Source: Promethearchaeota archaeon
GTDB lineage: Archaea; Asgardarchaeota; Lokiarchaeia; Sigyniarchaeales; SOKP01
Length of the DNA: 58,603 bases
Assembly: GCA_048938025.1 (NCBI GenBank)
Contig: JBHLMP010000017.1
Location: forward strand, 1-58,603
Reading direction: 5' to 3'
The notes beneath the pieces were generated by a model, which worked only from the letters and a program-made list of their open reading frames with translations, did no database searches and was not told the DNA's origin. The position numbers and the translations under genes are program-made. Shown here piece by piece: positions 1 to 58,603 of the stretch. Each line of letters starts with the position of its first letter. Positions within the stretch are counted from its first letter, which is position 1.

Positions 1-524
1 ACTCTCATTAAATCTTCTACTGTTGTTCCATATTTATGGAAATGTGCTGATGCGAGAGCAGCATATAATCCTGGAAAGGTCGCTCCTGCTGGATATTCAA
101 ATAAACTGTCAGAAGCTGTTGCTAACACATCAGTTACTCCAGTAGTAGGTAATTCGGTCATGCATTCAACACCAGATACAACAACAACATCATGAACTCC
201 CGATGCTATTGCTAAAACCGCCTGACGAAGAGCAATTCCACTACTGGCACATGCCCCCTCAAAACGACCAGCTGGTTTGGGAACTAATCCTACTAAATCA
301 GCCATTTGTGGTCCTAGATGTCCTTGATGATTAAATAAATCTGAAGAATAATTTCCAACATAGCAGGCATCAATATCTTTGGGTTCAATTCCATTATCTA
401 CTCTACTTACAGCATCTAGCCATGCATCAATCCATAAATCAGGATTTCTTTTAAGAGGGAAATGTGCTCCAAATTTGCTCATTCCCGCTCCAACCATAGC
501 TACTTTTCTTGCTAGTTTTCCCAT
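1..524 (-). CDS. Thiolase (SCP2/archaeal-type acetyl-CoA acyltransferase), 3' end runs off the window
   Basis: Not in the ORF track. Manual translation from ATG 524: MGKLARKVAMVGAGMSKFGAHF...CYVGNYSSDLFNHQGHLGPQ...RFEGACASSGIALRQAV, which contains the thiolase active-site Cys motif. Confidence 0.9.
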   Translation of the reverse strand, partial: MGKLARKVAMVGAGMSKFGAHFPLKRNPDLWIDAWLDAVSRVDNGIEPKDIDACYVGNYSSDLFNHQGHLGPQMADLVGLVPKPAGRFEGACASSGIALRQAVLAIASGVHDVVVVSGVECMTELPTTGVTDVLATASDSLFEYPAGATFPGLYAALASAHFHKYGTTVEDLMR

Positions 525-657
525 TTTTTTTTACCTAATAATATTTTTAAATTATAATTTTCAAATTAAGAAATTAAATTTTTGACTTGTTTTATTTCTT
601 ATTTTTTCTTTTTATTAGTGAAAGACATTAAATTTTGTTCTTGTTAATCTTTATTAT

Positions 658-1893
658 TTAGTCATGAAAATATTTAACTAAATACCATACTTCGAAAAAA
701 ACCCCTATTATACTTAAAATAAAAGGAGCAAGATAATGTACACTTTCAATTAGAAAACCCCCAATAACTCCTGTAAACATAAAACCAATGCCTCTAATAA
801 AACCAACAATTCCATATGACTCTGCTTTTCTAGTTTCATCTAAATTTGTTAAGAGAATTTGTTCTGATGGAACAAATGTTGTAACTGATAATCCTATACA
901 AATTTGACCGATAATTATAAATGGGATTAATATTATTTCGAATCCCATCTTCCAAAGGGAAAAAGCAAAAATATTCATAAAAAAAAATCCAATCCCAAAA
1001 AATTGACTTAAAATCAAACTTTTTTTCTTTCCTAGTTTATCTACCAATTTACCTGCAGGAATTTGAGAGGCTAGATTAGTAATATTAAATGCGATTGAAA
1101 AGATAGCTAATTGTTCTATTGTGAAATTATATTGATCCTTTAAACCCCCACTATAAATTGACAGAGAGATGCTATATATGAAGATGTCTAATGTGAAAAA
1201 AATCAATATTACTTTTGTTTTGGGAGTTTGAAACAATTTTCGCCAAATCTTATGATCATTATTTGAAGAATTATAATATTGAATTGCATTCTCATTAATT
1301 CTTAATTTATAAACATCAGAAAGAAATAGAAAACACAAAACCCATTCTATTAATATTATTCCTGTAAATATTAAAAAATAAAATCGAGAACTTACACTTC
1401 CGTTAAACATTATTAATGTTGAACCACCAATAATTCCTCCAAAATAGGAAAAAAACATTAAACCATATATCAAACCTTTTTCTTTATCACTACTTTCATT
1501 GGTTAAAATTTGTCTATTTAAATTATTAATGGTAAATCCCATAAAATATAGAAGGATACCAATTACTAAAAAATAAAGGGTACTAGAATTTGAAATAATA
1601 AAAAATAATAAACCTAAGATATAGATTGGAAAACCTACTAATAGTATGATTTTACGTCCATGTTTGTCAGATAATTTACCCACAATAGGTAATGGTAATA
1701 ACTGCATTGCTCCTCCAAGCGATACTAAAACACCAGTAATAAATATTGAATTTGTAAGATCTAATATAAAGGGCTGCAATAATACATTTACCATCCCAAT
1801 TCCGAATCCATGAATTAAACCAATAATAAATAGAATCCAAAGATTCTTCCGTTTTAGTTGATCAATTTCATCTAAATTTTGGTTTAAACTCAT
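658..1893 (-). CDS. MFS transporter
   Basis: About 12 hydrophobic segments and MFS motif A twice (GKLSDKHGRK, GKLVDKLGKK). Confidence 0.9.
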   Translation of the reverse strand: MSLNQNLDEIDQLKRKNLWILFIIGLIHGFGIGMVNVLLQPFILDLTNSIFITGVLVSLGGAMQLLPLPIVGKLSDKHGRKIILLVGFPIYILGLLFFIISNSSTLYFLVIGILLYFMGFTINNLNRQILTNESSDKEKGLIYGLMFFSYFGGIIGGSTLIMFNGSVSSRFYFLIFTGIILIEWVLCFLFLSDVYKLRINENAIQYYNSSNNDHKIWRKLFQTPKTKVILIFFTLDIFIYSISLSIYSGGLKDQYNFTIEQLAIFSIAFNITNLASQIPAGKLVDKLGKKKSLILSQFFGIGFFFMNIFAFSLWKMGFEIILIPFIIIGQICIGLSVTTFVPSEQILLTNLDETRKAESYGIVGFIRGIGFMFTGVIGGFLIESVHYLAPFILSIIGVFFEVWYLVKYFHD

Positions 1894-1966
1894 GATTTAA
1901 ATTACTTTCTCCATAATAAAGATTTTTTATTATAAATGGATTTATGGTATTAAATAATAGAATAAA

Positions 1967-2521
1967 TTAATACTCAATACCATAGCGAGCATTTATACCT
2001 TGTGAGGAATAATAATGTTTTATCATCTTCATTTCGGTAACTAAATCAGCTATCTCTTTTAATTTGGGGTGCATCTTTGGACCCCCTGTTAAAATTAATT
2101 CAACTTTTTCAGGTTTTTTTTTTATAATTTCCAATACAGGTTCAACAGAAATAACATCCATAGAGATCGCAACTCCAACTTCATCAAGTATGACAATATC
2201 GTATTTATCGCTCATGATAATTTCTTTAGCAAATTCGAGTGCTTTTTTTCCTTCTTCTTTATCAAATTCTCCCGGTTCGGCTATTAGTTCTGTACTTCCG
2301 AATTGCTTTAATTCAAAATTCGGAATTGCTTTAATTGCTTCAATTTCTCCATATTTATAATTACCTTTCATAAATTGAATCATATAAACCTTAAATCCAT
2401 GCCCTATTGCGCGTATAGCTTGTCCAATTGCGGCTGTAGTTTTCCCTTTGCCACGTCCAAAATAAATCTGCACAAATCCTTGTTTTAATCTTTTTCTACC
2501 TGAAATCATCTTTACATACAC
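1967..2521 (-). CDS. cobO: Cob(I)alamin adenosyltransferase, CobO/BtuR type (start more likely ATG 2509)
   Basis: GRGKGKTTAA P-loop, IQFMKG, DIVILDE, ELILTG, ADLVTEM and C-terminal GIEY. Confidence 0.92.
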   Translation of the reverse strand: MYVKMISGRKRLKQGFVQIYFGRGKGKTTAAIGQAIRAIGHGFKVYMIQFMKGNYKYGEIEAIKAIPNFELKQFGSTELIAEPGEFDKEEGKKALEFAKEIIMSDKYDIVILDEVGVAISMDVISVEPVLEIIKKKPEKVELILTGGPKMHPKLKEIADLVTEMKMIKHYYSSQGINARYGIEY

Positions 2522-2582
2522 TCCTAATTTTATTATATTTTGGAATACTCTATTATTTAATTATTTTTTAATACTGAAAATT

Positions 2583-3359
2583 GTGATCTTATTGGGTATT
2601 TATGAGAAATTAGATAGTCAATTAAATAAGTATCTTAGATTAGCTACTTTTCCTATAGGTGTAAAATTACTTGAAAATTCTAAAGATTTAGATCAAATTA
2701 AATTTCTAAAAAAGCCGGAACACAAGCTCGCTCTTTGTCAAATATTTAGTTATGCTAGATATTATGGTTGGACTATGGGTTGTGTAAAAGGAGATAATTT
2801 ATGCCCACTAGCAGAAATTTCTATTGGATTTGAAGAATCACATAGATTATTTGAAGAAGGAGCATTTTTTATAGGAAGATATAATGAAACAAAAGAAGCT
2901 GCTAAAAAAACAACTGCTACCATGCCTAAAATTCCTTTTGGTCAGTATTCTGCAATTGTCTCAGGAGCTTTAAGCCGTATTGATTTTGAACCTGCTTTAA
3001 TATTGATTTGGGGGAATTCTGCTCAGATAATGAGAATAATTCAGGGATATTTATGGAAAAAGGGAGGAAGAGTTTCAATGTCAACATTTTGTGATGGGGT
3101 ATGTGCTGATATCATATCAAACGCAATTATTACAGGAGATTTACAGATTGCTTTTCCATGTTTGGGAGATCGCCGTTTTGGAATGGCATCTGATACTGAT
3201 TTAATAGCATCTATTCCTTTCAAAATCGTTGACGAAATTATTGATGGTATGGAAAAAACACATAAAGCAGGGACAAGATATCCAATTCCTTATAAAATTT
3301 CTACTCCAGACTTTTTTGTAAAATTAAAAAAACAATTAGATAAAGCAAAAAGAGATTAG
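2583..3359 (+). CDS. DUF169 family protein
   Basis: P(I)GVK, CQ...AR, CP, CxxxC and PCLGDR pattern typical of DUF169. Confidence 0.8.
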   Translation: MILLGIYEKLDSQLNKYLRLATFPIGVKLLENSKDLDQIKFLKKPEHKLALCQIFSYARYYGWTMGCVKGDNLCPLAEISIGFEESHRLFEEGAFFIGRYNETKEAAKKTTATMPKIPFGQYSAIVSGALSRIDFEPALILIWGNSAQIMRIIQGYLWKKGGRVSMSTFCDGVCADIISNAIITGDLQIAFPCLGDRRFGMASDTDLIASIPFKIVDEIIDGMEKTHKAGTRYPIPYKISTPDFFVKLKKQLDKAKRD

Positions 3360-3385
3360 TCTTATTTGTGAATAAATTTTTCTAT

Positions 3386-3574
3386 TTAAAGCCAGGTATA
3401 TTCACTTTTATCAAGTTTTTCATGAAATATTTTTTCATCTTTTTTTAATTGACTTACTCTACTTTTTTTCGAATATGGTTTTATTTCTTTTTGGTGTGGT
3501 TTCCCTTCTTTCTCTGATTTATGATCTTTGAGGTGACTAACTCTATGCTCGTATTTTTTACTCGTATTAATCAC
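3386..3574 (-). CDS. Small charged hypothetical protein
   Basis: 62-aa Lys/Glu-rich ORF with AAGGAG overlapping the called GTG, so the true start may be the next codon (ATT). Confidence 0.5.
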   Translation of the reverse strand: MINTSKKYEHRVSHLKDHKSEKEGKPHQKEIKPYSKKSRVSQLKKDEKIFHEKLDKSEYTWL

Positions 3575-3915
3575 TCCTTTAAGAATTATATTTATGATTT
3601 TTTTTTCTATAATTAATGGTCAAGGTAAATATTTAAAAGTTTTATATAATAAATGTAAGGTTTAGAGGATTATTAATAATTAAATTACATATTATTAATG
3701 GGTATTACTTATATGATATAAATATAAATAAATAAGATATTTGTTCTTGGTCAAGGGTAAATTCTAATATCATATTGTTTAATTTAGTTGATATTCGTTT
3801 TTTAGTCCACTAATATAGATAATTTTAATAAAACAGTATTAGAATTTTTATTAAAGCAATTATTGATTCTAAATATTATTCAATCTTAATCATATTTCAA
3901 ATGGGGAGATTTTAA

Positions 3916-4776
3916 ATTCGACAAACCAAACTAATGTCTTTACAAGAATCTATTTCAACTTATGTTCAAGACGGTGATTTGATTGGATTTGGTGGATTAT
4001 CATTTTGGCGAAAACCATTGAGCGCCTGCAGAGAAATCATTAAGCAAAATAAAAAGAAATTAAAGGTATGTACTTTTGTTGGTGGTATTGAAATTGATAT
4101 GCTCATTGGAGCTAGTTGTGTCTCAGAAGTAAAGTCTTGTTTCGTTGGAATGGAAATATTCGGAATGGCACCACATTATCGAAAAGCGGTAGAATCGGGA
4201 TCGATCAAGATTTCCGAAGAGAGTGAAGCTACTATAGCTTTAGGATTAAGAGCATCCTACTTGAAAGTACCTTTCATGCCTTTAAAAGGTATTATAGGCA
4301 CCGACATGCCAAAAGTAAGGAATGATATAAAACAAATTGATGACCCCCTTGGTTCAGGAACTCAGGTTATGGCTGTACCTAAAATAGATTTAGACGTAGC
4401 TATAATTCATGTGCCCTATGCTGATGAATTTGGAAATGCCAATATTACTGGAGCAGTATGGATGGACGCAGATATGGCTAAAACTGCAAAAAGAACAGTT
4501 ATTATCTGCGAAAAATTAGTTGAAACAGAAGACATCCGATATTTATCTGGTAAAGCACAATTACCAATGCAAACTACAGATGCAGTAGTAAAAATACCAT
4601 TTGGTGCCCATCCAACTAGTTGCTACCCTTTCTATACATTTGACCCATTTCATATTCAAGAATATCTTAAGACCGATTTTGAAGATTATAAGAATAAGTA
4701 TATTATTAACAAAACTCCAGCTCAATATCTTGAAAAGGCTGGTGGAGTTCAAACTATTTTAAATATATTGTTATGA
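3916..4776 (+). CDS. Family I CoA-transferase-fold subunit A (GctA/IpdA-like). ORF-track start is ATG 3934; extension to ATT 3916 is possible
   Basis: DGDLIGFGG, RKP, DMLIGA, VPFMP, DVAIIH..ADEFGNA, PFGAHPTSC. An in-frame ATT-CGA-CAA-ACC-AAA-CTA precedes the ATG, after GGGGAGA. Confidence 0.85.
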   Translation: MRQTKLMSLQESISTYVQDGDLIGFGGLSFWRKPLSACREIIKQNKKKLKVCTFVGGIEIDMLIGASCVSEVKSCFVGMEIFGMAPHYRKAVESGSIKISEESEATIALGLRASYLKVPFMPLKGIIGTDMPKVRNDIKQIDDPLGSGTQVMAVPKIDLDVAIIHVPYADEFGNANITGAVWMDADMAKTAKRTVIICEKLVETEDIRYLSGKAQLPMQTTDAVVKIPFGAHPTSCYPFYTFDPFHIQEYLKTDFEDYKNKYIINKTPAQYLEKAGGVQTILNILL

Positions 4777-4803
4777 GGATATTAACTTTTATAGGTGTTT
4801 TGA

Positions 4804-5601
4804 TTGATTAAAATTATTCAAAATAATCCAACTTTAGAATTAATTAATAGTAGAAGATCTATTCGTGCGTATAGTCCTAAACCACTTACTCAAGAAGAAA
4901 CTAATACAATTATACATGGAGCAATGAGGGCTCCTACAGCAGGGAATATGATGTTCTATTCTATTATTCAAGTAACAGATCAGAAAATGAAAGATAAATT
5001 GGCAATAACATGTGATAATCAACCCCATATTGCAAAAGCTCCCTTAGTTTTAGTTTTTCTAGCCGATATGCAACGCTGGTGGGATTATTTTAAAATTTGT
5101 AGAACAAAAGAGTTATGTGATGAGATTGGTGTAGAATTTGAAACACCACAAGAATCCGATTTATTACTTGCCTGTTGTGATGCATTAATTGCTGCCCAAA
5201 ATGCTGTTATTACAGCTGAAGCTTTGGGAATTGGTTCCTGTTATATCGGCGATATTGTAGAAAATATTGAAATACATCGTAAAATGTTCAATCTTACTCG
5301 ATGGGTATTTCCGATAATAATGGTATGTTTTGGATATCCAAAAGGTGATAAGGAAAACATACCTTTAACACCAAGATTTTCTCAAAAATTTATTCATTTT
5401 ATCAACGAATACAAAAGATTTAATCCGCAGCAATTTACTGAAATGTTTCAAAATGTAGATAGAAAGTATGATATAAAACATGCTAAAAATTTGGGGCAAA
5501 AATTTTATTTTGCTAAGTTAGCTGCTGATTATTCTAAGGAAATGCGCCGATCAGTTAAAGTGGCTATTAGCGATTGGATTGAAAAAAATAAGGATACTTA
5601 A
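4804..5601 (+). CDS. Nitroreductase (NfsA/Frp-like flavin oxidoreductase)
   Basis: RRSIRAY, RAPTAGNM, QPHIAKAP, DALIAAQN..AEALGIGSCYIG, CFGYP. Confidence 0.9.
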   Translation: MIKIIQNNPTLELINSRRSIRAYSPKPLTQEETNTIIHGAMRAPTAGNMMFYSIIQVTDQKMKDKLAITCDNQPHIAKAPLVLVFLADMQRWWDYFKICRTKELCDEIGVEFETPQESDLLLACCDALIAAQNAVITAEALGIGSCYIGDIVENIEIHRKMFNLTRWVFPIIMVCFGYPKGDKENIPLTPRFSQKFIHFINEYKRFNPQQFTEMFQNVDRKYDIKHAKNLGQKFYFAKLAADYSKEMRRSVKVAISDWIEKNKDT

Positions 5602-5623
5602 ATAATAAAAGAGGGATAAAAAA

Positions 5624-6502
5624 ATGAAAGAATATTCGAAGGATTATACTATAGATGAAATGATGACTGTTTTAATGGCGAGGGAAGTTAGAAACGACGA
5701 TGTAATGATCGTTGGTGTTGCGACTCCCATGGTATGGGCTGCTTTCACTTTAGCAAAAGTGACTCATGCACCTGATGCAATATATCATTATATTATGGGA
5801 AATACATTTGTATTAGAACCTCGGCAAGTAAGTTTGCTTTACCATGAAATGAATACAGCAAGGGCATACCGATTCCAAGATAGTGTTGAATGCACATTAG
5901 AATCATTACCTTCCGATAAACTAACTACTATAGAGTTCTTTAGACCCGCTCAGATTGATCAATATGGAAATAGTAATAATATTTGCATTGGTGATTGGCA
6001 CAATCCAAAAATACGGCTTCCTGGAGCAGCAGGTATACTTGATTTTAGCATGTTTTATTCTCGTGGTTCTTTTCTTTATACACCTCGACATGATACAAGA
6101 ACATTTGTGCCAACAGAAGAATTGTCTTTCATTTCTGGTGTTGGATTTCCTGAGGGAAAACCTTCGATATGTGGTGGTTCAGGTCCACAATGCGTCATTA
6201 CCAATCTTGCTTATTTAGATTTTGATGAAAAAACAAAAAAGATGAGATTAAATTCAATCCATCCTGGTATTGAACTTGAAACCGTAAAATATTCAACTGG
6301 TTTTGAATTAAAAATTCCCCAGAATTTAAAAGAAACTAAACCTCCAACAATAAAAGAACTTAAATTACTACAAGAAAAAGTTGATCCATTAAATATTAGA
6401 CAATTAGAAGTGCTCTCTGGCAAAGAACGTGAAGAATTATTAGATGAGATCATTCAAAAGGAATTAGCAATGAAAAATAGATTTCCAAAACCAATAGGTT
6501 AA
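5624..6502 (+). CDS. Family I CoA-transferase-fold subunit B (GctB/IpdB-like)
   Basis: AQIDQYGNSN, RLPGAAG, VITNLA, SIHPG...TGFEL...PPT..EL..L...VDP. Confidence 0.85.
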   Translation: MKEYSKDYTIDEMMTVLMAREVRNDDVMIVGVATPMVWAAFTLAKVTHAPDAIYHYIMGNTFVLEPRQVSLLYHEMNTARAYRFQDSVECTLESLPSDKLTTIEFFRPAQIDQYGNSNNICIGDWHNPKIRLPGAAGILDFSMFYSRGSFLYTPRHDTRTFVPTEELSFISGVGFPEGKPSICGGSGPQCVITNLAYLDFDEKTKKMRLNSIHPGIELETVKYSTGFELKIPQNLKETKPPTIKELKLLQEKVDPLNIRQLEVLSGKEREELLDEIIQKELAMKNRFPKPIG

Positions 6503-6506
6503 TTAT

Positions 6507-7289
6507 TTATTCATATTCTTTTTGACTTACATACAATTTAATTTCACGATTATATTTTTCAAGTGTTATAAAATCTAGTTTAGCCAGCTTATCAACATGA
6601 TATTTCACAGTACTTCTTCTCATATTTAATTTCCTAGATATCTCCGCTGAATTTATGCCAGGATTATCTTCAATTAAATTCAATATTTTCAGACTGGTTT
6701 TTGATTTTTTTATCAATTTTAAGGGAATTTTTTTCACTTCTATTTTAAATAAAACAGGGAAAAAAGAGATATATTGCCCTAATTTCTCTCGTTTAATTAT
6801 TCCGTATTTTAATAGTACATAAAGATGCCATTGTAATTGTCCCTTTTGCAAATTGCACTGTCTAAGGAGTTCATTATTATGAATTCCGGGTTCTTGTAAA
6901 ATTTTATTAATTATATTTTTACGATTCTCATTTTCAAAAATATCTTCAAACGATAAATATTCACGTCCTCCAGTTATTATAGTCCTTCTCTTAAAATAGT
7001 CCTTATATTGATTAACAGTTAATAAAATGAAAAGTGCTGAAAATATTAGTGTTAAAAATATTAATAGGCCTATTAAAAACCAATTTAACGTATAATCTTT
7101 AGGTTCAAAAACCTCTTCGTCAGGAGGTAATAAGGGAAATATAGAAATTAATGAAATACAAATGAGACTGATGATAATACCTAATTTGACATAAAATAGT
7201 CTTTTGTATTTTCTTATTTCTTTTTTTAAAAAACTCATATTAAATAAAAAGAAATGGATTATATATAATTTTAAAAGTTTCCAATTCAA
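6507..7289 (-). CDS. Membrane-anchored double winged-helix transcriptional regulator
   Basis: Two N-terminal TM segments, then two wHTH repeats (NRKNII..I..EPGIH..EL...LQWHL and ILNLIEDNPGI...EISRKL...STVKYHV). Confidence 0.8.
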   Translation of the reverse strand: MNWKLLKLYIIHFFLFNMSFLKKEIRKYKRLFYVKLGIIISLICISLISIFPLLPPDEEVFEPKDYTLNWFLIGLLIFLTLIFSALFILLTVNQYKDYFKRRTIITGGREYLSFEDIFENENRKNIINKILQEPGIHNNELLRQCNLQKGQLQWHLYVLLKYGIIKREKLGQYISFFPVLFKIEVKKIPLKLIKKSKTSLKILNLIEDNPGINSAEISRKLNMRRSTVKYHVDKLAKLDFITLEKYNREIKLYVSQKEYE

Positions 7290-7879
7290 TTCGACTCACT
7301 AATCTTAAATTGTCTAATTGTCAAAATTGGGATTATAAAACCAACAGAGTTCTCGTATTCAATATAACTCTTACCATACTTTCTTCTTAATGAAAAATCT
7401 TCTATTTTAGCCAAAATGATATAAGCAATTACTTCCATAAACCAAATGAATACTAGAAGAGAATTTCCATATGAGAATTCATTATCAAATGGGAAAATTG
7501 GAGATGTATTGAGAGAAATCATTGTAAGTCCTAGAGTCATGATAATTATACCTAAATATTGGGGATGTCTTACATACTTGTATGGTCCCTTTCTTATTAG
7601 CTCTTTTCGATGAAACAATTGATATATGATTGAATAAATAAAAAATAAAGCTCCGAATAGCGCCATAACACTCCATGGAAAACCATAAGATAAAAAGAAG
7701 TCAAAATCTTGCATCGCAATTTCAGGATTACTTAAAAAATAACCCAAATATGTAATTAAAGGAATGCTCATAATTCCAAACCATATAGAAGCACATGGTA
7801 TATATTGGAAAACGGGGATTAATAACGATGAAATGGTGATTAAAGAGTTTTTAATAGTGGATTTTATCTTTTCTATCAT
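7286..7879 (-). CDS. Isoprenylcysteine carboxyl methyltransferase (ICMT/PEMT) family membrane protein
   Basis: LIRKGPYKYVRHPQYLG and ED..L..KYG..Y..Y motifs. Confidence 0.85.
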   Translation of the reverse strand: MIEKIKSTIKNSLITISSLLIPVFQYIPCASIWFGIMSIPLITYLGYFLSNPEIAMQDFDFFLSYGFPWSVMALFGALFFIYSIIYQLFHRKELIRKGPYKYVRHPQYLGIIIMTLGLTMISLNTSPIFPFDNEFSYGNSLLVFIWFMEVIAYIILAKIEDFSLRRKYGKSYIEYENSVGFIIPILTIRQFKISESN

Positions 7880-7953
7880 TTTTATTCCTCATTTTGTTTT
7901 ATTTCATTAAATTTTAAATAATTATTTCTATTTTTTTAGAAGAAAGTTGCTTA

Positions 7954-7989
7954 ATAAAGCTTTAAGGTGCACTTTTCGAACAATTCAAT
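7954..7989. repeat. 36-bp intergenic direct repeat, copy 1
   Basis: ATAAAGCTTTAAGGTGCACTTTTCgAACAAtTCAAT matches 9706-9741 at 34/36 positions. Confidence 0.9.
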
Positions 7990-8079
7990 GAAGAGTTATA
8001 AAAGAAACCCAAAGAAATATTAGAAAAACTGAGATATAAAGCAGGTTTATTGAAATTTTCTTCATTTATAAATTTAGAA

Positions 8080-9627
8080 CTAATTATGTTTTTTTGTTAG
8101 TTTATAATTTTTCTTGATGATTATGATCATAATCGCAATTAGGATTAAGGTGAAACTTCCACTGATTGTTAAAAAAGGAATAAATAAATCCCCAGTTATA
8201 GAGTTAATGATAATCTCAATGTATATAAATGGCCCCAGCCCATTTTCATGGGGAGGGGCTGGTGTTTGGTCTAATATATAACTAGTAATGATGTACATCT
8301 CATCAATTTCAGAACCAGAAATATCCTCAATAATTGATTTAATCCCCTTATTATGAAAGTTTTGATATACATGCCATCCTAAAGCATCATAAAATACAAT
8401 TGATAAGCCTATTGTTTTATCTAAATCTTTTAGAATCATTACTGTAAATTCATTAGAAGGAGATTGTAATTTATGAACATGAAAACCATAATAATAAAGC
8501 TTTACTTCATCAATAAGCGAGGAATCCTTAACAAGCGTGTATTTAGTAACACGAGCATCTAAATTTTCAAAACCAAAGAGGTTGTTTTTAAATCCCAACT
8601 TGTCTAAAGTTAATGCTGTAATCCAATTTAAATATAGTTCATTGAATGTTATATTATTACCTGCTCTTTTTAAGACATTTTCGATTCCAAAAGCTCCATC
8701 AGCAGGTTCTATTATAAGATTCCGGAGAATATCAACACCATAATGTTCAGCGATATAGAATGCAAACAAATAGGCACCCCCATAATCAATAGAATTTAAC
8801 ATATTCCAATGTAGAAGAGAATCTTCAGGATGTTCAAGAAAGAGAGCTGAACGTGAAGTAAGGTTTTTAAGTGGATTTAAATAACCTGCATGATACGTTG
8901 CATATTCCGCTAAAGCTTCGAGAGTGAAGTGAGGTTCATCCATTTCATTGTTAAACCAAATAAGATGATGAAATTCATGAGCAACCGTGGAGATCCCTGT
9001 TCTATAATAAATATAGAACATCTCACATAGGTTAGAATAATCTAAATTTAATTCATTTCTCTGATCATAATAACTGATAAGATTAAGAGATAACAAGATT
9101 ATGATTCTTGGATCACCATCTATATCCCCCAATGTTCCATTGGGATGTCCCGCTAAGTTAGTGATTCGAGGGTAAATTATATTATCAAATTCATCGCAAA
9201 TATAGTCTCCCTGTTGAATTGCAGCTTGCTCTCCTACAATTGCTAAACAACTCTTTTCCATGTAAATATAGCAATTTTCTCCTATTGAAAGTAATGTTGT
9301 ATTTACTTTATAATATAATGAGTTGGTGAAATCCAACATCCAGAAAGATCGTTGATATTCTACCTCAATGAAATTTTTGTTTTGTGATAAGCTCTGGTTA
9401 TTTTTAGAAGGACGGTAAAAGGGGTTTTGTTGAAGAATATTGAACTGCTGCAAAATATCATATTTTTCAGAATATTGTTGAATATTAGGTTTTTGGCTGA
9501 ATTGATAATTAAAAAGATTTTCACTTTCGATAAGAGCCCAACTTGAAAAAACTAATATACCAAACAAAAAAGTAATGATCATGAATTGAAAATATAATTT
9601 AGTAGGATTCAAATTCAATCTTTCCAA
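8080..9627 (-). CDS. Surface-anchored zinc metallopeptidase (M30/M6-like)
   Basis: N-terminal signal/TM, GDIDGDPRIIIL, TVAHEFHH (HExxH), downstream LEALAE, DYGGAYLF and a C-terminal TM followed by Lys. Confidence 0.8.
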   Translation of the reverse strand: MERLNLNPTKLYFQFMIITFLFGILVFSSWALIESENLFNYQFSQKPNIQQYSEKYDILQQFNILQQNPFYRPSKNNQSLSQNKNFIEVEYQRSFWMLDFTNSLYYKVNTTLLSIGENCYIYMEKSCLAIVGEQAAIQQGDYICDEFDNIIYPRITNLAGHPNGTLGDIDGDPRIIILLSLNLISYYDQRNELNLDYSNLCEMFYIYYRTGISTVAHEFHHLIWFNNEMDEPHFTLEALAEYATYHAGYLNPLKNLTSRSALFLEHPEDSLLHWNMLNSIDYGGAYLFAFYIAEHYGVDILRNLIIEPADGAFGIENVLKRAGNNITFNELYLNWITALTLDKLGFKNNLFGFENLDARVTKYTLVKDSSLIDEVKLYYYGFHVHKLQSPSNEFTVMILKDLDKTIGLSIVFYDALGWHVYQNFHNKGIKSIIEDISGSEIDEMYIITSYILDQTPAPPHENGLGPFIYIEIIINSITGDLFIPFLTISGSFTLILIAIMIIIIKKNYKLTKKHN

Positions 9628-9705
9628 CCTCCTTTTTTAATACTTCTTATAAAAGAATAAATAAATATGGAAATGGAATTAAAGAAGAAATAAACATATC
9701 TATTT

Positions 9706-9741
9706 ATAAAGCTTTAAGGTGCACTTTTCTAACAAGTCAAT
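9706..9741. repeat. 36-bp intergenic direct repeat, copy 2
   Basis: ATAAAGCTTTAAGGTGCACTTTTCtAACAAgTCAAT. On the minus strand it runs into a TTTATAAA TATA-like box upstream of the peptidase. Confidence 0.9.
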
Positions 9742-9761
9742 AAGGTATTTAAAAAAAGAGA

Positions 9762-10739
9762 TTAAATTTTCCTTTTTATCTCAAATTCTACATCTTCAAA
9801 TTTATTATGAATTGTTTGATAAATTTTGAATTTTCCATCATCTATAGCGTGTTCTATTATGTTATTTATCTCTTCTTCGTTAATTAGACTCTTGGAGATT
9901 AAGTTTTCAATTTTAGAATATATTAGTTCTTTTATTTTGTATTTAAATCGATTTTTTTTCTTTTCATTAATTAACCCTGAAAGTTCTACATGTTCTTTAT
10001 GATCCCATATATTCTGAATAAGTTCATCAATACCTTCTCCATTAATCGCATCAGTCATAGAAACTGGTGGTCTCCATCCACTCTGAAATACTGTATCATC
10101 AAGCATCATTTCAATTTGAACCGCTATATCTTCTCCACCTAAATCTTTTTTATTTATATTATACAAGTCACCAATCTCAATAATACCTGCTTTTTGCATT
10201 TGAATCGCATCACCATAACCAGGAACTAAAACAACAACAATAGAATAGGCAAGATTATAGATATCAAACTCAGCTTGCCCAACACCAACAGTTTCAATGA
10301 TAATTATATCCATTCCGTATGCTTCATATAATAGGCTGATGTCAAAAACCGCTCTTGATATGCCCCCTTTATACCCTCTTGATGCTAGACTTCTTAGAAA
10401 CACATTCGGATGTAATGATATATCTGTCATCCGTATTCTATCACCTAAAAATGCTCCTCCACTAAAGGGAGATGTAGGATCAACACAAATAATACCCACT
10501 GATTTACCTTCTTCTAGTATTTTTTTACATATTGCTCCTGTTAGTGTACTTTTTCCCACTCCAGGTGAACCAGTAACTCCAATAATATAAGAATCATGAG
10601 ATATGCCTTCAAAATGCTTGAATATATCATGTGCTTTTTCTGGTTCATTTTCTATGATAGTAATTAACTTTGCTAAAGCAATTTTATCTTTATTCTTAAA
10701 TTTATTAATTAAAGTATCAAAATCATAAGAAACTTTCAA
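9762..10739 (-). CDS. meaB: MeaB/ArgK G-protein chaperone of acyl-CoA mutase
   Basis: GVTGSPGVGKST, VDPTSPFSGGAFLGDRIRM, IETVGVGQ, GDAIQMQKAG, NKKD. Confidence 0.95.
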   Translation of the reverse strand: MKVSYDFDTLINKFKNKDKIALAKLITIIENEPEKAHDIFKHFEGISHDSYIIGVTGSPGVGKSTLTGAICKKILEEGKSVGIICVDPTSPFSGGAFLGDRIRMTDISLHPNVFLRSLASRGYKGGISRAVFDISLLYEAYGMDIIIIETVGVGQAEFDIYNLAYSIVVVLVPGYGDAIQMQKAGIIEIGDLYNINKKDLGGEDIAVQIEMMLDDTVFQSGWRPPVSMTDAINGEGIDELIQNIWDHKEHVELSGLINEKKKNRFKYKIKELIYSKIENLISKSLINEEEINNIIEHAIDDGKFKIYQTIHNKFEDVEFEIKRKI

Positions 10740-10810
10740 TGAAATACATTCCTCAATAAAAAAATAGCTATTAAATTATAATTTAATGAAAAAAATATTA
10801 CATGTTTTTT

Positions 10811-11209
10811 TTATTTTTTGACATTGGTTTTAATAAATTCAACAATATCAGATGTCATTGAACCTGGACCATAAATATTAGCAACTCCCATCTCTTTTAA
10901 TTTAGGAAAATCTTTTGCAGGAACAATACCGCCAACTAGTATCATAATATTATCAAGGACTCCACGTTCTTTTAATAAATCAATAACTTGCTGTGTATAA
11001 GCAAAATGAGCTCCAGAATGAATGCTTAGCCCTATGACATCTACATCTTCTTGAATTGCAGATTCAACAATTTGTTCTACATTTTGAAATCCTCCGAAAA
11101 TAAGTTCCATTCCTGCATCCCTAATAGCTCTTGATACAACAATTCCACCACGCCAATGACCATCAATACCCGGTTTAGACATCAACACTCTTATTTTCTT
11201 CTCACTCAT
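10811..11209 (-). CDS. Acyl-CoA mutase small (cobalamin-binding) subunit
   Basis: KPGIDGHWRG (DxHxxG), QEDVDVIGLS, VGGIVP. Start moved to ATG 11209 (MSEKK) after GAGGTG. Confidence 0.93.
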   Translation of the reverse strand: MSEKKIRVLMSKPGIDGHWRGGIVVSRAIRDAGMELIFGGFQNVEQIVESAIQEDVDVIGLSIHSGAHFAYTQQVIDLLKERGVLDNIMILVGGIVPAKDFPKLKEMGVANIYGPGSMTSDIVEFIKTNVKK

Positions 11210-11226
11210 CTTTAGCACCTCATTAT

Positions 11227-12903
11227 TTAAATTGCCAATGGAGGATCCCAAGTTCCCCATATTTCTCTATAGATATTACACACTTCCCCAACAGTAGCTC
11301 CTTCTTTTGTCGCTTCCATGACTATGGGCATTACATTTTCCTCTTTCTCACAGACATTTCGTAGTTGATCCATTATCTTTTGTAATTTGACATTGTCTCG
11401 CCGAGCTTTTAGTTTTTCAATTCGATGAACTTCAATATCTATTGCCTCTTTATTTGTTCTAAAAACATCTGTGACTGTATCATAAGGTACAACATATTTA
11501 TTTACTCCAAGCATTATTTCATCACCACTTTCAATTTTCATTCGTCGTTTATGAAATGCATCCCTCATTTCTTTATATAGAAATCCTGAAGAAAGTGCCT
11601 TATCAATAGTGCCAACTTTCTGGATTTTATCAATATACTTCCAGACTCTTTCTTCGACTTCATCAGTTAACCATTCAATAAAATATGAACCAGCGAGAGG
11701 ATCTATTGTATTATGAATTCTGGTTTCATCTGAAATTACTTGTTGAGTTCTTAAGGCCACTAAAGCTGCTTCTTCAGATGGTAAACAAATTGCTTCATCA
11801 TAAGAATTTGTGTGTAATGATTGACATCCACCCAAATTTGCTTCTAAGGCTTGAATTGCTGTTCTCACTATATTAATTTTTGGAGATTGTGCTGTTAAAG
11901 ATGATCCAGCAGTTTGTACATGGAATCGAAAACCTAAATTCCTAGGATCTTTAACTTCATATTTATCTTTCATTAATTTATACCAAATTCTTCTAGCAGC
12001 CCTGAATTTTGCTATTTCTTCAAAGAAATCTTTGTGAGCTGCTAAATGAAAAGCTAAACGTCCAACAAAATCATCAACCTTCCATCCTCTTTCCATTAAA
12101 TTATCAATATGAGAACAAGCACTTGCAAATACAAATCCTAATTCTTGAACAGCATCAATTCCTCCTTCTCTATAATTATAGCCAGTAAAATTTATCGGAT
12201 GCCATTTAGGGACATTTTTTTGAGCTACTGTCCATTCAATAAAATCACATGCTAAGCGAAGTATATGGTTAGGAGGACTGTTCTTATAGGGAATATACCC
12301 TACCGTCATAGTTAAGATATCATTTTGAGTTGTTCCCATCAAATTTTTAATTTCATAACCCCGCATTTTCGCCATATTAAAATACATAGAGCAAACGGGA
12401 GCAGAAGTGAAAGGTTCTACTACTAAAGCTACACTAATTTTGTCTATAGGAATATCTTCAGCTAAAGCAAAAAGACTGTCAATACAATAAAGAGGCACAC
12501 CTGACGTTCCCACTTCTGGAGCTCCATCCTTATTGGTTGGATCAATTCCATTAAATGTGAGAGCATCAACTGCAGCACTAAACCCAGTTTCACCATTTTC
12601 ATAAAGAAATTTCCATCTTTTATTTGTTTCTTCAGGAGTTCCATGACCAGAAAAGAGTCTCATAGTCCATAAGCGCCCTCTATACATAGAAGGATATACA
12701 CCTCGAGTATACGGTGCTATTCCAGGAAAACTGATATCGCTTACATAATCTTTATCTTTTACATCTAAGGGAGTATAAAGTCTTTTAATAGGGATTTCAG
12801 AATCGGTTACAAATTTTACATCTCGTTCTTTTAAACTTTCATATAGCTTATCCCATTTTTCTTTTTCTTCTCTAACTTTTTCCAAATGACTTTTATCAAA
12901 CAA
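11227..12903 (-). CDS. Acyl-CoA mutase large (substrate-binding) subunit, methylmalonyl/isobutyryl-CoA mutase family, specificity unknown
   Basis: PYTRGVYPSMYRGRLWTMR, GTTQNDIL, FFEEIAKFRAARRIW, HTNSYDEA, DPLAGSYFIE. Confidence 0.93.
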   Translation of the reverse strand: MFDKSHLEKVREEKEKWDKLYESLKERDVKFVTDSEIPIKRLYTPLDVKDKDYVSDISFPGIAPYTRGVYPSMYRGRLWTMRLFSGHGTPEETNKRWKFLYENGETGFSAAVDALTFNGIDPTNKDGAPEVGTSGVPLYCIDSLFALAEDIPIDKISVALVVEPFTSAPVCSMYFNMAKMRGYEIKNLMGTTQNDILTMTVGYIPYKNSPPNHILRLACDFIEWTVAQKNVPKWHPINFTGYNYREGGIDAVQELGFVFASACSHIDNLMERGWKVDDFVGRLAFHLAAHKDFFEEIAKFRAARRIWYKLMKDKYEVKDPRNLGFRFHVQTAGSSLTAQSPKINIVRTAIQALEANLGGCQSLHTNSYDEAICLPSEEAALVALRTQQVISDETRIHNTIDPLAGSYFIEWLTDEVEERVWKYIDKIQKVGTIDKALSSGFLYKEMRDAFHKRRMKIESGDEIMLGVNKYVVPYDTVTDVFRTNKEAIDIEVHRIEKLKARRDNVKLQKIMDQLRNVCEKEENVMPIVMEATKEGATVGEVCNIYREIWGTWDPPLAI

Positions 12904-13092
12904 TCTTAAATCACACGAAATTGCTAATTATCCTTATGTAATTTAATAAAAGATGATTATATTTATTTTTTTAAATTAGAAGATTAAGAATAAATCATAT
13001 TTAAAAAAAAATTTGATTAACCTCTTTTTCTCTTTAAAAATCCATAAATGAAGTAAAATAAATATTGAATTGAAATTCTTATATACAACTTA

Positions 13093-13842
13093 TTGATTAA
13101 TATAAATTATAAATTAAATTTTAATGAAAATCCAACAATAAAAAAAGAGGTTTTAATTATTACAGAAATAAAAAATCAAGGCTTTATGAGACATGCTTCG
13201 AAATTACTAATCGCTGGTGGGATTTTAGTAATAATTGGTATGCTGACTCCTTCATGCTATTTTACAAATGGAGGAGGATTTTTCATGTGGTATACTGGTT
13301 TTTGGGTTATGTGGTACGAGGGACCATATGGTAGGGAGACAGATTCTGGGGGTGCTAGAGATTTTTTTAATACAGAGTATGCTGCTAAATATTCAGGTCT
13401 TGGTACTAGTGTTATGATAATGTTATTTATTGCTGCAATATTGATGTTTGTATCATCAAAAAAAGCAACAGTGGGGAGAGATAACAAGGTAGCTATTGCA
13501 ACGAGTGCGATTGGTACAGTATTAGCTTTTCTCGGTCCAGGTGTATACTATGGTTATTTACAGAGTGAATTCACAAATTTTTGGGTTGCATTTGATGAAG
13601 GTATCGGTTTTTATCTTCCAATCATAGCTGGAGTTCTTGGAATTATTGCCACGAGTTTTAATATTTATGATTTTACATTAGAATCAAAAGTGGGGGAAGA
13701 ACGAGTAATTGAAAAGTACCAACCACCACCTGATAAACAGGTTGAGGTTCAAGTTCAACAAGAAGGTCTAAAATTCTGTCCAAATTGTGGTGCAAAATTG
13801 ACTGGTCCTTTTTGCCAAGAATGTGGCACAAAAGCCTATTAG
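13093..13842 (+). CDS. Membrane protein with C-terminal zinc ribbon (true start probably near 13156)
   Basis: About four TM segments and FCPNCG...FCQECG. GAGG at 13147 precedes in-frame ATT codons. Confidence 0.75.
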   Translation: MININYKLNFNENPTIKKEVLIITEIKNQGFMRHASKLLIAGGILVIIGMLTPSCYFTNGGGFFMWYTGFWVMWYEGPYGRETDSGGARDFFNTEYAAKYSGLGTSVMIMLFIAAILMFVSSKKATVGRDNKVAIATSAIGTVLAFLGPGVYYGYLQSEFTNFWVAFDEGIGFYLPIIAGVLGIIATSFNIYDFTLESKVGEERVIEKYQPPPDKQVEVQVQQEGLKFCPNCGAKLTGPFCQECGTKAY

Positions 13843-14173
13843 CCTATTTGCTTAATATTTAATTTATAAATTTTAAACAAAATAACTTTTTTTTCTAATT
13901 TTTTTCCAATTTTAATATGTAATTTCTTAACTTACCCCTCTCATTGCAGAATTTGAACTTTAAATTTAAAAGATCATATCTAAGATCTATGGGAGGTTGC
14001 TTATGAAATGATTAAAGACTCTTTAAATAAGATTTAACTTTTTTAGTGATATTTCAGATATTAAAATTTGATTTTGAAACAATTATCTATTTATATAAAA
14101 TTATTTTAGTGAATATATCAATAAGTTTATCTATCGTAAACATAACTTTTAAAAATATAATATTCACAATCTT

Positions 14174-15910
14174 ATGAGAAATCATAATAAAAAGAAGCAT
14201 CAAAGGTTTTTCCTATTTTCTATAACATTTTTTATTGTTTCTCTTAGCTTTTTATATTATTTTAGATTTCAGAGTTATTTATTATATGAAAGAATTCAAT
14301 TCAATTCATCAGGTGCCAAATTATATGCAAATCTCTTTTATCCCACTAAAAAATTAGATTTTCAAGAAAAAGCTCCTTTGATTATATATGCCCATGGTTT
14401 AGGTAGTCAAAAGGATTTAGATCCAAGAGTACCTAATGAATTTACAAAAAGAGGTTTTTATGTGGCATCCATTGATTATAGAGGTGATGGAGAAAGCGGA
14501 GGTCATCTTTTAGATATAAATTCAAATCCATATAGGAATCGAACAGGAATTCCCGCAATAGCTCAAGATTGTTCAAGATTACTAGATAAATTGTCAGATA
14601 TGTCCTTTTTTAAAGATATAAATGAATCTCAAGTGGGATTGATTGGACATTCTCTAGGAGGTATGGTTGTTTTAATGAATGGAGCCTTAGATAAGCGATT
14701 TAAGGTTACAGTAACGTGGGCAGGATTAGTAAACTTTTCAGCTAGTTATTTTGGTATAACTGATGACCACCCTTTTATGAAATTCATTCCATCTAAGATT
14801 ATTAATGAAACTAATCCCAGTAATTTAATGGTTATTCATTCTATTCATGACACAACAGTTCCTTTTAATGATAATGCATTAGTTGCAAAGAATCTAACAA
14901 ATTGTAAATTAGTTGAAATTAAAACACATCTATTTGGAGGACCTCATTATTTATTTTCTAATGTGGTAATTTCTGAGACAACAAATTGGATGGAATTAAA
15001 GTTTTTTAATTCTGAAACCATTAATGGTCCTATTAAACTAACTTATATTATAGATTTTATCTTAATAGGATTTAGTTTAGTTGGATTATTTTTAACTACC
15101 TTATCAATCATGAGATTAACCTATAAATACTTTTCAATCAAAGATTACCATAAAAGAGTTGTAAAATTAGATAAAAATGAAAAAAAAGAGAAACTATCAA
15201 ATATGAAACACTTAACTATAGCTAGCTTATGGTATGGAAGCTTCCTCACCATTTGGATTTTGTTGCTAGAATATATAGGAATACTTGCTTTAATCATTGC
15301 CCCACTTATTTTTATATTGATATATATTGTATTTGTGTTTATAAAATATATAATAAATACTGAAATAAAAGGTGAAAAATTAAGTTTATATATAAAATTT
15401 AGATTAAAAAATGAGATTAAATCTCAATTTCAGAAGAATGTTATATTATATTCTCTCTTTTCTAGTAGCGTATTTTTATCACTTTATATTAGTTTCTCTC
15501 TCTCATATCCATTTGGATTTTTTTCTCCAGCAAATATATTAGCTTATATTTTAACCTTTGAAATTTATCCATTCTATTTAGCCATGGAAATTTTTTACAG
15601 AAAAATCTTATATCCCAGACTTGTTTCCTTAAAATCCCCTACACGTAGAACAGTAGTCACATCATTAATGGAATCCGTTAACATTTTAGTTTTAATGTAT
15701 TTTTCCAGTTCATTATTTCTAATAAGTGCAATGTTTGCTACTTATTTGATATTTTTAGCAGTTATGATAATGAACTCAATTATATATGAAAGAACTAATA
15801 AGTTTAGCTCTGTTATGATAAGTTCTTTTATTATAATACAAATCTTTTTTGGCTCAGTTGTTTCAACTATATTAGGATTTGGTTCTGTTGTGCGTTTGCT
15901 TCATGTGTAG
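14174..15910 (+). CDS. Alpha/beta hydrolase with C-terminal multi-pass membrane domain
   Basis: HGLG, IDYRGDGES, GHSLGG nucleophile elbow, D..VP and H, followed by several TM helices. Confidence 0.85.
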   Translation: MRNHNKKKHQRFFLFSITFFIVSLSFLYYFRFQSYLLYERIQFNSSGAKLYANLFYPTKKLDFQEKAPLIIYAHGLGSQKDLDPRVPNEFTKRGFYVASIDYRGDGESGGHLLDINSNPYRNRTGIPAIAQDCSRLLDKLSDMSFFKDINESQVGLIGHSLGGMVVLMNGALDKRFKVTVTWAGLVNFSASYFGITDDHPFMKFIPSKIINETNPSNLMVIHSIHDTTVPFNDNALVAKNLTNCKLVEIKTHLFGGPHYLFSNVVISETTNWMELKFFNSETINGPIKLTYIIDFILIGFSLVGLFLTTLSIMRLTYKYFSIKDYHKRVVKLDKNEKKEKLSNMKHLTIASLWYGSFLTIWILLLEYIGILALIIAPLIFILIYIVFVFIKYIINTEIKGEKLSLYIKFRLKNEIKSQFQKNVILYSLFSSSVFLSLYISFSLSYPFGFFSPANILAYILTFEIYPFYLAMEIFYRKILYPRLVSLKSPTRRTVVTSLMESVNILVLMYFSSSLFLISAMFATYLIFLAVMIMNSIIYERTNKFSSVMISSFIIIQIFFGSVVSTILGFGSVVRLLHV

Positions 15911-15931
15911 AAAGTGTAATATTCTTTAAGA

Positions 15932-17209
15932 TTATTTTAATAATTCTTTAAAGTCTTTGTCAAGTGATAATATCAATAATCGTATAACTCTACAAACATC
16001 AACAAGTATTTGTGGATCTACTTTATCTAGTGTATCTTCAATACTATGAGTATATCTAGCAGCGGCTTTAGTAGTAATATCAATTGAATTAAATTTACGT
16101 AAATGAAATGGAATAGAGTCTGTATGAGCACCAAGACTAACATGAAATCCATGATAATTTATATTTTCAATTTCTGCTGATTTATTGAAGTATTCACTTA
16201 ATATTGGTGAGATTTTCTTTCTTGGGATAATACCATAAGATTCGATATATTCTATGCGATTCTTTTTATTATTTGCTGCTGAAAGCATATCAAAATTAAT
16301 TTGATAAGTAAATTCTTTAGTAAACACCTTATCATAAGTATCTAAAAATTTTCTAGAACCCATTGTTCCTATTTCTTCAGCTGAAAATTGACAAAACCAT
16401 AATCTGAAATTATGTAGTGGATTACATTTAAAGAAAGAACTCAATTCGAAAACAACTGCCATTCCACTAGCGTTATCCAAGGCTCCTTGTGATTCATTTC
16501 CTATTTTAAGAAATAATAAAAAAAAGTTTGAAGAAATAGTTAAAATAGTCCCAATCATTATAGAAATTTCCCATAAGATAATTAGTATTTGATAATTCTC
16601 ATATATAAAATGGTAATCAATTAAAAAGAAGGTATAAAACAAAAATAAGAAAATTTCACTATATAACCAGATTCTAATTAAGACGACTCTCCATAATGTT
16701 TTAAATGATTGAGATTTTGAATCTAAATGAGCTGAAACTATTATATCTCCTATTTTTTGAGTTGATACATTAATCGCGGGTATTTCTACAAAAACATTTG
16801 TTGCTTTTAAAAATTTGCCAAAATATTTCTCCCAAAATCCCTTAAGTTCAGGATATTTTAATGCTTTGACCATTGAGAGAAAAATTAGTAATAAAATCGA
16901 GATGGAAATAAAAGTGAGAAAAGGATACAAATTTTTTATTAGTAGAATAATAGAAACAAAAATTAAGTTTATTAATATGATTATTTTGATCATTGCTTTT
17001 GAATAAAATGTGGAAAATTCAAAATTTTGAGAATGAATTTGAGAATTTTTAAAACCCTTCTCTTTAAATGTTTTAATTGTTAGATCAACTGCTTTTTTCT
17101 CTCCTTCTGTTCCAGCTAATCTAGGAAAGCTAAAAGTACTTACATAATTAAATAATGGTTTTTTATTGAAATCAAAATTCTCTGGAGATTCTTTAATAGT
17201 CATAGTCAA
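15932..17209 (-). CDS. Membrane-bound M28 family metallopeptidase
   Basis: PRLAGTEGE, SAHLDS, GALDNASG, AEEIG, NFD, HTD, HSIEDT. Confidence 0.88.
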   Translation of the reverse strand: MTMTIKESPENFDFNKKPLFNYVSTFSFPRLAGTEGEKKAVDLTIKTFKEKGFKNSQIHSQNFEFSTFYSKAMIKIIILINLIFVSIILLIKNLYPFLTFISISILLLIFLSMVKALKYPELKGFWEKYFGKFLKATNVFVEIPAINVSTQKIGDIIVSAHLDSKSQSFKTLWRVVLIRIWLYSEIFLFLFYTFFLIDYHFIYENYQILIILWEISIMIGTILTISSNFFLLFLKIGNESQGALDNASGMAVVFELSSFFKCNPLHNFRLWFCQFSAEEIGTMGSRKFLDTYDKVFTKEFTYQINFDMLSAANNKKNRIEYIESYGIIPRKKISPILSEYFNKSAEIENINYHGFHVSLGAHTDSIPFHLRKFNSIDITTKAAARYTHSIEDTLDKVDPQILVDVCRVIRLLILSLDKDFKELLK

Positions 17210-17422
17210 TTTGATATAATTTTTTTACTATTTAATATCTGATATATTCTTTAAATAACTTAATTATTAGGTTTTTAAATTTTAAACACTGGTAGTTATT
17301 AACTTTTCTGTATAACAGGTCTCAGAGGCTTTTAAAGTTGTAACTTTAACATATATAACTCCAAGATAAATACTTATTAAGATAAAAGGTAGAGAAATTA
17401 TTATATTAAAACATGATTTTCC

Positions 17423-17476
17423 TTATGATCTTGATACGTAATATCTAAATTTACCATTTAGATCGTCAATCTGCAA
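17423..17476 (-). pseudogene. Orphan 3'-end remnant of the MBL hydrolase gene (older copy)
   Basis: Translates LQIDDLNGKFRYYVSRS*, versus WQIDDESGKFRYFISRE* at the end of 20882-21697 (11/17 identical, stop in register). Confidence 0.85.
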
Positions 17477-17534
17477 GCCTTAAAACAAGTATTAAAAAGA
17501 AAAAAAATTTTATATTTATTTTTTTTTTATATTT

Positions 17535-19346
17535 TTACATATAAATATCGCCTGATCCTCCTTGAAATCCGTCAAAACCATAGCTTGAACCGCCCATACC
17601 TCCAATACCTATAGAATATAAATTATCATTTATTAAAGTGTTCGAGTTATAACAATAAACACCAAAAGATATGCCACCAGCACCACCGGCTCCTGCTCCA
17701 CCATTGCCTCCTCTTCCTCCAGCACCTCCAGCACCTCCATAATTTATCCCAACAAGTGATCCAATTCCACCAGTACCTCCATTACCCCCAGTCCCTCCAA
17801 TACCACCAATACCTCCGTTTCCTCCTTTTCCACCATTACCAGTACATATTAAATTGCGAGTAATTGTTATATTAGCTTCTATAACTAAAATACCAATTGA
17901 GCCTCCACCCGAAGTACCTCCCTTACCACCTAATGCTCCACTGCCACCACCACCGCCACCACCGCCACCACCACCAAGATATGGGATTAAAAGCAAATAA
18001 TCAACAAAACCACCACCGCCACCTCCGCCACCTCCACCTCCACCGACAAAACCATCATCACCATCATCTCCATTAACACCATACCAAAAATGACTAATAA
18101 TTGTACCATTTTCACTTCCATGTATTCCTCCATGAAATCCGTTTACTCCTGCAGTCCCATTAGCTCCTGGTTGTCCATGAGATCCTATTGCTCCTCCGCT
18201 ACCTCCTGCTCCCCCGCTACCTTCTGGCCAAGAGCCACCAACTCCATCTTGTCCATTATCACCTGCCTCTGCAGCTGGCAATGGTATTAATATTGCCATA
18301 CCACCAGCACCGCCATCTCCACCAGCGTTCCATAATGAACCTCCTGAACCAGGTGCATTAGATGGAGGTGCATATCCGTTAGATCCATTTTGGCCAGGTT
18401 GACCATTTGATCCATTAGCACCATCAGCACCATTTCCTCCATTTCCACTATAAATAATACAATTGTCTATAGTAAACATAAAATCAAAAATGTTATAGCA
18501 CCAAATTCCACAAGATGTTCCCGTAATAGCATTTCCAGTTCTTATTTCCATTGTGTTTAAGTACGTCGGGGTGTTTATATTATGAACTTTTACTCCAATA
18601 ATCTTATCATTCACTTCTTTTGTTGAATTTATGATTGGATGAGTTGATACATCTCTTGACCATAAATTTGATTCAATAAAACCTCCATAAATACTAACTC
18701 CATCAATTATCTCCACACTTCCATTATAAACTCCCTCAGAAACGTAGACATCCTTTTTTCCGTTTTCATTTGCTTTAGAAATTCCTTCGATAATACTTGC
18801 CATTGGATATGAAATATCACCTGAGTTTAAATCAGATCCATCTTCAGAAACAAAAATCGCATTATCACACATACCATCTAATCCATCATTATTGATATCT
18901 AAATAACTAGAATCAGGACGATCTAAATCTTTTGGATAAGGATTTACATCAATGTTAAGCCAAATGTCAGTGGCATTTTCAATTTTTTCTGTAGTATTAT
19001 ATCCAATGTCGATTAAAATTTGATTCAATCCAGGTCCTAAATTCATAATAATTCCCCATTTTTTAAAATTTGATTCCAAATTAATAGCATTGTTACCATT
19101 AACTAAGATTTCATCAATATCAGGAGAACCTGAGCTATTTCCTCTTATAATTACAGTTGAAGACTTTACTAATGAATTATTTTCATGTGATGTAATAGTT
19201 AAATCAAAGATATATGGCTCTTCAGGTTCTTTTTGAGTTGGGGTTTTAAAAGGATTATAAGCTACTAAAAAAATCGTTCCTGTAATTAAAATAGCAACAA
19301 TTATAACTGAAATTATATATTTTTTTTTAATCATTTTTAAATACAC
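17535..19346 (-). CDS. Exported protein with DUF1565/beta-helix-like region and glycine-rich (PE-PGRS-like) repeats
   Basis: N-terminal TM, Ig-like segment, DINNDGLDG, IFVSEDGSDLNSG..P..SI..GI..A...DVYVSEG.Y, then long GGxGGxG and poly-G tracts. Confidence 0.8.
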   Translation of the reverse strand: MYLKMIKKKYIISVIIVAILITGTIFLVAYNPFKTPTQKEPEEPYIFDLTITSHENNSLVKSSTVIIRGNSSGSPDIDEILVNGNNAINLESNFKKWGIIMNLGPGLNQILIDIGYNTTEKIENATDIWLNIDVNPYPKDLDRPDSSYLDINNDGLDGMCDNAIFVSEDGSDLNSGDISYPMASIIEGISKANENGKKDVYVSEGVYNGSVEIIDGVSIYGGFIESNLWSRDVSTHPIINSTKEVNDKIIGVKVHNINTPTYLNTMEIRTGNAITGTSCGIWCYNIFDFMFTIDNCIIYSGNGGNGADGANGSNGQPGQNGSNGYAPPSNAPGSGGSLWNAGGDGGAGGMAILIPLPAAEAGDNGQDGVGGSWPEGSGGAGGSGGAIGSHGQPGANGTAGVNGFHGGIHGSENGTIISHFWYGVNGDDGDDGFVGGGGGGGGGGGGFVDYLLLIPYLGGGGGGGGGGGSGALGGKGGTSGGGSIGILVIEANITITRNLICTGNGGKGGNGGIGGIGGTGGNGGTGGIGSLVGINYGGAGGAGGRGGNGGAGAGGAGGISFGVYCYNSNTLINDNLYSIGIGGMGGSSYGFDGFQGGSGDIYM

Positions 19347-19464
19347 TTACATGTTTGTAAATTAGATTTCTGTTTAAAAATTAAAACCTAATCTTATATA
19401 AAGTTTTTTATTCCTTAATATTGAATCAAATTATCAGAAATATTAAGTATAATATCATTAAAAA

Positions 19465-19554
19465 TTATAATTTAGAAATGAAAAATCTAAATTTACCACT
19501 CTCATCATCAATCTGTCATGCGTCAAAAAAATCAAATGGTTTCTTTTTGTCCCA
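19465..19554 (-). pseudogene. Orphan 3'-end remnant of the MBL hydrolase gene (younger copy)
   Basis: Translates WDKKKPFDFFDA*QIDDESGKFRFFISKL*, versus WDKKIVFDFFEPWQIDDESGKFRYFISRE* (20882-20971). The Trp codon has decayed to TGA at 19516-19518. Confidence 0.92.
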
Positions 19555-19811
19555 ATTCAACAAAACCTTCAGATCATCTTTAGTCTGCTGAAAAGCGAAT
19601 TTTCGAAGTTGATCTCCGTATAGTATCGATAGTACGTATAAGTCCTAATAATAAATATTGTCTCAATCGTTTTTTCTCCCATTTTCTTAACTTTTAGAGC
19701 ATTAATAATTTTAATTTTAATATTATATGAAATCTGAGTATTAAAAAATGGAGATTTAATATTCTTTGATTTATTTAAATTACTAAAATCTTTTATTTGA
19801 AATAGAATTGG

Positions 19812-20543
19812 ATGAACAACAAAAAAATTAAGACTAAAATTTCGAGAAATATTTTAGAAATTGAAAAACTTTATAGGAGATTATTAAAGAAAAAAACTGT
19901 ACGAATTTGTATTTATATAGAATTTATAGCTTTTTATCCTGGATTAATTCTGGCAATTATGATTGCTAAAAATTATAGTCCAATTGGGTATAATTTATTT
20001 CAAAACTATATTAGTGATCTGGGTTCTGTATATTTTACTCCTGCGCCTTATATTTTTAATTCTATTGTTATAATAACTTCAGTGATTACAATCCCTATTT
20101 TTATGTATCTTGAGGAGGTTCTTTGCTCTACTCTCAATAAAAATATTAAAATTATTCTTTCGTCTAAATCAACGAAAATTATTACGAAAATAGGAAAAAT
20201 TACATTTTTATTAGGTTCTATGGGATTATTTGGTATAGGGATTTTCAATGAAGATTTTCCAATAAATCAAGTGCATATATTATTTGCAACTTTAGCGTTT
20301 GGAGGATTTACATTGGGTGGAGTTATAGCAGGATTCCTTATTATTATGAAAAAAACAATAATTCCCAAATTAATTGGATATTATATGACATTTTATTCTC
20401 TTGGGCTTATATTATTAAGATTATTTCATTTCCTTCCTTTAATTACACTTTCATTTATCGAGTGGTCTTGGTTTTTAGGGATATTGATATGGTTATTACC
20501 ATTAACGCTAACATTATTGAAGCATATAGATGTAAAATCCTAA
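19812..20543 (+). CDS. DUF998-like membrane protein
   Basis: GYNLFQNYISDLG, FN, GIGIF.ED, H..FA pattern and about five TM segments. Confidence 0.75.
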   Translation: MNNKKIKTKISRNILEIEKLYRRLLKKKTVRICIYIEFIAFYPGLILAIMIAKNYSPIGYNLFQNYISDLGSVYFTPAPYIFNSIVIITSVITIPIFMYLEEVLCSTLNKNIKIILSSKSTKIITKIGKITFLLGSMGLFGIGIFNEDFPINQVHILFATLAFGGFTLGGVIAGFLIIMKKTIIPKLIGYYMTFYSLGLILLRLFHFLPLITLSFIEWSWFLGILIWLLPLTLTLLKHIDVKS

Positions 20544-20546
20544 TTA

Positions 20547-20849
20547 TTAAATTTCTTGAAGAAATTTATTAAAAAGATCCTCTTTTAGTTTATCTTTTAA
20601 AAATTTGATTTCTTCAAATTTTAAATCAAGATTTTTGGTTGAACCTGCTTTTTCAGCTTCATTTTCATATATTATTATGATTTCTTGCTCAAGCTCATAT
20701 CTTTTTAACACTTGCTCATATGCACTAAGTGGATCTAATCCTTTATCAATTTCTTTTTGTATGTTATTAGACAATTTTTCTTTAAGTATTTTAATAGTAG
20801 ATTTTTCTATGTCTTTTCTGTTTTTTTTATTAAATTTGGAGATCTTCAA
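20547..20849 (-). CDS. Hypothetical charged helical protein
   Basis: 100-aa Lys/Glu-rich ORF preceded by AAGGTGA, directly after the MBL gene. Confidence 0.6.
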   Translation of the reverse strand: MKISKFNKKNRKDIEKSTIKILKEKLSNNIQKEIDKGLDPLSAYEQVLKRYELEQEIIIIYENEAEKAGSTKNLDLKFEEIKFLKDKLKEDLFNKFLQEI

Positions 20850-20881
20850 TCACCTTACTTCTATAATTATTTAACTATTAT

Positions 20882-21697
20882 TTATTCTCTTGATATAAAA
20901 TATCTGAATTTACCACTCTCATCATCAATTTGCCATGGTTCAAAGAAATCAAATACAATCTTTTTATCCCATAGATTCTCAATATTTTTAATACCATTAT
21001 AAAGATCTGTTAAAAGTGTCTTATCACATGGATAATTTCTATGTGAAGGATAAAGTTCAAGATTTTCTTGTTCTTCACACAACTTTATCAATTTAGAAAG
21101 AGTTTTAAGAACTTGAGGAAAATTTTCTTTTTTCGGTAAAAATTGATCTCCATAATATGCCACATCACTAGTAAACAGTTCATCTTTATTAGTAAGCAAA
21201 CAAATTGAACCAGGAGAATGTCCTGGACAATGAATAACTTCTACCTCAATATCACCTAAATCAAACTTATATCCATCTTTTAGTGATCTAATTTTTTTTG
21301 CTGGAGGGATTAAAAAATTCTGTTCTGCATATATTTTTACTATTTTATTAGGAGAATCCTTGAAGTACGAAACATCATATGGATTTGAAACAATAGCAGC
21401 TTCGTTTTCATGAACATATACTTCACCAAATTCCTCATTTCCTAAAATATGATCCCAATGAGTATGAGTATTGAATATTAATAGCTTTTTTTCACCTATA
21501 AGCGCATCAACTACTGGTTTGAGAGGATGTAATCCGCATCCCGTATCAAGTAAAAGAGCTGTATGAGTTCCTAGGAGTAAATACATATTAAGTGGATCAT
21601 TTGTATAAACTGGATGAACAGCAGAAATATTTTCTTTAATTACATATAAATAGTCTTTATGTTTTGAAATTTCGAAATGTTGGTTTTCATTGTTCAT
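20882..21697 (-). CDS. Metallo-beta-lactamase-fold hydrolase
   Basis: LDTG, THTHWDHILG (HxHxDH), PGHSPGS, LFTSD, PSH. Confidence 0.92.
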   Translation of the reverse strand: MNNENQHFEISKHKDYLYVIKENISAVHPVYTNDPLNMYLLLGTHTALLLDTGCGLHPLKPVVDALIGEKKLLIFNTHTHWDHILGNEEFGEVYVHENEAAIVSNPYDVSYFKDSPNKIVKIYAEQNFLIPPAKKIRSLKDGYKFDLGDIEVEVIHCPGHSPGSICLLTNKDELFTSDVAYYGDQFLPKKENFPQVLKTLSKLIKLCEEQENLELYPSHRNYPCDKTLLTDLYNGIKNIENLWDKKIVFDFFEPWQIDDESGKFRYFISRE

Positions 21698-22029
21698 ATC
21701 TTAAATAATGTTAATATTGGTTATAACTTTAATTTCTTGATCACTCATTAGAAAGTTGACATAATTGGAAACACTAAATAAAACTACATTAACTATTTCA
21801 TCGTAAAAAGATTATATAAAAAAACAAAGAAGCTTTAAACAAAAAAAGTATACAAGTGAATAATTATGGTTCTATAAAAAATAATAATTGTTTTGTAAAT
21901 GCTGAAATTAACTTAATTAATGTAGTTTATTATGCTGGGGTAAAAATTTAATAAAATATAATTATGATTATTAACTAATTTTTTAAAATAGATTATTTAT
22001 AAAACAGAAAATTATTTGTTGATTTTATT

Positions 22030-23187
22030 ATGGATTTCTCGTTAAACGAAAAACAAAAGATGTTGAAGAAAATTACGCGGGATTTTGCTGAGGAATATAT
22101 TGTACCTGTAGCGAAGGAAAGCGACGAAAAGCAAGAATTAGATTCAGCTACATTCAAAAAAATGCAAGAAATGAATTATTTTGGTGTTTGTCTACCAGAA
22201 GAATTTGGTGGAGCCGGACTTCATAATGATACAATAGGTTTTAGTATAGTTGTTGAAGAAATCTCGCGTGCGGATGCAGCTTGGGGAATCACCATTGCTG
22301 TGCATAATGGCGTTGTAGCTTATCCTCTTTATAAATTTGGGACTGAAGACCAAAAAAAAAATTATTTAGAAGATCTAGCAAAAGGTAACAAAGTAGGAGC
22401 TTTTTGTTTAACTGAACCAAATGCCGGTTCGGATGCGGGAGGAGTGCAATTAACAGCAGTTAAAGATGGAGATGAATACATTTTAAATGGGACAAAAATC
22501 TTCTCTACATCAGGAGGTATAGCTAAGACGTTGTTAGTTGTAGCAAAAACGGGAGAAAAAGATAGTAGGAGAGAATTAACAGTTTTTATTGTAGATGGTG
22601 ATACCCCTGGATATTCAGTTGGAGTAAAAGAAGATAAGTTAGGTGTTAGAGCCTCAAATACTTCAGAACTTGTATTCGAAGATGTTCGAGTATCTCAAGA
22701 GAATATTTTGGGAGGCATTGGAGAGGGTTTCAAAATGGCATTGAAAATTTTAGATTTCGGAAGAATAGGTATTGCCGCTCAGTGTGTGGGTTTAGGACAA
22801 GCAGCACTAGAAGCTTCAGTCAAATATTCAAATGAGAGAGTTCAGTTCGGACAACCTATAGGGAGATTTCAAGGAATACAATGGAAAATAGCGGATATGG
22901 CTTGTGCAGTGGAATCAGCTCGATTATTCACATATAAAGCAGCTTATTTACATGATATAGGAGAAGATTTTGTAATAGCTAGCTCAATGGCGAAATTAGT
23001 TGCCTCCGAAGCTGCAATGCTAGCTGCTCATGGTGCTGTTCAAATCCATGGAGGATATGGATTAATGAAAGCATATCCCGTAGAAAGATATTTCCGTGAC
23101 GCAAAGATGGGTGAAATCTATGAAGGAACAAGTGAAATTCAAAGATTAGTAATTGCACGCAATCTTTTAACAAAGGGAGTGAAATAA
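22030..23187 (+). CDS. Acyl-CoA dehydrogenase (short-chain/Bcd-like)
   Basis: GAFCLTEPNAGSD, LNGTKIF, RIGIAAQ, RVQFG, QIHGGYG, IYEGTSEIQ. Confidence 0.95.
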   Translation: MDFSLNEKQKMLKKITRDFAEEYIVPVAKESDEKQELDSATFKKMQEMNYFGVCLPEEFGGAGLHNDTIGFSIVVEEISRADAAWGITIAVHNGVVAYPLYKFGTEDQKKNYLEDLAKGNKVGAFCLTEPNAGSDAGGVQLTAVKDGDEYILNGTKIFSTSGGIAKTLLVVAKTGEKDSRRELTVFIVDGDTPGYSVGVKEDKLGVRASNTSELVFEDVRVSQENILGGIGEGFKMALKILDFGRIGIAAQCVGLGQAALEASVKYSNERVQFGQPIGRFQGIQWKIADMACAVESARLFTYKAAYLHDIGEDFVIASSMAKLVASEAAMLAAHGAVQIHGGYGLMKAYPVERYFRDAKMGEIYEGTSEIQRLVIARNLLTKGVK

Positions 23188-23336
23188 CAAAAAGACAATT
23201 AATATTTATGAAATAATTAAATAATTTCCTAATTTTTTATTTCGTTATCGTAAAATTTATTTTTCTAGTATTTTTTATTTGTTTCAAAAGAGAGTATTTG
23301 ATTGTCGAGTTAAGCTAATGAGGTAGTGATTTCGGA

Positions 23337-24143
23337 TTGAAAATTTTCGTGTGTATTAAACAAGTACCGGGGGTTTCAGAGTTAAAAATTGACCCAAATA
23401 CAAACACACTTGTAAGAGAAGGTGTTCTGTCAATTCTTAATCCGAATGATCGAAACGCTATTGAATTAGCTTTAATGCTTAAAAAAAATCAAGAAACAGA
23501 AGTTATAACTTTAAGTATGGGCCCTCCTCAAGCAGAAGAAGTATTACGCGAAGCTTTAGCAATGGGTGTAGATAAAGGGTTTTTATTAAGCGATAAAGCT
23601 TTTGCTGGGGCAGATACTTTAGCTACATCACATACTCTTGCTTTAGCAATTAAAAAAATATTAAAAGAATCTATTTCTGAAGAAAAATACCTTATAATTT
23701 GCGGTACGCAAGCCATAGATGGAGATACTGGACAGGTGCCTCCAGAATTAGCAGAAGAATTAGGAATTCCACAAATTACCTACGTTCAACAAGTTGAATT
23801 AAGTGAAGATAAAATTATTGTGGAGAGAAAATTTAGAGCAACAGAGATAGTGATTATTGAAACAAAATTACCAGCATTAATTTCAGTTTTAACCGATATA
23901 AATAAACCTAGATATCCGAATATGGTGGGAATTATGAAAGCTTATGAAAAATCAAGTGTTATACATTTAGATTCTACTGCTTTAAATGCAGATAAATCTA
24001 AAATTGGCTTAAAAGGCTCTATGACTGAAGTTAAGAATATTTTTATTCCTAAAAGAAAGGGAAAGCATATCATTTTAGAAGGTTCTTCTGAAGAAGTTGT
24101 TAAAAAATTATGTCAACATTTAAAAGAGGATAAAATTTGCTAA
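23337..24143 (+). CDS. etfB: Electron transfer flavoprotein beta subunit
   Basis: VCIKQVP, NPND, SMGPPQA, AGADTLAT, DGDTGQV, PRYP. Confidence 0.95.
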   Translation: MKIFVCIKQVPGVSELKIDPNTNTLVREGVLSILNPNDRNAIELALMLKKNQETEVITLSMGPPQAEEVLREALAMGVDKGFLLSDKAFAGADTLATSHTLALAIKKILKESISEEKYLIICGTQAIDGDTGQVPPELAEELGIPQITYVQQVELSEDKIIVERKFRATEIVIIETKLPALISVLTDINKPRYPNMVGIMKAYEKSSVIHLDSTALNADKSKIGLKGSMTEVKNIFIPKRKGKHIILEGSSEEVVKKLCQHLKEDKIC

Positions 24144-24156
24144 GAGGGCAATTTAT

Positions 24157-25356
24157 TTGAGCATACTAATTGATGATGATTTATGTACTGGTTGCGCTAG
24201 CTGTATGGATAGCTGTATCTATGAAGCTATTGAATTAAATAACAATATAGCAAAGATTCTACCAAATTGCACTCTATGCGGAGCATGTGTAGAAGCCTGC
24301 CCTGAAGGGGCAATTTCAATAGAACGGGGTGACATTAAAGCTCAAAAAATAGATATTTCCCAATACAAAGGAGTTTGGATTGTTGCAGAACATTATAAGA
24401 ATAAAATTCATAATGTTGCCTTCCAATTATTAGGGAAAGGCCGAGAATTGGCAGATTTATTACAAGTAAATTTAACATATGTAATATTAGGGGCTGATTT
24501 CGATGATAAATTAGAAGAATTTAGCCAATATGGAATGGATGAGATAATATATGTTAAATCACCAATATTAAAGGATTATTATTCAGATTTATACGTGAAA
24601 GTAATTACAGAATTAGTTTTAGAAAATAAACCAGAAATTATATTAATTGGAGCTACTCCTACGGGAAGAGATTTTGCTCCCAGAATAGCAAAAAGACTTA
24701 ATGCAGGCTTAACAGCAGACTGTACAGGATTAGAAATAAATCCTGAAACCAAAAATTTACTACAAACTCGTCCAACCTATGGCGGAAGTATTTTAGCAAC
24801 CATTCAAACACCTTTTAGTAGACCACAAATGGCAACTGTAAGACCTGGTATTTTTAAAATGCCAAATAAAATACAGAAAAAAGTAAAAATTAGGAAAATT
24901 AACTATCAGTTTAAAGAAAAAGACTCAGTTTCAAAAATAGTAAAAGTAATTAGTAAAACTAATAATGCTGTAAATCTTGAGGATGCTAAATTTATAGTGG
25001 CTGGAGGTCGTGGTGTCGGTTCCAAAGAAAATTTTCGAATTATACAAGAATTAGCTGATGTATTGAATGCTGAAGTAGGAGGATCGAGAATAACTGTTGA
25101 GTTAAATTGGATAGATCCAGATAGACAAATAGGTCAGACTGGTAAAACTGTGTCTCCAAAATTATATATTGCTTGTGGGATTTCTGGGGCGATTCAACAT
25201 ATTGTAGGCATGCAAAATTCTGATATTATTGTTGCAATAAATAAAGATCCAAATGCTCCAATCTTTAACTGGGCTCATTATGGTATTGTTGGGGATCTTC
25301 ATGAAATAATTCCAGTCCTTATTCAAGAATTTAAAAAATTAAAATCTGAAGAATAA
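24157..25356 (+). CDS. etfA: Electron transfer flavoprotein alpha subunit with N-terminal 2x[4Fe-4S] ferredoxin domain
   Basis: CTGCASCMDSC and CTLCGACVEACP, then GLTADCT, QIGQTGKTV, GISGAIQH, AINKD. Confidence 0.95.
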   Translation: MSILIDDDLCTGCASCMDSCIYEAIELNNNIAKILPNCTLCGACVEACPEGAISIERGDIKAQKIDISQYKGVWIVAEHYKNKIHNVAFQLLGKGRELADLLQVNLTYVILGADFDDKLEEFSQYGMDEIIYVKSPILKDYYSDLYVKVITELVLENKPEIILIGATPTGRDFAPRIAKRLNAGLTADCTGLEINPETKNLLQTRPTYGGSILATIQTPFSRPQMATVRPGIFKMPNKIQKKVKIRKINYQFKEKDSVSKIVKVISKTNNAVNLEDAKFIVAGGRGVGSKENFRIIQELADVLNAEVGGSRITVELNWIDPDRQIGQTGKTVSPKLYIACGISGAIQHIVGMQNSDIIVAINKDPNAPIFNWAHYGIVGDLHEIIPVLIQEFKKLKSEE

Positions 25357-26346
25357 ATCAAAAATTTTTTCTTTGATATTTAAACATTTATTTATCAACT
25401 AATTAAAATTGATTGTTAAGATAATCAACTTTAAAGTTAAAGCTGGAACTAAAAAGAGGGGAAAAAATAAGGAGTGTTAGAATGGATCTTACCAAAATTT
25501 TCGTGGAGGAATAATTATGGGCTAAAAAAGAAACATTCCACTCCTTAGAAAAAAATAATTTTTTCTAGTAATTAATTAGTTATCTAGACTATTAAATGTT
25601 TCGTAAAATTCTTAAAAATTATGAACGCTCTGTTCGATTATTCTGTAAATATAATTGCTATACCACTATTATGCGATTAAAAATTTTATATTTCTTTAAT
25701 ACATCCTTGGTTCAAAAATATAAGTCGAAAGAGTTCATAATTTTAATTAAAAAAAAAATTTTTCTGTAAAAATTATGGAAAAAAAAACATTTTTTTCTAA
25801 AAATATAATCCGAATTTGTACACAAATTTTTAATTTATAAGTTACCTATAGATACAAATTTAGATTTTATTAAGATCTTAATAAGCTTAAAATTACCTTA
25901 AAACACTCATAACTTTTAAGTATTTTAATTTTATAACGCAAATTATTAAATGTTTTTAGAAGATCTATTTTTGTTCATCAATGTTATACTGGGTTTATTT
26001 TTTAATAATTACTCTTACATTTCCTACAATAGCTATTAATACAAAATTATTCCATCCTATAAAGTTATGCTACATAAACTTTACTAATTTTAAATATAAA
26101 AGTTTGAGCTAAATTAATGTTTTACATAAAATCATAAATCTGGAATTATTTTTATCAAGATTTTGAATTTAGGTGTGTTGTTTTTATTAAATCAAATGAA
26201 TTAATTTTATAATTCTGCAAAAATCACAATGAAAAATAAAACATAATAAGATCAATTTTAAATTAAAAAAGACTATTTTATTTGTAATTCAAATATATTT
26301 TTTTAAAAATTTGATTTGGTTTATCCAAAAATAAAGAGGATTTAAT

Positions 26347-26868
26347 ATGTCAAGTGAAGAATCCAAAAATTCACATTATGCTCCCTTTGTGGGATTACTT
26401 GAGGATTATGTCGGTCGTTCACCCATAGATTTTTATAGTTGGGGTCATATTGATTTAGGAATTGGATCGTTTGCGATTCTTTCTTTAATGATTACTCTCT
26501 ATCAATATATCACGGATATCTCTTCGACATTAGGATGGTATTGGATATATTTAGGCGTTCTAATAGTTGCTATATTGTGGGAATTTTTTGAAAACGTTAT
26601 ATTATGGAGACTTGGATTAAAATACGAAAATAGAAAAGATACTTTTCTTAATGCTTTATTCGACATAATCTTTGTAATGCTGGGCGGGGGTATAATGTGG
26701 TTATTTAAATGGGTAATAGTTGATCTCATAGAAGAACGATTTAGATGGTTTTATTTGACGGCATTAATAGCTTTTATTGTTGTATTGATATGCTATTTCA
26801 TTGGTTTTTATATTACTAATGAAAATACAAAACAAGCACGAAAAGAACGTAGTCAATTAATAAGTTAA
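26347..26868 (+). CDS. Hypothetical membrane protein
   Basis: About four TM segments with D.YSWGH, LWEFFEN and N...DI, suggestive of an intramembrane metal site. GAGGA precedes the ATG. Confidence 0.75.
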   Translation: MSSEESKNSHYAPFVGLLEDYVGRSPIDFYSWGHIDLGIGSFAILSLMITLYQYITDISSTLGWYWIYLGVLIVAILWEFFENVILWRLGLKYENRKDTFLNALFDIIFVMLGGGIMWLFKWVIVDLIEERFRWFYLTALIAFIVVLICYFIGFYITNENTKQARKERSQLIS

Positions 26869-26916
26869 TCTTTCAATTTTTTTTATACTAATTTTTCTTT
26901 TTTTTTGAGAATACAG

Positions 26917-27726
26917 TCAAATAAGATCATAATTCTCTATTGCAAATAACGCTGCTCCTATAGCTCCAGTCAGTTGTGGGTATGGAGGGATTAAAAAATC
27001 AGCTTTTATTTCTCTTTTTAATATCTCCCCTATTATGCTATTGTGAGCTATAACTCCCCCCGTAAGAACTATAGTACCCTCTAGTTCTATCATCTCAATG
27101 ATTCTCCTTATAACAGATTCAAATGCGCTTTTCACTAAATCTTCCACTTTTTCTCCTTCTTTAATACGAGTAAGAATTTCTGTTTTAGCAAAAACAGTGC
27201 AAAAACTTCCAAGAGGAACATTCATAGTAGACTTGCTTGCAATATTATTCATCTCATTTAGAGGAATATCTAGTCGATTTGCGATCTCCTCAATAAATAC
27301 GCCTGTTCCTGCTGCACATTTTCTATTCATTTTGAATCTAATAATTTTTCCTTTATCGTCTAGTTTAATAACCTTAGTATCTTGCCCTCCTATATCTATA
27401 ATTGTAATCTTTTTGGGGAAGTAGTGATAGGCACCTTTTGCATGACAACTAATTTCAGTTTTCTTAAAATTAGCGAAAGAAATTTTATCCTTCCCAAATC
27501 CTGTCGACGTTATATACTTAATTTCAGATCTAGATAATGAAGCGTTTGAAATGGCGTTTTCAAAGGCAATTTTACTTGATTGCTCAACCCTTGCGCCAGT
27601 TCGTTTAATGAAGGAACCTAAAATCTCTTTAGATTCATTTAAAATTACAGCTTTTACATATGACGTCCCAACATCAATACCTATAAAATATAATTCGTCA
27701 GACATAATTGTATAATCATTGATCAA
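26917..27726 (-). CDS. ASKHA-type ATP-dependent activase of 2-hydroxyacyl-CoA dehydratase (HgdC/HadI-like); start possibly ATG 27705
   Basis: GIDVGTS, TGFG, TEISCHA, DIGGQDTK, MNRKCAAGTG, CTVFA, TGG, GAIGAA. Confidence 0.9.
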   Translation of the reverse strand: MINDYTIMSDELYFIGIDVGTSYVKAVILNESKEILGSFIKRTGARVEQSSKIAFENAISNASLSRSEIKYITSTGFGKDKISFANFKKTEISCHAKGAYHYFPKKITIIDIGGQDTKVIKLDDKGKIIRFKMNRKCAAGTGVFIEEIANRLDIPLNEMNNIASKSTMNVPLGSFCTVFAKTEILTRIKEGEKVEDLVKSAFESVIRRIIEMIELEGTIVLTGGVIAHNSIIGEILKREIKADFLIPPYPQLTGAIGAALFAIENYDLI

Positions 27727-28667
27727 CGTTTAACAGAGGGTTGTTCACACCCTCTAATTAAGGAAACAAATATTTTGTTATAAAGTGTTGGTATTTCTTC
27801 TATTTTTCCATATTCCACTATTTTTCCATTTAGAAATTCAATTTCTGATGGATTTCCTGCTTCAATATCAGCTTGCATTGAAACTCTATGGTGGCCTGCT
27901 TTGTCCAGATAATTCATGCAGGAATCTAAAAAGGATGGCTCAAAATTAATACCACGTGCTCGAGCGACTTCGATTCCCTCACGCAAGATTTCTCTACAAA
28001 GATTCCTTGTATCCTGGAACTCCATTGCTTGTTTCATTGTCATCCCTGTTGTAACACAAACAGGACTTATCGCGTTAAGTATACATTTTATCCATTCATA
28101 CTTTTTTATATCTGGAGTAAATACAGTTTCTAATCCAGAAGTAGTGATAATTTCTGCTAACTTTTTAGCCTTTTCTTCAGCAGTTGCTGTTAATATGCCT
28201 AAATAATTAGGAGGATTGAAGAATGACATTCTTATAATTCCATTATCTATTAAATTTCCAGCATAATTAACAACAATACGCATAGAATTCTCTTTTCCAA
28301 CATATTCAGCAATAAGATCCTCCGTATCAAAACCATTCTGTAAACTAATTAAAGTAGTGTTGGATTTAATAACATTTTTAATTTGTGGTAAAATTTCTTC
28401 AAGATGAGATGCTTTTACAGCAATAAATAAAGTATCCACTTGTTTATTTTGAAGTTCATCTATTGAATAACAGATATTTTTTTTTGCGAATTGAGCAATA
28501 AATTCTTTAAGATTTGTTATCTTTAGTCCATTCTTTTTTATTTTATCCATGTGACTTTTAAATATGTCAATAAGGACTACATTATGGCCTGCTTGAGCTA
28601 GATGGGCTGCCAAAATCCCTCCTGTTGGTCCTACTCCAAGAATTCCAATTTTAAATTTTTCAACCAT
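27723..28667 (-). CDS. Ketopantoate reductase (PanE/ApbA) family oxidoreductase
   Basis: GVGPTGG Rossmann motif, AVKA, LQNGF, W.KC..NA, SMQAD....SEIEFLNG. Confidence 0.88.
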   Translation of the reverse strand: MVEKFKIGILGVGPTGGILAAHLAQAGHNVVLIDIFKSHMDKIKKNGLKITNLKEFIAQFAKKNICYSIDELQNKQVDTLFIAVKASHLEEILPQIKNVIKSNTTLISLQNGFDTEDLIAEYVGKENSMRIVVNYAGNLIDNGIIRMSFFNPPNYLGILTATAEEKAKKLAEIITTSGLETVFTPDIKKYEWIKCILNAISPVCVTTGMTMKQAMEFQDTRNLCREILREGIEVARARGINFEPSFLDSCMNYLDKAGHHRVSMQADIEAGNPSEIEFLNGKIVEYGKIEEIPTLYNKIFVSLIRGCEQPSVKR

Positions 28668-28700
28668 ATTTAAACCTCTTTAAATTTACATAAAATTTCT

Positions 28701-29189
28701 TTATATTGATACCTCTAGCAACTTTTTCATTAAATCTGAGAATTTTTCTGCCGCTATTCTTCTTTTCCTTAAATTAATTGAATTTGCATCAATAAATTGC
28801 AGAGCACCAGGGATACAGTACTTCACACATAAGGGATCACCACCACAAAGGTCACATTTTAAAATCTTTCTATTCTTGTCTATCCCAACTCCACCGAGCG
28901 GACAGAACATTACACACAATTTACACCCTACACATAAATCATGATTAATAAGCATAGCTCCTGTCTTCTCATCTCTGCTCACAGCATGCATAGGACAAAC
29001 AGTCTCACAAATAGGAGTTTCGCATTGCTGACAAACCATTGGAATATAGAGTCCTGCATTTTCCCATTTTACAATATGAATTCTTGCCCGAGAAGGATTA
29101 CAAACTTTCTCATGATAGATCGAACATACATTCTCACAAAGTCTACATCCTGTGCATTTTTCTGGATCAACAAATAATATTTTTTGCAT
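28701..29189 (-). CDS. 4Fe-4S dicluster protein (AorA/DmsB-like electron-transfer subunit of AOR)
   Basis: Start moved to ATG 29189 (MQKILFVDPEKCTGCRLCENVC). Four Cys clusters including CQQCETPICETVCP and KCDLCGGDPLCVKYC. Confidence 0.9.
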   Translation of the reverse strand: MQKILFVDPEKCTGCRLCENVCSIYHEKVCNPSRARIHIVKWENAGLYIPMVCQQCETPICETVCPMHAVSRDEKTGAMLINHDLCVGCKLCVMFCPLGGVGIDKNRKILKCDLCGGDPLCVKYCIPGALQFIDANSINLRKRRIAAEKFSDLMKKLLEVSI

Positions 29190-29205
29190 TCTAAAAGCCT
29201 CGATT

Positions 29206-31095
29206 TTAAATAATATGAGATTGTTCTTTTTCAATTCCAAGTTTCTGAAGATTTTTCTCTGTGGGAATTCCATTATTATCCCATCCATGTAGAGTATAAT
29301 ACTCATCAAGCATCTCTTCAAATTTTCTTTTATCAATTTTAATACCTTTCACTCTTGGAAGTCCTATAGGAGTAACTTCTTTAAAGTAGCGTTCTGGTAA
29401 AATATCGTCTTTTCTTGAAAATCCCTCTCTATTGTTAAACATTCTTTCAATAGTATAAATTCTCTCACCAATATCCATAAGTTGAGAGTTTGAAAATTGC
29501 ATCCCAGTAACTAAATGGATTAGTTTTGAATATTCCTCCCATTTTGGAGCATGAACAGCCAAGAATACTGTTTGAAACTTACACGTGCCGAGTGAATCTG
29601 TAACTGCGTATAAAAGTTCTTGCCACCAAACCATACGACTTTTCCCTTGATAAGATCGATAATCTGAAGACATTTTTCCACCATATATTTCTTCTAAAAA
29701 ATCTTCTGGTAATCCATACAGATCTATAGCTGGGCGACTTCTCAAATGATCGGCTCCTCTTGTTGAGGTGGCAATACCCAAAGCCAAACTAGGCGTAGGA
29801 CGCTCATCTGAATGTAAATTACTCATACCCTTTACTTTAATGGCATAAAATTCAGATTCCTTTCCAATCTTAGCTATTGCGTTTTCAAATCCATCAGCTA
29901 GTACATTACCAAATCCTTCTCTTTGAGTGATTTTTCTAATAAGTTCAAAAACGACTTCTTCATTACCCCATTCAAGCTTTAATCCGTCTGTCATATTTTC
30001 AGTAAGTATTCCCTTTTCGTATAGTTCCATTGCCCAAGCTATGAGGCCTCCAGTTTCTAATGTATCTAAACCATATTTGTTGACAAGATGGTTCCCAACA
30101 AGAATAGTTTCCATTTTTTTGCAATCTACCATAGTACCAAATGCTCCTAATGAAGTGTATTCTGGACCTTCTGCGAAAATAGGTGCATAGGGCCCATCCT
30201 TTAATATATAACGGTGTCGACAGCTGACAGGGCAACCATAACAACCAGACATCCCAATTGTATATTTATCTAATTCTTCAGGTTCAATATCCCATCCCTG
30301 CTCTAGCTGATTTAATTGAAAATTTCTTGTTCGAATTAATCCAGTAGTATTTGTAGCACTATAAATTATGAGTGTGCCCCATTTTGATGCCGCTCTTGAA
30401 TACCGATTTTTCATAACCTTATCAATCATTTCTTTGCAATAATCCAATAATTGGTCTGGATAAGCAAATTCTATATCCATTGTACCACGAGTAGCTATTG
30501 CCTTTAAATTCTTTGAACCCATAACACATCCCATACCTGTTCGTCCTGCAGAATTCTTCATGCCAGTTCTTATATTAGCAAAACGCACAAGATTTTCACC
30601 TGCATTACCTATTACTAAAGATTTAATTTCTTCATCTCCATGATCTGAGCGAATAAGTGTTTGCGTTTTAAACGTATCCTTCCCCCAGAGATAGTTTGCA
30701 TCCTTTATTTCTATTTCTCCATCATTTATCCAAAGATAAACAGGTTTATCTGCTTTTCCTTTTATTACCAAGTGATCAAATCCCGCCATTCTCAGTTCAG
30801 GGGCAAAGAAACCTCCAACATTAGAGTCGCCAACTGCTCCAGTTATCGGTGATTTTGCTGCAATATCACATCTACCACTCCCAAGTGCAGGGATTCCAGT
30901 AAGTAATCCAGTACCTATAAGTAAAACATTTTCAGGGCTTAAAGGATCAATTCCAGGTGATAAATAATTGTATAAAAGATACATATCTACACCTCTTCCA
31001 CCTAAAAATTGCTTTCGGATTGATTTTGGAATTGCTTTTTTTACTATATCTCCAGTAGATAAATCAATATAAGCAATTTTTTTATTCCAAACTAT
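29206..31095 (-). CDS. aor: Tungsten-type aldehyde:ferredoxin oxidoreductase (AOR/WOR family), predicted ATA start
   Basis: KSPITG..GDSNVGG.F..ELR.AG.D, GRTGMG.VMGSKNLKAI, CYGCPVSC, EGPEY, YGLD, RGADH, DSLGTC. The frame extends upstream of ATG 30984 through IAYIDLSTG...FLGGRG to ATA 31095, behind AAGGTGG. Confidence 0.93.
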   Translation of the reverse strand: MVWNKKIAYIDLSTGDIVKKAIPKSIRKQFLGGRGVDMYLLYNYLSPGIDPLSPENVLLIGTGLLTGIPALGSGRCDIAAKSPITGAVGDSNVGGFFAPELRMAGFDHLVIKGKADKPVYLWINDGEIEIKDANYLWGKDTFKTQTLIRSDHGDEEIKSLVIGNAGENLVRFANIRTGMKNSAGRTGMGCVMGSKNLKAIATRGTMDIEFAYPDQLLDYCKEMIDKVMKNRYSRAASKWGTLIIYSATNTTGLIRTRNFQLNQLEQGWDIEPEELDKYTIGMSGCYGCPVSCRHRYILKDGPYAPIFAEGPEYTSLGAFGTMVDCKKMETILVGNHLVNKYGLDTLETGGLIAWAMELYEKGILTENMTDGLKLEWGNEEVVFELIRKITQREGFGNVLADGFENAIAKIGKESEFYAIKVKGMSNLHSDERPTPSLALGIATSTRGADHLRSRPAIDLYGLPEDFLEEIYGGKMSSDYRSYQGKSRMVWWQELLYAVTDSLGTCKFQTVFLAVHAPKWEEYSKLIHLVTGMQFSNSQLMDIGERIYTIERMFNNREGFSRKDDILPERYFKEVTPIGLPRVKGIKIDKRKFEEMLDEYYTLHGWDNNGIPTEKNLQKLGIEKEQSHII

Positions 31096-31325
31096 ATTAT
31101 ACCACCTTTACTTCTTAATTTCAGTAAAACGTAAATCTCTAATATTTTTATTGGAATGGGAATCGGTGCCCACATTTGCAGCAGAATTAAATTGAGAATG
31201 AAAGTTATTAATAGTTTTGACTTCAAAAATTAAAATAATTTACTTTTTATTTAAATTTTCCATTAGATTTAAATATTTCAACGAAAAACTAATAATTAAT
31301 AAATTAATTTAAAATTGTATAATGG

Positions 31326-31345
31326 AAACCGTTTAGCAACAGTTT
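31326..31345. promoter_or_regulatory. Candidate operator (imperfect inverted repeat) between the divergent aor and small zinc-ribbon genes
   Basis: AAACCGTT-TAGC-AACAGTTT, one mismatch between arms. Confidence 0.35.
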
Positions 31346-31382
31346 AATAATTATATTCTTTTTAAAAAAAAGTGATCCTTAT

Positions 31383-31538
31383 ATGAGTGAAGGTTCTCAA
31401 TGCAGATGCTTAAATTGTTTAGAACGCTTTCCAATTAAACCAAATGCAAAAGAAGCTACATGTCCTCGTTGTAAAATAAAATATCGAATTTCTTGGCCAT
31501 GGCCAGGACAACCAAAGATTCGAGGATTAGCGAAATAA
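31383..31538 (+). CDS. Small zinc-ribbon protein (51 aa), below the ORF-track cutoff
   Basis: MSEGSQCRCLNCLERFPIKPNAKEATCPRCKIKYRISWPWPGQPKIRGLAK*, with two CxxC pairs. Confidence 0.8.
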   Translation: MSEGSQCRCLNCLERFPIKPNAKEATCPRCKIKYRISWPWPGQPKIRGLAK

Positions 31539-31547
31539 CATAATGAT

Positions 31548-33089
31548 CTACATAGCTGATTCAATTATTTCTATAATATCATAGATCTTTATTGAGTTTT
31601 TAGAAAGAAAATTCATATGTGAAGCAAAACGGAAATTCAATTGGCACAATGGGCAAGCTGTTGTTAAAATATTGACATTAGTTGGAATTAAATCTTCTTT
31701 AAGCCGGGTATATGCCAATTCCTTACTAACTTGATTATTATATGTCCAAAGTCCACCTCCTCCGCCACAACATCGCGCAAATTCTTTATTTAAAGGCATT
31801 TCTATGAGGTTAAGATCAGGTATTGCTTTCAATACATTACGAGGTGCCTCATACACTTTACAATGTCTTCCTAATGAACATGGATCATGATATGTAACAT
31901 TTAAATTTAAGGGTTTTAGCTTGAGTTTTTCTTCTCTTATTAATTTTTCAATATATTGTGATGTATGAAGGATCTCACAAGGCATCTCGAGATTAAGGAT
32001 TTCAGGATAAAGTCTTGTAAACGTATAATAGCACCCAGAACAAGGTGTTATCAAAGTCATTGCCTCAGTTTTCTCAATTCGTTTAATAACTTCATTAGCA
32101 ACTTTAGTAGCTTCTTCCCATAACCCAGATGAAATTAAAACATACCCACAACATCCTTCCTGTTCTCCTAACATGGTAAATTCGACGTTAACATGATTTA
32201 AAATATTGATAAATGCTTCAGCTGTTTTCGGGGTTCTAGTTGCTACTGTACACCCTAACCAACATAGAGTATCTGATTTTTCTGGTAAATACAATTCAGA
32301 AAGATTTTTTATCCGTGTAAGGCGATGGGTGACGGGTGTAGCACTAGGATCCCCATTTTCAAAAATATTATTTGCTGCTCTATGAAAGATTTGTGGGACC
32401 AAACTCTTTTCTGCCATATCATGCCTTAAATGAAGTATTGCTTCATGAAACTCTAAATCTGGAAAGCATTGGGCGAAACACAGTCCACATTTTGTACAAT
32501 TATATAAAATATCAACAATCTTATCTGAAAAGTTTAATTCTCCATTCATTATTCCTTTGGTTATGAGCATTCTTCCCTTCGAAGACCATGTTTCTACTCC
32601 ATTAAAAGAAGATGATACTGTACAATATCCACTGCAGGTAATACATTGTCGACATTTGTTTAGGGTTTTTCCATAAAGTAAGTTTTGAACCAATAAAGCA
32701 AGATTCCTATAAGTTCCATATCCTGCTATATGCAGTTCATTAAACTTTGTGATATTATCATCCTTTTCTCCAATTTTTTCAGAATAATTTTCAAGTTTAG
32801 GGATTTTTATGTTATCTAATAAAATTAAAAATTTTGATGTTTTATCATTAAAAGATGAAGCTTCTTCACCTCTTTTAATCAATATAACATTCTCTTTTTC
32901 TAATAATTCTATTACTTCCTTTTCTTCCTTCAAGGAGGAAACTCTAACTATAATATCAGGCTTTGAATAAGTTTGGTCTAAAAAAATCTTTTCAAACGAA
33001 TATACATAGCGGTCTTCTAAATCAGTCAATACTTGACTTTCCTTTAAAATCCGATTTAATTGTTGGATAATTCTATTCTTGGAATCCAT
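31548..33089 (-). CDS. GlcF/HdrD-like Fe-S oxidoreductase (two CCG domains) with degenerate GlcD-like N-terminus
   Basis: CITCSGYC and CTKCGLCFAQC, WLGC, EGCCG, TPCSGC, YHDPCSLGR, CCGGGGG, TACPLC. Confidence 0.88.
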   Translation of the reverse strand: MDSKNRIIQQLNRILKESQVLTDLEDRYVYSFEKIFLDQTYSKPDIIVRVSSLKEEKEVIELLEKENVILIKRGEEASSFNDKTSKFLILLDNIKIPKLENYSEKIGEKDDNITKFNELHIAGYGTYRNLALLVQNLLYGKTLNKCRQCITCSGYCTVSSSFNGVETWSSKGRMLITKGIMNGELNFSDKIVDILYNCTKCGLCFAQCFPDLEFHEAILHLRHDMAEKSLVPQIFHRAANNIFENGDPSATPVTHRLTRIKNLSELYLPEKSDTLCWLGCTVATRTPKTAEAFINILNHVNVEFTMLGEQEGCCGYVLISSGLWEEATKVANEVIKRIEKTEAMTLITPCSGCYYTFTRLYPEILNLEMPCEILHTSQYIEKLIREEKLKLKPLNLNVTYHDPCSLGRHCKVYEAPRNVLKAIPDLNLIEMPLNKEFARCCGGGGGLWTYNNQVSKELAYTRLKEDLIPTNVNILTTACPLCQLNFRFASHMNFLSKNSIKIYDIIEIIESAM

Positions 33090-33246
33090 TCACTCCACTT
33101 AAATATAAAGGTTGACTTAAGTATTAAATCTAAAAATTCATCATTTTTAGATTAGGAAATATTAATAAAAAATTATTAACCTTGCTATTAAATTTTAAAA
33201 TTCTTTTGGAAAAAATTTTTAATCTCATCAGAATATTAAGAATTTA

Positions 33247-33528
33247 ATGGCAGATGTCACATTGAAACTAATGACAATATTTTCAACTGATATTGGATTA
33301 ACACAGATTAAATATTCAGATGTTAATACATTAGGTGATGTGATAGATCAATTCATGAGTAAGCACGGAAAAAGAATACGGAAAAGTTTTATAGATTCGC
33401 AAGGAAATTTAGAGAGTCATGCAGTTATTCTGGTAAATGGAAGAAATTACCTCTTTTTAGATGAATTGAAAACAAAATTAAAGGATGGAGATGAAATAAT
33501 AATCTCCCCCCCACTTGTAGGAGGATAA
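33247..33528 (+). CDS. MoaD/ThiS (SAMP-like) ubiquitin-fold sulfur carrier
   Basis: ILVNGRN...LKDGDEI.ISPPLVGG with the C-terminal GG. Confidence 0.9.
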   Translation: MADVTLKLMTIFSTDIGLTQIKYSDVNTLGDVIDQFMSKHGKRIRKSFIDSQGNLESHAVILVNGRNYLFLDELKTKLKDGDEIIISPPLVGG

Positions 33529-33534
33529 TTATTT

Positions 33535-34005
33535 TTATAAAACTAGTAAATTTATCCAATCCGCTATAAGAGCAGGTTTATCTTGTCCTTTAATTTCTAT
33601 TAGATGATGGGATGTAAATTTCACACCCCTTTTTACTAATTCAACTTTTGAGATATATGAAACATCTCGAATATAAGATCCAACTGGAACGGCAGAAATG
33701 AACCTAATTTTATCAAATCCATAATTAAGTATTGCTTTTGCATCTGTTACATAGAATTGCATCGAATCTCTTTTACCATCTTGCAAAGTAAAGAAACCTA
33801 GCATAGATAAGACAAAAAAACCATGAGCAACAGTCCTCCCATAGATTGAACTTTTTGCTTCTTCTGGGCTTACATGAATATATTGATGATCTTTCATAAG
33901 ATCTGCGAATAGGTTAATATTTTCTTGATTTACTTTATACCATTCAGTAGTAAATTCTTTACCAATGTAATTTTTTATATCAATAGCTTTTATTTTATTA
34001 ACCAT
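33535..34005 (-). CDS. MaoC-like (NodN-type) hotdog dehydratase
   Basis: FADLMKDHQYIH, TVAHGF, LNYGFDKIRF..VPVGS, KPALIAD. Confidence 0.88.
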   Translation of the reverse strand: MVNKIKAIDIKNYIGKEFTTEWYKVNQENINLFADLMKDHQYIHVSPEEAKSSIYGRTVAHGFFVLSMLGFFTLQDGKRDSMQFYVTDAKAILNYGFDKIRFISAVPVGSYIRDVSYISKVELVKRGVKFTSHHLIEIKGQDKPALIADWINLLVL

Positions 34006-34140
34006 TTTTTTCTTTCTTTTATCTTAAGTATTTGATGGAAATTCTTTTTATCATTCGAATTGTTATTTACAAAGTTTTTTATTCTTAATTCTTTAAAAAT
34101 TATACTTATTTAATTCCTAAAATTTCCTCCTCTAGCAATT

Positions 34141-35367
34141 TTAGCTCTCTTCTAATTGTTCAATAAAAGCTTCTATGCTTGTTCTTGATTGTTCGTCAGA
34201 AAGACATCTCAAGTCGTTTAAATCTCCATTTATAATTAAGTTTGGTACCTCCGTATCTATTTCAAGTCTTTGCGGCATCCCATAGCGGGAATTAGTATTA
34301 TGTGGACACGTTTTTGCATCATGAAAAATTATGCCATCAATTTTAAAAAATTCTATCATTTTGTTGAGATATTTTTCTTTATATTCATCTGAACGTACGA
34401 TAAACAGTTCAGTATAGGCTTTTGCCATACTAGTAAAAGGATCGTTTTCATTAAAAGCTGAAAAGATCCAACTATTACAGTAAGTTGAAGCAACTACACA
34501 TGCTCTAAGACTAGCAAATAGCTCAGAATAGTGTCTAAGTCTTCCCCAAATAGGCATTCCTTCCCAATAAAGTCTAAAACGTTCATTCTCTACCGCTCCT
34601 TCCTGGTTTTTTACTCTATCTTGTAATTCTTTTAATAGGATCCTATAATAATCCACAGCTTGTTGAGTTCCTCTCAAAACTACAGCAGGTCCCATATGGA
34701 TGGTTCCATCAAAAAAAGTGATAGGTGAAGGTATGTTGGCTGCTGTATCTAAAACCTTTTTCCAAAGATCAGAGCATTCACGAGAGAGTGAAACAATTTC
34801 TTTAAGTCTATTAATCTCAAATGTAATATGCGAAATCTTCTCTAAGGATTTAATTAAATCTTCCATTTGTTGTTTTATAAATGTAATATGTGAGGTTGTA
34901 ACTTCACCCACATTTCTAGGTGTAGAAATGCCAATTAATGGAACGTTATATTCATTAGCAAACCATCCAAACCAATCTTGAACCTCTCTACATTGATTTG
35001 TATTAAATACAAGCACATCAGGTTTTGGCACACTCTTAATATCAGGGTAGACTTTTGATAATGGAGTTACTCTTTTTAAATATGCCCCAATATCAGCAGT
35101 AAGATATGAACATATTTCTGGTGAATAACCTATCGCATTCGCATATGGAATTAAATCTGTGGCCATTCTTGAGGAACCTAACATAGCACTGTGGTTTTCT
35201 GGGAAATAAACTTTAAATTCTAGACTTCTTAAAATTTCTGCTGGACCAACACTCGAACACCAAGCAACTTTCTTCTCATCACTTTTAGAGGCATGATCTA
35301 ACTCATGATAATAATCAGACATTAATTTGTTTAATTCTTTCACTGCCAGTATTTTCTTTCTTAGCAT
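34141..35367 (-). CDS. 2-hydroxyacyl-CoA dehydratase/benzoyl-CoA reductase family subunit (FldB/HgdA-like)
   Basis: GPAEI, FPENH, GYSPEICSY, PKPD, NQC, DGIIFH...C, GDLND, IEAFIEQL. Confidence 0.88.
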   Translation of the reverse strand: MLRKKILAVKELNKLMSDYYHELDHASKSDEKKVAWCSSVGPAEILRSLEFKVYFPENHSAMLGSSRMATDLIPYANAIGYSPEICSYLTADIGAYLKRVTPLSKVYPDIKSVPKPDVLVFNTNQCREVQDWFGWFANEYNVPLIGISTPRNVGEVTTSHITFIKQQMEDLIKSLEKISHITFEINRLKEIVSLSRECSDLWKKVLDTAANIPSPITFFDGTIHMGPAVVLRGTQQAVDYYRILLKELQDRVKNQEGAVENERFRLYWEGMPIWGRLRHYSELFASLRACVVASTYCNSWIFSAFNENDPFTSMAKAYTELFIVRSDEYKEKYLNKMIEFFKIDGIIFHDAKTCPHNTNSRYGMPQRLEIDTEVPNLIINGDLNDLRCLSDEQSRTSIEAFIEQLEES

Positions 35368-35408
35368 TAAAGATGCCTCACCATTGATTAAGTTGTACTT
35401 TCAAAAAT

Positions 35409-36617
35409 TCAGTCAACTTTTACTTCCAAAACAAGAGCTGCACCAGTATCTCCTGCAGCACAACCGTCAGCTAAACCTAATCCTCCCCCTTTCTCCACCA
35501 ACTCTTCTATTAATTCTATAATAATTCTCATCATTGTAGGTGCTTGAGGATGACCATATATAAGTGAACTTCCATAATTATTCATATCTTTCCAATCGAT
35601 ATCCATCTCTTTACAGAAATAAATGTCATTTACTGCAAAAGGATTATGTGTTTTAATTACTGATACATCTTGTATGGAAATCTCTGCATTTTGTAGTGCT
35701 TTATTTGCAGCCGGAACAATTGCCATAGCCATATATCCTTTCTTTGTTTTATGTTCTCCATAAGAGACAATTCTTACCTCAACATCTTCTCTTTTCCTTA
35801 ACTGATCCGATTTTTCTTTTGTAGCGACGATAAGACCACAATTTGCATCTGCAGGATGGGTTTGAGTTCCATAGGTTATTGTACCTTCTGGAAGTACTGG
35901 TTTAAGTTTCGACAATCCCTCTATAGTTGTTGGATATATACCTTCATCACCTTCTACCGTTGCCAATACTTTTCGCCCAGAATGATCTTTAACCTCGATT
36001 GGTTCGATCATATATTTCTTTTGGAATGTTCTATTATCTCTCAAAGAATCTTGATACTGATTATAACGTAATATGGTGAGTTCGTCTTGTTCTTTTTTAG
36101 TAATTCCTACTTCTTTAGCTACATTCTCACCTGTTTCGATCATAGCATTTTTAGCAAAAGGATCTCGACCAAAATTATCCCATACCCAATTTTCTGCGTC
36201 TAACGTGCTTCCTGGTGCTTGAGGGTTCGGATAGACAAGATGAGGTCCATTGGAACATCGATCTGTGGTTACTACAAGTACATTTTTGTTTGTTTCCGTT
36301 TCTATATTCTGCGCAGCAATCGAAATAGAATTGGTCCCTGTCGCACATGCTTGACTAATCATAGGTCCAGTAACATGTTCAGCTCCAATCATACTTGCTA
36401 ACCAAGGTCCTCCATAGAAACAATAAAGCTGTGGAATTGTAATACCCAATATGAGTTCATCAAAATTATTAGGAGAGATTTCCCTTTCATTTAAAAATCT
36501 AGTGGTCATATCCGCCGCAAACTTTATCGCATGAAGATTCTGAAAGCTACCTTGCCATCGGCTAAAAGGGGTGCTCCAATAGGCTCCATAAGGGATATAA
36601 GCTTTTTTAAAAGACAT
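35409..36617 (-). CDS. Thiolase family protein
   Basis: YWSTPF, SQACATG (catalytic Cys), HPAD, KTHNPF, NNYGSSLIYGHP, GCAAGDTG. Confidence 0.9.
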   Translation of the reverse strand: MSFKKAYIPYGAYWSTPFSRWQGSFQNLHAIKFAADMTTRFLNEREISPNNFDELILGITIPQLYCFYGGPWLASMIGAEHVTGPMISQACATGTNSISIAAQNIETETNKNVLVVTTDRCSNGPHLVYPNPQAPGSTLDAENWVWDNFGRDPFAKNAMIETGENVAKEVGITKKEQDELTILRYNQYQDSLRDNRTFQKKYMIEPIEVKDHSGRKVLATVEGDEGIYPTTIEGLSKLKPVLPEGTITYGTQTHPADANCGLIVATKEKSDQLRKREDVEVRIVSYGEHKTKKGYMAMAIVPAANKALQNAEISIQDVSVIKTHNPFAVNDIYFCKEMDIDWKDMNNYGSSLIYGHPQAPTMMRIIIELIEELVEKGGGLGLADGCAAGDTGAALVLEVKVD

Positions 36618-36663
36618 TTAATTTACACTCTTATTTAGGATTGATTATTTTTCTTATAGTTAC

Positions 36664-38244
36664 TTATTCATTATTAATTTGTTTATTAAATCGTTCTTTT
36701 AATATGCGATGAATAACTTTTCCTGAACCCGTCCTAGGCATCTCTTCTGAGCTAATATATACACATTCTTTTGGGAGCTTAAATCTTGCTAACTTATCTT
36801 CGCAAAATTCGCGTATTTCATTGGTCAGCTTATCTGCAGATTCCACTTCTTTATTTAAAACACATACTGCAGTCACCCTTTCTCCCCATTTATAATCCGG
36901 TAAACCAATTACAGCACATTCAATAACATTTGGATTGGATATAATAACTTTTTCAACTTCAGAAGGATAAACATGTTCTCCACCTGTAATTATCATATTA
37001 GCCTTCCGATCTACTAAGTAATAAAATCCTTCATCATCTCTTTTAGCCATGTCACCTGCGCTAAAGTATTCTCCCTTAAATGAATCTCTAGTTTTTTCTG
37101 GTAATTTGTAATACTTATCGAACATTTGTGGTCCACGAGAATATAGTTCACCAATTTCCCCTTCAGGCACTGGATTCTTATCTTCATCCAATATAAGTAT
37201 GCGATCAGTACCTATGCATTCTTTTCCTATAGATCCTAACTTATTCATTTGATCTTCAGGTCGAAGGAGAGTAACCAGACCAGCCTCTGTCGAACCATAA
37301 GCTTCAAAAAGCTGAGTCTTTTCAAAAAGTTTCATTACTTCTAGTTTCATCTGTTTAGAGGCAGGAGCTGAAGACGTTAAAAGAGCTCTAACAGAACTAA
37401 GATCATATTTCTCCTTTACTTCTTTTGGAAGGTTTAATATTAAATTATAGTGGGTAGGTATCATTGAAGTAAAAGTTATTTTCTCCCGATGAATTATCTC
37501 TAATATTTCTTCAGGATCAAATTTATACTCAATATGGATATAGCATGGAGCACCTAAGTAAGTGAAGACAAATGAATAGAATGTAGAATTTACATGAGAC
37601 AGAGGCATTAAAATCATTCCATAATCTTGAGGAGTAAATGAAAATTCTGCTTCATTAATCAAAAAAAAGGCAGTATAAGAACTATGGGAGCGTACTACTC
37701 CTTTTGGTCTCCCTGTCGTACCTGATGTATAAAGGATTACCCAAGTATCTTCAGGCTTTACTTTAACATTCGGAAAAGTATTCTCCCCCATCGATACAAT
37801 GTCTTCGTAATATTTCCAACCTTTTGTCGGTGCATCTGCAATTAATATACGATCAACGTTCTCAAATCCTAATTCTTTTGCTCTTTGCCATATTTTTTCA
37901 GTGGCTTCACGAAATCTGGATTCTACAAATAACCATTTTGCGTCTGAATTATTAATTATAAATGATATTTCATCTGGATGCAAACGAAAATTTAATGGAA
38001 CGATTATGAATCCTCCTTTAGCCGCCGCAGAATAAATTTCCATAAATTCTATCGAATTATTAGATAAAATTGCTAATTTGTCCCCTTTTTTTATTCCATT
38101 TTTAAGAATTCCATTTGCAAGCTTATTAGATCTTTCATTTAGTTCTTTAAAAGTCAATTTTCGTTTTACGTCTTTTAAAGCAAGTTTATCGGGATACTTA
38201 GTGGCATTTACATTAATAATTTCACCTATATTAAGCCATGACAT
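36664..38244 (-). CDS. AMP-forming acyl-CoA synthetase
   Basis: YTSGTTGRPKG, YGSTE, GD, VDRK..MIITGGE, PRTGSGK. Confidence 0.93.
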   Translation of the reverse strand: MSWLNIGEIINVNATKYPDKLALKDVKRKLTFKELNERSNKLANGILKNGIKKGDKLAILSNNSIEFMEIYSAAAKGGFIIVPLNFRLHPDEISFIINNSDAKWLFVESRFREATEKIWQRAKELGFENVDRILIADAPTKGWKYYEDIVSMGENTFPNVKVKPEDTWVILYTSGTTGRPKGVVRSHSSYTAFFLINEAEFSFTPQDYGMILMPLSHVNSTFYSFVFTYLGAPCYIHIEYKFDPEEILEIIHREKITFTSMIPTHYNLILNLPKEVKEKYDLSSVRALLTSSAPASKQMKLEVMKLFEKTQLFEAYGSTEAGLVTLLRPEDQMNKLGSIGKECIGTDRILILDEDKNPVPEGEIGELYSRGPQMFDKYYKLPEKTRDSFKGEYFSAGDMAKRDDEGFYYLVDRKANMIITGGEHVYPSEVEKVIISNPNVIECAVIGLPDYKWGERVTAVCVLNKEVESADKLTNEIREFCEDKLARFKLPKECVYISSEEMPRTGSGKVIHRILKERFNKQINNE

Positions 38245-38493
38245 CGTTTTATCCTCTTTTATTCATTTTTTGACTGGTTCTGAACGATTTCTAAACATAT
38301 TTTATTCTGTTTTTTAAAGATAATATTAAATAATAAATCTTTCTTTTTATAGTATTTACCTTATATTAAATCGTCTTAGAATAACTGAAATGGTAACTAT
38401 ATCGTTAAAAATTATGTGGGTAAAATATCCCATACATTAAATGGTGAATATTAAAAAAATATTAAAAATTAGAAAATTTTAAAAAAAAGAGAT

Positions 38494-38934
38494 TTACATA
38501 ATTATAACTTGAGCTTCTCCGTCTGTTACAACTTCCTTGTTTTGATTTAAGACTTTAGTATCTACTTCCAGGAATTGCAAAGTTCCACTTTTTCCTTCTT
38601 TTGTATATTTTTTTGTTATCGTAGCTACAGCAGTCAATGTATCTCCAATATATACTGGTTTTTTAAATACGACTTTTTGAGAAGCATAGAGTGCTCCTGC
38701 TCCAAACATATGAACACCTAGAACTGCGGAAATTAGAGCTGAACTAAAAGCTCCATGAACAACCCGTTTTCCAAACATTTGCGTTTTTGCAAATTCTTCG
38801 TTTACGTGAAGTGGATTAAAATCTCCACTGATTCCAGCAAATAGGGTTACATCGGCTTCAGTAATGGTTTTACTACAAGAAGCTGAATCTCCCTCTTTAT
38901 AATCATCAAATTTAACGATTTCTGTTTTCGACAT
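38494..38934 (-). CDS. (R)-specific enoyl-CoA hydratase, MaoC/PhaJ-like
   Basis: FAGISGDFNPLH, RVVHG, F.KPVYIGDT. Confidence 0.92.
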   Translation of the reverse strand: MSKTEIVKFDDYKEGDSASCSKTITEADVTLFAGISGDFNPLHVNEEFAKTQMFGKRVVHGAFSSALISAVLGVHMFGAGALYASQKVVFKKPVYIGDTLTAVATITKKYTKEGKSGTLQFLEVDTKVLNQNKEVVTDGEAQVIIM

Positions 38935-39082
38935 AAATTAATCTAATGAAAAAAAAGATAAAAATCTTGACTAAAAATATTTGAAAATGGTATGATTCCA
39001 AATAAAATATAAATATATGGTAGGTATAATCTGAAAATAGAACAATCTTTTAATTAAATATTAAAAATACTGGGAAAATCTA

Positions 39083-40348
39083 ATGTCAACTGAATTTGAA
39101 CAGCTTCTAGAAAAGTTTGCTGAAGTTATTATAAAAGTTGGGCTTAATTTACAGCCAGGTCAACGGTTATTAATTGGACCACCAATATTTGCATTACCAG
39201 GTGTACCATTAGAATTAGCTCCATTTGTCCGTGTAATTGCCAAAAAAGCATATCAAGCTGGTGCAAAATTAGTTGATGTAAATTGGAATGATGATACTTT
39301 GCGATTAATCCGAATTCAAAATGCCCCTGATGACACATTTGAAGAATATCCAGAATGGAAAGTTGATACGGCAGTAAAATTTGCTGAAACTGGTGATGCA
39401 ATGCTTGTTATATATGCGGACAACCCTAATTTACTAGTTGATCAAGATCCCGAAAAAATTGCATCACTCCAACAGACGGCTTTCAAAAATGTTGAACCAC
39501 TAATGAATTATGTGGTTAAAAATACTACTAATTGGTTAGTAATTACAGCTCCCATTGATGGGTGGGTTGATAAAGTATTTCCAGAACTGCCTCAAAAGGA
39601 ACGTAAATCAAAGTTTTGGGAGACTCTTTTTGAAATCTGTCGTATTACAAATGGTGATCCAGTTTCTGCTTGGAAGGATCATATAAACCAGCTTAATTCA
39701 AGAACAAATTATTTAAACCAAAAACAATATGAAACCTTAAAATTTGAAGCATCTGGAACAGATTTAAGAATCGGTTTGCCTAAAGGTCATTTATGGCATG
39801 CTGCTTCCATGAAAAGTCAAAATGGAATTAGTTTTGTTGCGAATATTCCCACAGAGGAAGTATTTACAATACCTCATAAAGAAAAAACTGAGGGCGTAGT
39901 AAAATGCACTAAACCACTTTATATTAGTGGAGGTGTGGTAGAAGAATATCAATTTACATTTTCTAACGGAAAAATTGTTGAACTGAGTGCTAAAAAGGGG
40001 AAAGATTTTCTTAAAAAGCTAATTCAGACTGATGATGGGGCAAGTTATTTGGGAGAAATTGCTCTGGTTCCGCACAAATCACCTATATCACAATCAGGTT
40101 TACTATTCTATAATATTCTTATTGATGAAAATGCTTCAAATCATATCGCTTTAGGTCGAGGATATAAATTTAGCTTCAAAGATGGTGAAAAATTAAGCGA
40201 TGAAAAATTTACCGCTTTAGGAGGTAATTATAGTTTAATTCATATTGATTGTATGTTTGGCTCAGGAGAAATGGATGTTGATGGAATTACTAAGGATGGT
40301 AAAGAAGAACCAATCATGCGAAAAGGAGAATGGGCTTTTGAGGTATAA
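39083..40348 (+). CDS. M29 aminopeptidase (AmpS/PepS/AmpT)
   Basis: ANIPTEEVFT, LGEIALV, YNILIDENASNHIALG, SLIHID, RKGEW. Confidence 0.93.
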   Translation: MSTEFEQLLEKFAEVIIKVGLNLQPGQRLLIGPPIFALPGVPLELAPFVRVIAKKAYQAGAKLVDVNWNDDTLRLIRIQNAPDDTFEEYPEWKVDTAVKFAETGDAMLVIYADNPNLLVDQDPEKIASLQQTAFKNVEPLMNYVVKNTTNWLVITAPIDGWVDKVFPELPQKERKSKFWETLFEICRITNGDPVSAWKDHINQLNSRTNYLNQKQYETLKFEASGTDLRIGLPKGHLWHAASMKSQNGISFVANIPTEEVFTIPHKEKTEGVVKCTKPLYISGGVVEEYQFTFSNGKIVELSAKKGKDFLKKLIQTDDGASYLGEIALVPHKSPISQSGLLFYNILIDENASNHIALGRGYKFSFKDGEKLSDEKFTALGGNYSLIHIDCMFGSGEMDVDGITKDGKEEPIMRKGEWAFEV

Positions 40349-40361
40349 TTTGTAAAAATTA

Positions 40362-40640
40362 CTATAACTTTTTTAAATCCATTTCATTATCTTTATTTTT
40401 TATTCGTTTTATGAAAATCGTTCTCAAATTATCAAAATCAGTTTTAAAACATACTTGGCATCCTTCCATCTCATCTGGAGTAGCAGGTTCAACACGAGTA
40501 TCATAACCAATTGATTCATACAATTCTACGAATTCAGCAACTCTATTTTTTTCAATAGTAAATCCTTTTTCCCAGTCTTTTCCTCTGATTGAGAAATCTA
40601 AATCTTTTTTCTCTTTCCTTTTTTCTTTATCTGGAGTCAT
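40362..40640 (-). CDS. Small hypothetical protein with CxxC, divergent from the benzoyl-CoA operon
   Basis: RVAEFVELYESIGYDTRVEP...CQVCF. Confidence 0.7.
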   Translation of the reverse strand: MTPDKEKRKEKKDLDFSIRGKDWEKGFTIEKNRVAEFVELYESIGYDTRVEPATPDEMEGCQVCFKTDFDNLRTIFIKRIKNKDNEMDLKKL

Positions 40641-40746
40641 GGTTTTTGATTTAGATTGTATCTAATCTTTTGTTAATTTACATTAGATATAATAAGAAGA
40701 CTCTGTATAAATATTAGTTTTTTTAATATTCCATCTGAATTAAGCT

Positions 40747-40772
40747 TTTAGTGGAATTTTATTCCCACTAAA
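40747..40772. promoter_or_regulatory. Candidate operator upstream of the oah-bzd operon
   Basis: Perfect 8-bp inverted repeat TTTAGTGG-N10-CCACTAAA in otherwise AT-rich intergenic DNA, about 90 bp before oah. Confidence 0.5.
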
Positions 40773-40861
40773 TATCATCTATTAACAAATTTTAAATTAA
40801 TTTGGAAAATTATCTAAAAATAATAATAAAATAAAAGAAATCAAAAAAGTTAAGTTATGTA

Positions 40862-41830
40862 GTGATGGTAATGACGTATACTAAAGAACCTAATTTTACA
40901 CCTAAGGATCCAAAAGAATTTGATTTTAAAGAAATAATTTATGAAAAGAAAGAGTGGAAAGCAACTGTTACCATTAATCGACCAGAAGTATATAATGCTT
41001 ATTCAACACTCACATTAATGGAAATGATTGAAGCATTCCATGACGCTGCGTGGGATAATAAAGTTGCTGTTATTATCTTAACTGGAGCAGGCGACAAAGC
41101 TTTTTGTACTGGTGGAGATGTCAAAGAGTATCAAGAAAGATTCACAGTTCAACCTGCTGAATATTGGAAATGGATGTGCATTTTTCAAGAAGCTCATGAT
41201 GTGTTCCGTAATATTGGCAAACCTACTATAGCAAGAATCAACGGCATGGTTGCAGGGGGTGGGAATGAATGGCAAATGGCGTGTGATTTAGCTATAGCTG
41301 CAGACCATGCTACAATCCGACAAGTAGGAACTCGAGTAGGATCTGTTGCATGCGGAGGTGCGACTCAATGGTTACCAATTATTGTCGGTGATCGTCGAGC
41401 CAGAGAAATTTTATATCTCTGTGAACCTATTTCGGCTGAAAAAGCTTTAGAATGGGGTTTAGTCAATTCAGTCGTTCCCTATAATGAAATAGATGATGAA
41501 ATTGATAAGTATTGTCAGAAACTTATTGATAAATTTCCAGAATGCATGAGATACACCAAACAACAAGTTAATTTTTGGAAAGATCTTGTATGGCATCAAA
41601 CGATAGGACATGCCAAAGATTGGTTATCAATTCATTATGCTTCATGGGAACCACTTGAAGGAATGTCGGCATTTGTAGAAAAACGCCCTCCAAACTATCG
41701 GGGTGTACGAGAAAGTCCTCATCCTGAATTTTTATGGGGACCACCTTCTGTAACATGCCCTTCCTGCAATGCTAAAAACATACCTTCTGATTTCAAGTTT
41801 TGTGGTAATTGTGGAGCTAAACTCAAATAG
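40862..41830 (+). CDS. oah: 6-oxocyclohex-1-ene-1-carbonyl-CoA hydrolase (Oah/BamA/BzdY)
   Basis: Crotonase fold with YNAYST, FCTGGDVKEY, GGGNE..MACDL, GS.ACGGATQ, FPEC...TK and a C-terminal Cys ribbon. First gene of a benzoyl-CoA reductase operon. Confidence 0.85.
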   Translation: MMVMTYTKEPNFTPKDPKEFDFKEIIYEKKEWKATVTINRPEVYNAYSTLTLMEMIEAFHDAAWDNKVAVIILTGAGDKAFCTGGDVKEYQERFTVQPAEYWKWMCIFQEAHDVFRNIGKPTIARINGMVAGGGNEWQMACDLAIAADHATIRQVGTRVGSVACGGATQWLPIIVGDRRAREILYLCEPISAEKALEWGLVNSVVPYNEIDDEIDKYCQKLIDKFPECMRYTKQQVNFWKDLVWHQTIGHAKDWLSIHYASWEPLEGMSAFVEKRPPNYRGVRESPHPEFLWGPPSVTCPSCNAKNIPSDFKFCGNCGAKLK

Positions 41831-41883
41831 AATTAAATTGAAGTAATAAAAAAAAAATTTATAGCCATATTGGAGGATATAAT

Positions 41884-42651
41884 TTGAAAAATGATTTAAT
41901 CATAGTTGATAAAGCCAATAATTTTGGAAAAATAACATTCAACAATGGTCCATTAAATATATTAACAATAAACATGATGGAGCAAATTAATAACGCTCTT
42001 GAAGGTTTTCTCAAGGATGAATCATTAAAAGCAGTAATATTCGATCACAACGGAAAAGCCTTTTCAGCTGGAGTTGATATTGCTGATCATATAGGTGAAA
42101 AAGCACCAAAAATGATTAAGGAATTTCACGGAATATTTAGAAACCTTTACAAGTTGAAGTGCCCAACAATAGCAAGCATTAAAGGGGCTGCTCTTGGTGG
42201 AGGTTGTGAGATTGCTACATTTTGTGATGTTGTAATTTCTTCAGATAAAGCAAAATTTGGACAACCAGAAATAAAAGTCGGTGTTCTTCCGCCTATTGCA
42301 GTATTAGCTTTTCCCCAAATTATAGGAAATAAGAAAGCTTTTGAGCTTATTATGTTAGGTGAGATAATTGATGCAAAAGAAGCTTATAGACTTGGAATTT
42401 CCAACCATGTCTTCCCATTTGAATCATATGAACAACAATTTAGAGAATTTCTTAAATCTTTTGATGATATAAGTACAATTATTCTACAATATACAAAAAA
42501 AGCATTCATTAAAGCTTTAGGGATCGATTTTAAGGCTAAATTAGACGAAATCGAAGAATTTTATCTTAAAGAAATAATGTCTACTCATGATGCAAATGAA
42601 GGTTTACAAGCATTCTTAGAGAAACGATCACCCAATTGGCAAAATCGATAG
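41884..42651 (+). CDS. dch: Cyclohexa-1,5-diene-1-carbonyl-CoA hydratase (Dch/BzdW-like)
   Basis: PLNIL, AFSAGVDIADH, ALGGGCE, GQPEIKVGVLPP, THDANEGLQAFLEKR, plus context. Confidence 0.8.
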   Translation: MKNDLIIVDKANNFGKITFNNGPLNILTINMMEQINNALEGFLKDESLKAVIFDHNGKAFSAGVDIADHIGEKAPKMIKEFHGIFRNLYKLKCPTIASIKGAALGGGCEIATFCDVVISSDKAKFGQPEIKVGVLPPIAVLAFPQIIGNKKAFELIMLGEIIDAKEAYRLGISNHVFPFESYEQQFREFLKSFDDISTIILQYTKKAFIKALGIDFKAKLDEIEEFYLKEIMSTHDANEGLQAFLEKRSPNWQNR

Positions 42652-42719
42652 TTATCCTAAATTTAATAAGAATTATATTTAAATTAAAATAAAAATGAAA
42701 AAAAGTATAGGAAATTGAG

Positions 42720-43766
42720 ATGAAAGCTGCAGTTTTTGAAAAAGTTAAAGAACCTTTAAAGATTGATAATAATTATCCTGATCCAAGCATCTCTGATGAA
42801 AAAAGTCAAGCTATAATTGAAATTGAAGCATGTGGAGTATGTCATACTGATTTTGGTTATTTAGAGCATGGAGTACCTACAGTTAAACAGCCACCTCTTA
42901 TTTTAGGTCACGAGATATCAGGACGTATTAAAGAGATAAGTGATGATGTGAAAAATTTTAAAAAGGGAGACCATGTTATCATTCCAGCTGTGCTTTCCTG
43001 TGGATATTGTGTTAATTGTAGAACAGGTAGGGAAAACATATGCCTAAATCAGATAATGCTTGGAAATCATATTGATGGAGGATTTGCTGAGCAAATTAAG
43101 GTTCCTATAAAAGATGTAGTCCATCTTCCCACAGAAATGTCATTAGAAGAAAGTTGTATCATTTCTGATGCTGTTTCAACACCATACCACGCAGTAAAAA
43201 ATCGAGGTCAAGTAAGACCTGGTGATTGGGCAGTAGTGATTGGATGTGGTGGAATTGGTCTTAATGTCGTTCAAAATGTTAAAGCCGCCGGTGGTTTAGC
43301 TGTCGCTGTTGATATTGTCCCTAAAAAGCTTGAAGTTGCTAAAAAAATTGGTGCTGTAGAAACTATTTTAGCAAAAGACATGGATGAGAGAGAGGTTGTT
43401 GGTGCTATTCGAAAGATTACTGGTGGAGGAGCCGATATAGCTTTTGAAGCCATAGGGCACCCCGCAACAATGAAACAAGCATTTAATAGTTTGAGAACTG
43501 GGGGACGCCTGGTTGCTGTAGGATATTCACCCAAACGGTGGGATGGATTCGATATTGGTCGAGTCATGTTTCGAGAAATGGAAATTATGGGAAGTCTTGG
43601 ATGTCGTCCTGTAGATTACCCTCATATTATTAACTTAGTTAAGAATGGTTCACTTCAACTTAAACCATTGATTACCCATAAATTTTCGCTTTCAGAAACA
43701 AATGAAGCTTTTGATGTTATGCGTCGAGGAGAAGGAATTAGGATTTTAATATTGTGTCGAAAATAG
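42720..43766 (+). CDS. had: 6-hydroxycyclohex-1-ene-1-carbonyl-CoA dehydrogenase (Had/BzdX-like Zn-dependent ADH)
   Basis: CGVCHTD..Y...GVPT...PLILGHEISG, PAV.SCG.C..C, DAVSTPY, GCGGIG, plus context. Confidence 0.85.
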   Translation: MKAAVFEKVKEPLKIDNNYPDPSISDEKSQAIIEIEACGVCHTDFGYLEHGVPTVKQPPLILGHEISGRIKEISDDVKNFKKGDHVIIPAVLSCGYCVNCRTGRENICLNQIMLGNHIDGGFAEQIKVPIKDVVHLPTEMSLEESCIISDAVSTPYHAVKNRGQVRPGDWAVVIGCGGIGLNVVQNVKAAGGLAVAVDIVPKKLEVAKKIGAVETILAKDMDEREVVGAIRKITGGGADIAFEAIGHPATMKQAFNSLRTGGRLVAVGYSPKRWDGFDIGRVMFREMEIMGSLGCRPVDYPHIINLVKNGSLQLKPLITHKFSLSETNEAFDVMRRGEGIRILILCRK

Positions 43767-43882
43767 AGGTTTACCAAAATTTATTATTTAATTTTTACTT
43801 TTCAAATTAGTTTAAATCAAGGGGATATTCGAATTAATATGGATTTGTTAATATAGAATCAGTGTAAATAAAGGTAATAAAT

Positions 43883-45007
43883 GTGTTTGAAAAATTTAAA
43901 GATTGGTATGAAAATCGTCATGATTATGCGAAAAAGTGGAAAGAACGTACCGGTGGTAAAGTAATAGGATATTTTTGCACATACGTACCAGAAGAAATTC
44001 TCTATGCTGCAAATATTTTACCAGTAAGGATATTAGGAAGTCATGAGCCACAAGATGTCTCCGAACCACATATTTTTGCAATGTTTTGTCCTTTCTGCCG
44101 TGATTGTTTAGCACAGGGCTTAAAAGGGAGATATGATTATCTTGATGGAATAATGATTGCTCAAAGTTGTCTCCATATTAGACAAGCTTATACTAGTTGG
44201 GATCTTCATATTCCAGTGGATTTTAAATATTATTTACCACACCCAATGAATGTCCAAAGCCCTCATGCTGTTCCTTATTTAACAGAGGAATTAAAATTAT
44301 TCAAGAAAGCAGTTGAACAGTGGACTGGAACACAAATTACAGATGATGATATGCAGCGGGGAATTGATATAATGAATAAGAATAGACAACTATTACAGCA
44401 AGTCTATGAATTCAGAAAAAATCCTAATCCTCCGTTAACTGGTCTTGAAGCAATGCACATGGTTGTATCTTCACAAATGATAAATAAAGAAGAACATAAT
44501 AAAGCACTCGAAGAACTCATCCAAAAACTTCCTTCAAGGAACTTAGATAATCCTGGTGAACGATTAATGATATTAGGTTCTGAAGATGACGATACAGAAT
44601 TCGTTGCAATGGTCGAAGATTTAGGTGCACGATTCGTTATTGATGATCATTGTACTGGTACTCGGTATTTTAATACTGAGGTTAATACAAATGGCGATGC
44701 TCTTAAAGCAATAGCAGAAAGATATGTGAACCGTATACCATGTCCAAGTAAAGATTGGCCTGAACGTACAAGATTAAAGCATATTCTTCAATTAGCTAAA
44801 GAATATGATGTTCAAGGAGCAATAATTATGCAAATGAAATTTTGTGACCCGCATGAATTAGACACAGTTGCTATCAAAGAAGCTTTGGAGAAGGATCTTA
44901 ATGTTCAAACTTTATTCCTTGAATTTGATGTTACTGTACCAATTGGTCAATTTAAAACTCGTGTTGAGGCATTTCTAGAAATAATTAGAGAAGAGGATCT
45001 TTTTTAA
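43883..45007 (+). CDS. bzdN: Benzoyl-CoA reductase subunit BzdN (gamma/BcrC)
   Basis: CTYVPEE, MFCPFCRD, DDHCTGTRY, PCPSKD, KFCDPH, TRVEAF...EDLF. Confidence 0.9.
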   Translation: MFEKFKDWYENRHDYAKKWKERTGGKVIGYFCTYVPEEILYAANILPVRILGSHEPQDVSEPHIFAMFCPFCRDCLAQGLKGRYDYLDGIMIAQSCLHIRQAYTSWDLHIPVDFKYYLPHPMNVQSPHAVPYLTEELKLFKKAVEQWTGTQITDDDMQRGIDIMNKNRQLLQQVYEFRKNPNPPLTGLEAMHMVVSSQMINKEEHNKALEELIQKLPSRNLDNPGERLMILGSEDDDTEFVAMVEDLGARFVIDDHCTGTRYFNTEVNTNGDALKAIAERYVNRIPCPSKDWPERTRLKHILQLAKEYDVQGAIIMQMKFCDPHELDTVAIKEALEKDLNVQTLFLEFDVTVPIGQFKTRVEAFLEIIREEDLF

Positions 45008-45025
45008 CAAAAAGGAGGAATAATA

Positions 45026-46339
45026 ATGAAAGAAACTAAATATCCAACAGAATTATTGAAATGTTGGAATAAAGCTAAAACTCTTAGGGAGAATTATTAT
45101 AAAGACTTTGCCGATGCTCATGAAAAAGGGGGTCTTAGATGGGTAGGAGGCGCCTGGTCTTTTGATGCAATTCCTGCTGGTTTAGGAGATGATGTATATT
45201 CATTAACGGGAGAACCATATGGAGCAACAGTAGCATATAATGATAAATTTGCTCTTGAATGCCAGGAAGCAACTGAAGCGAGGGGATTTGCAAGGGATCT
45301 ATGCTCCTATATGCGAAATTATTGGGGTTCTATACTTATAGATAAATATGCTTGGCCCCAATTCTCAGAAAAATTCCCTAAACCGGACTTTGTTTGGCAA
45401 GATCATATTTGCTGTTCACATTCCAAGTGGTATCAAGTAGCAAGTGAACTTGAAGGTGGAATTCCTATGTTTAGCATTGATGTGTCAGTAGGACCATATG
45501 AAGAACTAACAGATCATAAACTCAATTATATTGTTGGTCAGATGCATGATGGTATAAAATGGCTTGAAAAAATAACTGGAAGGGATTATGATGATGAGCT
45601 GTTAATTAATGCAGTATATAATGAATTTCGTACGTGCTATTATTGGTCTGCTATATGTGCCCTTAATAAAGCAATTCCTGCTCCTTTAGATGAAAAATCA
45701 ATGTATTCTTTATATGTTCTTGGTACTCTAAAAAAATCAGCTCAATGGGTAGCAGATTTTTATGAAAAAGAGCTATATCCCGAGGTAAAAGATCGTGTGG
45801 CACGAGGTATAGCTGCCGTGGGAAATGAACAATGTCGTATCATGACAGATACTCAGCCACCTTGGGCATTCTTAAGAATCTTTCGGTATCTAGAGCAGTA
45901 TGGTTGTGTTTCAATAGGAAGCCTTTATACGTTTGGTCTTATTGGATTATGGGAAGAAAAAGAAGATGGAACATGGGGTCCAAAAACTATTCCTGATATT
46001 GAAATAACTAATCGAGATGAAGCATTAAGAGCGCTTGCTGAATGGAATTTGAGTAAACCAGAATGGCAGCACTTTTACCATCCAAAACTTAAATCTGATA
46101 TGATGATTAGGATTGCTAAGGAGTGGAAATTAGATGGGGTATTTCTGCATTTTAATAGAGGATGTGAGGGTTTAAGTCTCGGAATTGCAGAAAATCGTTT
46201 AGCTATCCAAAAAGCAGGGATACCAACGATGCCCTTTGAAGGTAACATGGGAGATGAAAGAGAATTTGATCTTGAGCGAACTATGAAGCGTGTAGATGCT
46301 TTTATGGAATCAATTGATATGGAGAAAATAAAATACTAA
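45026..46339 (+). CDS. bzdO: Benzoyl-CoA reductase subunit BzdO (beta/BcrB)
   Basis: [48 protein letters not shown]. Confidence 0.9.
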
Positions 46340-46411
46340 TCAATTTATAGATATTTTTTATATAATCAAAAAAAAGTTTATCATTAAAAATTTAAATTAA
46401 AAGAATGAAGA

Positions 46412-47203
46412 GTGGTTTATATGATAACAGTAGGACTGGATGCTGGTTCAAAAAATACAAAAGTTTGTATTTTTGATGATAAGATTTTATCTACAGCTTC
46501 GGTATTAAGTGGATTTGATCAAGAAGAATCAGCAGAGCAAGTATTAAATAATGCTCTTGATAAAGCTGGGATTAAACGAGAAGAGATTAAACATATTACT
46601 GTTACTGGAGCTGGGATGGAAGCAATTAAGTTTGCAGATACTAATGTAACTACAATCACCGCCGATGCTCGTGGAACTTATTTTATTTTTCCATCTGTAC
46701 GCACTATAGTTGATATAGGAGCAGAAGAGGGAAGAGTCGTAAAAATTGACGAACATGGTAAAGTTAAAGATTTTGGCATAAATGAGAAATGTGCTGCTGG
46801 TGCTGGTGCGTTTATAGAAGCTATGTCTAGAGCATTAGAAGTAGAAATTGAAGAAATGGGAGAATTATCTTTAAAATCAACTAAACAAATTCCAATGAAC
46901 GCACAATGTACAATATTTGCTGAATCAGAAGTCGTGTCATTAATACATCAAAAAACTAAGAAGGAGGATATAATTCGAGCCGTACATGATGCAATTGCAG
47001 ATAGAAACACAAGTATGCTACGTCAAATAGGTATTGAGAAAGATATCTCATTGATAGGTGGTATGGCGAAAAATATTGGGTTTGTGGATGCAATGAATAG
47101 GAATCTAGGATTTGATCTATTAGTACCGAAAGATGTTATAACTCCAGAATATGTTAGTGCGTTAGGAGCAGCACTTATAGCACAAGATAAAATTGGAGGT
47201 TAA
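46412..47203 (+). CDS. bzdP: Benzoyl-CoA reductase ATP-binding subunit BzdP (delta/BcrD); start probably ATG 46421
   Basis: GLDAGS, DIGAEEGR, NEKCAAGAG, MNAQCTIFAESEVVS. Confidence 0.9.
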   Translation: MVYMITVGLDAGSKNTKVCIFDDKILSTASVLSGFDQEESAEQVLNNALDKAGIKREEIKHITVTGAGMEAIKFADTNVTTITADARGTYFIFPSVRTIVDIGAEEGRVVKIDEHGKVKDFGINEKCAAGAGAFIEAMSRALEVEIEEMGELSLKSTKQIPMNAQCTIFAESEVVSLIHQKTKKEDIIRAVHDAIADRNTSMLRQIGIEKDISLIGGMAKNIGFVDAMNRNLGFDLLVPKDVITPEYVSALGAALIAQDKIGG

Positions 47204-47207
47204 AATA

Positions 47208-48095
47208 ATGTCAAATGCAGAATTAGACAAGGAATATTGGAGATGGACTGAATCTCGTTATACTAACCCCGATCTAAACTGGCAAGACGGAGATATTATT
47301 TCAGCAGGAGTTGACGTTGGGTCAGTTAGCACCCAAGCTGTAATAATGGTAGATGGTGAAATCTATTGTTATAGCAGCATGAGAACAGGTTCTAATAGTC
47401 CAGATAGCGCAAATAATGCTATGGATTGGGCGCTTGAGGGTACTGGTCTATCTCTAGATAAAATTCAATATGTTGTTGGAACAGGATATGGAAGGGTTAA
47501 TGTTCCATTTTCAAATCGAGCAATTACAGAAATTGCATGTCATGCTCGAGGTGCTAACTTCATTTATGGTCCAGAAATAAGGACAGTATTGGACATGGGA
47601 GGTCAAGATTGTAAAGCAATACGCTGTGATCAACGTGGTAAAGTAACAGCGTTTCTAATGAATGACAAGTGTGCGGCAGGAACAGGTAGAGGGATGGAGG
47701 TATTTGCAGATTTACTTCAAGTACACATTAATGATGTGGGAGAAATGTCACTAAAAGTAGATGAAGAACCAGAGCCAGTTAGTAGCACCTGTGTTGTATT
47801 TGCCAAATCAGAAGCTGTTGGATTGCTTAGAAAGGGTTGGCCAAAAGAAAAGGTCTTAGCAGCATATTGTGCAGCTATGGCACATCGAATTGTGACTTTG
47901 TTATTACGACTTGGGATAGAAGAAAAATTTGCTATTACTGGTGGAATTGCTAAAAATATTGGAATTGTAAAGAGACTCGAAGATGAATTGAAAATTAAAG
48001 CTCCCGAACCGAGTATTGATCCACAAATCGCAGGTGCTATTGGAGCTGCCTTGTTTGCTAAAGCTCTTGTGGAAAAAGAACGCAAAAAGGCATAA
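47208..48095 (+). CDS. bzdQ: Benzoyl-CoA reductase ATP-binding subunit BzdQ (alpha/BcrA)
   Basis: EYWRW.E N-terminus, GVDVGSVS, TGYGR, DMGGQDCK, MNDKCAAGTGRG, STCVVFAKSE. ATG 47208 follows GGAGG. Confidence 0.92.
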   Translation: MSNAELDKEYWRWTESRYTNPDLNWQDGDIISAGVDVGSVSTQAVIMVDGEIYCYSSMRTGSNSPDSANNAMDWALEGTGLSLDKIQYVVGTGYGRVNVPFSNRAITEIACHARGANFIYGPEIRTVLDMGGQDCKAIRCDQRGKVTAFLMNDKCAAGTGRGMEVFADLLQVHINDVGEMSLKVDEEPEPVSSTCVVFAKSEAVGLLRKGWPKEKVLAAYCAAMAHRIVTLLLRLGIEEKFAITGGIAKNIGIVKRLEDELKIKAPEPSIDPQIAGAIGAALFAKALVEKERKKA

Positions 48096-48131
48096 ATTAT
48101 TTTTTTAATATTCAAAAATTGGAGGTAGCAA

Positions 48132-48422
48132 ATGACAAAAGCTAATTATGGTTACAAGGATGGTTCAGGAGAATATTTTATTACTATAGATACAGATCTG
48201 TGTAATTCATGTGGAAAATGCGTAGAAGCATGTCCAGAAGGTGTCCTTGAAATGGCGGAAAATGAGTTAGATCCACTAGGGGATGAAATAATAGCCATTG
48301 TTTCTGAAGAGCATCGCAAGAAAATAAAATACTCATGTGCCCCTTGTAAAGCAAGTGGCAAGTCAAAAGAATTACCTTGTGTAAAAGCGTGTGAACCTGA
48401 AGCGATAACTCATTCGTGGTAA
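48132..48422 (+). CDS. bzdM: Ferredoxin BzdM-like
   Basis: ANYGYKDGSGEYFITIDTDLCNSCGKCVEACP...CAPCK...PCVKAC, directly after bzdQ. Confidence 0.85.
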   Translation: MTKANYGYKDGSGEYFITIDTDLCNSCGKCVEACPEGVLEMAENELDPLGDEIIAIVSEEHRKKIKYSCAPCKASGKSKELPCVKACEPEAITHSW

Positions 48423-48514
48423 TCTATAAATATATTTTTACTTATTACTTCTAGTTATCGAACTAAACCATAATTTTTTTTTAGATTATTTCTAGAATTA
48501 ATTAGTTTTAGAGT

Positions 48515-51046
48515 GTGTATAAAATGGAAACTATATCAATAAGTATTAATGGGACTAAGGTTGATGCTAAGAAAGGAACTACTATTTTGGAAGCATCTCA
48601 AAATGCTGGAATATATATTCCTAGTCTTTGTGCACATCCTGATTTACCACCTTTAGTAGGTTTAAAACCAAATGAAGAGATCTTCCAAGGAGATTCCAAG
48701 TTTAAAAACAAAGACTCTCAAGAACATCAGGGATGCCAACTTTGTGTAGTAAAAATCGAAGGTATTGAAGGATTACCAACAGCTTGTAGTACTATCGTAG
48801 AAAAGGGTATGATTATCACAATTGATACTCCAGAGATTCAGAACTTACGGCGTGAAAAGTTAATGAATTTACTTTCAAAACATCCTCATGCATGCTTAAT
48901 GTGTGCACAACGTGAAGGTTGTGCTCGTGAACCATGTTCCCCTAATGTTCCAGTAGAAGAGCGCTGTTGTCCAATATTAGGACGATGTGAATTGCAAAAA
49001 GTTGCAGAATATATAGGAATTCGAGAAGATGTACCACGTTATAAACCTCAAGGACGTACCATTATTGAAGATGAACCACTTTTTATCAGGAATTACGAAT
49101 TATGTATCGGATGTACTAGATGTGTTAGAGCCTGTCGAGATCTTCGGGGCGTTGAAGCCTTAGGGTTCGTCTATTCTAATGGAGAAACCATAGTTGGGAG
49201 CATAGCCCCTACTCTTAAGGACTCTGGATGTAAATTCTGTGGTGCTTGTGTTGAAGTATGCCCAACAGGAGCACTGACAGATAAAGATATCCTTTGGGCT
49301 GAACGTGAAAAACAGCTTGTTCCTTGTAGAGAGACTTGCCCATTAGGGATCGATGTACCACGATATATTCGATTAATTGCGGAGAAAAAATATGCTGAAG
49401 CAGCGGCAGTTGTCCGCGAAAAAACGCCTTTTCCTTCAGTTCTTGGAAGAGTTTGCTTCCATGATTGTGAACTTGAATGTCGTCGAAACCAACTTAATGA
49501 CCCTATTGCTATTTGTGCTTTAAAACGTTTTGCAATGGATCATGATAGTGAATTGTGGAAATCAAAAATAAGTATTCAACCTTCAACTGGGAAAAAAGTA
49601 GCTGTGGTAGGTTCAGGTCCTTCAGGTCTCACGGCAACATATTATTTGAAAAGACTTGGACATTCAGTTACAGTTTTTGAAACTAATTCCTATATTGGCG
49701 GTATGTTAAGAATAGGAATTCCTGAATATAGATTACCAAGAGCTGTCCTTCAAAAAGATCTTGATCATATATTGAGCTTGGGAATTGATATTCAAACTAA
49801 TAAAATTATAGGGGAACACTTGTCATTTAATGATTTAATAGAAAAAGGTTTTGATGCGACTTTTTTAGCGATTGGTACTCAAAATACTAAAAAGCTTAAT
49901 GTAGAGGGTTCAAATCTACCAAATATCCTCTGGGGTCTTGATTTTCTTAAAAAAGTTAATCTTGGTGAAGAAGTAAAGGTAACCGACAATGTTATCGTTA
50001 TTGGTGGAGGCAATGTAGCTGTAGATGTAGCTTTAACAGCTAAACGATTAGGGGCTAAAGAAGTACAATTAATTTGTCTAGAATGTAGAGAAGAAATGCC
50101 TGCTCATGAATGGGAAATTCAGAAAGCGATCGATGAGGGTATAGCACTCAATTGCTCATGGGGACCAAAGAGAATCATTGATATGGATGGTAAGGTGTCT
50201 GAGGTAGAGTTTATCCATTGTGATTCGGTATTTGATGACAATAACTTATTTAATCCTATCTTTAATGAGACAAATACAAAATCTATTAAAACCGATATGA
50301 TAATAATGGCTATAGGGCAAATCCCCGATTTTTCTCTTTTGGGAAGCGAGAATAAAATTAAAATCTCTCCAGAAGGATTGATTCAAACTAAAGAAGGAAC
50401 TTTAGAGACAAGCATTTCTGGTATTTTTGCTGGTGGTGAAGTTGTAAGCAGTCCCAGTTCTGTAGTTGATGCAATTGAGATGGGACGAAAAGCTGCAATC
50501 TCAATTGATAAATTTTTAGGAGGGAATGGCGAAATTGACGATTATTTCATTGATAAAGACGTTCCCAACCCTCTATTAGGTCGTGATGATAATTTTTTTG
50601 ATAAAAAGCGTGTTCAAATGCCACTCTTATCATTAGAAAAACGACAAACCAGTTTTAATGAAATAGAACTGGGTTTCGATGAAGATTTAGCCATGGAAGA
50701 GGCTAATCGTTGCTTAAGATGTGATCTACGTTTTGAAATCTCACCTGTGATACTCCCACCTCAAAAGTGGTTAGAATTAACCAGTGAGAATATACAAACT
50801 GTTCCTGAGACTGAGGGGGCGATTCAAGTCTTAAATGAAAATCAAGAGATAATCCTTATACAAGGAACAGCTAATTTGCATTTGACATTAGAGGAACAAT
50901 TGAATACTAATAAAAAGGCGTGTTATTTCAATTATGAGGAAGATCCAATGTACACAAAAAAAGAAAGTGAATTACTTCAACAATTTATGCAAGAGTTCGG
51001 AAGATTCCCTGAAGGAAATGAAGATCTTGATGATGATCTTTTTTAA
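48515..51046 (+). CDS. bzdV: BzdV-like multi-Fe-S flavoprotein (NuoG/FdhA-like N-terminus plus GltD-like module), putative NAD(P)H:ferredoxin oxidoreductase
   Basis: IPSLC...C..C...TAC (2Fe-2S), HPHAC, CIGCTRCVRAC, CKFCGACVEVCP, PC...CP, GSGPSG, GGGNVAVD, EANRCLRC, plus an extra C-terminal domain of about 95 aa. Confidence 0.82.
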   Translation: MYKMETISISINGTKVDAKKGTTILEASQNAGIYIPSLCAHPDLPPLVGLKPNEEIFQGDSKFKNKDSQEHQGCQLCVVKIEGIEGLPTACSTIVEKGMIITIDTPEIQNLRREKLMNLLSKHPHACLMCAQREGCAREPCSPNVPVEERCCPILGRCELQKVAEYIGIREDVPRYKPQGRTIIEDEPLFIRNYELCIGCTRCVRACRDLRGVEALGFVYSNGETIVGSIAPTLKDSGCKFCGACVEVCPTGALTDKDILWAEREKQLVPCRETCPLGIDVPRYIRLIAEKKYAEAAAVVREKTPFPSVLGRVCFHDCELECRRNQLNDPIAICALKRFAMDHDSELWKSKISIQPSTGKKVAVVGSGPSGLTATYYLKRLGHSVTVFETNSYIGGMLRIGIPEYRLPRAVLQKDLDHILSLGIDIQTNKIIGEHLSFNDLIEKGFDATFLAIGTQNTKKLNVEGSNLPNILWGLDFLKKVNLGEEVKVTDNVIVIGGGNVAVDVALTAKRLGAKEVQLICLECREEMPAHEWEIQKAIDEGIALNCSWGPKRIIDMDGKVSEVEFIHCDSVFDDNNLFNPIFNETNTKSIKTDMIIMAIGQIPDFSLLGSENKIKISPEGLIQTKEGTLETSISGIFAGGEVVSSPSSVVDAIEMGRKAAISIDKFLGGNGEIDDYFIDKDVPNPLLGRDDNFFDKKRVQMPLLSLEKRQTSFNEIELGFDEDLAMEEANRCLRCDLRFEISPVILPPQKWLELTSENIQTVPETEGAIQVLNENQEIILIQGTANLHLTLEEQLNTNKKACYFNYEEDPMYTKKESELLQQFMQEFGRFPEGNEDLDDDLF

Positions 51047-51078
51047 CTTTAAATTAATAAAAACAGAATTTATGGATA

Positions 51079-51486
51079 TTATTTTTCTACTATAGTAAAT
51101 CCTTTCTCTTTTAAAGTATTTAATGCTTTCTCAATAATTAGATCTTCTATACGCAATATAAGTAGAGCTTCTTCTTTTACTAAAGTAGAATAACAATAAT
51201 CAATATTGATTTTATTATCACCTAATGTTTTTGGAATTTCATACAAAGCATTTGGGTTATCATTTAATCTTACAGCAATGACTTCTGTAGTGGATAAAGT
51301 AAAATTATTTTCATCCAAAAGATCAATACACTGTTCTGGTTTATCAACTAGAATTAATAACAATCCATATTCAGATGTTTTTGCTACAGTTAAAGCTCTT
51401 ATAAAGATTTTATTATCCATAAGTAGTTTAATAAAATTAGCAAGTTCCCCTGGCTTATCTTCTAAAAGTACACTTAGTTGAATCAT
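51079..51486 (-). CDS. Tandem ACT-domain protein
   Basis: QLSVLLEDKPGELA...I.IRAL; EVIAV.L.D.P..L...L....INIDYCY. Confidence 0.88.
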   Translation of the reverse strand: MIQLSVLLEDKPGELANFIKLLMDNKIFIRALTVAKTSEYGLLLILVDKPEQCIDLLDENNFTLSTTEVIAVRLNDNPNALYEIPKTLGDNKINIDYCYSTLVKEEALLILRIEDLIIEKALNTLKEKGFTIVEK

Positions 51487-51624
51487 TGTTAAATAAAATA
51501 ATTTTAGTAAAATAAATTAACTGCAATTTTTAATATTAATTTTTAATATTTTCGATTACTTAAAAAGGCTTTAAAGAATGGCGACTATATAATAACTAGC
51601 CAATTTATCATTTTTACTATTTTC

Positions 51625-52386
51625 ATGAATAGAAAGAGATTTTACGAAGAACATAAGAATTTTTCTCACAGAACGATAAATGAATATTTTCTTTCTCCAG
51701 GAATCAGATGTAAATTCGATTTATTAAAAGAAAATCTCAATTTGAAAAATCAATTAAAAAATGTATTAGATATTGGATGTTCAGGTAATTCATTTCTATA
51801 CGTATTTAATAATGGTTTTCATAAATCTTTTTTTGATCTGGCTAATCTTCCCTTAAAACAATATTCTTCAAAGATTTACTTGTATCCTGTTTGTGGAGAT
51901 ATTTTACGGCTACCATATCGGAATGATTCATTTGATTTTATATGTGCTCTGGATGTGTTGGAGCACATTAAAGATGACCAAATGGCAGTTGCCGAAATCA
52001 GCAGAATTCTAAAAAAAAATGGAATAGTAGTTATTACAGTCCCTCATAAAATGAAATATTATACTTTTCAGGATAGATTAATTGGTCATTATAGGAGATA
52101 TGAAATAAACCAAATAAAAGGATTATTTAAAAAGTATAAATTGCAGGCATTAAAATTCTTTGGAATTTACGGACAATTGATGCGTGTGGCAGATATTCAA
52201 TCTACTAATCCAAAAGAAATTGAAAGAAAAATATTAAAATTAAGAAATCGTTATGAAGCAAATAGTTTTTTTCAAAATATCTGGAATGTATTCGTTAAAA
52301 TTATGGCTAACATCATGAAATTGGATGCAAAATATCTTTCGCTAAATAAAATAATGAATTTAGCCTTTATTTTCATAAAGAAGTGA
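51625..52386 (+). CDS. Class I SAM-dependent methyltransferase
   Basis: VLDIGCSG, GD...LPY..DSFD....DVLEH, RILK..G....TVP, GHYRRY. Confidence 0.9.
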   Translation: MNRKRFYEEHKNFSHRTINEYFLSPGIRCKFDLLKENLNLKNQLKNVLDIGCSGNSFLYVFNNGFHKSFFDLANLPLKQYSSKIYLYPVCGDILRLPYRNDSFDFICALDVLEHIKDDQMAVAEISRILKKNGIVVITVPHKMKYYTFQDRLIGHYRRYEINQIKGLFKKYKLQALKFFGIYGQLMRVADIQSTNPKEIERKILKLRNRYEANSFFQNIWNVFVKIMANIMKLDAKYLSLNKIMNLAFIFIKK

Positions 52387-52405
52387 GCTAGATTTAAAAA
52401 ATGGT

Positions 52406-52801
52406 TTAAGAATAATCTTTCTTTAATTTTTCAAACAATTTTTTGTATTCATCAATAAATTTTTCTTCTTTTGTCTCATCTATTTTTTGTAAGAGTTCAA
52501 TCGACTTTGTAAGAGCCTCAGATTTTCTCTTAATTTTTTCTAGGAAAAACTGTTTATTTGACTGAGATTGTGATATTTTATTCTTTACTTCCATAATTGA
52601 GTCTCCGATTTCTTTTTGAGATTCAATTACATTATCAATAACCCCTAATGATAACTGTTTTTTTCTTTGTTCTAGTTTAATACAATTATCACAAATAAGG
52701 CTGCTCAACGATTTTTTTCCTTTTTCTACCATAAAAGGATTGCCACATCGAGAACATGCAACAAGTTCAACTATTAGTTTTTCGTCGTTAGAATTAGGCA
52801 T
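52406..52801 (-). CDS. Zinc-finger plus coiled-coil hypothetical protein
   Basis: CSRCG...CDNC followed by a heptad-rich Lys/Glu tail. Confidence 0.7.
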   Translation of the reverse strand: MPNSNDEKLIVELVACSRCGNPFMVEKGKKSLSSLICDNCIKLEQRKKQLSLGVIDNVIESQKEIGDSIMEVKNKISQSQSNKQFFLEKIKRKSEALTKSIELLQKIDETKEEKFIDEYKKLFEKLKKDYS

Positions 52802-52924
52802 ATGATATATAATAAAAATTAAGGTTATTTACTTACTAAATTAATAACGTTTCTATAATTTAATTTTTAATTTTTTAATTAATAATAATATTTTAAGAAA
52901 CTTTTTGAGATAGAAGAGATTTGT

Positions 52925-53731
52925 TTGTTTATGGAGCTATCACTGGGGATTATTCTTTTATTAATATTTCTCGGTTTCTTAGCAGGCACAATTTCTGTTA
53001 TTGCTGGTGTTGGAGGGGGCATTTTTTTTGTTTCTATTATGACTCTCCTATTTTTAATCCCCATTAATGAAGCAATAGATACTTCTATTTTTATAATTCT
53101 AATATCTTCATTTGCAGGATTTTTATCTTATATACGACAAAAGAGAACAAATATAAAATTAACTTTACTTTTTGGTATTTTTTCCATTTTAGGAAGTGTT
53201 TTTGCAAGTATTTTATTTTCATTTGTACCAATCAACAATACTTTATTAAAAATTTTATTTGCTTCGGTTTTACTTATTGCCGGGTTAAATATGATTTATA
53301 AAGCTATAAGTTCAAGAAACAATGTTGAATCAGAAAATTTAATTGAAAATGAATTTAATCTTAAAGAACACAATTATAAAGATAATCTAATAAAATCTAT
53401 ACCTTTATTTATCTTAGCAGGATTCACAGCAAATCTACTTGGAATAGGTGGTGGAATTATTAATACACCAGCTTTGCACATTGTGCTAAAGTACCCCATT
53501 CATAATTCTACTGGAATTTCTACTTCAATAATTTTTTTTACCGCTATTTATAATACTATTGTTAAGAGCTTCTTTGGTCAAATTAATTATTTAATTGGAA
53601 TTTTGATTGGAATAGGCGCAATTCTAGGATCTATTTTTGGAGCTAATATATCAAGCAAAATATCTCGCAACCATCTTCAATTTATCGTAGCTATAGTATT
53701 GATGGGATTGGCTATACGTATGTATTTTTAA
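52925..53731 (+). CDS. TauE/SafE (TSUP) family transporter
   Basis: Two repeats, AG...AGVGGG and AG....LLGIGGG...P, with about 8 TM segments. Confidence 0.9.
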   Translation: MFMELSLGIILLLIFLGFLAGTISVIAGVGGGIFFVSIMTLLFLIPINEAIDTSIFIILISSFAGFLSYIRQKRTNIKLTLLFGIFSILGSVFASILFSFVPINNTLLKILFASVLLIAGLNMIYKAISSRNNVESENLIENEFNLKEHNYKDNLIKSIPLFILAGFTANLLGIGGGIINTPALHIVLKYPIHNSTGISTSIIFFTAIYNTIVKSFFGQINYLIGILIGIGAILGSIFGANISSKISRNHLQFIVAIVLMGLAIRMYF

Positions 53732-53890
53732 ATGGTTTTTATTTTGGAAACATATTATGTTTGATTCTTTAATAAAAAAATAAAGAATTATAAATTGAGA
53801 TATCTCATTATTACTTATACTAAATAGTAATAGTATGAAAACCAAGAATTATAATTTTAAAATCTAATTAAAATGAAAGAATAATCAAGG

Positions 53891-56800
53891 ATGGTAAAAA
53901 TAAACACAGTCGAATTATTAGCAAAAGCAGAAATAGAGGAAAAGAATTATAATTGGGCGAAATCAGCAGAATTATATGAACAAGCAGCAAAAGAGCATTT
54001 AGAACAAGAAGCAATGAATGATGCTGCAAGAACTTATAACAAATTTGGTGATATATGTCTAAGAGTTACTATAGGATCAGAAACCAAAGAAGATTTTTTA
54101 TATTGGAAGAAACAGGCTGTTAAAGCTTTTAATAAAGCAGAGAACCTTTTTATTCAATTAAAAGATGAACTTTCAAGTAAGGAATGTAAAGCTAAGGCTT
54201 TTAATATTATAAGTTTTTGTCCTTCATCAATAGAAAAAGGGAAAGCTGCTTCAAAAGAATCAATCAAGATTTGTTTAGAGTTAAATAAGATTTATTCAAG
54301 TAGAAACGATAACAACAATCTCATAAAATCTTCTTTATTAATATTAAACTCACTTCTCTATTCACTAATTTATTGTAAGGATCCATCTGAATTTAGTTAT
54401 TACATGCAAATGGGTCGTAATTTGATAGAAAAAACTTGGACAATTTTAAAAAAAATTGATAATATTGATTTTAAGGCTAATTTATTATATTTAGATAATC
54501 TTCTTGTTGCTTGGAATAGGTATACTGAGCTAACATATGGAGATAAGAATGAAACAGAGATACGTAAAAGACTTCTGTCGAGATGTAAAGAAACTTTAGA
54601 TTCAGCCAAAAATTGTGATGATTATTTTCTTCTTGCACGTATTTATTTATCAGTAGGTACACATTATTGCATGTTTGGAACTATATTTGCTGATGAAAGA
54701 TATGAACGGTTAGAACTTGTAGAAAAGGGATTCGACTTATTAGAGAAAAGTTTAATTTTCTGCAGAGCTTCAAGAAATACTATTGATTTAATAGCTGCTA
54801 TTTATACTTTAGACTATTTTGCTGGTGTTTTTGGAAGATTTGAGTATTATCAGAAGAGGATTTTTAAAGATGTACATGATCTTCAGAAATTAAGTGAAAT
54901 TTATGATGGTTTATATACATTACATGGTCTCTTTACATCTCGCATATCTTTAATGTATTATCATAATTTTGCCGGTAGGAGCTTCTTAAAAAATGATATA
55001 AGGAAATCTTATGCAAAATTAGGAATTAAATATGGAGAAAGACAATTAGAGAACCTTGCATTTGGCCCTTTTTTTGCCCTTACTTATCAAATCTTATCAA
55101 ACTTATATTCACAATTAGTTATCCTTGCTACAGAAGATGATCCTCAAGAGGAATATATTCAAAAGATGTTTTATTACGCAGATCAGGCTAAAAATGCAGC
55201 TAAAGGATATAAGGGAGGAAATGTTACATCAGCTGGTTATGATTCGATATACAGAGCTAATAAAACTAAAGCAGACATTGTTAAAAACAAGGAAGAGAAA
55301 ATCCAATATTTAAAAATTGCGATTGAAGCTCAAAAGAGTAATATTAAATATGCAATTGAGTCTGATAAAGTATATTTGGCAGTAAAATTACGTTTGGGTT
55401 TGCTTCACGAGGAATTAGGAATTCTAGCAACTGAGGAAAAACCCTTGATAGAAGCGAGGGAATTATTTCTCAGTGTAATTGAAGATGCCTCCGAAAAAGG
55501 TTATGAATATTATTCAGCAGCTTGTTATGAGTATATTGCTCGCTTAGAAGATCGTTTGGGAAATCATATGACTTCAGCAGAATACTATAAAAAAGCTCAT
55601 AATGCACACGATAAGTCATTACAAACAATTGAATATAAACCATTAAAGGATAGGGTAAATGAAAAGACAAAGTATTCTAAGGCTTGGTACTTCATTGAGA
55701 ATGCTAAAATGTATCATAAAGGGGAACAGCATTTAAAGGCAAAAGAAAATTATGAAAAGGCATCAGAAATTTTAAAAGCATTACCTAGCTTCAATCACGA
55801 AGCAGTTTATTATGGAGCTTGGATATCTTTAGAAGAAGCTGAGGATCTTAGTAAGCGTGAAAAATATGATGAAGCTATAAAGAGCTATGAAAAAACTAGA
55901 GATCTTTTTGACAATGCCATCTTTACAATTAGATTTATTAGGAAAAATGTTAGAAGATCAAAAGAATTAAAAAAACTTGAGAAAGTGGCTAAAGTAAGGA
56001 TGAATCATTGCTCTGCGAGAATAAATCTTGATGAAGCAAGAATTTTGGGAAAAAGAGGAGAACATATTGTAGCTGCCGAAAAATTTAACAGCGCAGCATC
56101 TCAATTCAGAGATATTTGTATATTATATAAGATTAAAAGAGAACGAGCAGAAATAGAAGCTATATTCCATCTCTGCAAAGCATGGGAAAACATGGAATTA
56201 GCTGAAAACTATGAAGCTCCTGAAAAATTCGCAGAAGCAGCAAAATTATTTTCAAAAGCAAGCGATTTCTTTACAGAAAGTAAACTGAAATACTTAGCTG
56301 ATGGTAATTCTAATTTTTGTATAGCCCTTGAAGAAGGATGTAAATTTGATCAGTCTCATGAGATTGAAGTTAAAAGAAGATTATATCCAAATGTTAAATT
56401 AATTCTTAGAAAAGCAGCAAATTTATATGAAAAGGGTGGTTTTAAAAACGCTTCAGATTGGGCACTTGCAACTTCAATCTATTTCGATGCAGCATGGAGT
56501 TTAATTCAAGCAGATGATGAATTAGATGTAAAGAAAAAAAAAGAATATTTGAATTATGGATCAAATTATTTAAATTCAGCAGCAGAACTCTTTCATAAAG
56601 CAGGATATAACGACAAAGAAAAAGAAGTTCAAGAAAGATTAGAAAGAGTAAATAAAGAGGAAAAAATACTATTTTCTGCCTTAAATACGATTAATAAACC
56701 GACTGTTTCAAGAAGTATTGAGGGTGTAATTACACCATCATGCCCAATAGAAACAAGCCAATCACCACGGATTAGTGAAATTCAACAATACGCTGAAGAA

Positions 56801-57709
56801 GTAATTAAATTTTTAGAAAAGGATAGTAAAATAAAAAAGTATGAAATTGAATATAAGGATTTATTAAAAGAATATCCAAAATCACCGAGAAATCAGTGTA
56901 GAGTTGGTATTGCTCAAATTGGTATTTCTAACTCTGGTGATATAATGAATGAATTTTATGACGAAAAACCTAAGGGTTTATTAACACTTAAAGAAGAAAA
57001 AGTTAATCTAATTGATTCAAAAATAAAGGAAATGATTGAGAAGGCTCATCAAGCAGGAATCAATATTTTACTCTTTCCAGAAATGACAGTAGATCTTAAA
57101 TATAAACAATTTATTGATGATATTTCAAATCTTGCAAAAAAATATGAAATGTATATTATTCCTGGATCATATCATAACATTGAGGCAAAAAGTAATGTTA
57201 GTTTAGTTGTTAGTCCTGATGGAATCCTCTGGCAACAAGAAAAACATATTCCTGCTATTATTAGCCTTGAGAGAGGAAAATTTACAGAAGGAATTGAAAC
57301 AACTACACTTCCTCGAAAAACAATAGTTACCAATACAGAATATGGAAGAATAGCTATTGCTACTTGCCGCGATTTTCTTGATATGGATCTAAGAGTAGAA
57401 TTAAAAAACTTTGAACCTCCTATCGACATTATCTTAAATCCAGCCTTTACTCCAGTTACAGCTGATTTCAAAGCTGTTCATTTTGATGCTCGAAGATCAA
57501 TTTATGCTTACACATTCTTTGCAAATGTTGCAGATTATGGAGATTCCCTTATTTATACTCCAGAAAAAGAACGCGTTGAAAGAAATGTCCCTCCAAAGGA
57601 AGAAGGATTAATTTATAAAGATGTGGATCTTTTTCAACTTCGTTCTGAACGGAAAAAGTGGGAAGAAAAAAAAAGTAAGGAAAAGAGATTTATCCAAAGT
57701 ACAAGATAA
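53891..57709 (+). CDS. Large alpha-helical (TPR/SNAP-like) protein fused to a C-terminal carbon-nitrogen hydrolase (nitrilase) domain
   Basis: About 950 aa of helical repeats (AAELYEQAA-type), then RVGIAQ, LFPE (Glu), PGS, QEKH (Lys), ATCRDF (Cys), NPA, FAN. Confidence 0.85.
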   Translation: MVKINTVELLAKAEIEEKNYNWAKSAELYEQAAKEHLEQEAMNDAARTYNKFGDICLRVTIGSETKEDFLYWKKQAVKAFNKAENLFIQLKDELSSKECKAKAFNIISFCPSSIEKGKAASKESIKICLELNKIYSSRNDNNNLIKSSLLILNSLLYSLIYCKDPSEFSYYMQMGRNLIEKTWTILKKIDNIDFKANLLYLDNLLVAWNRYTELTYGDKNETEIRKRLLSRCKETLDSAKNCDDYFLLARIYLSVGTHYCMFGTIFADERYERLELVEKGFDLLEKSLIFCRASRNTIDLIAAIYTLDYFAGVFGRFEYYQKRIFKDVHDLQKLSEIYDGLYTLHGLFTSRISLMYYHNFAGRSFLKNDIRKSYAKLGIKYGERQLENLAFGPFFALTYQILSNLYSQLVILATEDDPQEEYIQKMFYYADQAKNAAKGYKGGNVTSAGYDSIYRANKTKADIVKNKEEKIQYLKIAIEAQKSNIKYAIESDKVYLAVKLRLGLLHEELGILATEEKPLIEARELFLSVIEDASEKGYEYYSAACYEYIARLEDRLGNHMTSAEYYKKAHNAHDKSLQTIEYKPLKDRVNEKTKYSKAWYFIENAKMYHKGEQHLKAKENYEKASEILKALPSFNHEAVYYGAWISLEEAEDLSKREKYDEAIKSYEKTRDLFDNAIFTIRFIRKNVRRSKELKKLEKVAKVRMNHCSARINLDEARILGKRGEHIVAAEKFNSAASQFRDICILYKIKRERAEIEAIFHLCKAWENMELAENYEAPEKFAEAAKLFSKASDFFTESKLKYLADGNSNFCIALEEGCKFDQSHEIEVKRRLYPNVKLILRKAANLYEKGGFKNASDWALATSIYFDAAWSLIQADDELDVKKKKEYLNYGSNYLNSAAELFHKAGYNDKEKEVQERLERVNKEEKILFSALNTINKPTVSRSIEGVITPSCPIETSQSPRISEIQQYAEEVIKFLEKDSKIKKYEIEYKDLLKEYPKSPRNQCRVGIAQIGISNSGDIMNEFYDEKPKGLLTLKEEKVNLIDSKIKEMIEKAHQAGINILLFPEMTVDLKYKQFIDDISNLAKKYEMYIIPGSYHNIEAKSNVSLVVSPDGILWQQEKHIPAIISLERGKFTEGIETTTLPRKTIVTNTEYGRIAIATCRDFLDMDLRVELKNFEPPIDIILNPAFTPVTADFKAVHFDARRSIYAYTFFANVADYGDSLIYTPEKERVERNVPPKEEGLIYKDVDLFQLRSERKKWEEKKSKEKRFIQSTR

Positions 57710-57732
57710 TTTTTAATATCTAACCTTAAAGT

Positions 57733-57765
57733 GTAGCAATCGTATTAATGGGATTGGCTATAAGA
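57733..57765 (+). pseudogene. Orphan 3'-end remnant of the tauE gene
   Basis: GTAGCAATCGTATTAATGGGATTGGCTATAAGA encodes VAIVLMGLAIR, identical in protein to tauE 53687-53719. It is 28/33 nt identical and all differences are synonymous. Confidence 0.88.
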
Positions 57766-57912
57766 ATTTTTGAATTTTTAATTCTTAATTCTGATTTATA
57801 AATAAATTTATTAAGTATTAAACGAAAGATTAATCAATATAAAATAGTACACTATCGGGCAATTTAATTAGATCCTGACTTAAGTGGATAAAATCAAACT
57901 CTAATTTCTAAT

Positions 57913-58603
57913 ATGACTGGAATAAAACAAGAAGAAGAGGGCTTATTGGAGCAGGCACTAGCAGAAGAAAAAAATTATAATTGGTTGGAAGCTGCTAAAT
58001 TATATGAAAGCACTGCTGAAAAATTTTTAGAAAAAAATTTGGAAGAGAAAGCTGCTGAAATTTATAAAAAGCTTGGATATTCATATTCACGAGCTGCTTT
58101 CACTGTAAAAACAAATGAAAAGTTTGTAAAATATATCAAAAAAAGTATAAAAGCTTACACAGATTCAATGAATATTTTTGAACAAATTGGAAATAAATCT
58201 ATGAAATTTGAATGTGAAGCAGAAGCAATTTTTTTCAGAGCATATATAGCAGATTCTTATACGGCATACAAGGAGAACCTCATCAATTCATATGAACTTT
58301 TCATTAAAGCAAGCGAGGAATATTCTAAGAAAGATTACCAAGAACATATTGCCAGAGTTTTGAGTCGTGGTGCCTATGCTTGTATATCCAGTGGTCTTTC
58401 TATGATGGATCCTAAAGAACTTGATGATCATTATCAAAAAAGTAAAGATATTATCCATAAGGCTCAAGTAATTACGAAAAAAGCTGAAAATGTTCAATCT
58501 CTTGCCGAATCGTTATATGCAGAGTATTATTTGACAATGATTCAAGCTTGGATAAAACCATTTAGATGGAATGAGGATTGGAGAGAATATTTACAAAAAT
58601 TTC
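57913..58603 (+). CDS. Paralog of the preceding TPR/SNAP-like protein, truncated by the window end
   Basis: Not in the ORF track. Open from ATG 57913 to the end: LLEQALAEEKNYNWLEAAKLYE versus LLAKAEIEEKNYNWAKSAELYE in 53891-57709. Confidence 0.88.
   Translation, partial: MTGIKQEEEGLLEQALAEEKNYNWLEAAKLYESTAEKFLEKNLEEKAAEIYKKLGYSYSRAAFTVKTNEKFVKYIKKSIKAYTDSMNIFEQIGNKSMKFECEAEAIFFRAYIADSYTAYKENLINSYELFIKASEEYSKKDYQEHIARVLSRGAYACISSGLSMMDPKELDDHYQKSKDIIHKAQVITKKAENVQSLAESLYAEYYLTMIQAWIKPFRWNEDWREYLQKF

Follow-up and report, generated by a model that had tools for sequence, protein, structure and literature searches.

The array downstream of the metallo-beta-lactamase (MBL)-fold hydrolase gene in this Asgard archaeon raises the question of how an intact gene came to be followed, on the same strand, by several 5'-truncated copies of its own 3' end, each placed beside different genes. 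The question was investigated across the window, which is the whole 58,603-nucleotide stretch of DNA analysed, together with the whole 3.52-Mb genome assembly and a comparison set of 54 genomes of the genus including G000.

An intact hydrolase gene between conserved flanks

The MBL gene scores 53.6 bits against PF00753, above the curated cut-off of 22.7, and its translation contains the string THTHWDH, a predicted metal-binding motif of the HxHxDH form that defines the metallo-beta-lactamase fold. Orthologues with 71-82% identity were identified in 45 of the 53 other genomes, among the matches listed. The acyl-CoA dehydrogenase gene of the proximal frame adjoins or lies close to the MBL gene in 12 of 19 mapped relatives, and the distal trio of methylmalonyl-CoA mutase, B12-binding protein and MeaB is found past a variable stretch in six of the 19, as well as in G043 and G069. 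In the five genomes that are nearest by the dehydrogenase (88-93%), MBL identity is 69-82%, no closer than in the others, so MBL identity is uncoupled from that of its neighbour.

Table 1. Features of the array and its flanks, listed from the proximal to the distal side (positions in the window).
Feature	Position	Strand	Assignment or remark
Acyl-CoA dehydrogenase, with ETF genes the conserved proximal frame	22030..23187	+	Pfam run on the G069 orthologue
Intact MBL-fold hydrolase gene, 271 aa	20882..21697	-	PF00753, E 3.7e-14
Tail t1, final 30 codons of the MBL gene	20882-20971	-	C-terminal reading WDKKIVFDFFEPWQIDDESGKFRYFISRE, then stop
hyp100, 100-aa hypothetical gene (cargo block 1)	20547..20849	-	No Pfam family
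DUF998 membrane protein gene (cargo block 1)	19812..20543	+	PF06197, 1.6e-9
H+-pyrophosphatase (PPase) gene 3' end, about 21 codons, 5'-truncated	19649-19713	+	Homology to PPase ends
MBL tail remnant t2, 29 codons and stop, 5'-truncated	19465-19554	-	One TGG-to-TGA change
Gly-rich 603-aa gene (cargo block 2)	17535..19346	-	No Pfam family
MBL tail remnant t3, 17 codons and stop, 5'-truncated	17423-17476	-	LQIDDLNGKFRYYVSRS, then stop
M28 peptidase gene (cargo block 3)	15932..17209	-	PF04389, 8.6e-21
S9 / alpha-beta hydrolase gene with membrane part (cargo block 3)	14174..15910	+	PF00326, 3.6e-11
MBL tail remnant t4, about 12-16 decayed codons	~13907-13955	-	ERGKLRNYILKL; at the ancestral-neighbour junction
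c19, zinc-ribbon gene, retained neighbour of t4	13093..13842	+	Weak DZR / zinc-ribbon Pfam matches
Methylmalonyl-CoA mutase, start of the conserved distal frame	11227..12903	-	PF01642

Truncated MBL tails in the array

A sequence-only reading of this DNA had reported that the last MBL codons recur at two downstream sites with their stops in register. Translation and a repeat search confirmed the coordinates and content of both copies as well as the register of their stops; the three tails it counted (t1-t3) are present, but the array has four layers once t4 is added. The t2 remnant reads WDKKKPFDFFDA, an in-frame stop, QIDDESGKFRFFISKL and the final stop, against WDKKIVFDFFEPWQIDDESGKFRYFISRE at the end of the MBL gene, and is 80% identical to t1 in nucleotides, while t3 matches t1 at 40 of 52 positions. 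The repeat search grouped three 66-nt copies into one family (17423-17488, 19465-19530 and 20882-20947), at 71-73% to the reference copy, and paired the 106 nt at 19449-19554 with 20866-20971 at 76%. With the final 60 MBL residues as query against the whole genome, tblastn recovered t2 at E 1.4e-9 and t3 at E 0.014; a tail HMM (20 loci, six frames) gave E 9.6e-12 and 4.5e-4, respectively, with the top match outside MBL genes and fragments at E 0.14, and none of 300 shuffles reached the DNA score of either remnant. MBL homology was not found in the 257 nt 5' of t2 or the 58 nt 5' of t3, where the scores were reached by 189 and 245 of 300 shuffles.

The fourth remnant has a counterpart in G043. 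Window positions 13944-13700 align over 245 nt at 80-81% with the G043 MBL tail end, spacer and 3' end of a c19-like gene. The tail part of t4 alone matches G043 at 27 of 35 nt, a score reached by 2 of 500 shuffles, and its match to the MBL gene of its own genome is weak alone (8 of 300). The remnants are cut at codon 243 (t2), about 254 (t3) and about 258 (t4), and those of G007 and G069 at about 172 and 212; later trimming could blur this pattern.

Origin of the cargo blocks

The cargo identities given by the sequence-only reading hold, with a PF06197 match for the DUF998 protein and no Pfam family for the 100-aa and 603-aa ORFs. Nine of 53 genus genomes have a hyp100 homologue, in no case on the contig of the MBL gene, among the matches listed, and the DNA homology of this region to G005 (20546-20867) ends 14 nt short of the MBL stop codon. 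Orthologues of the DUF998 gene (64-69%) are found only in G057 and G065, behind an H+-PPase and a 212-aa gene. The PPase (PF03030) tail and t2 stand back to back, separated by 94 nt; the PPase tail is 86% identical over 65 nt to the PPase end of its own genome (C74:3706-3770; E 5e-15 genome-wide) and 73-78% to those of G057, G005, G045 and G052. In six relatives a convergent S9-M28 pair forms one end of the PPase neighbourhood, and both M28-S9 and hyp100-DUF998-PPase tail are pieces of this one conserved chromosomal neighbourhood (locus A), with order and orientation in the window as in the relatives. The shared order hints at one larger transfer that was later broken up, rather than independent events. 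The remainder of locus A lies on contig C74, whose start falls inside a gene, and two locus-A genes (f0 and f5) were not found in this assembly. The Gly-rich block is homologous to G003 over 17490-19405, and residues 5-314 of its protein are 70% identical to the product of a gene sited behind the MBL gene of G003. The c19 product is 81.5% identical to a 186-aa ORF directly behind MBL in the G043 array. The blocks are unrelated to one another. The view of them as free accessory cassettes does not survive, two of the three being pieces of a neighbourhood conserved in six relatives; the cargo consists of ordinary chromosomal DNA and includes a cut gene end of its own, the PPase tail.

Search for integrase genes and continuity of the assembly

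The earlier statement that the window has no integrase was upheld: integrase and transposase Pfam families were absent from 47 of its 49 ORFs of at least 80 aa (all but the acyl-CoA dehydrogenase and ETF-beta), from 38 ORFs at other loci of this genome and from 22 ORFs of G069, G043, G061 and G022. For serine recombinase and casposase families, the search extended over these Pfam-scanned ORFs only. One PF00589 gene is present genome-wide, on contig C33, away from the locus. The window contains neither a tRNA nor an Rfam family. Misassembly, raised earlier as a concern, is countered by contigs of other runs that bridge the junctions except for 17865-19234, inside the repetitive Gly-rich gene, where the matches listed held no bridging piece. 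X2 (16879-17864) and X3 (17099-17651) span M28-t3-Gly-rich end, X5 (19235-19481) spans Gly-rich start-t2, X2 (19449-20935, one difference) spans t2-cargo-MBL end, and X5 (20778-21145) and X4 (20757-20947) span hyp100-MBL; X4 and X5 come from other studies, and the bridging runs represent three studies overall.

Allele-like divergence of tails t1 and t2

Tail homology stops no further than about 10 nt from the stop codon in the window, and likewise at the loci C87 (-10), C72 (+2) and C23 (-8) of this genome and in G069 (+2). The pN/pS ratio is 0.24 for t1-t2 and 0.22, 0.15, 0.27 and 0.14 for C87, C72, C23 and G069, and 68 of 123 differences fall on third positions. MBL tails are conserved across 17 orthologues, and working orthologous tails have a median pN/pS of 0.22 against t1 (17 pairs, one misaligned). 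Since t1-t2 is close to this value, most of the divergence dates from a time when selection acted on both copies. Judged from these comparisons, t1 and t2 appear to differ as working alleles do, as would a displaced end rather than a local copy. The values for t1-t3 (0.36) and t2-t3 (0.46) come from only 13-14 differences.

Proposed serial displacement by related DNA

Three of the adjacencies left in the array recur with an intact MBL gene elsewhere: t4-c19 mirrors the intact gene and c19-like gene of G043, t2-Gly-rich that of G003, and t3-M28 the intact MBL end in a variant contig of run X2. This contig (depth 15.2) joins window position 19500 to 17234 with 36 letters between, which in the MBL frame complete a normal tail and its stop, so that the intact MBL end reaches 25 nt upstream of the M28 gene; the variant is one joint on one contig at 88% likeness, and its run belongs to the study from which the window, too, is likely to come. 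An MBL gene adjoining hyp100 or DUF998 was seen in none of the 54 genomes, among the matches listed, and the donor of the newest layer is therefore hypothetical. All relatives are distant (MBL at most 83%, among the matches listed), which is why no same-species empty site was seen. Tandem full-length MBL orthologues, whose simple decay the sequence-only reading had set against accretion, were found in none of the 54 genomes, among the matches listed (218 weaker ones stand outside these).

We consider that the array probably arose by serial, integrase-free displacement through related DNA carrying an MBL allele and other downstream genes. On at least three occasions, DNA of a related lineage would have replaced the resident MBL copy, bringing an MBL allele, or no less than its 3' part, with a different set of genes behind it. 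One crossover would have been homologous, in or upstream of MBL, and the other end of the incoming DNA would have joined illegitimately within the last 13-30 codons of the resident gene, whose 5' part would be lost while its tail and downstream genes stayed, shifted away from the live gene. The layers, newest first, would then be MBL / hyp100, DUF998, PPase tail / t2 / Gly-rich gene / t3 / M28, S9 / t4 / c19, mutase. The outcome fits homology-facilitated illegitimate recombination (a homologous anchor plus a microhomology joint), though a single crossover with a tail-carrying circular piece could equally have made the joint, and the stretch between MBL and the mutase operon would be a recombination hotspot. 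Repeatedly incoming DNA had been proposed before, and the old end left downstream, the ordered array and the lack of an integrase agree with it; supply of a new 3' end only and of a whole allele would look alike here, and we favour the arrival of the whole MBL allele or a large part of it. The time order proposed earlier is read from position; tail divergence does not rank the tails by age. Counting against serial displacement, all three joints in this genome fall in the final 30 of the gene's 271 codons, and illegitimate joints made at random would not be expected to cluster in this way.

Recurrence in the genus and in the genome

An intact MBL gene with a downstream tail fragment is present in at least four of the 54 genus genomes (G000, G007, G069 and G043), among the matches listed, and the same architecture is found at no fewer than three other genes of this genome (C87, C72 and C23). 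G043 has two extra MBL tails at 82-89% identity, with homology extending 190-195 nt beyond the stop; in this genome, the loci C42 and C10 likewise show homology past the stop, as a tandem tail with a convergent small gene. Homology-anchored displacement without an integrase may even be a routine way of gene uptake from relatives in Lokiarchaeia-type Asgard archaea, a suggestion that we regard as doubtful. If it were true, leftover tails, and more rarely heads, would be a readable stratigraphy showing in what order, from which source and roughly how long ago genes were gained at many loci, and the concentration of joints near the gene end would suggest a specific property of the recombination machinery where homology ends.

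Several side observations were made. Gene ends of ALDH in G003 and of DUF998 in G052 are present as stumps of the same sort; a duplicated 5' head lies at C76; and the G069 cargo carries VapBC and PIN/ParE-like modules.

Alternative explanations

In-place tandem segmental duplication of the MBL tail (or long target duplication at insertion), with neutral decay and a later swap of the genes between, is rather unlikely. Such units of tandem tail and convergent small gene do exist in G043, which is closely related at other loci, and at C42 and C10, but in the window homology halts at the stop codon, the spacers after t1, t2 and t3 are unlike the c19-type unit (scores reached by 10 to 150 of 200 shuffles), the cargo blocks share no relationship, and the t1-t2 pN/pS lies below the roughly 0.5-0.6 that we estimate for a neutral copy. 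Decayed site-specific islands, which would have used an attachment site in the MBL 3' end, carried a replacement tail, integrated serially and lost their integrases later, are unlikely too. Direct repeats of the target 3' end, a restored frame and stacking on one gene are the traces of such elements, and the repeats and the frame occur here; the same gene was struck in four or more of the 54 genomes, among the matches listed, the three joints fall in the final 30 codons, and the VapBC and PIN/ParE-like modules of the G069 cargo are common on islands. Against this, no cargo examined has an integrase, with the one PF00589 gene genome-wide, and the remnant 5' ends differ (about 172, 212, 243, 254 and 258), whereas one attachment core gives one end. 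The cargo moreover consists of conserved-neighbourhood pieces including a cut PPase end, not of element genes, and stumps of ALDH and DUF998 and the 5' head duplicate occur at other genes.

The order of the locus-A pieces bears on a further explanation, in which one or two complex events brought in a donor's ready array, or one big piece of the PPase neighbourhood arrived behind MBL and was later interrupted, so that position would not equal age; we consider it unlikely. M28-S9 and PPase tail-DUF998-hyp100 keep the order and orientation of six relatives and the tails are unranked by divergence; however, three distinct MBL-neighbour adjacencies occur separately in relatives, fitting stepwise states, and t2-Gly-rich-t3 between the locus-A pieces still requires the arrival of MBL-bearing DNA. 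Chance similarity or an assembly artefact is scarcely credible: the DNA is AT-rich (31% G+C) and t3 and t4 are short, but the shuffle tests, the E-values and the junctions bridged by runs from three studies stand against it.

Comparison with known systems

The locus belongs with the known Rhs / T6SS "sequential displacement" architecture. The accessible part of one study (PMC5361080) describes how T6SS effector-immunity modules of Vibrio cholerae undergo sequential displacement and ascribes "C-terminal displacement" in rhs/CDI loci to homology-facilitated illegitimate recombination; its reference list includes Jackson 2009, de Vries & Wackernagel 2002, Prudhomme 2002 and Meier & Wackernagel 2003. 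As far as that part goes, in both systems a series of 5'-cut 3' ends stands behind a live gene on the same strand, each still beside its old downstream gene (here t2-Gly-rich, t3-M28 and t4-c19), and the array is ordered, lacks an integrase and has the newest unit next to the live gene; there, new modules come from other strains, intermediate forms occur in other strains, and the 3' ends are variable toxin domains with immunity genes, whose selection explains retention. In contrast, the MBL tail is conserved (17 orthologue tails) and has no toxin-immunity logic, the cargo encoding a peptidase, a hydrolase and the DUF998 and Gly-rich proteins. The array also differs in its host, an Asgard archaeon, and in standing behind the gene of an ordinary MBL-fold hydrolase.

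The elements e14 and phage 21 at icd, and ICESt1/ICESt3 and CIME at the 3' end of fda, rely on a tyrosine integrase and a single fixed crossover core. They likewise bring in a replacement 3' end, leave the old end at the far side and stack on one gene; here, unlike there, an integrase is absent and the cut points vary. Prochlorococcus tycheposon islands are reportedly formed by repeated insertion of recombinase-bearing elements at one tRNA site, with partial tRNA scars. A hypervariable region from repeated one-site insertion with partial target copies left behind is common to both, but those islands have a tRNA target and a recombinase, and the window has no tRNA; a preprint treats these islands, in the part accessible to us (10.1101/2020.12.28.424599). 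The accessible part of PMC5361080 also draws a parallel with integrons, where new units enter beside a fixed point and older ones are pushed back. Here no IntI-type integrase lies beside the array, and the repeats appear to be coding tails of the neighbouring gene instead of attC sites.

Truncated copies of the MBL 3' end in the window

Downstream of the intact metallo-beta-lactamase-fold (MBL) hydrolase gene, whose last 30 codons we name t1, lie 5'-truncated remnants of its tail (t2, t3 and t4). The similarity of t2 and t3 to the MBL end is far above chance, as seen in a genome-wide tblastn search (E 1.4e-9 and 0.014, respectively), in a tail HMM (20 loci, six frames; E 9.6e-12 and 4.5e-4) and in shuffling, where 0 of 300 shuffles matched the DNA score of either. 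Together with translation, these analyses confirmed the sequence-only reading that the MBL 3' end recurs twice downstream in the same orientation with stops in register. The Trp-to-TGA decay that it had reported for t2 is present, and the cargo genes that it had named between the tail copies were found there. Nothing MBL-like lies 5' of t2 or t3, so that the cut is sharp and a longer decayed MBL copy upstream of either is ruled out; 3' of the stop codons, no sequence is shared among the copies. Two plus-strand ORFs of 56 aa (19421-19591) and 81 aa (20757-21002) resemble each other because they read t2 and the MBL tail, respectively, in antisense. Neither is a gene, and annotators should be warned that short "ORFs" of this kind are debris.

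A weaker case can be made for the fourth remnant, t4. Window positions 13944-13700 align over 245 nt (80-81%) to the relative G043, covering an MBL tail end, a spacer and the 3' end of a zinc-ribbon gene. The first 35 nt of this alignment belong to the coding part of the G043 MBL tail, with 27 identical positions and a score that 2 of 500 shuffles reached; the match to the MBL of the window's own genome (G000) is marginal (8 of 300 shuffles). In addition, the cut end of an H+-pyrophosphatase (PPase) gene lies 94 nt from t2 in a back-to-back arrangement and directly precedes the DUF998 gene. It matches the PPase gene end on another contig of G000, C74 (86% over 65 nt, E 5e-15), and those of four relatives (73-78% identity).

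Four other sequencing runs, including two that belong to other studies, provide contigs that bridge the tail junctions, and the sole unbridged stretch is inside the repetitive Gly-rich gene. The G+C content of the window is 31%, versus 29% for the genome (3.52 Mb, 88 contigs). Ras, Arf and Gtr1/RagA-type GTPases and a longin-domain gene are present in G000 and its relatives.

Coordinates of the MBL tails, neighboring features and comparable scars (C, contigs of G000; L, loci of relatives unless marked)
Feature	Location	Coordinates	Strand	Description
MBL-fold gene	window	20882-21697	minus	271 aa, PF00753
t2	window	19465-19554	minus	29 codons and stop in register; one TGG to TGA
t3	window	17423-17476	minus	17 codons and stop in register
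t4	window	~13907-13955		fourth MBL remnant (weaker)
c19 zinc-ribbon gene	window	13093-13842		81.5% identity to a 186-aa gene in the array behind the G043 MBL
Gly-rich block	window	17490-19405		60 nt beyond t2
PPase 3' end	window	19649-19713	plus	5'-cut, about 21 codons, PF03030
Acyl-CoA dehydrogenase	window	22030-23187	plus	
Lipoamide-dehydrogenase-like gene	C87 (L040, in G000)	42848-43027 and 53912-55393		end copy 179 nt, 91%, 10.9 kb downstream
Sugar epimerase/dehydratase gene	C72	29699-29809		110 nt, 87%; cargo is an FkbM methyltransferase only
Tail scar	C23	1910-2159		249 nt, 86%; cargo is a NosD-type beta-helix protein only
Ras-type GTPase, two extra tails	C42	18583-19897		tandem duplication reaching into the neighboring gene
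Tail duplicate	C10	38135-38466		tandem duplication reaching into the neighboring gene
5' duplicate	C76	63969-64132 vs 62896-63059		first 40 codons of a 171-aa gene and 44 nt of upstream DNA, 88%
MBL with internal deletion	L049 (G061)	10304-10512		first 21 and last 48 codons remain
Cut dehydrogenase-like gene	L029 (G003)	4897-5196		last 100 codons of the 502-aa gene, between MBL and the Gly-rich gene
DUF998 3'-end remnant	L055 (G052)	5426-5505		80 nt; DUF998 gene itself missing

The MBL locus is variable among relatives

Of the other 53 genomes in the genus, at least 45 have an MBL orthologue (71-82% identity); G012 is without one. Locus maps were drawn for 19 relatives. The acyl-CoA dehydrogenase gene adjoins or lies near MBL in 12 of them, with ETF genes beyond it where the locus extends far enough. 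The opposite flank in the 19 loci carries one of two conserved sets, either the methylmalonyl-CoA mutase, B12-binding and MeaB genes or the c12-c13 pair, and is separated from MBL by 1-6 variable genes. These include hydrolases, histidine kinases, a Gly-rich gene and a 502-aa gene, which we take to be an aldehyde dehydrogenase. In many genomes MBL lies near contig ends, as would be expected of a spot that varies between strains. At L030, in the one-contig genome G023, an N run starts inside the last MBL codons, possibly because the assembly has a gap at this variable place. Identity of the window's dehydrogenase to those of five relatives is 88-93%, but for MBL it reaches only 69-82% (loci within L021-L039), and the genomes closest by dehydrogenase are no closer by MBL; the two adjacent genes evidently have different histories.

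An intact MBL together with a downstream MBL C-terminal fragment was found in at least 4 of the 54 genomes (G000, G007, G069 and G043) among the matches listed, a lower bound, as 218 weaker matches exist besides these. The G007 fragment starts at about codon 172, 3.8 kb downstream, with a histidine kinase and a dehydrogenase-like gene as cargo. The G069 fragment (178 nt, 85%) starts at about codon 212 and ends 2 nt beyond the stop, and its cargo of 8.5 kb includes two PAS kinases, PIN/ParE-like genes and VapBC. Both remnants directly adjoin the conserved distal gene sets. G043 has two extra MBL tail copies. In G061 (97% complete), the only MBL orthologue found has lost its interior by deletion. 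A fragment at contig C30 of G022 (q139-270) was set aside as evidence because its locus contains a 10-N gap. Among the loci of the 19 relatives, further tails were found only in G007; nine metagenome loci, with short downstream flanks, yielded none, and the JGI metagenomes held no same-species contigs (best MBL identity 83%).

The same type of scar recurs at other genes

A scan of G000 with the C-terminal 60 residues of 2818 ORFs gave 25 orphan matches that lie no more than 40 kb away on the same contig. The loci examined besides MBL were C87, C72, C23, C42 and C10, with C49, C51, C53, C66, C38, C70 and others outside this sample. In three of the five (C87, C72 and C23), a tail lies downstream on the same strand, and homology to it ends with the stop codon. 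The 10.9-kb cargo of C87 consists of ten opposite-strand genes, including a longin-domain protein and a SIR2-TPR protein that is a possible defense gene, and holds no integrase. In a search for an empty site of the C87 case, the lpdA and Fer4 genes of G012 were found 24 kb apart. A genome-wide scan of gene heads gave 38 orphan matches, five of which were inspected closely; four were dismissed (two whole paralogues and two at N gaps). The fifth, at C76, is a true 5' duplicate and a mirror image of the tail scars, located about 1 kb upstream of its source gene with a 217-aa gene between. Tail scars of this kind offer a cheap means of finding gene-gain hotspots and of ordering events in metagenome-assembled genomes.

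Probable mechanism behind the tail remnants

The earlier statement that the window is without an integrase was borne out. Pfam scans of 47 of the 49 window ORFs of at least 80 aa revealed neither an integrase nor a transposase family; the sole mobile-element name is a below-interest P-loop match of IstB_IS21 in the corrinoid adenosyltransferase gene. The window has no tRNA and no Rfam family. Integrase-driven insertion at the MBL 3' end, similar to the stacking at gene ends in other systems, fails two of the three features tested. No recombinase is present in any examined cargo, the single PF00589 gene of the genome is located elsewhere, and the cut points vary (codons about 172, 212, 243, 254 and 258). 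Duplication of the MBL tail in place finds real counterparts in the tandem duplications at G043 (the two extra tails), C42 and C10, where homology extends 39-250 nt past the stop. In the window, C87, C72, C23 and G069, however, homology ends within about 10 nt of the stop, and the spacers that follow t1-t3 do not resemble the c19-type unit.

The codon differences also bear on in-place duplication. For neutral drift after a local duplication, a clearly higher pN/pS is expected, about 0.5-0.6 by our estimate, whereas t1-t2 gives 0.24 (18 differences, 10 at third positions, 7 silent). The values are 0.22 for C87, 0.15 for C72, 0.27 for C23 and 0.14 for G069, and 68 of the 123 differences pooled over these five comparisons fall at third positions; t1-t3 (0.36) and t2-t3 (0.46) have few differences. 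Working orthologous tails compared with t1 have a median of 0.22 (17 pairs, one misaligned). The t1-t2 value is like that of working orthologues, and t2 thus resembles an allele from another lineage; it looks like a working allele that has since acquired one nonsense change. Likeness of the tails to 18 orthologues gives no ranking, the tails being too short.

With moderate confidence, we consider integrase-free displacement by related DNA the most likely mechanism for the tails and array of the MBL locus. The accretion reading proposed from the sequence was largely right, and the observation behind it now extends beyond three tails. The locus, which has no recombinase of its own, shows ordinary chromosomal genes added layer by layer behind one conserved gene. 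To our knowledge, little is known about gene exchange in Asgard archaea.

The mechanism is not new in kind, as bacterial toxin loci contain similar arrays. The closest described pattern (PMC5361080) is that of T6SS effector-immunity modules, which undergo sequential displacement, and of rhs C-terminal displacement; homology-facilitated illegitimate recombination was proposed for it. Its anatomy is shared by the MBL locus, but the toxin and immunity logic belongs to the T6SS/rhs loci only. Asgard mobile elements described in the papers considered comprise viruses, plasmid-like elements and tRNA-targeting transposons. Aloposons and Atabeyarchaeia elements were set aside, as they are integrase-bearing and aimed at tRNAs or short motifs. 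A limited search of the literature on Asgard mobile elements found no description of displaced gene tails.

Neighbors kept by the tails and the possible source of the cargo

The remnants keep recognizable neighbors. c19 comes after t4, just as a c19-like gene comes after MBL in G043, and t3 is followed by the M28 peptidase gene. In another run, X2, a contig of depth 15.2 joins window position 19500 to 17234 through 36 other letters. In the MBL frame, these supply the rest of a normal MBL tail, of the type without two extra codons, ending in a stop; ten letters further on, the contig continues with the DNA 25 nt upstream of M28. This joint completes an MBL tail just before M28, so a relative in the X2 sample would carry M28 directly behind an intact MBL. 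The remaining joints in these runs, with sides of 21-37 letters at 88% likeness, were not used. t2 is followed by the Gly-rich block, which in G003 stands behind an intact MBL with the cut end of a dehydrogenase-like gene between.

Six relatives (G065, G057, G052, G014, G044 and G024) share a conserved neighborhood in the order S9 / alpha-beta hydrolase gene, M28, two genes, a phosphorylase-like gene, PPase, a 212-aa gene and then small GTPase genes. In some of them, DUF998 and the 100-aa hypothetical gene hyp100 lie between the 212-aa gene and the GTPase genes. Both ends of this neighborhood (S9-M28 and PPase tail-DUF998-hyp100) are found in the window with order and orientation kept, and the t3-Gly-rich gene-t2 block occupies the place of its middle. 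On C74, which begins within a gene and is without DUF998 and hyp100, lie the middle and the rest of the neighborhood (phosphorylase-like gene, PPase, 212-aa gene and GTPases); two neighborhood genes were not found in the G000 assembly. The donors may have carried the PPase neighborhood beside MBL, or one large piece may have come in and then been interrupted. Among the matches listed, MBL stands beside hyp100 in none of the sampled genomes. The MBL and PPase neighborhoods are patchy within the genus: G012 and G043, which at the C87 locus are two of the closest relatives, have no PPase orthologue (39% paralogue only). In G063, the PPase orthologue is split across two contigs.
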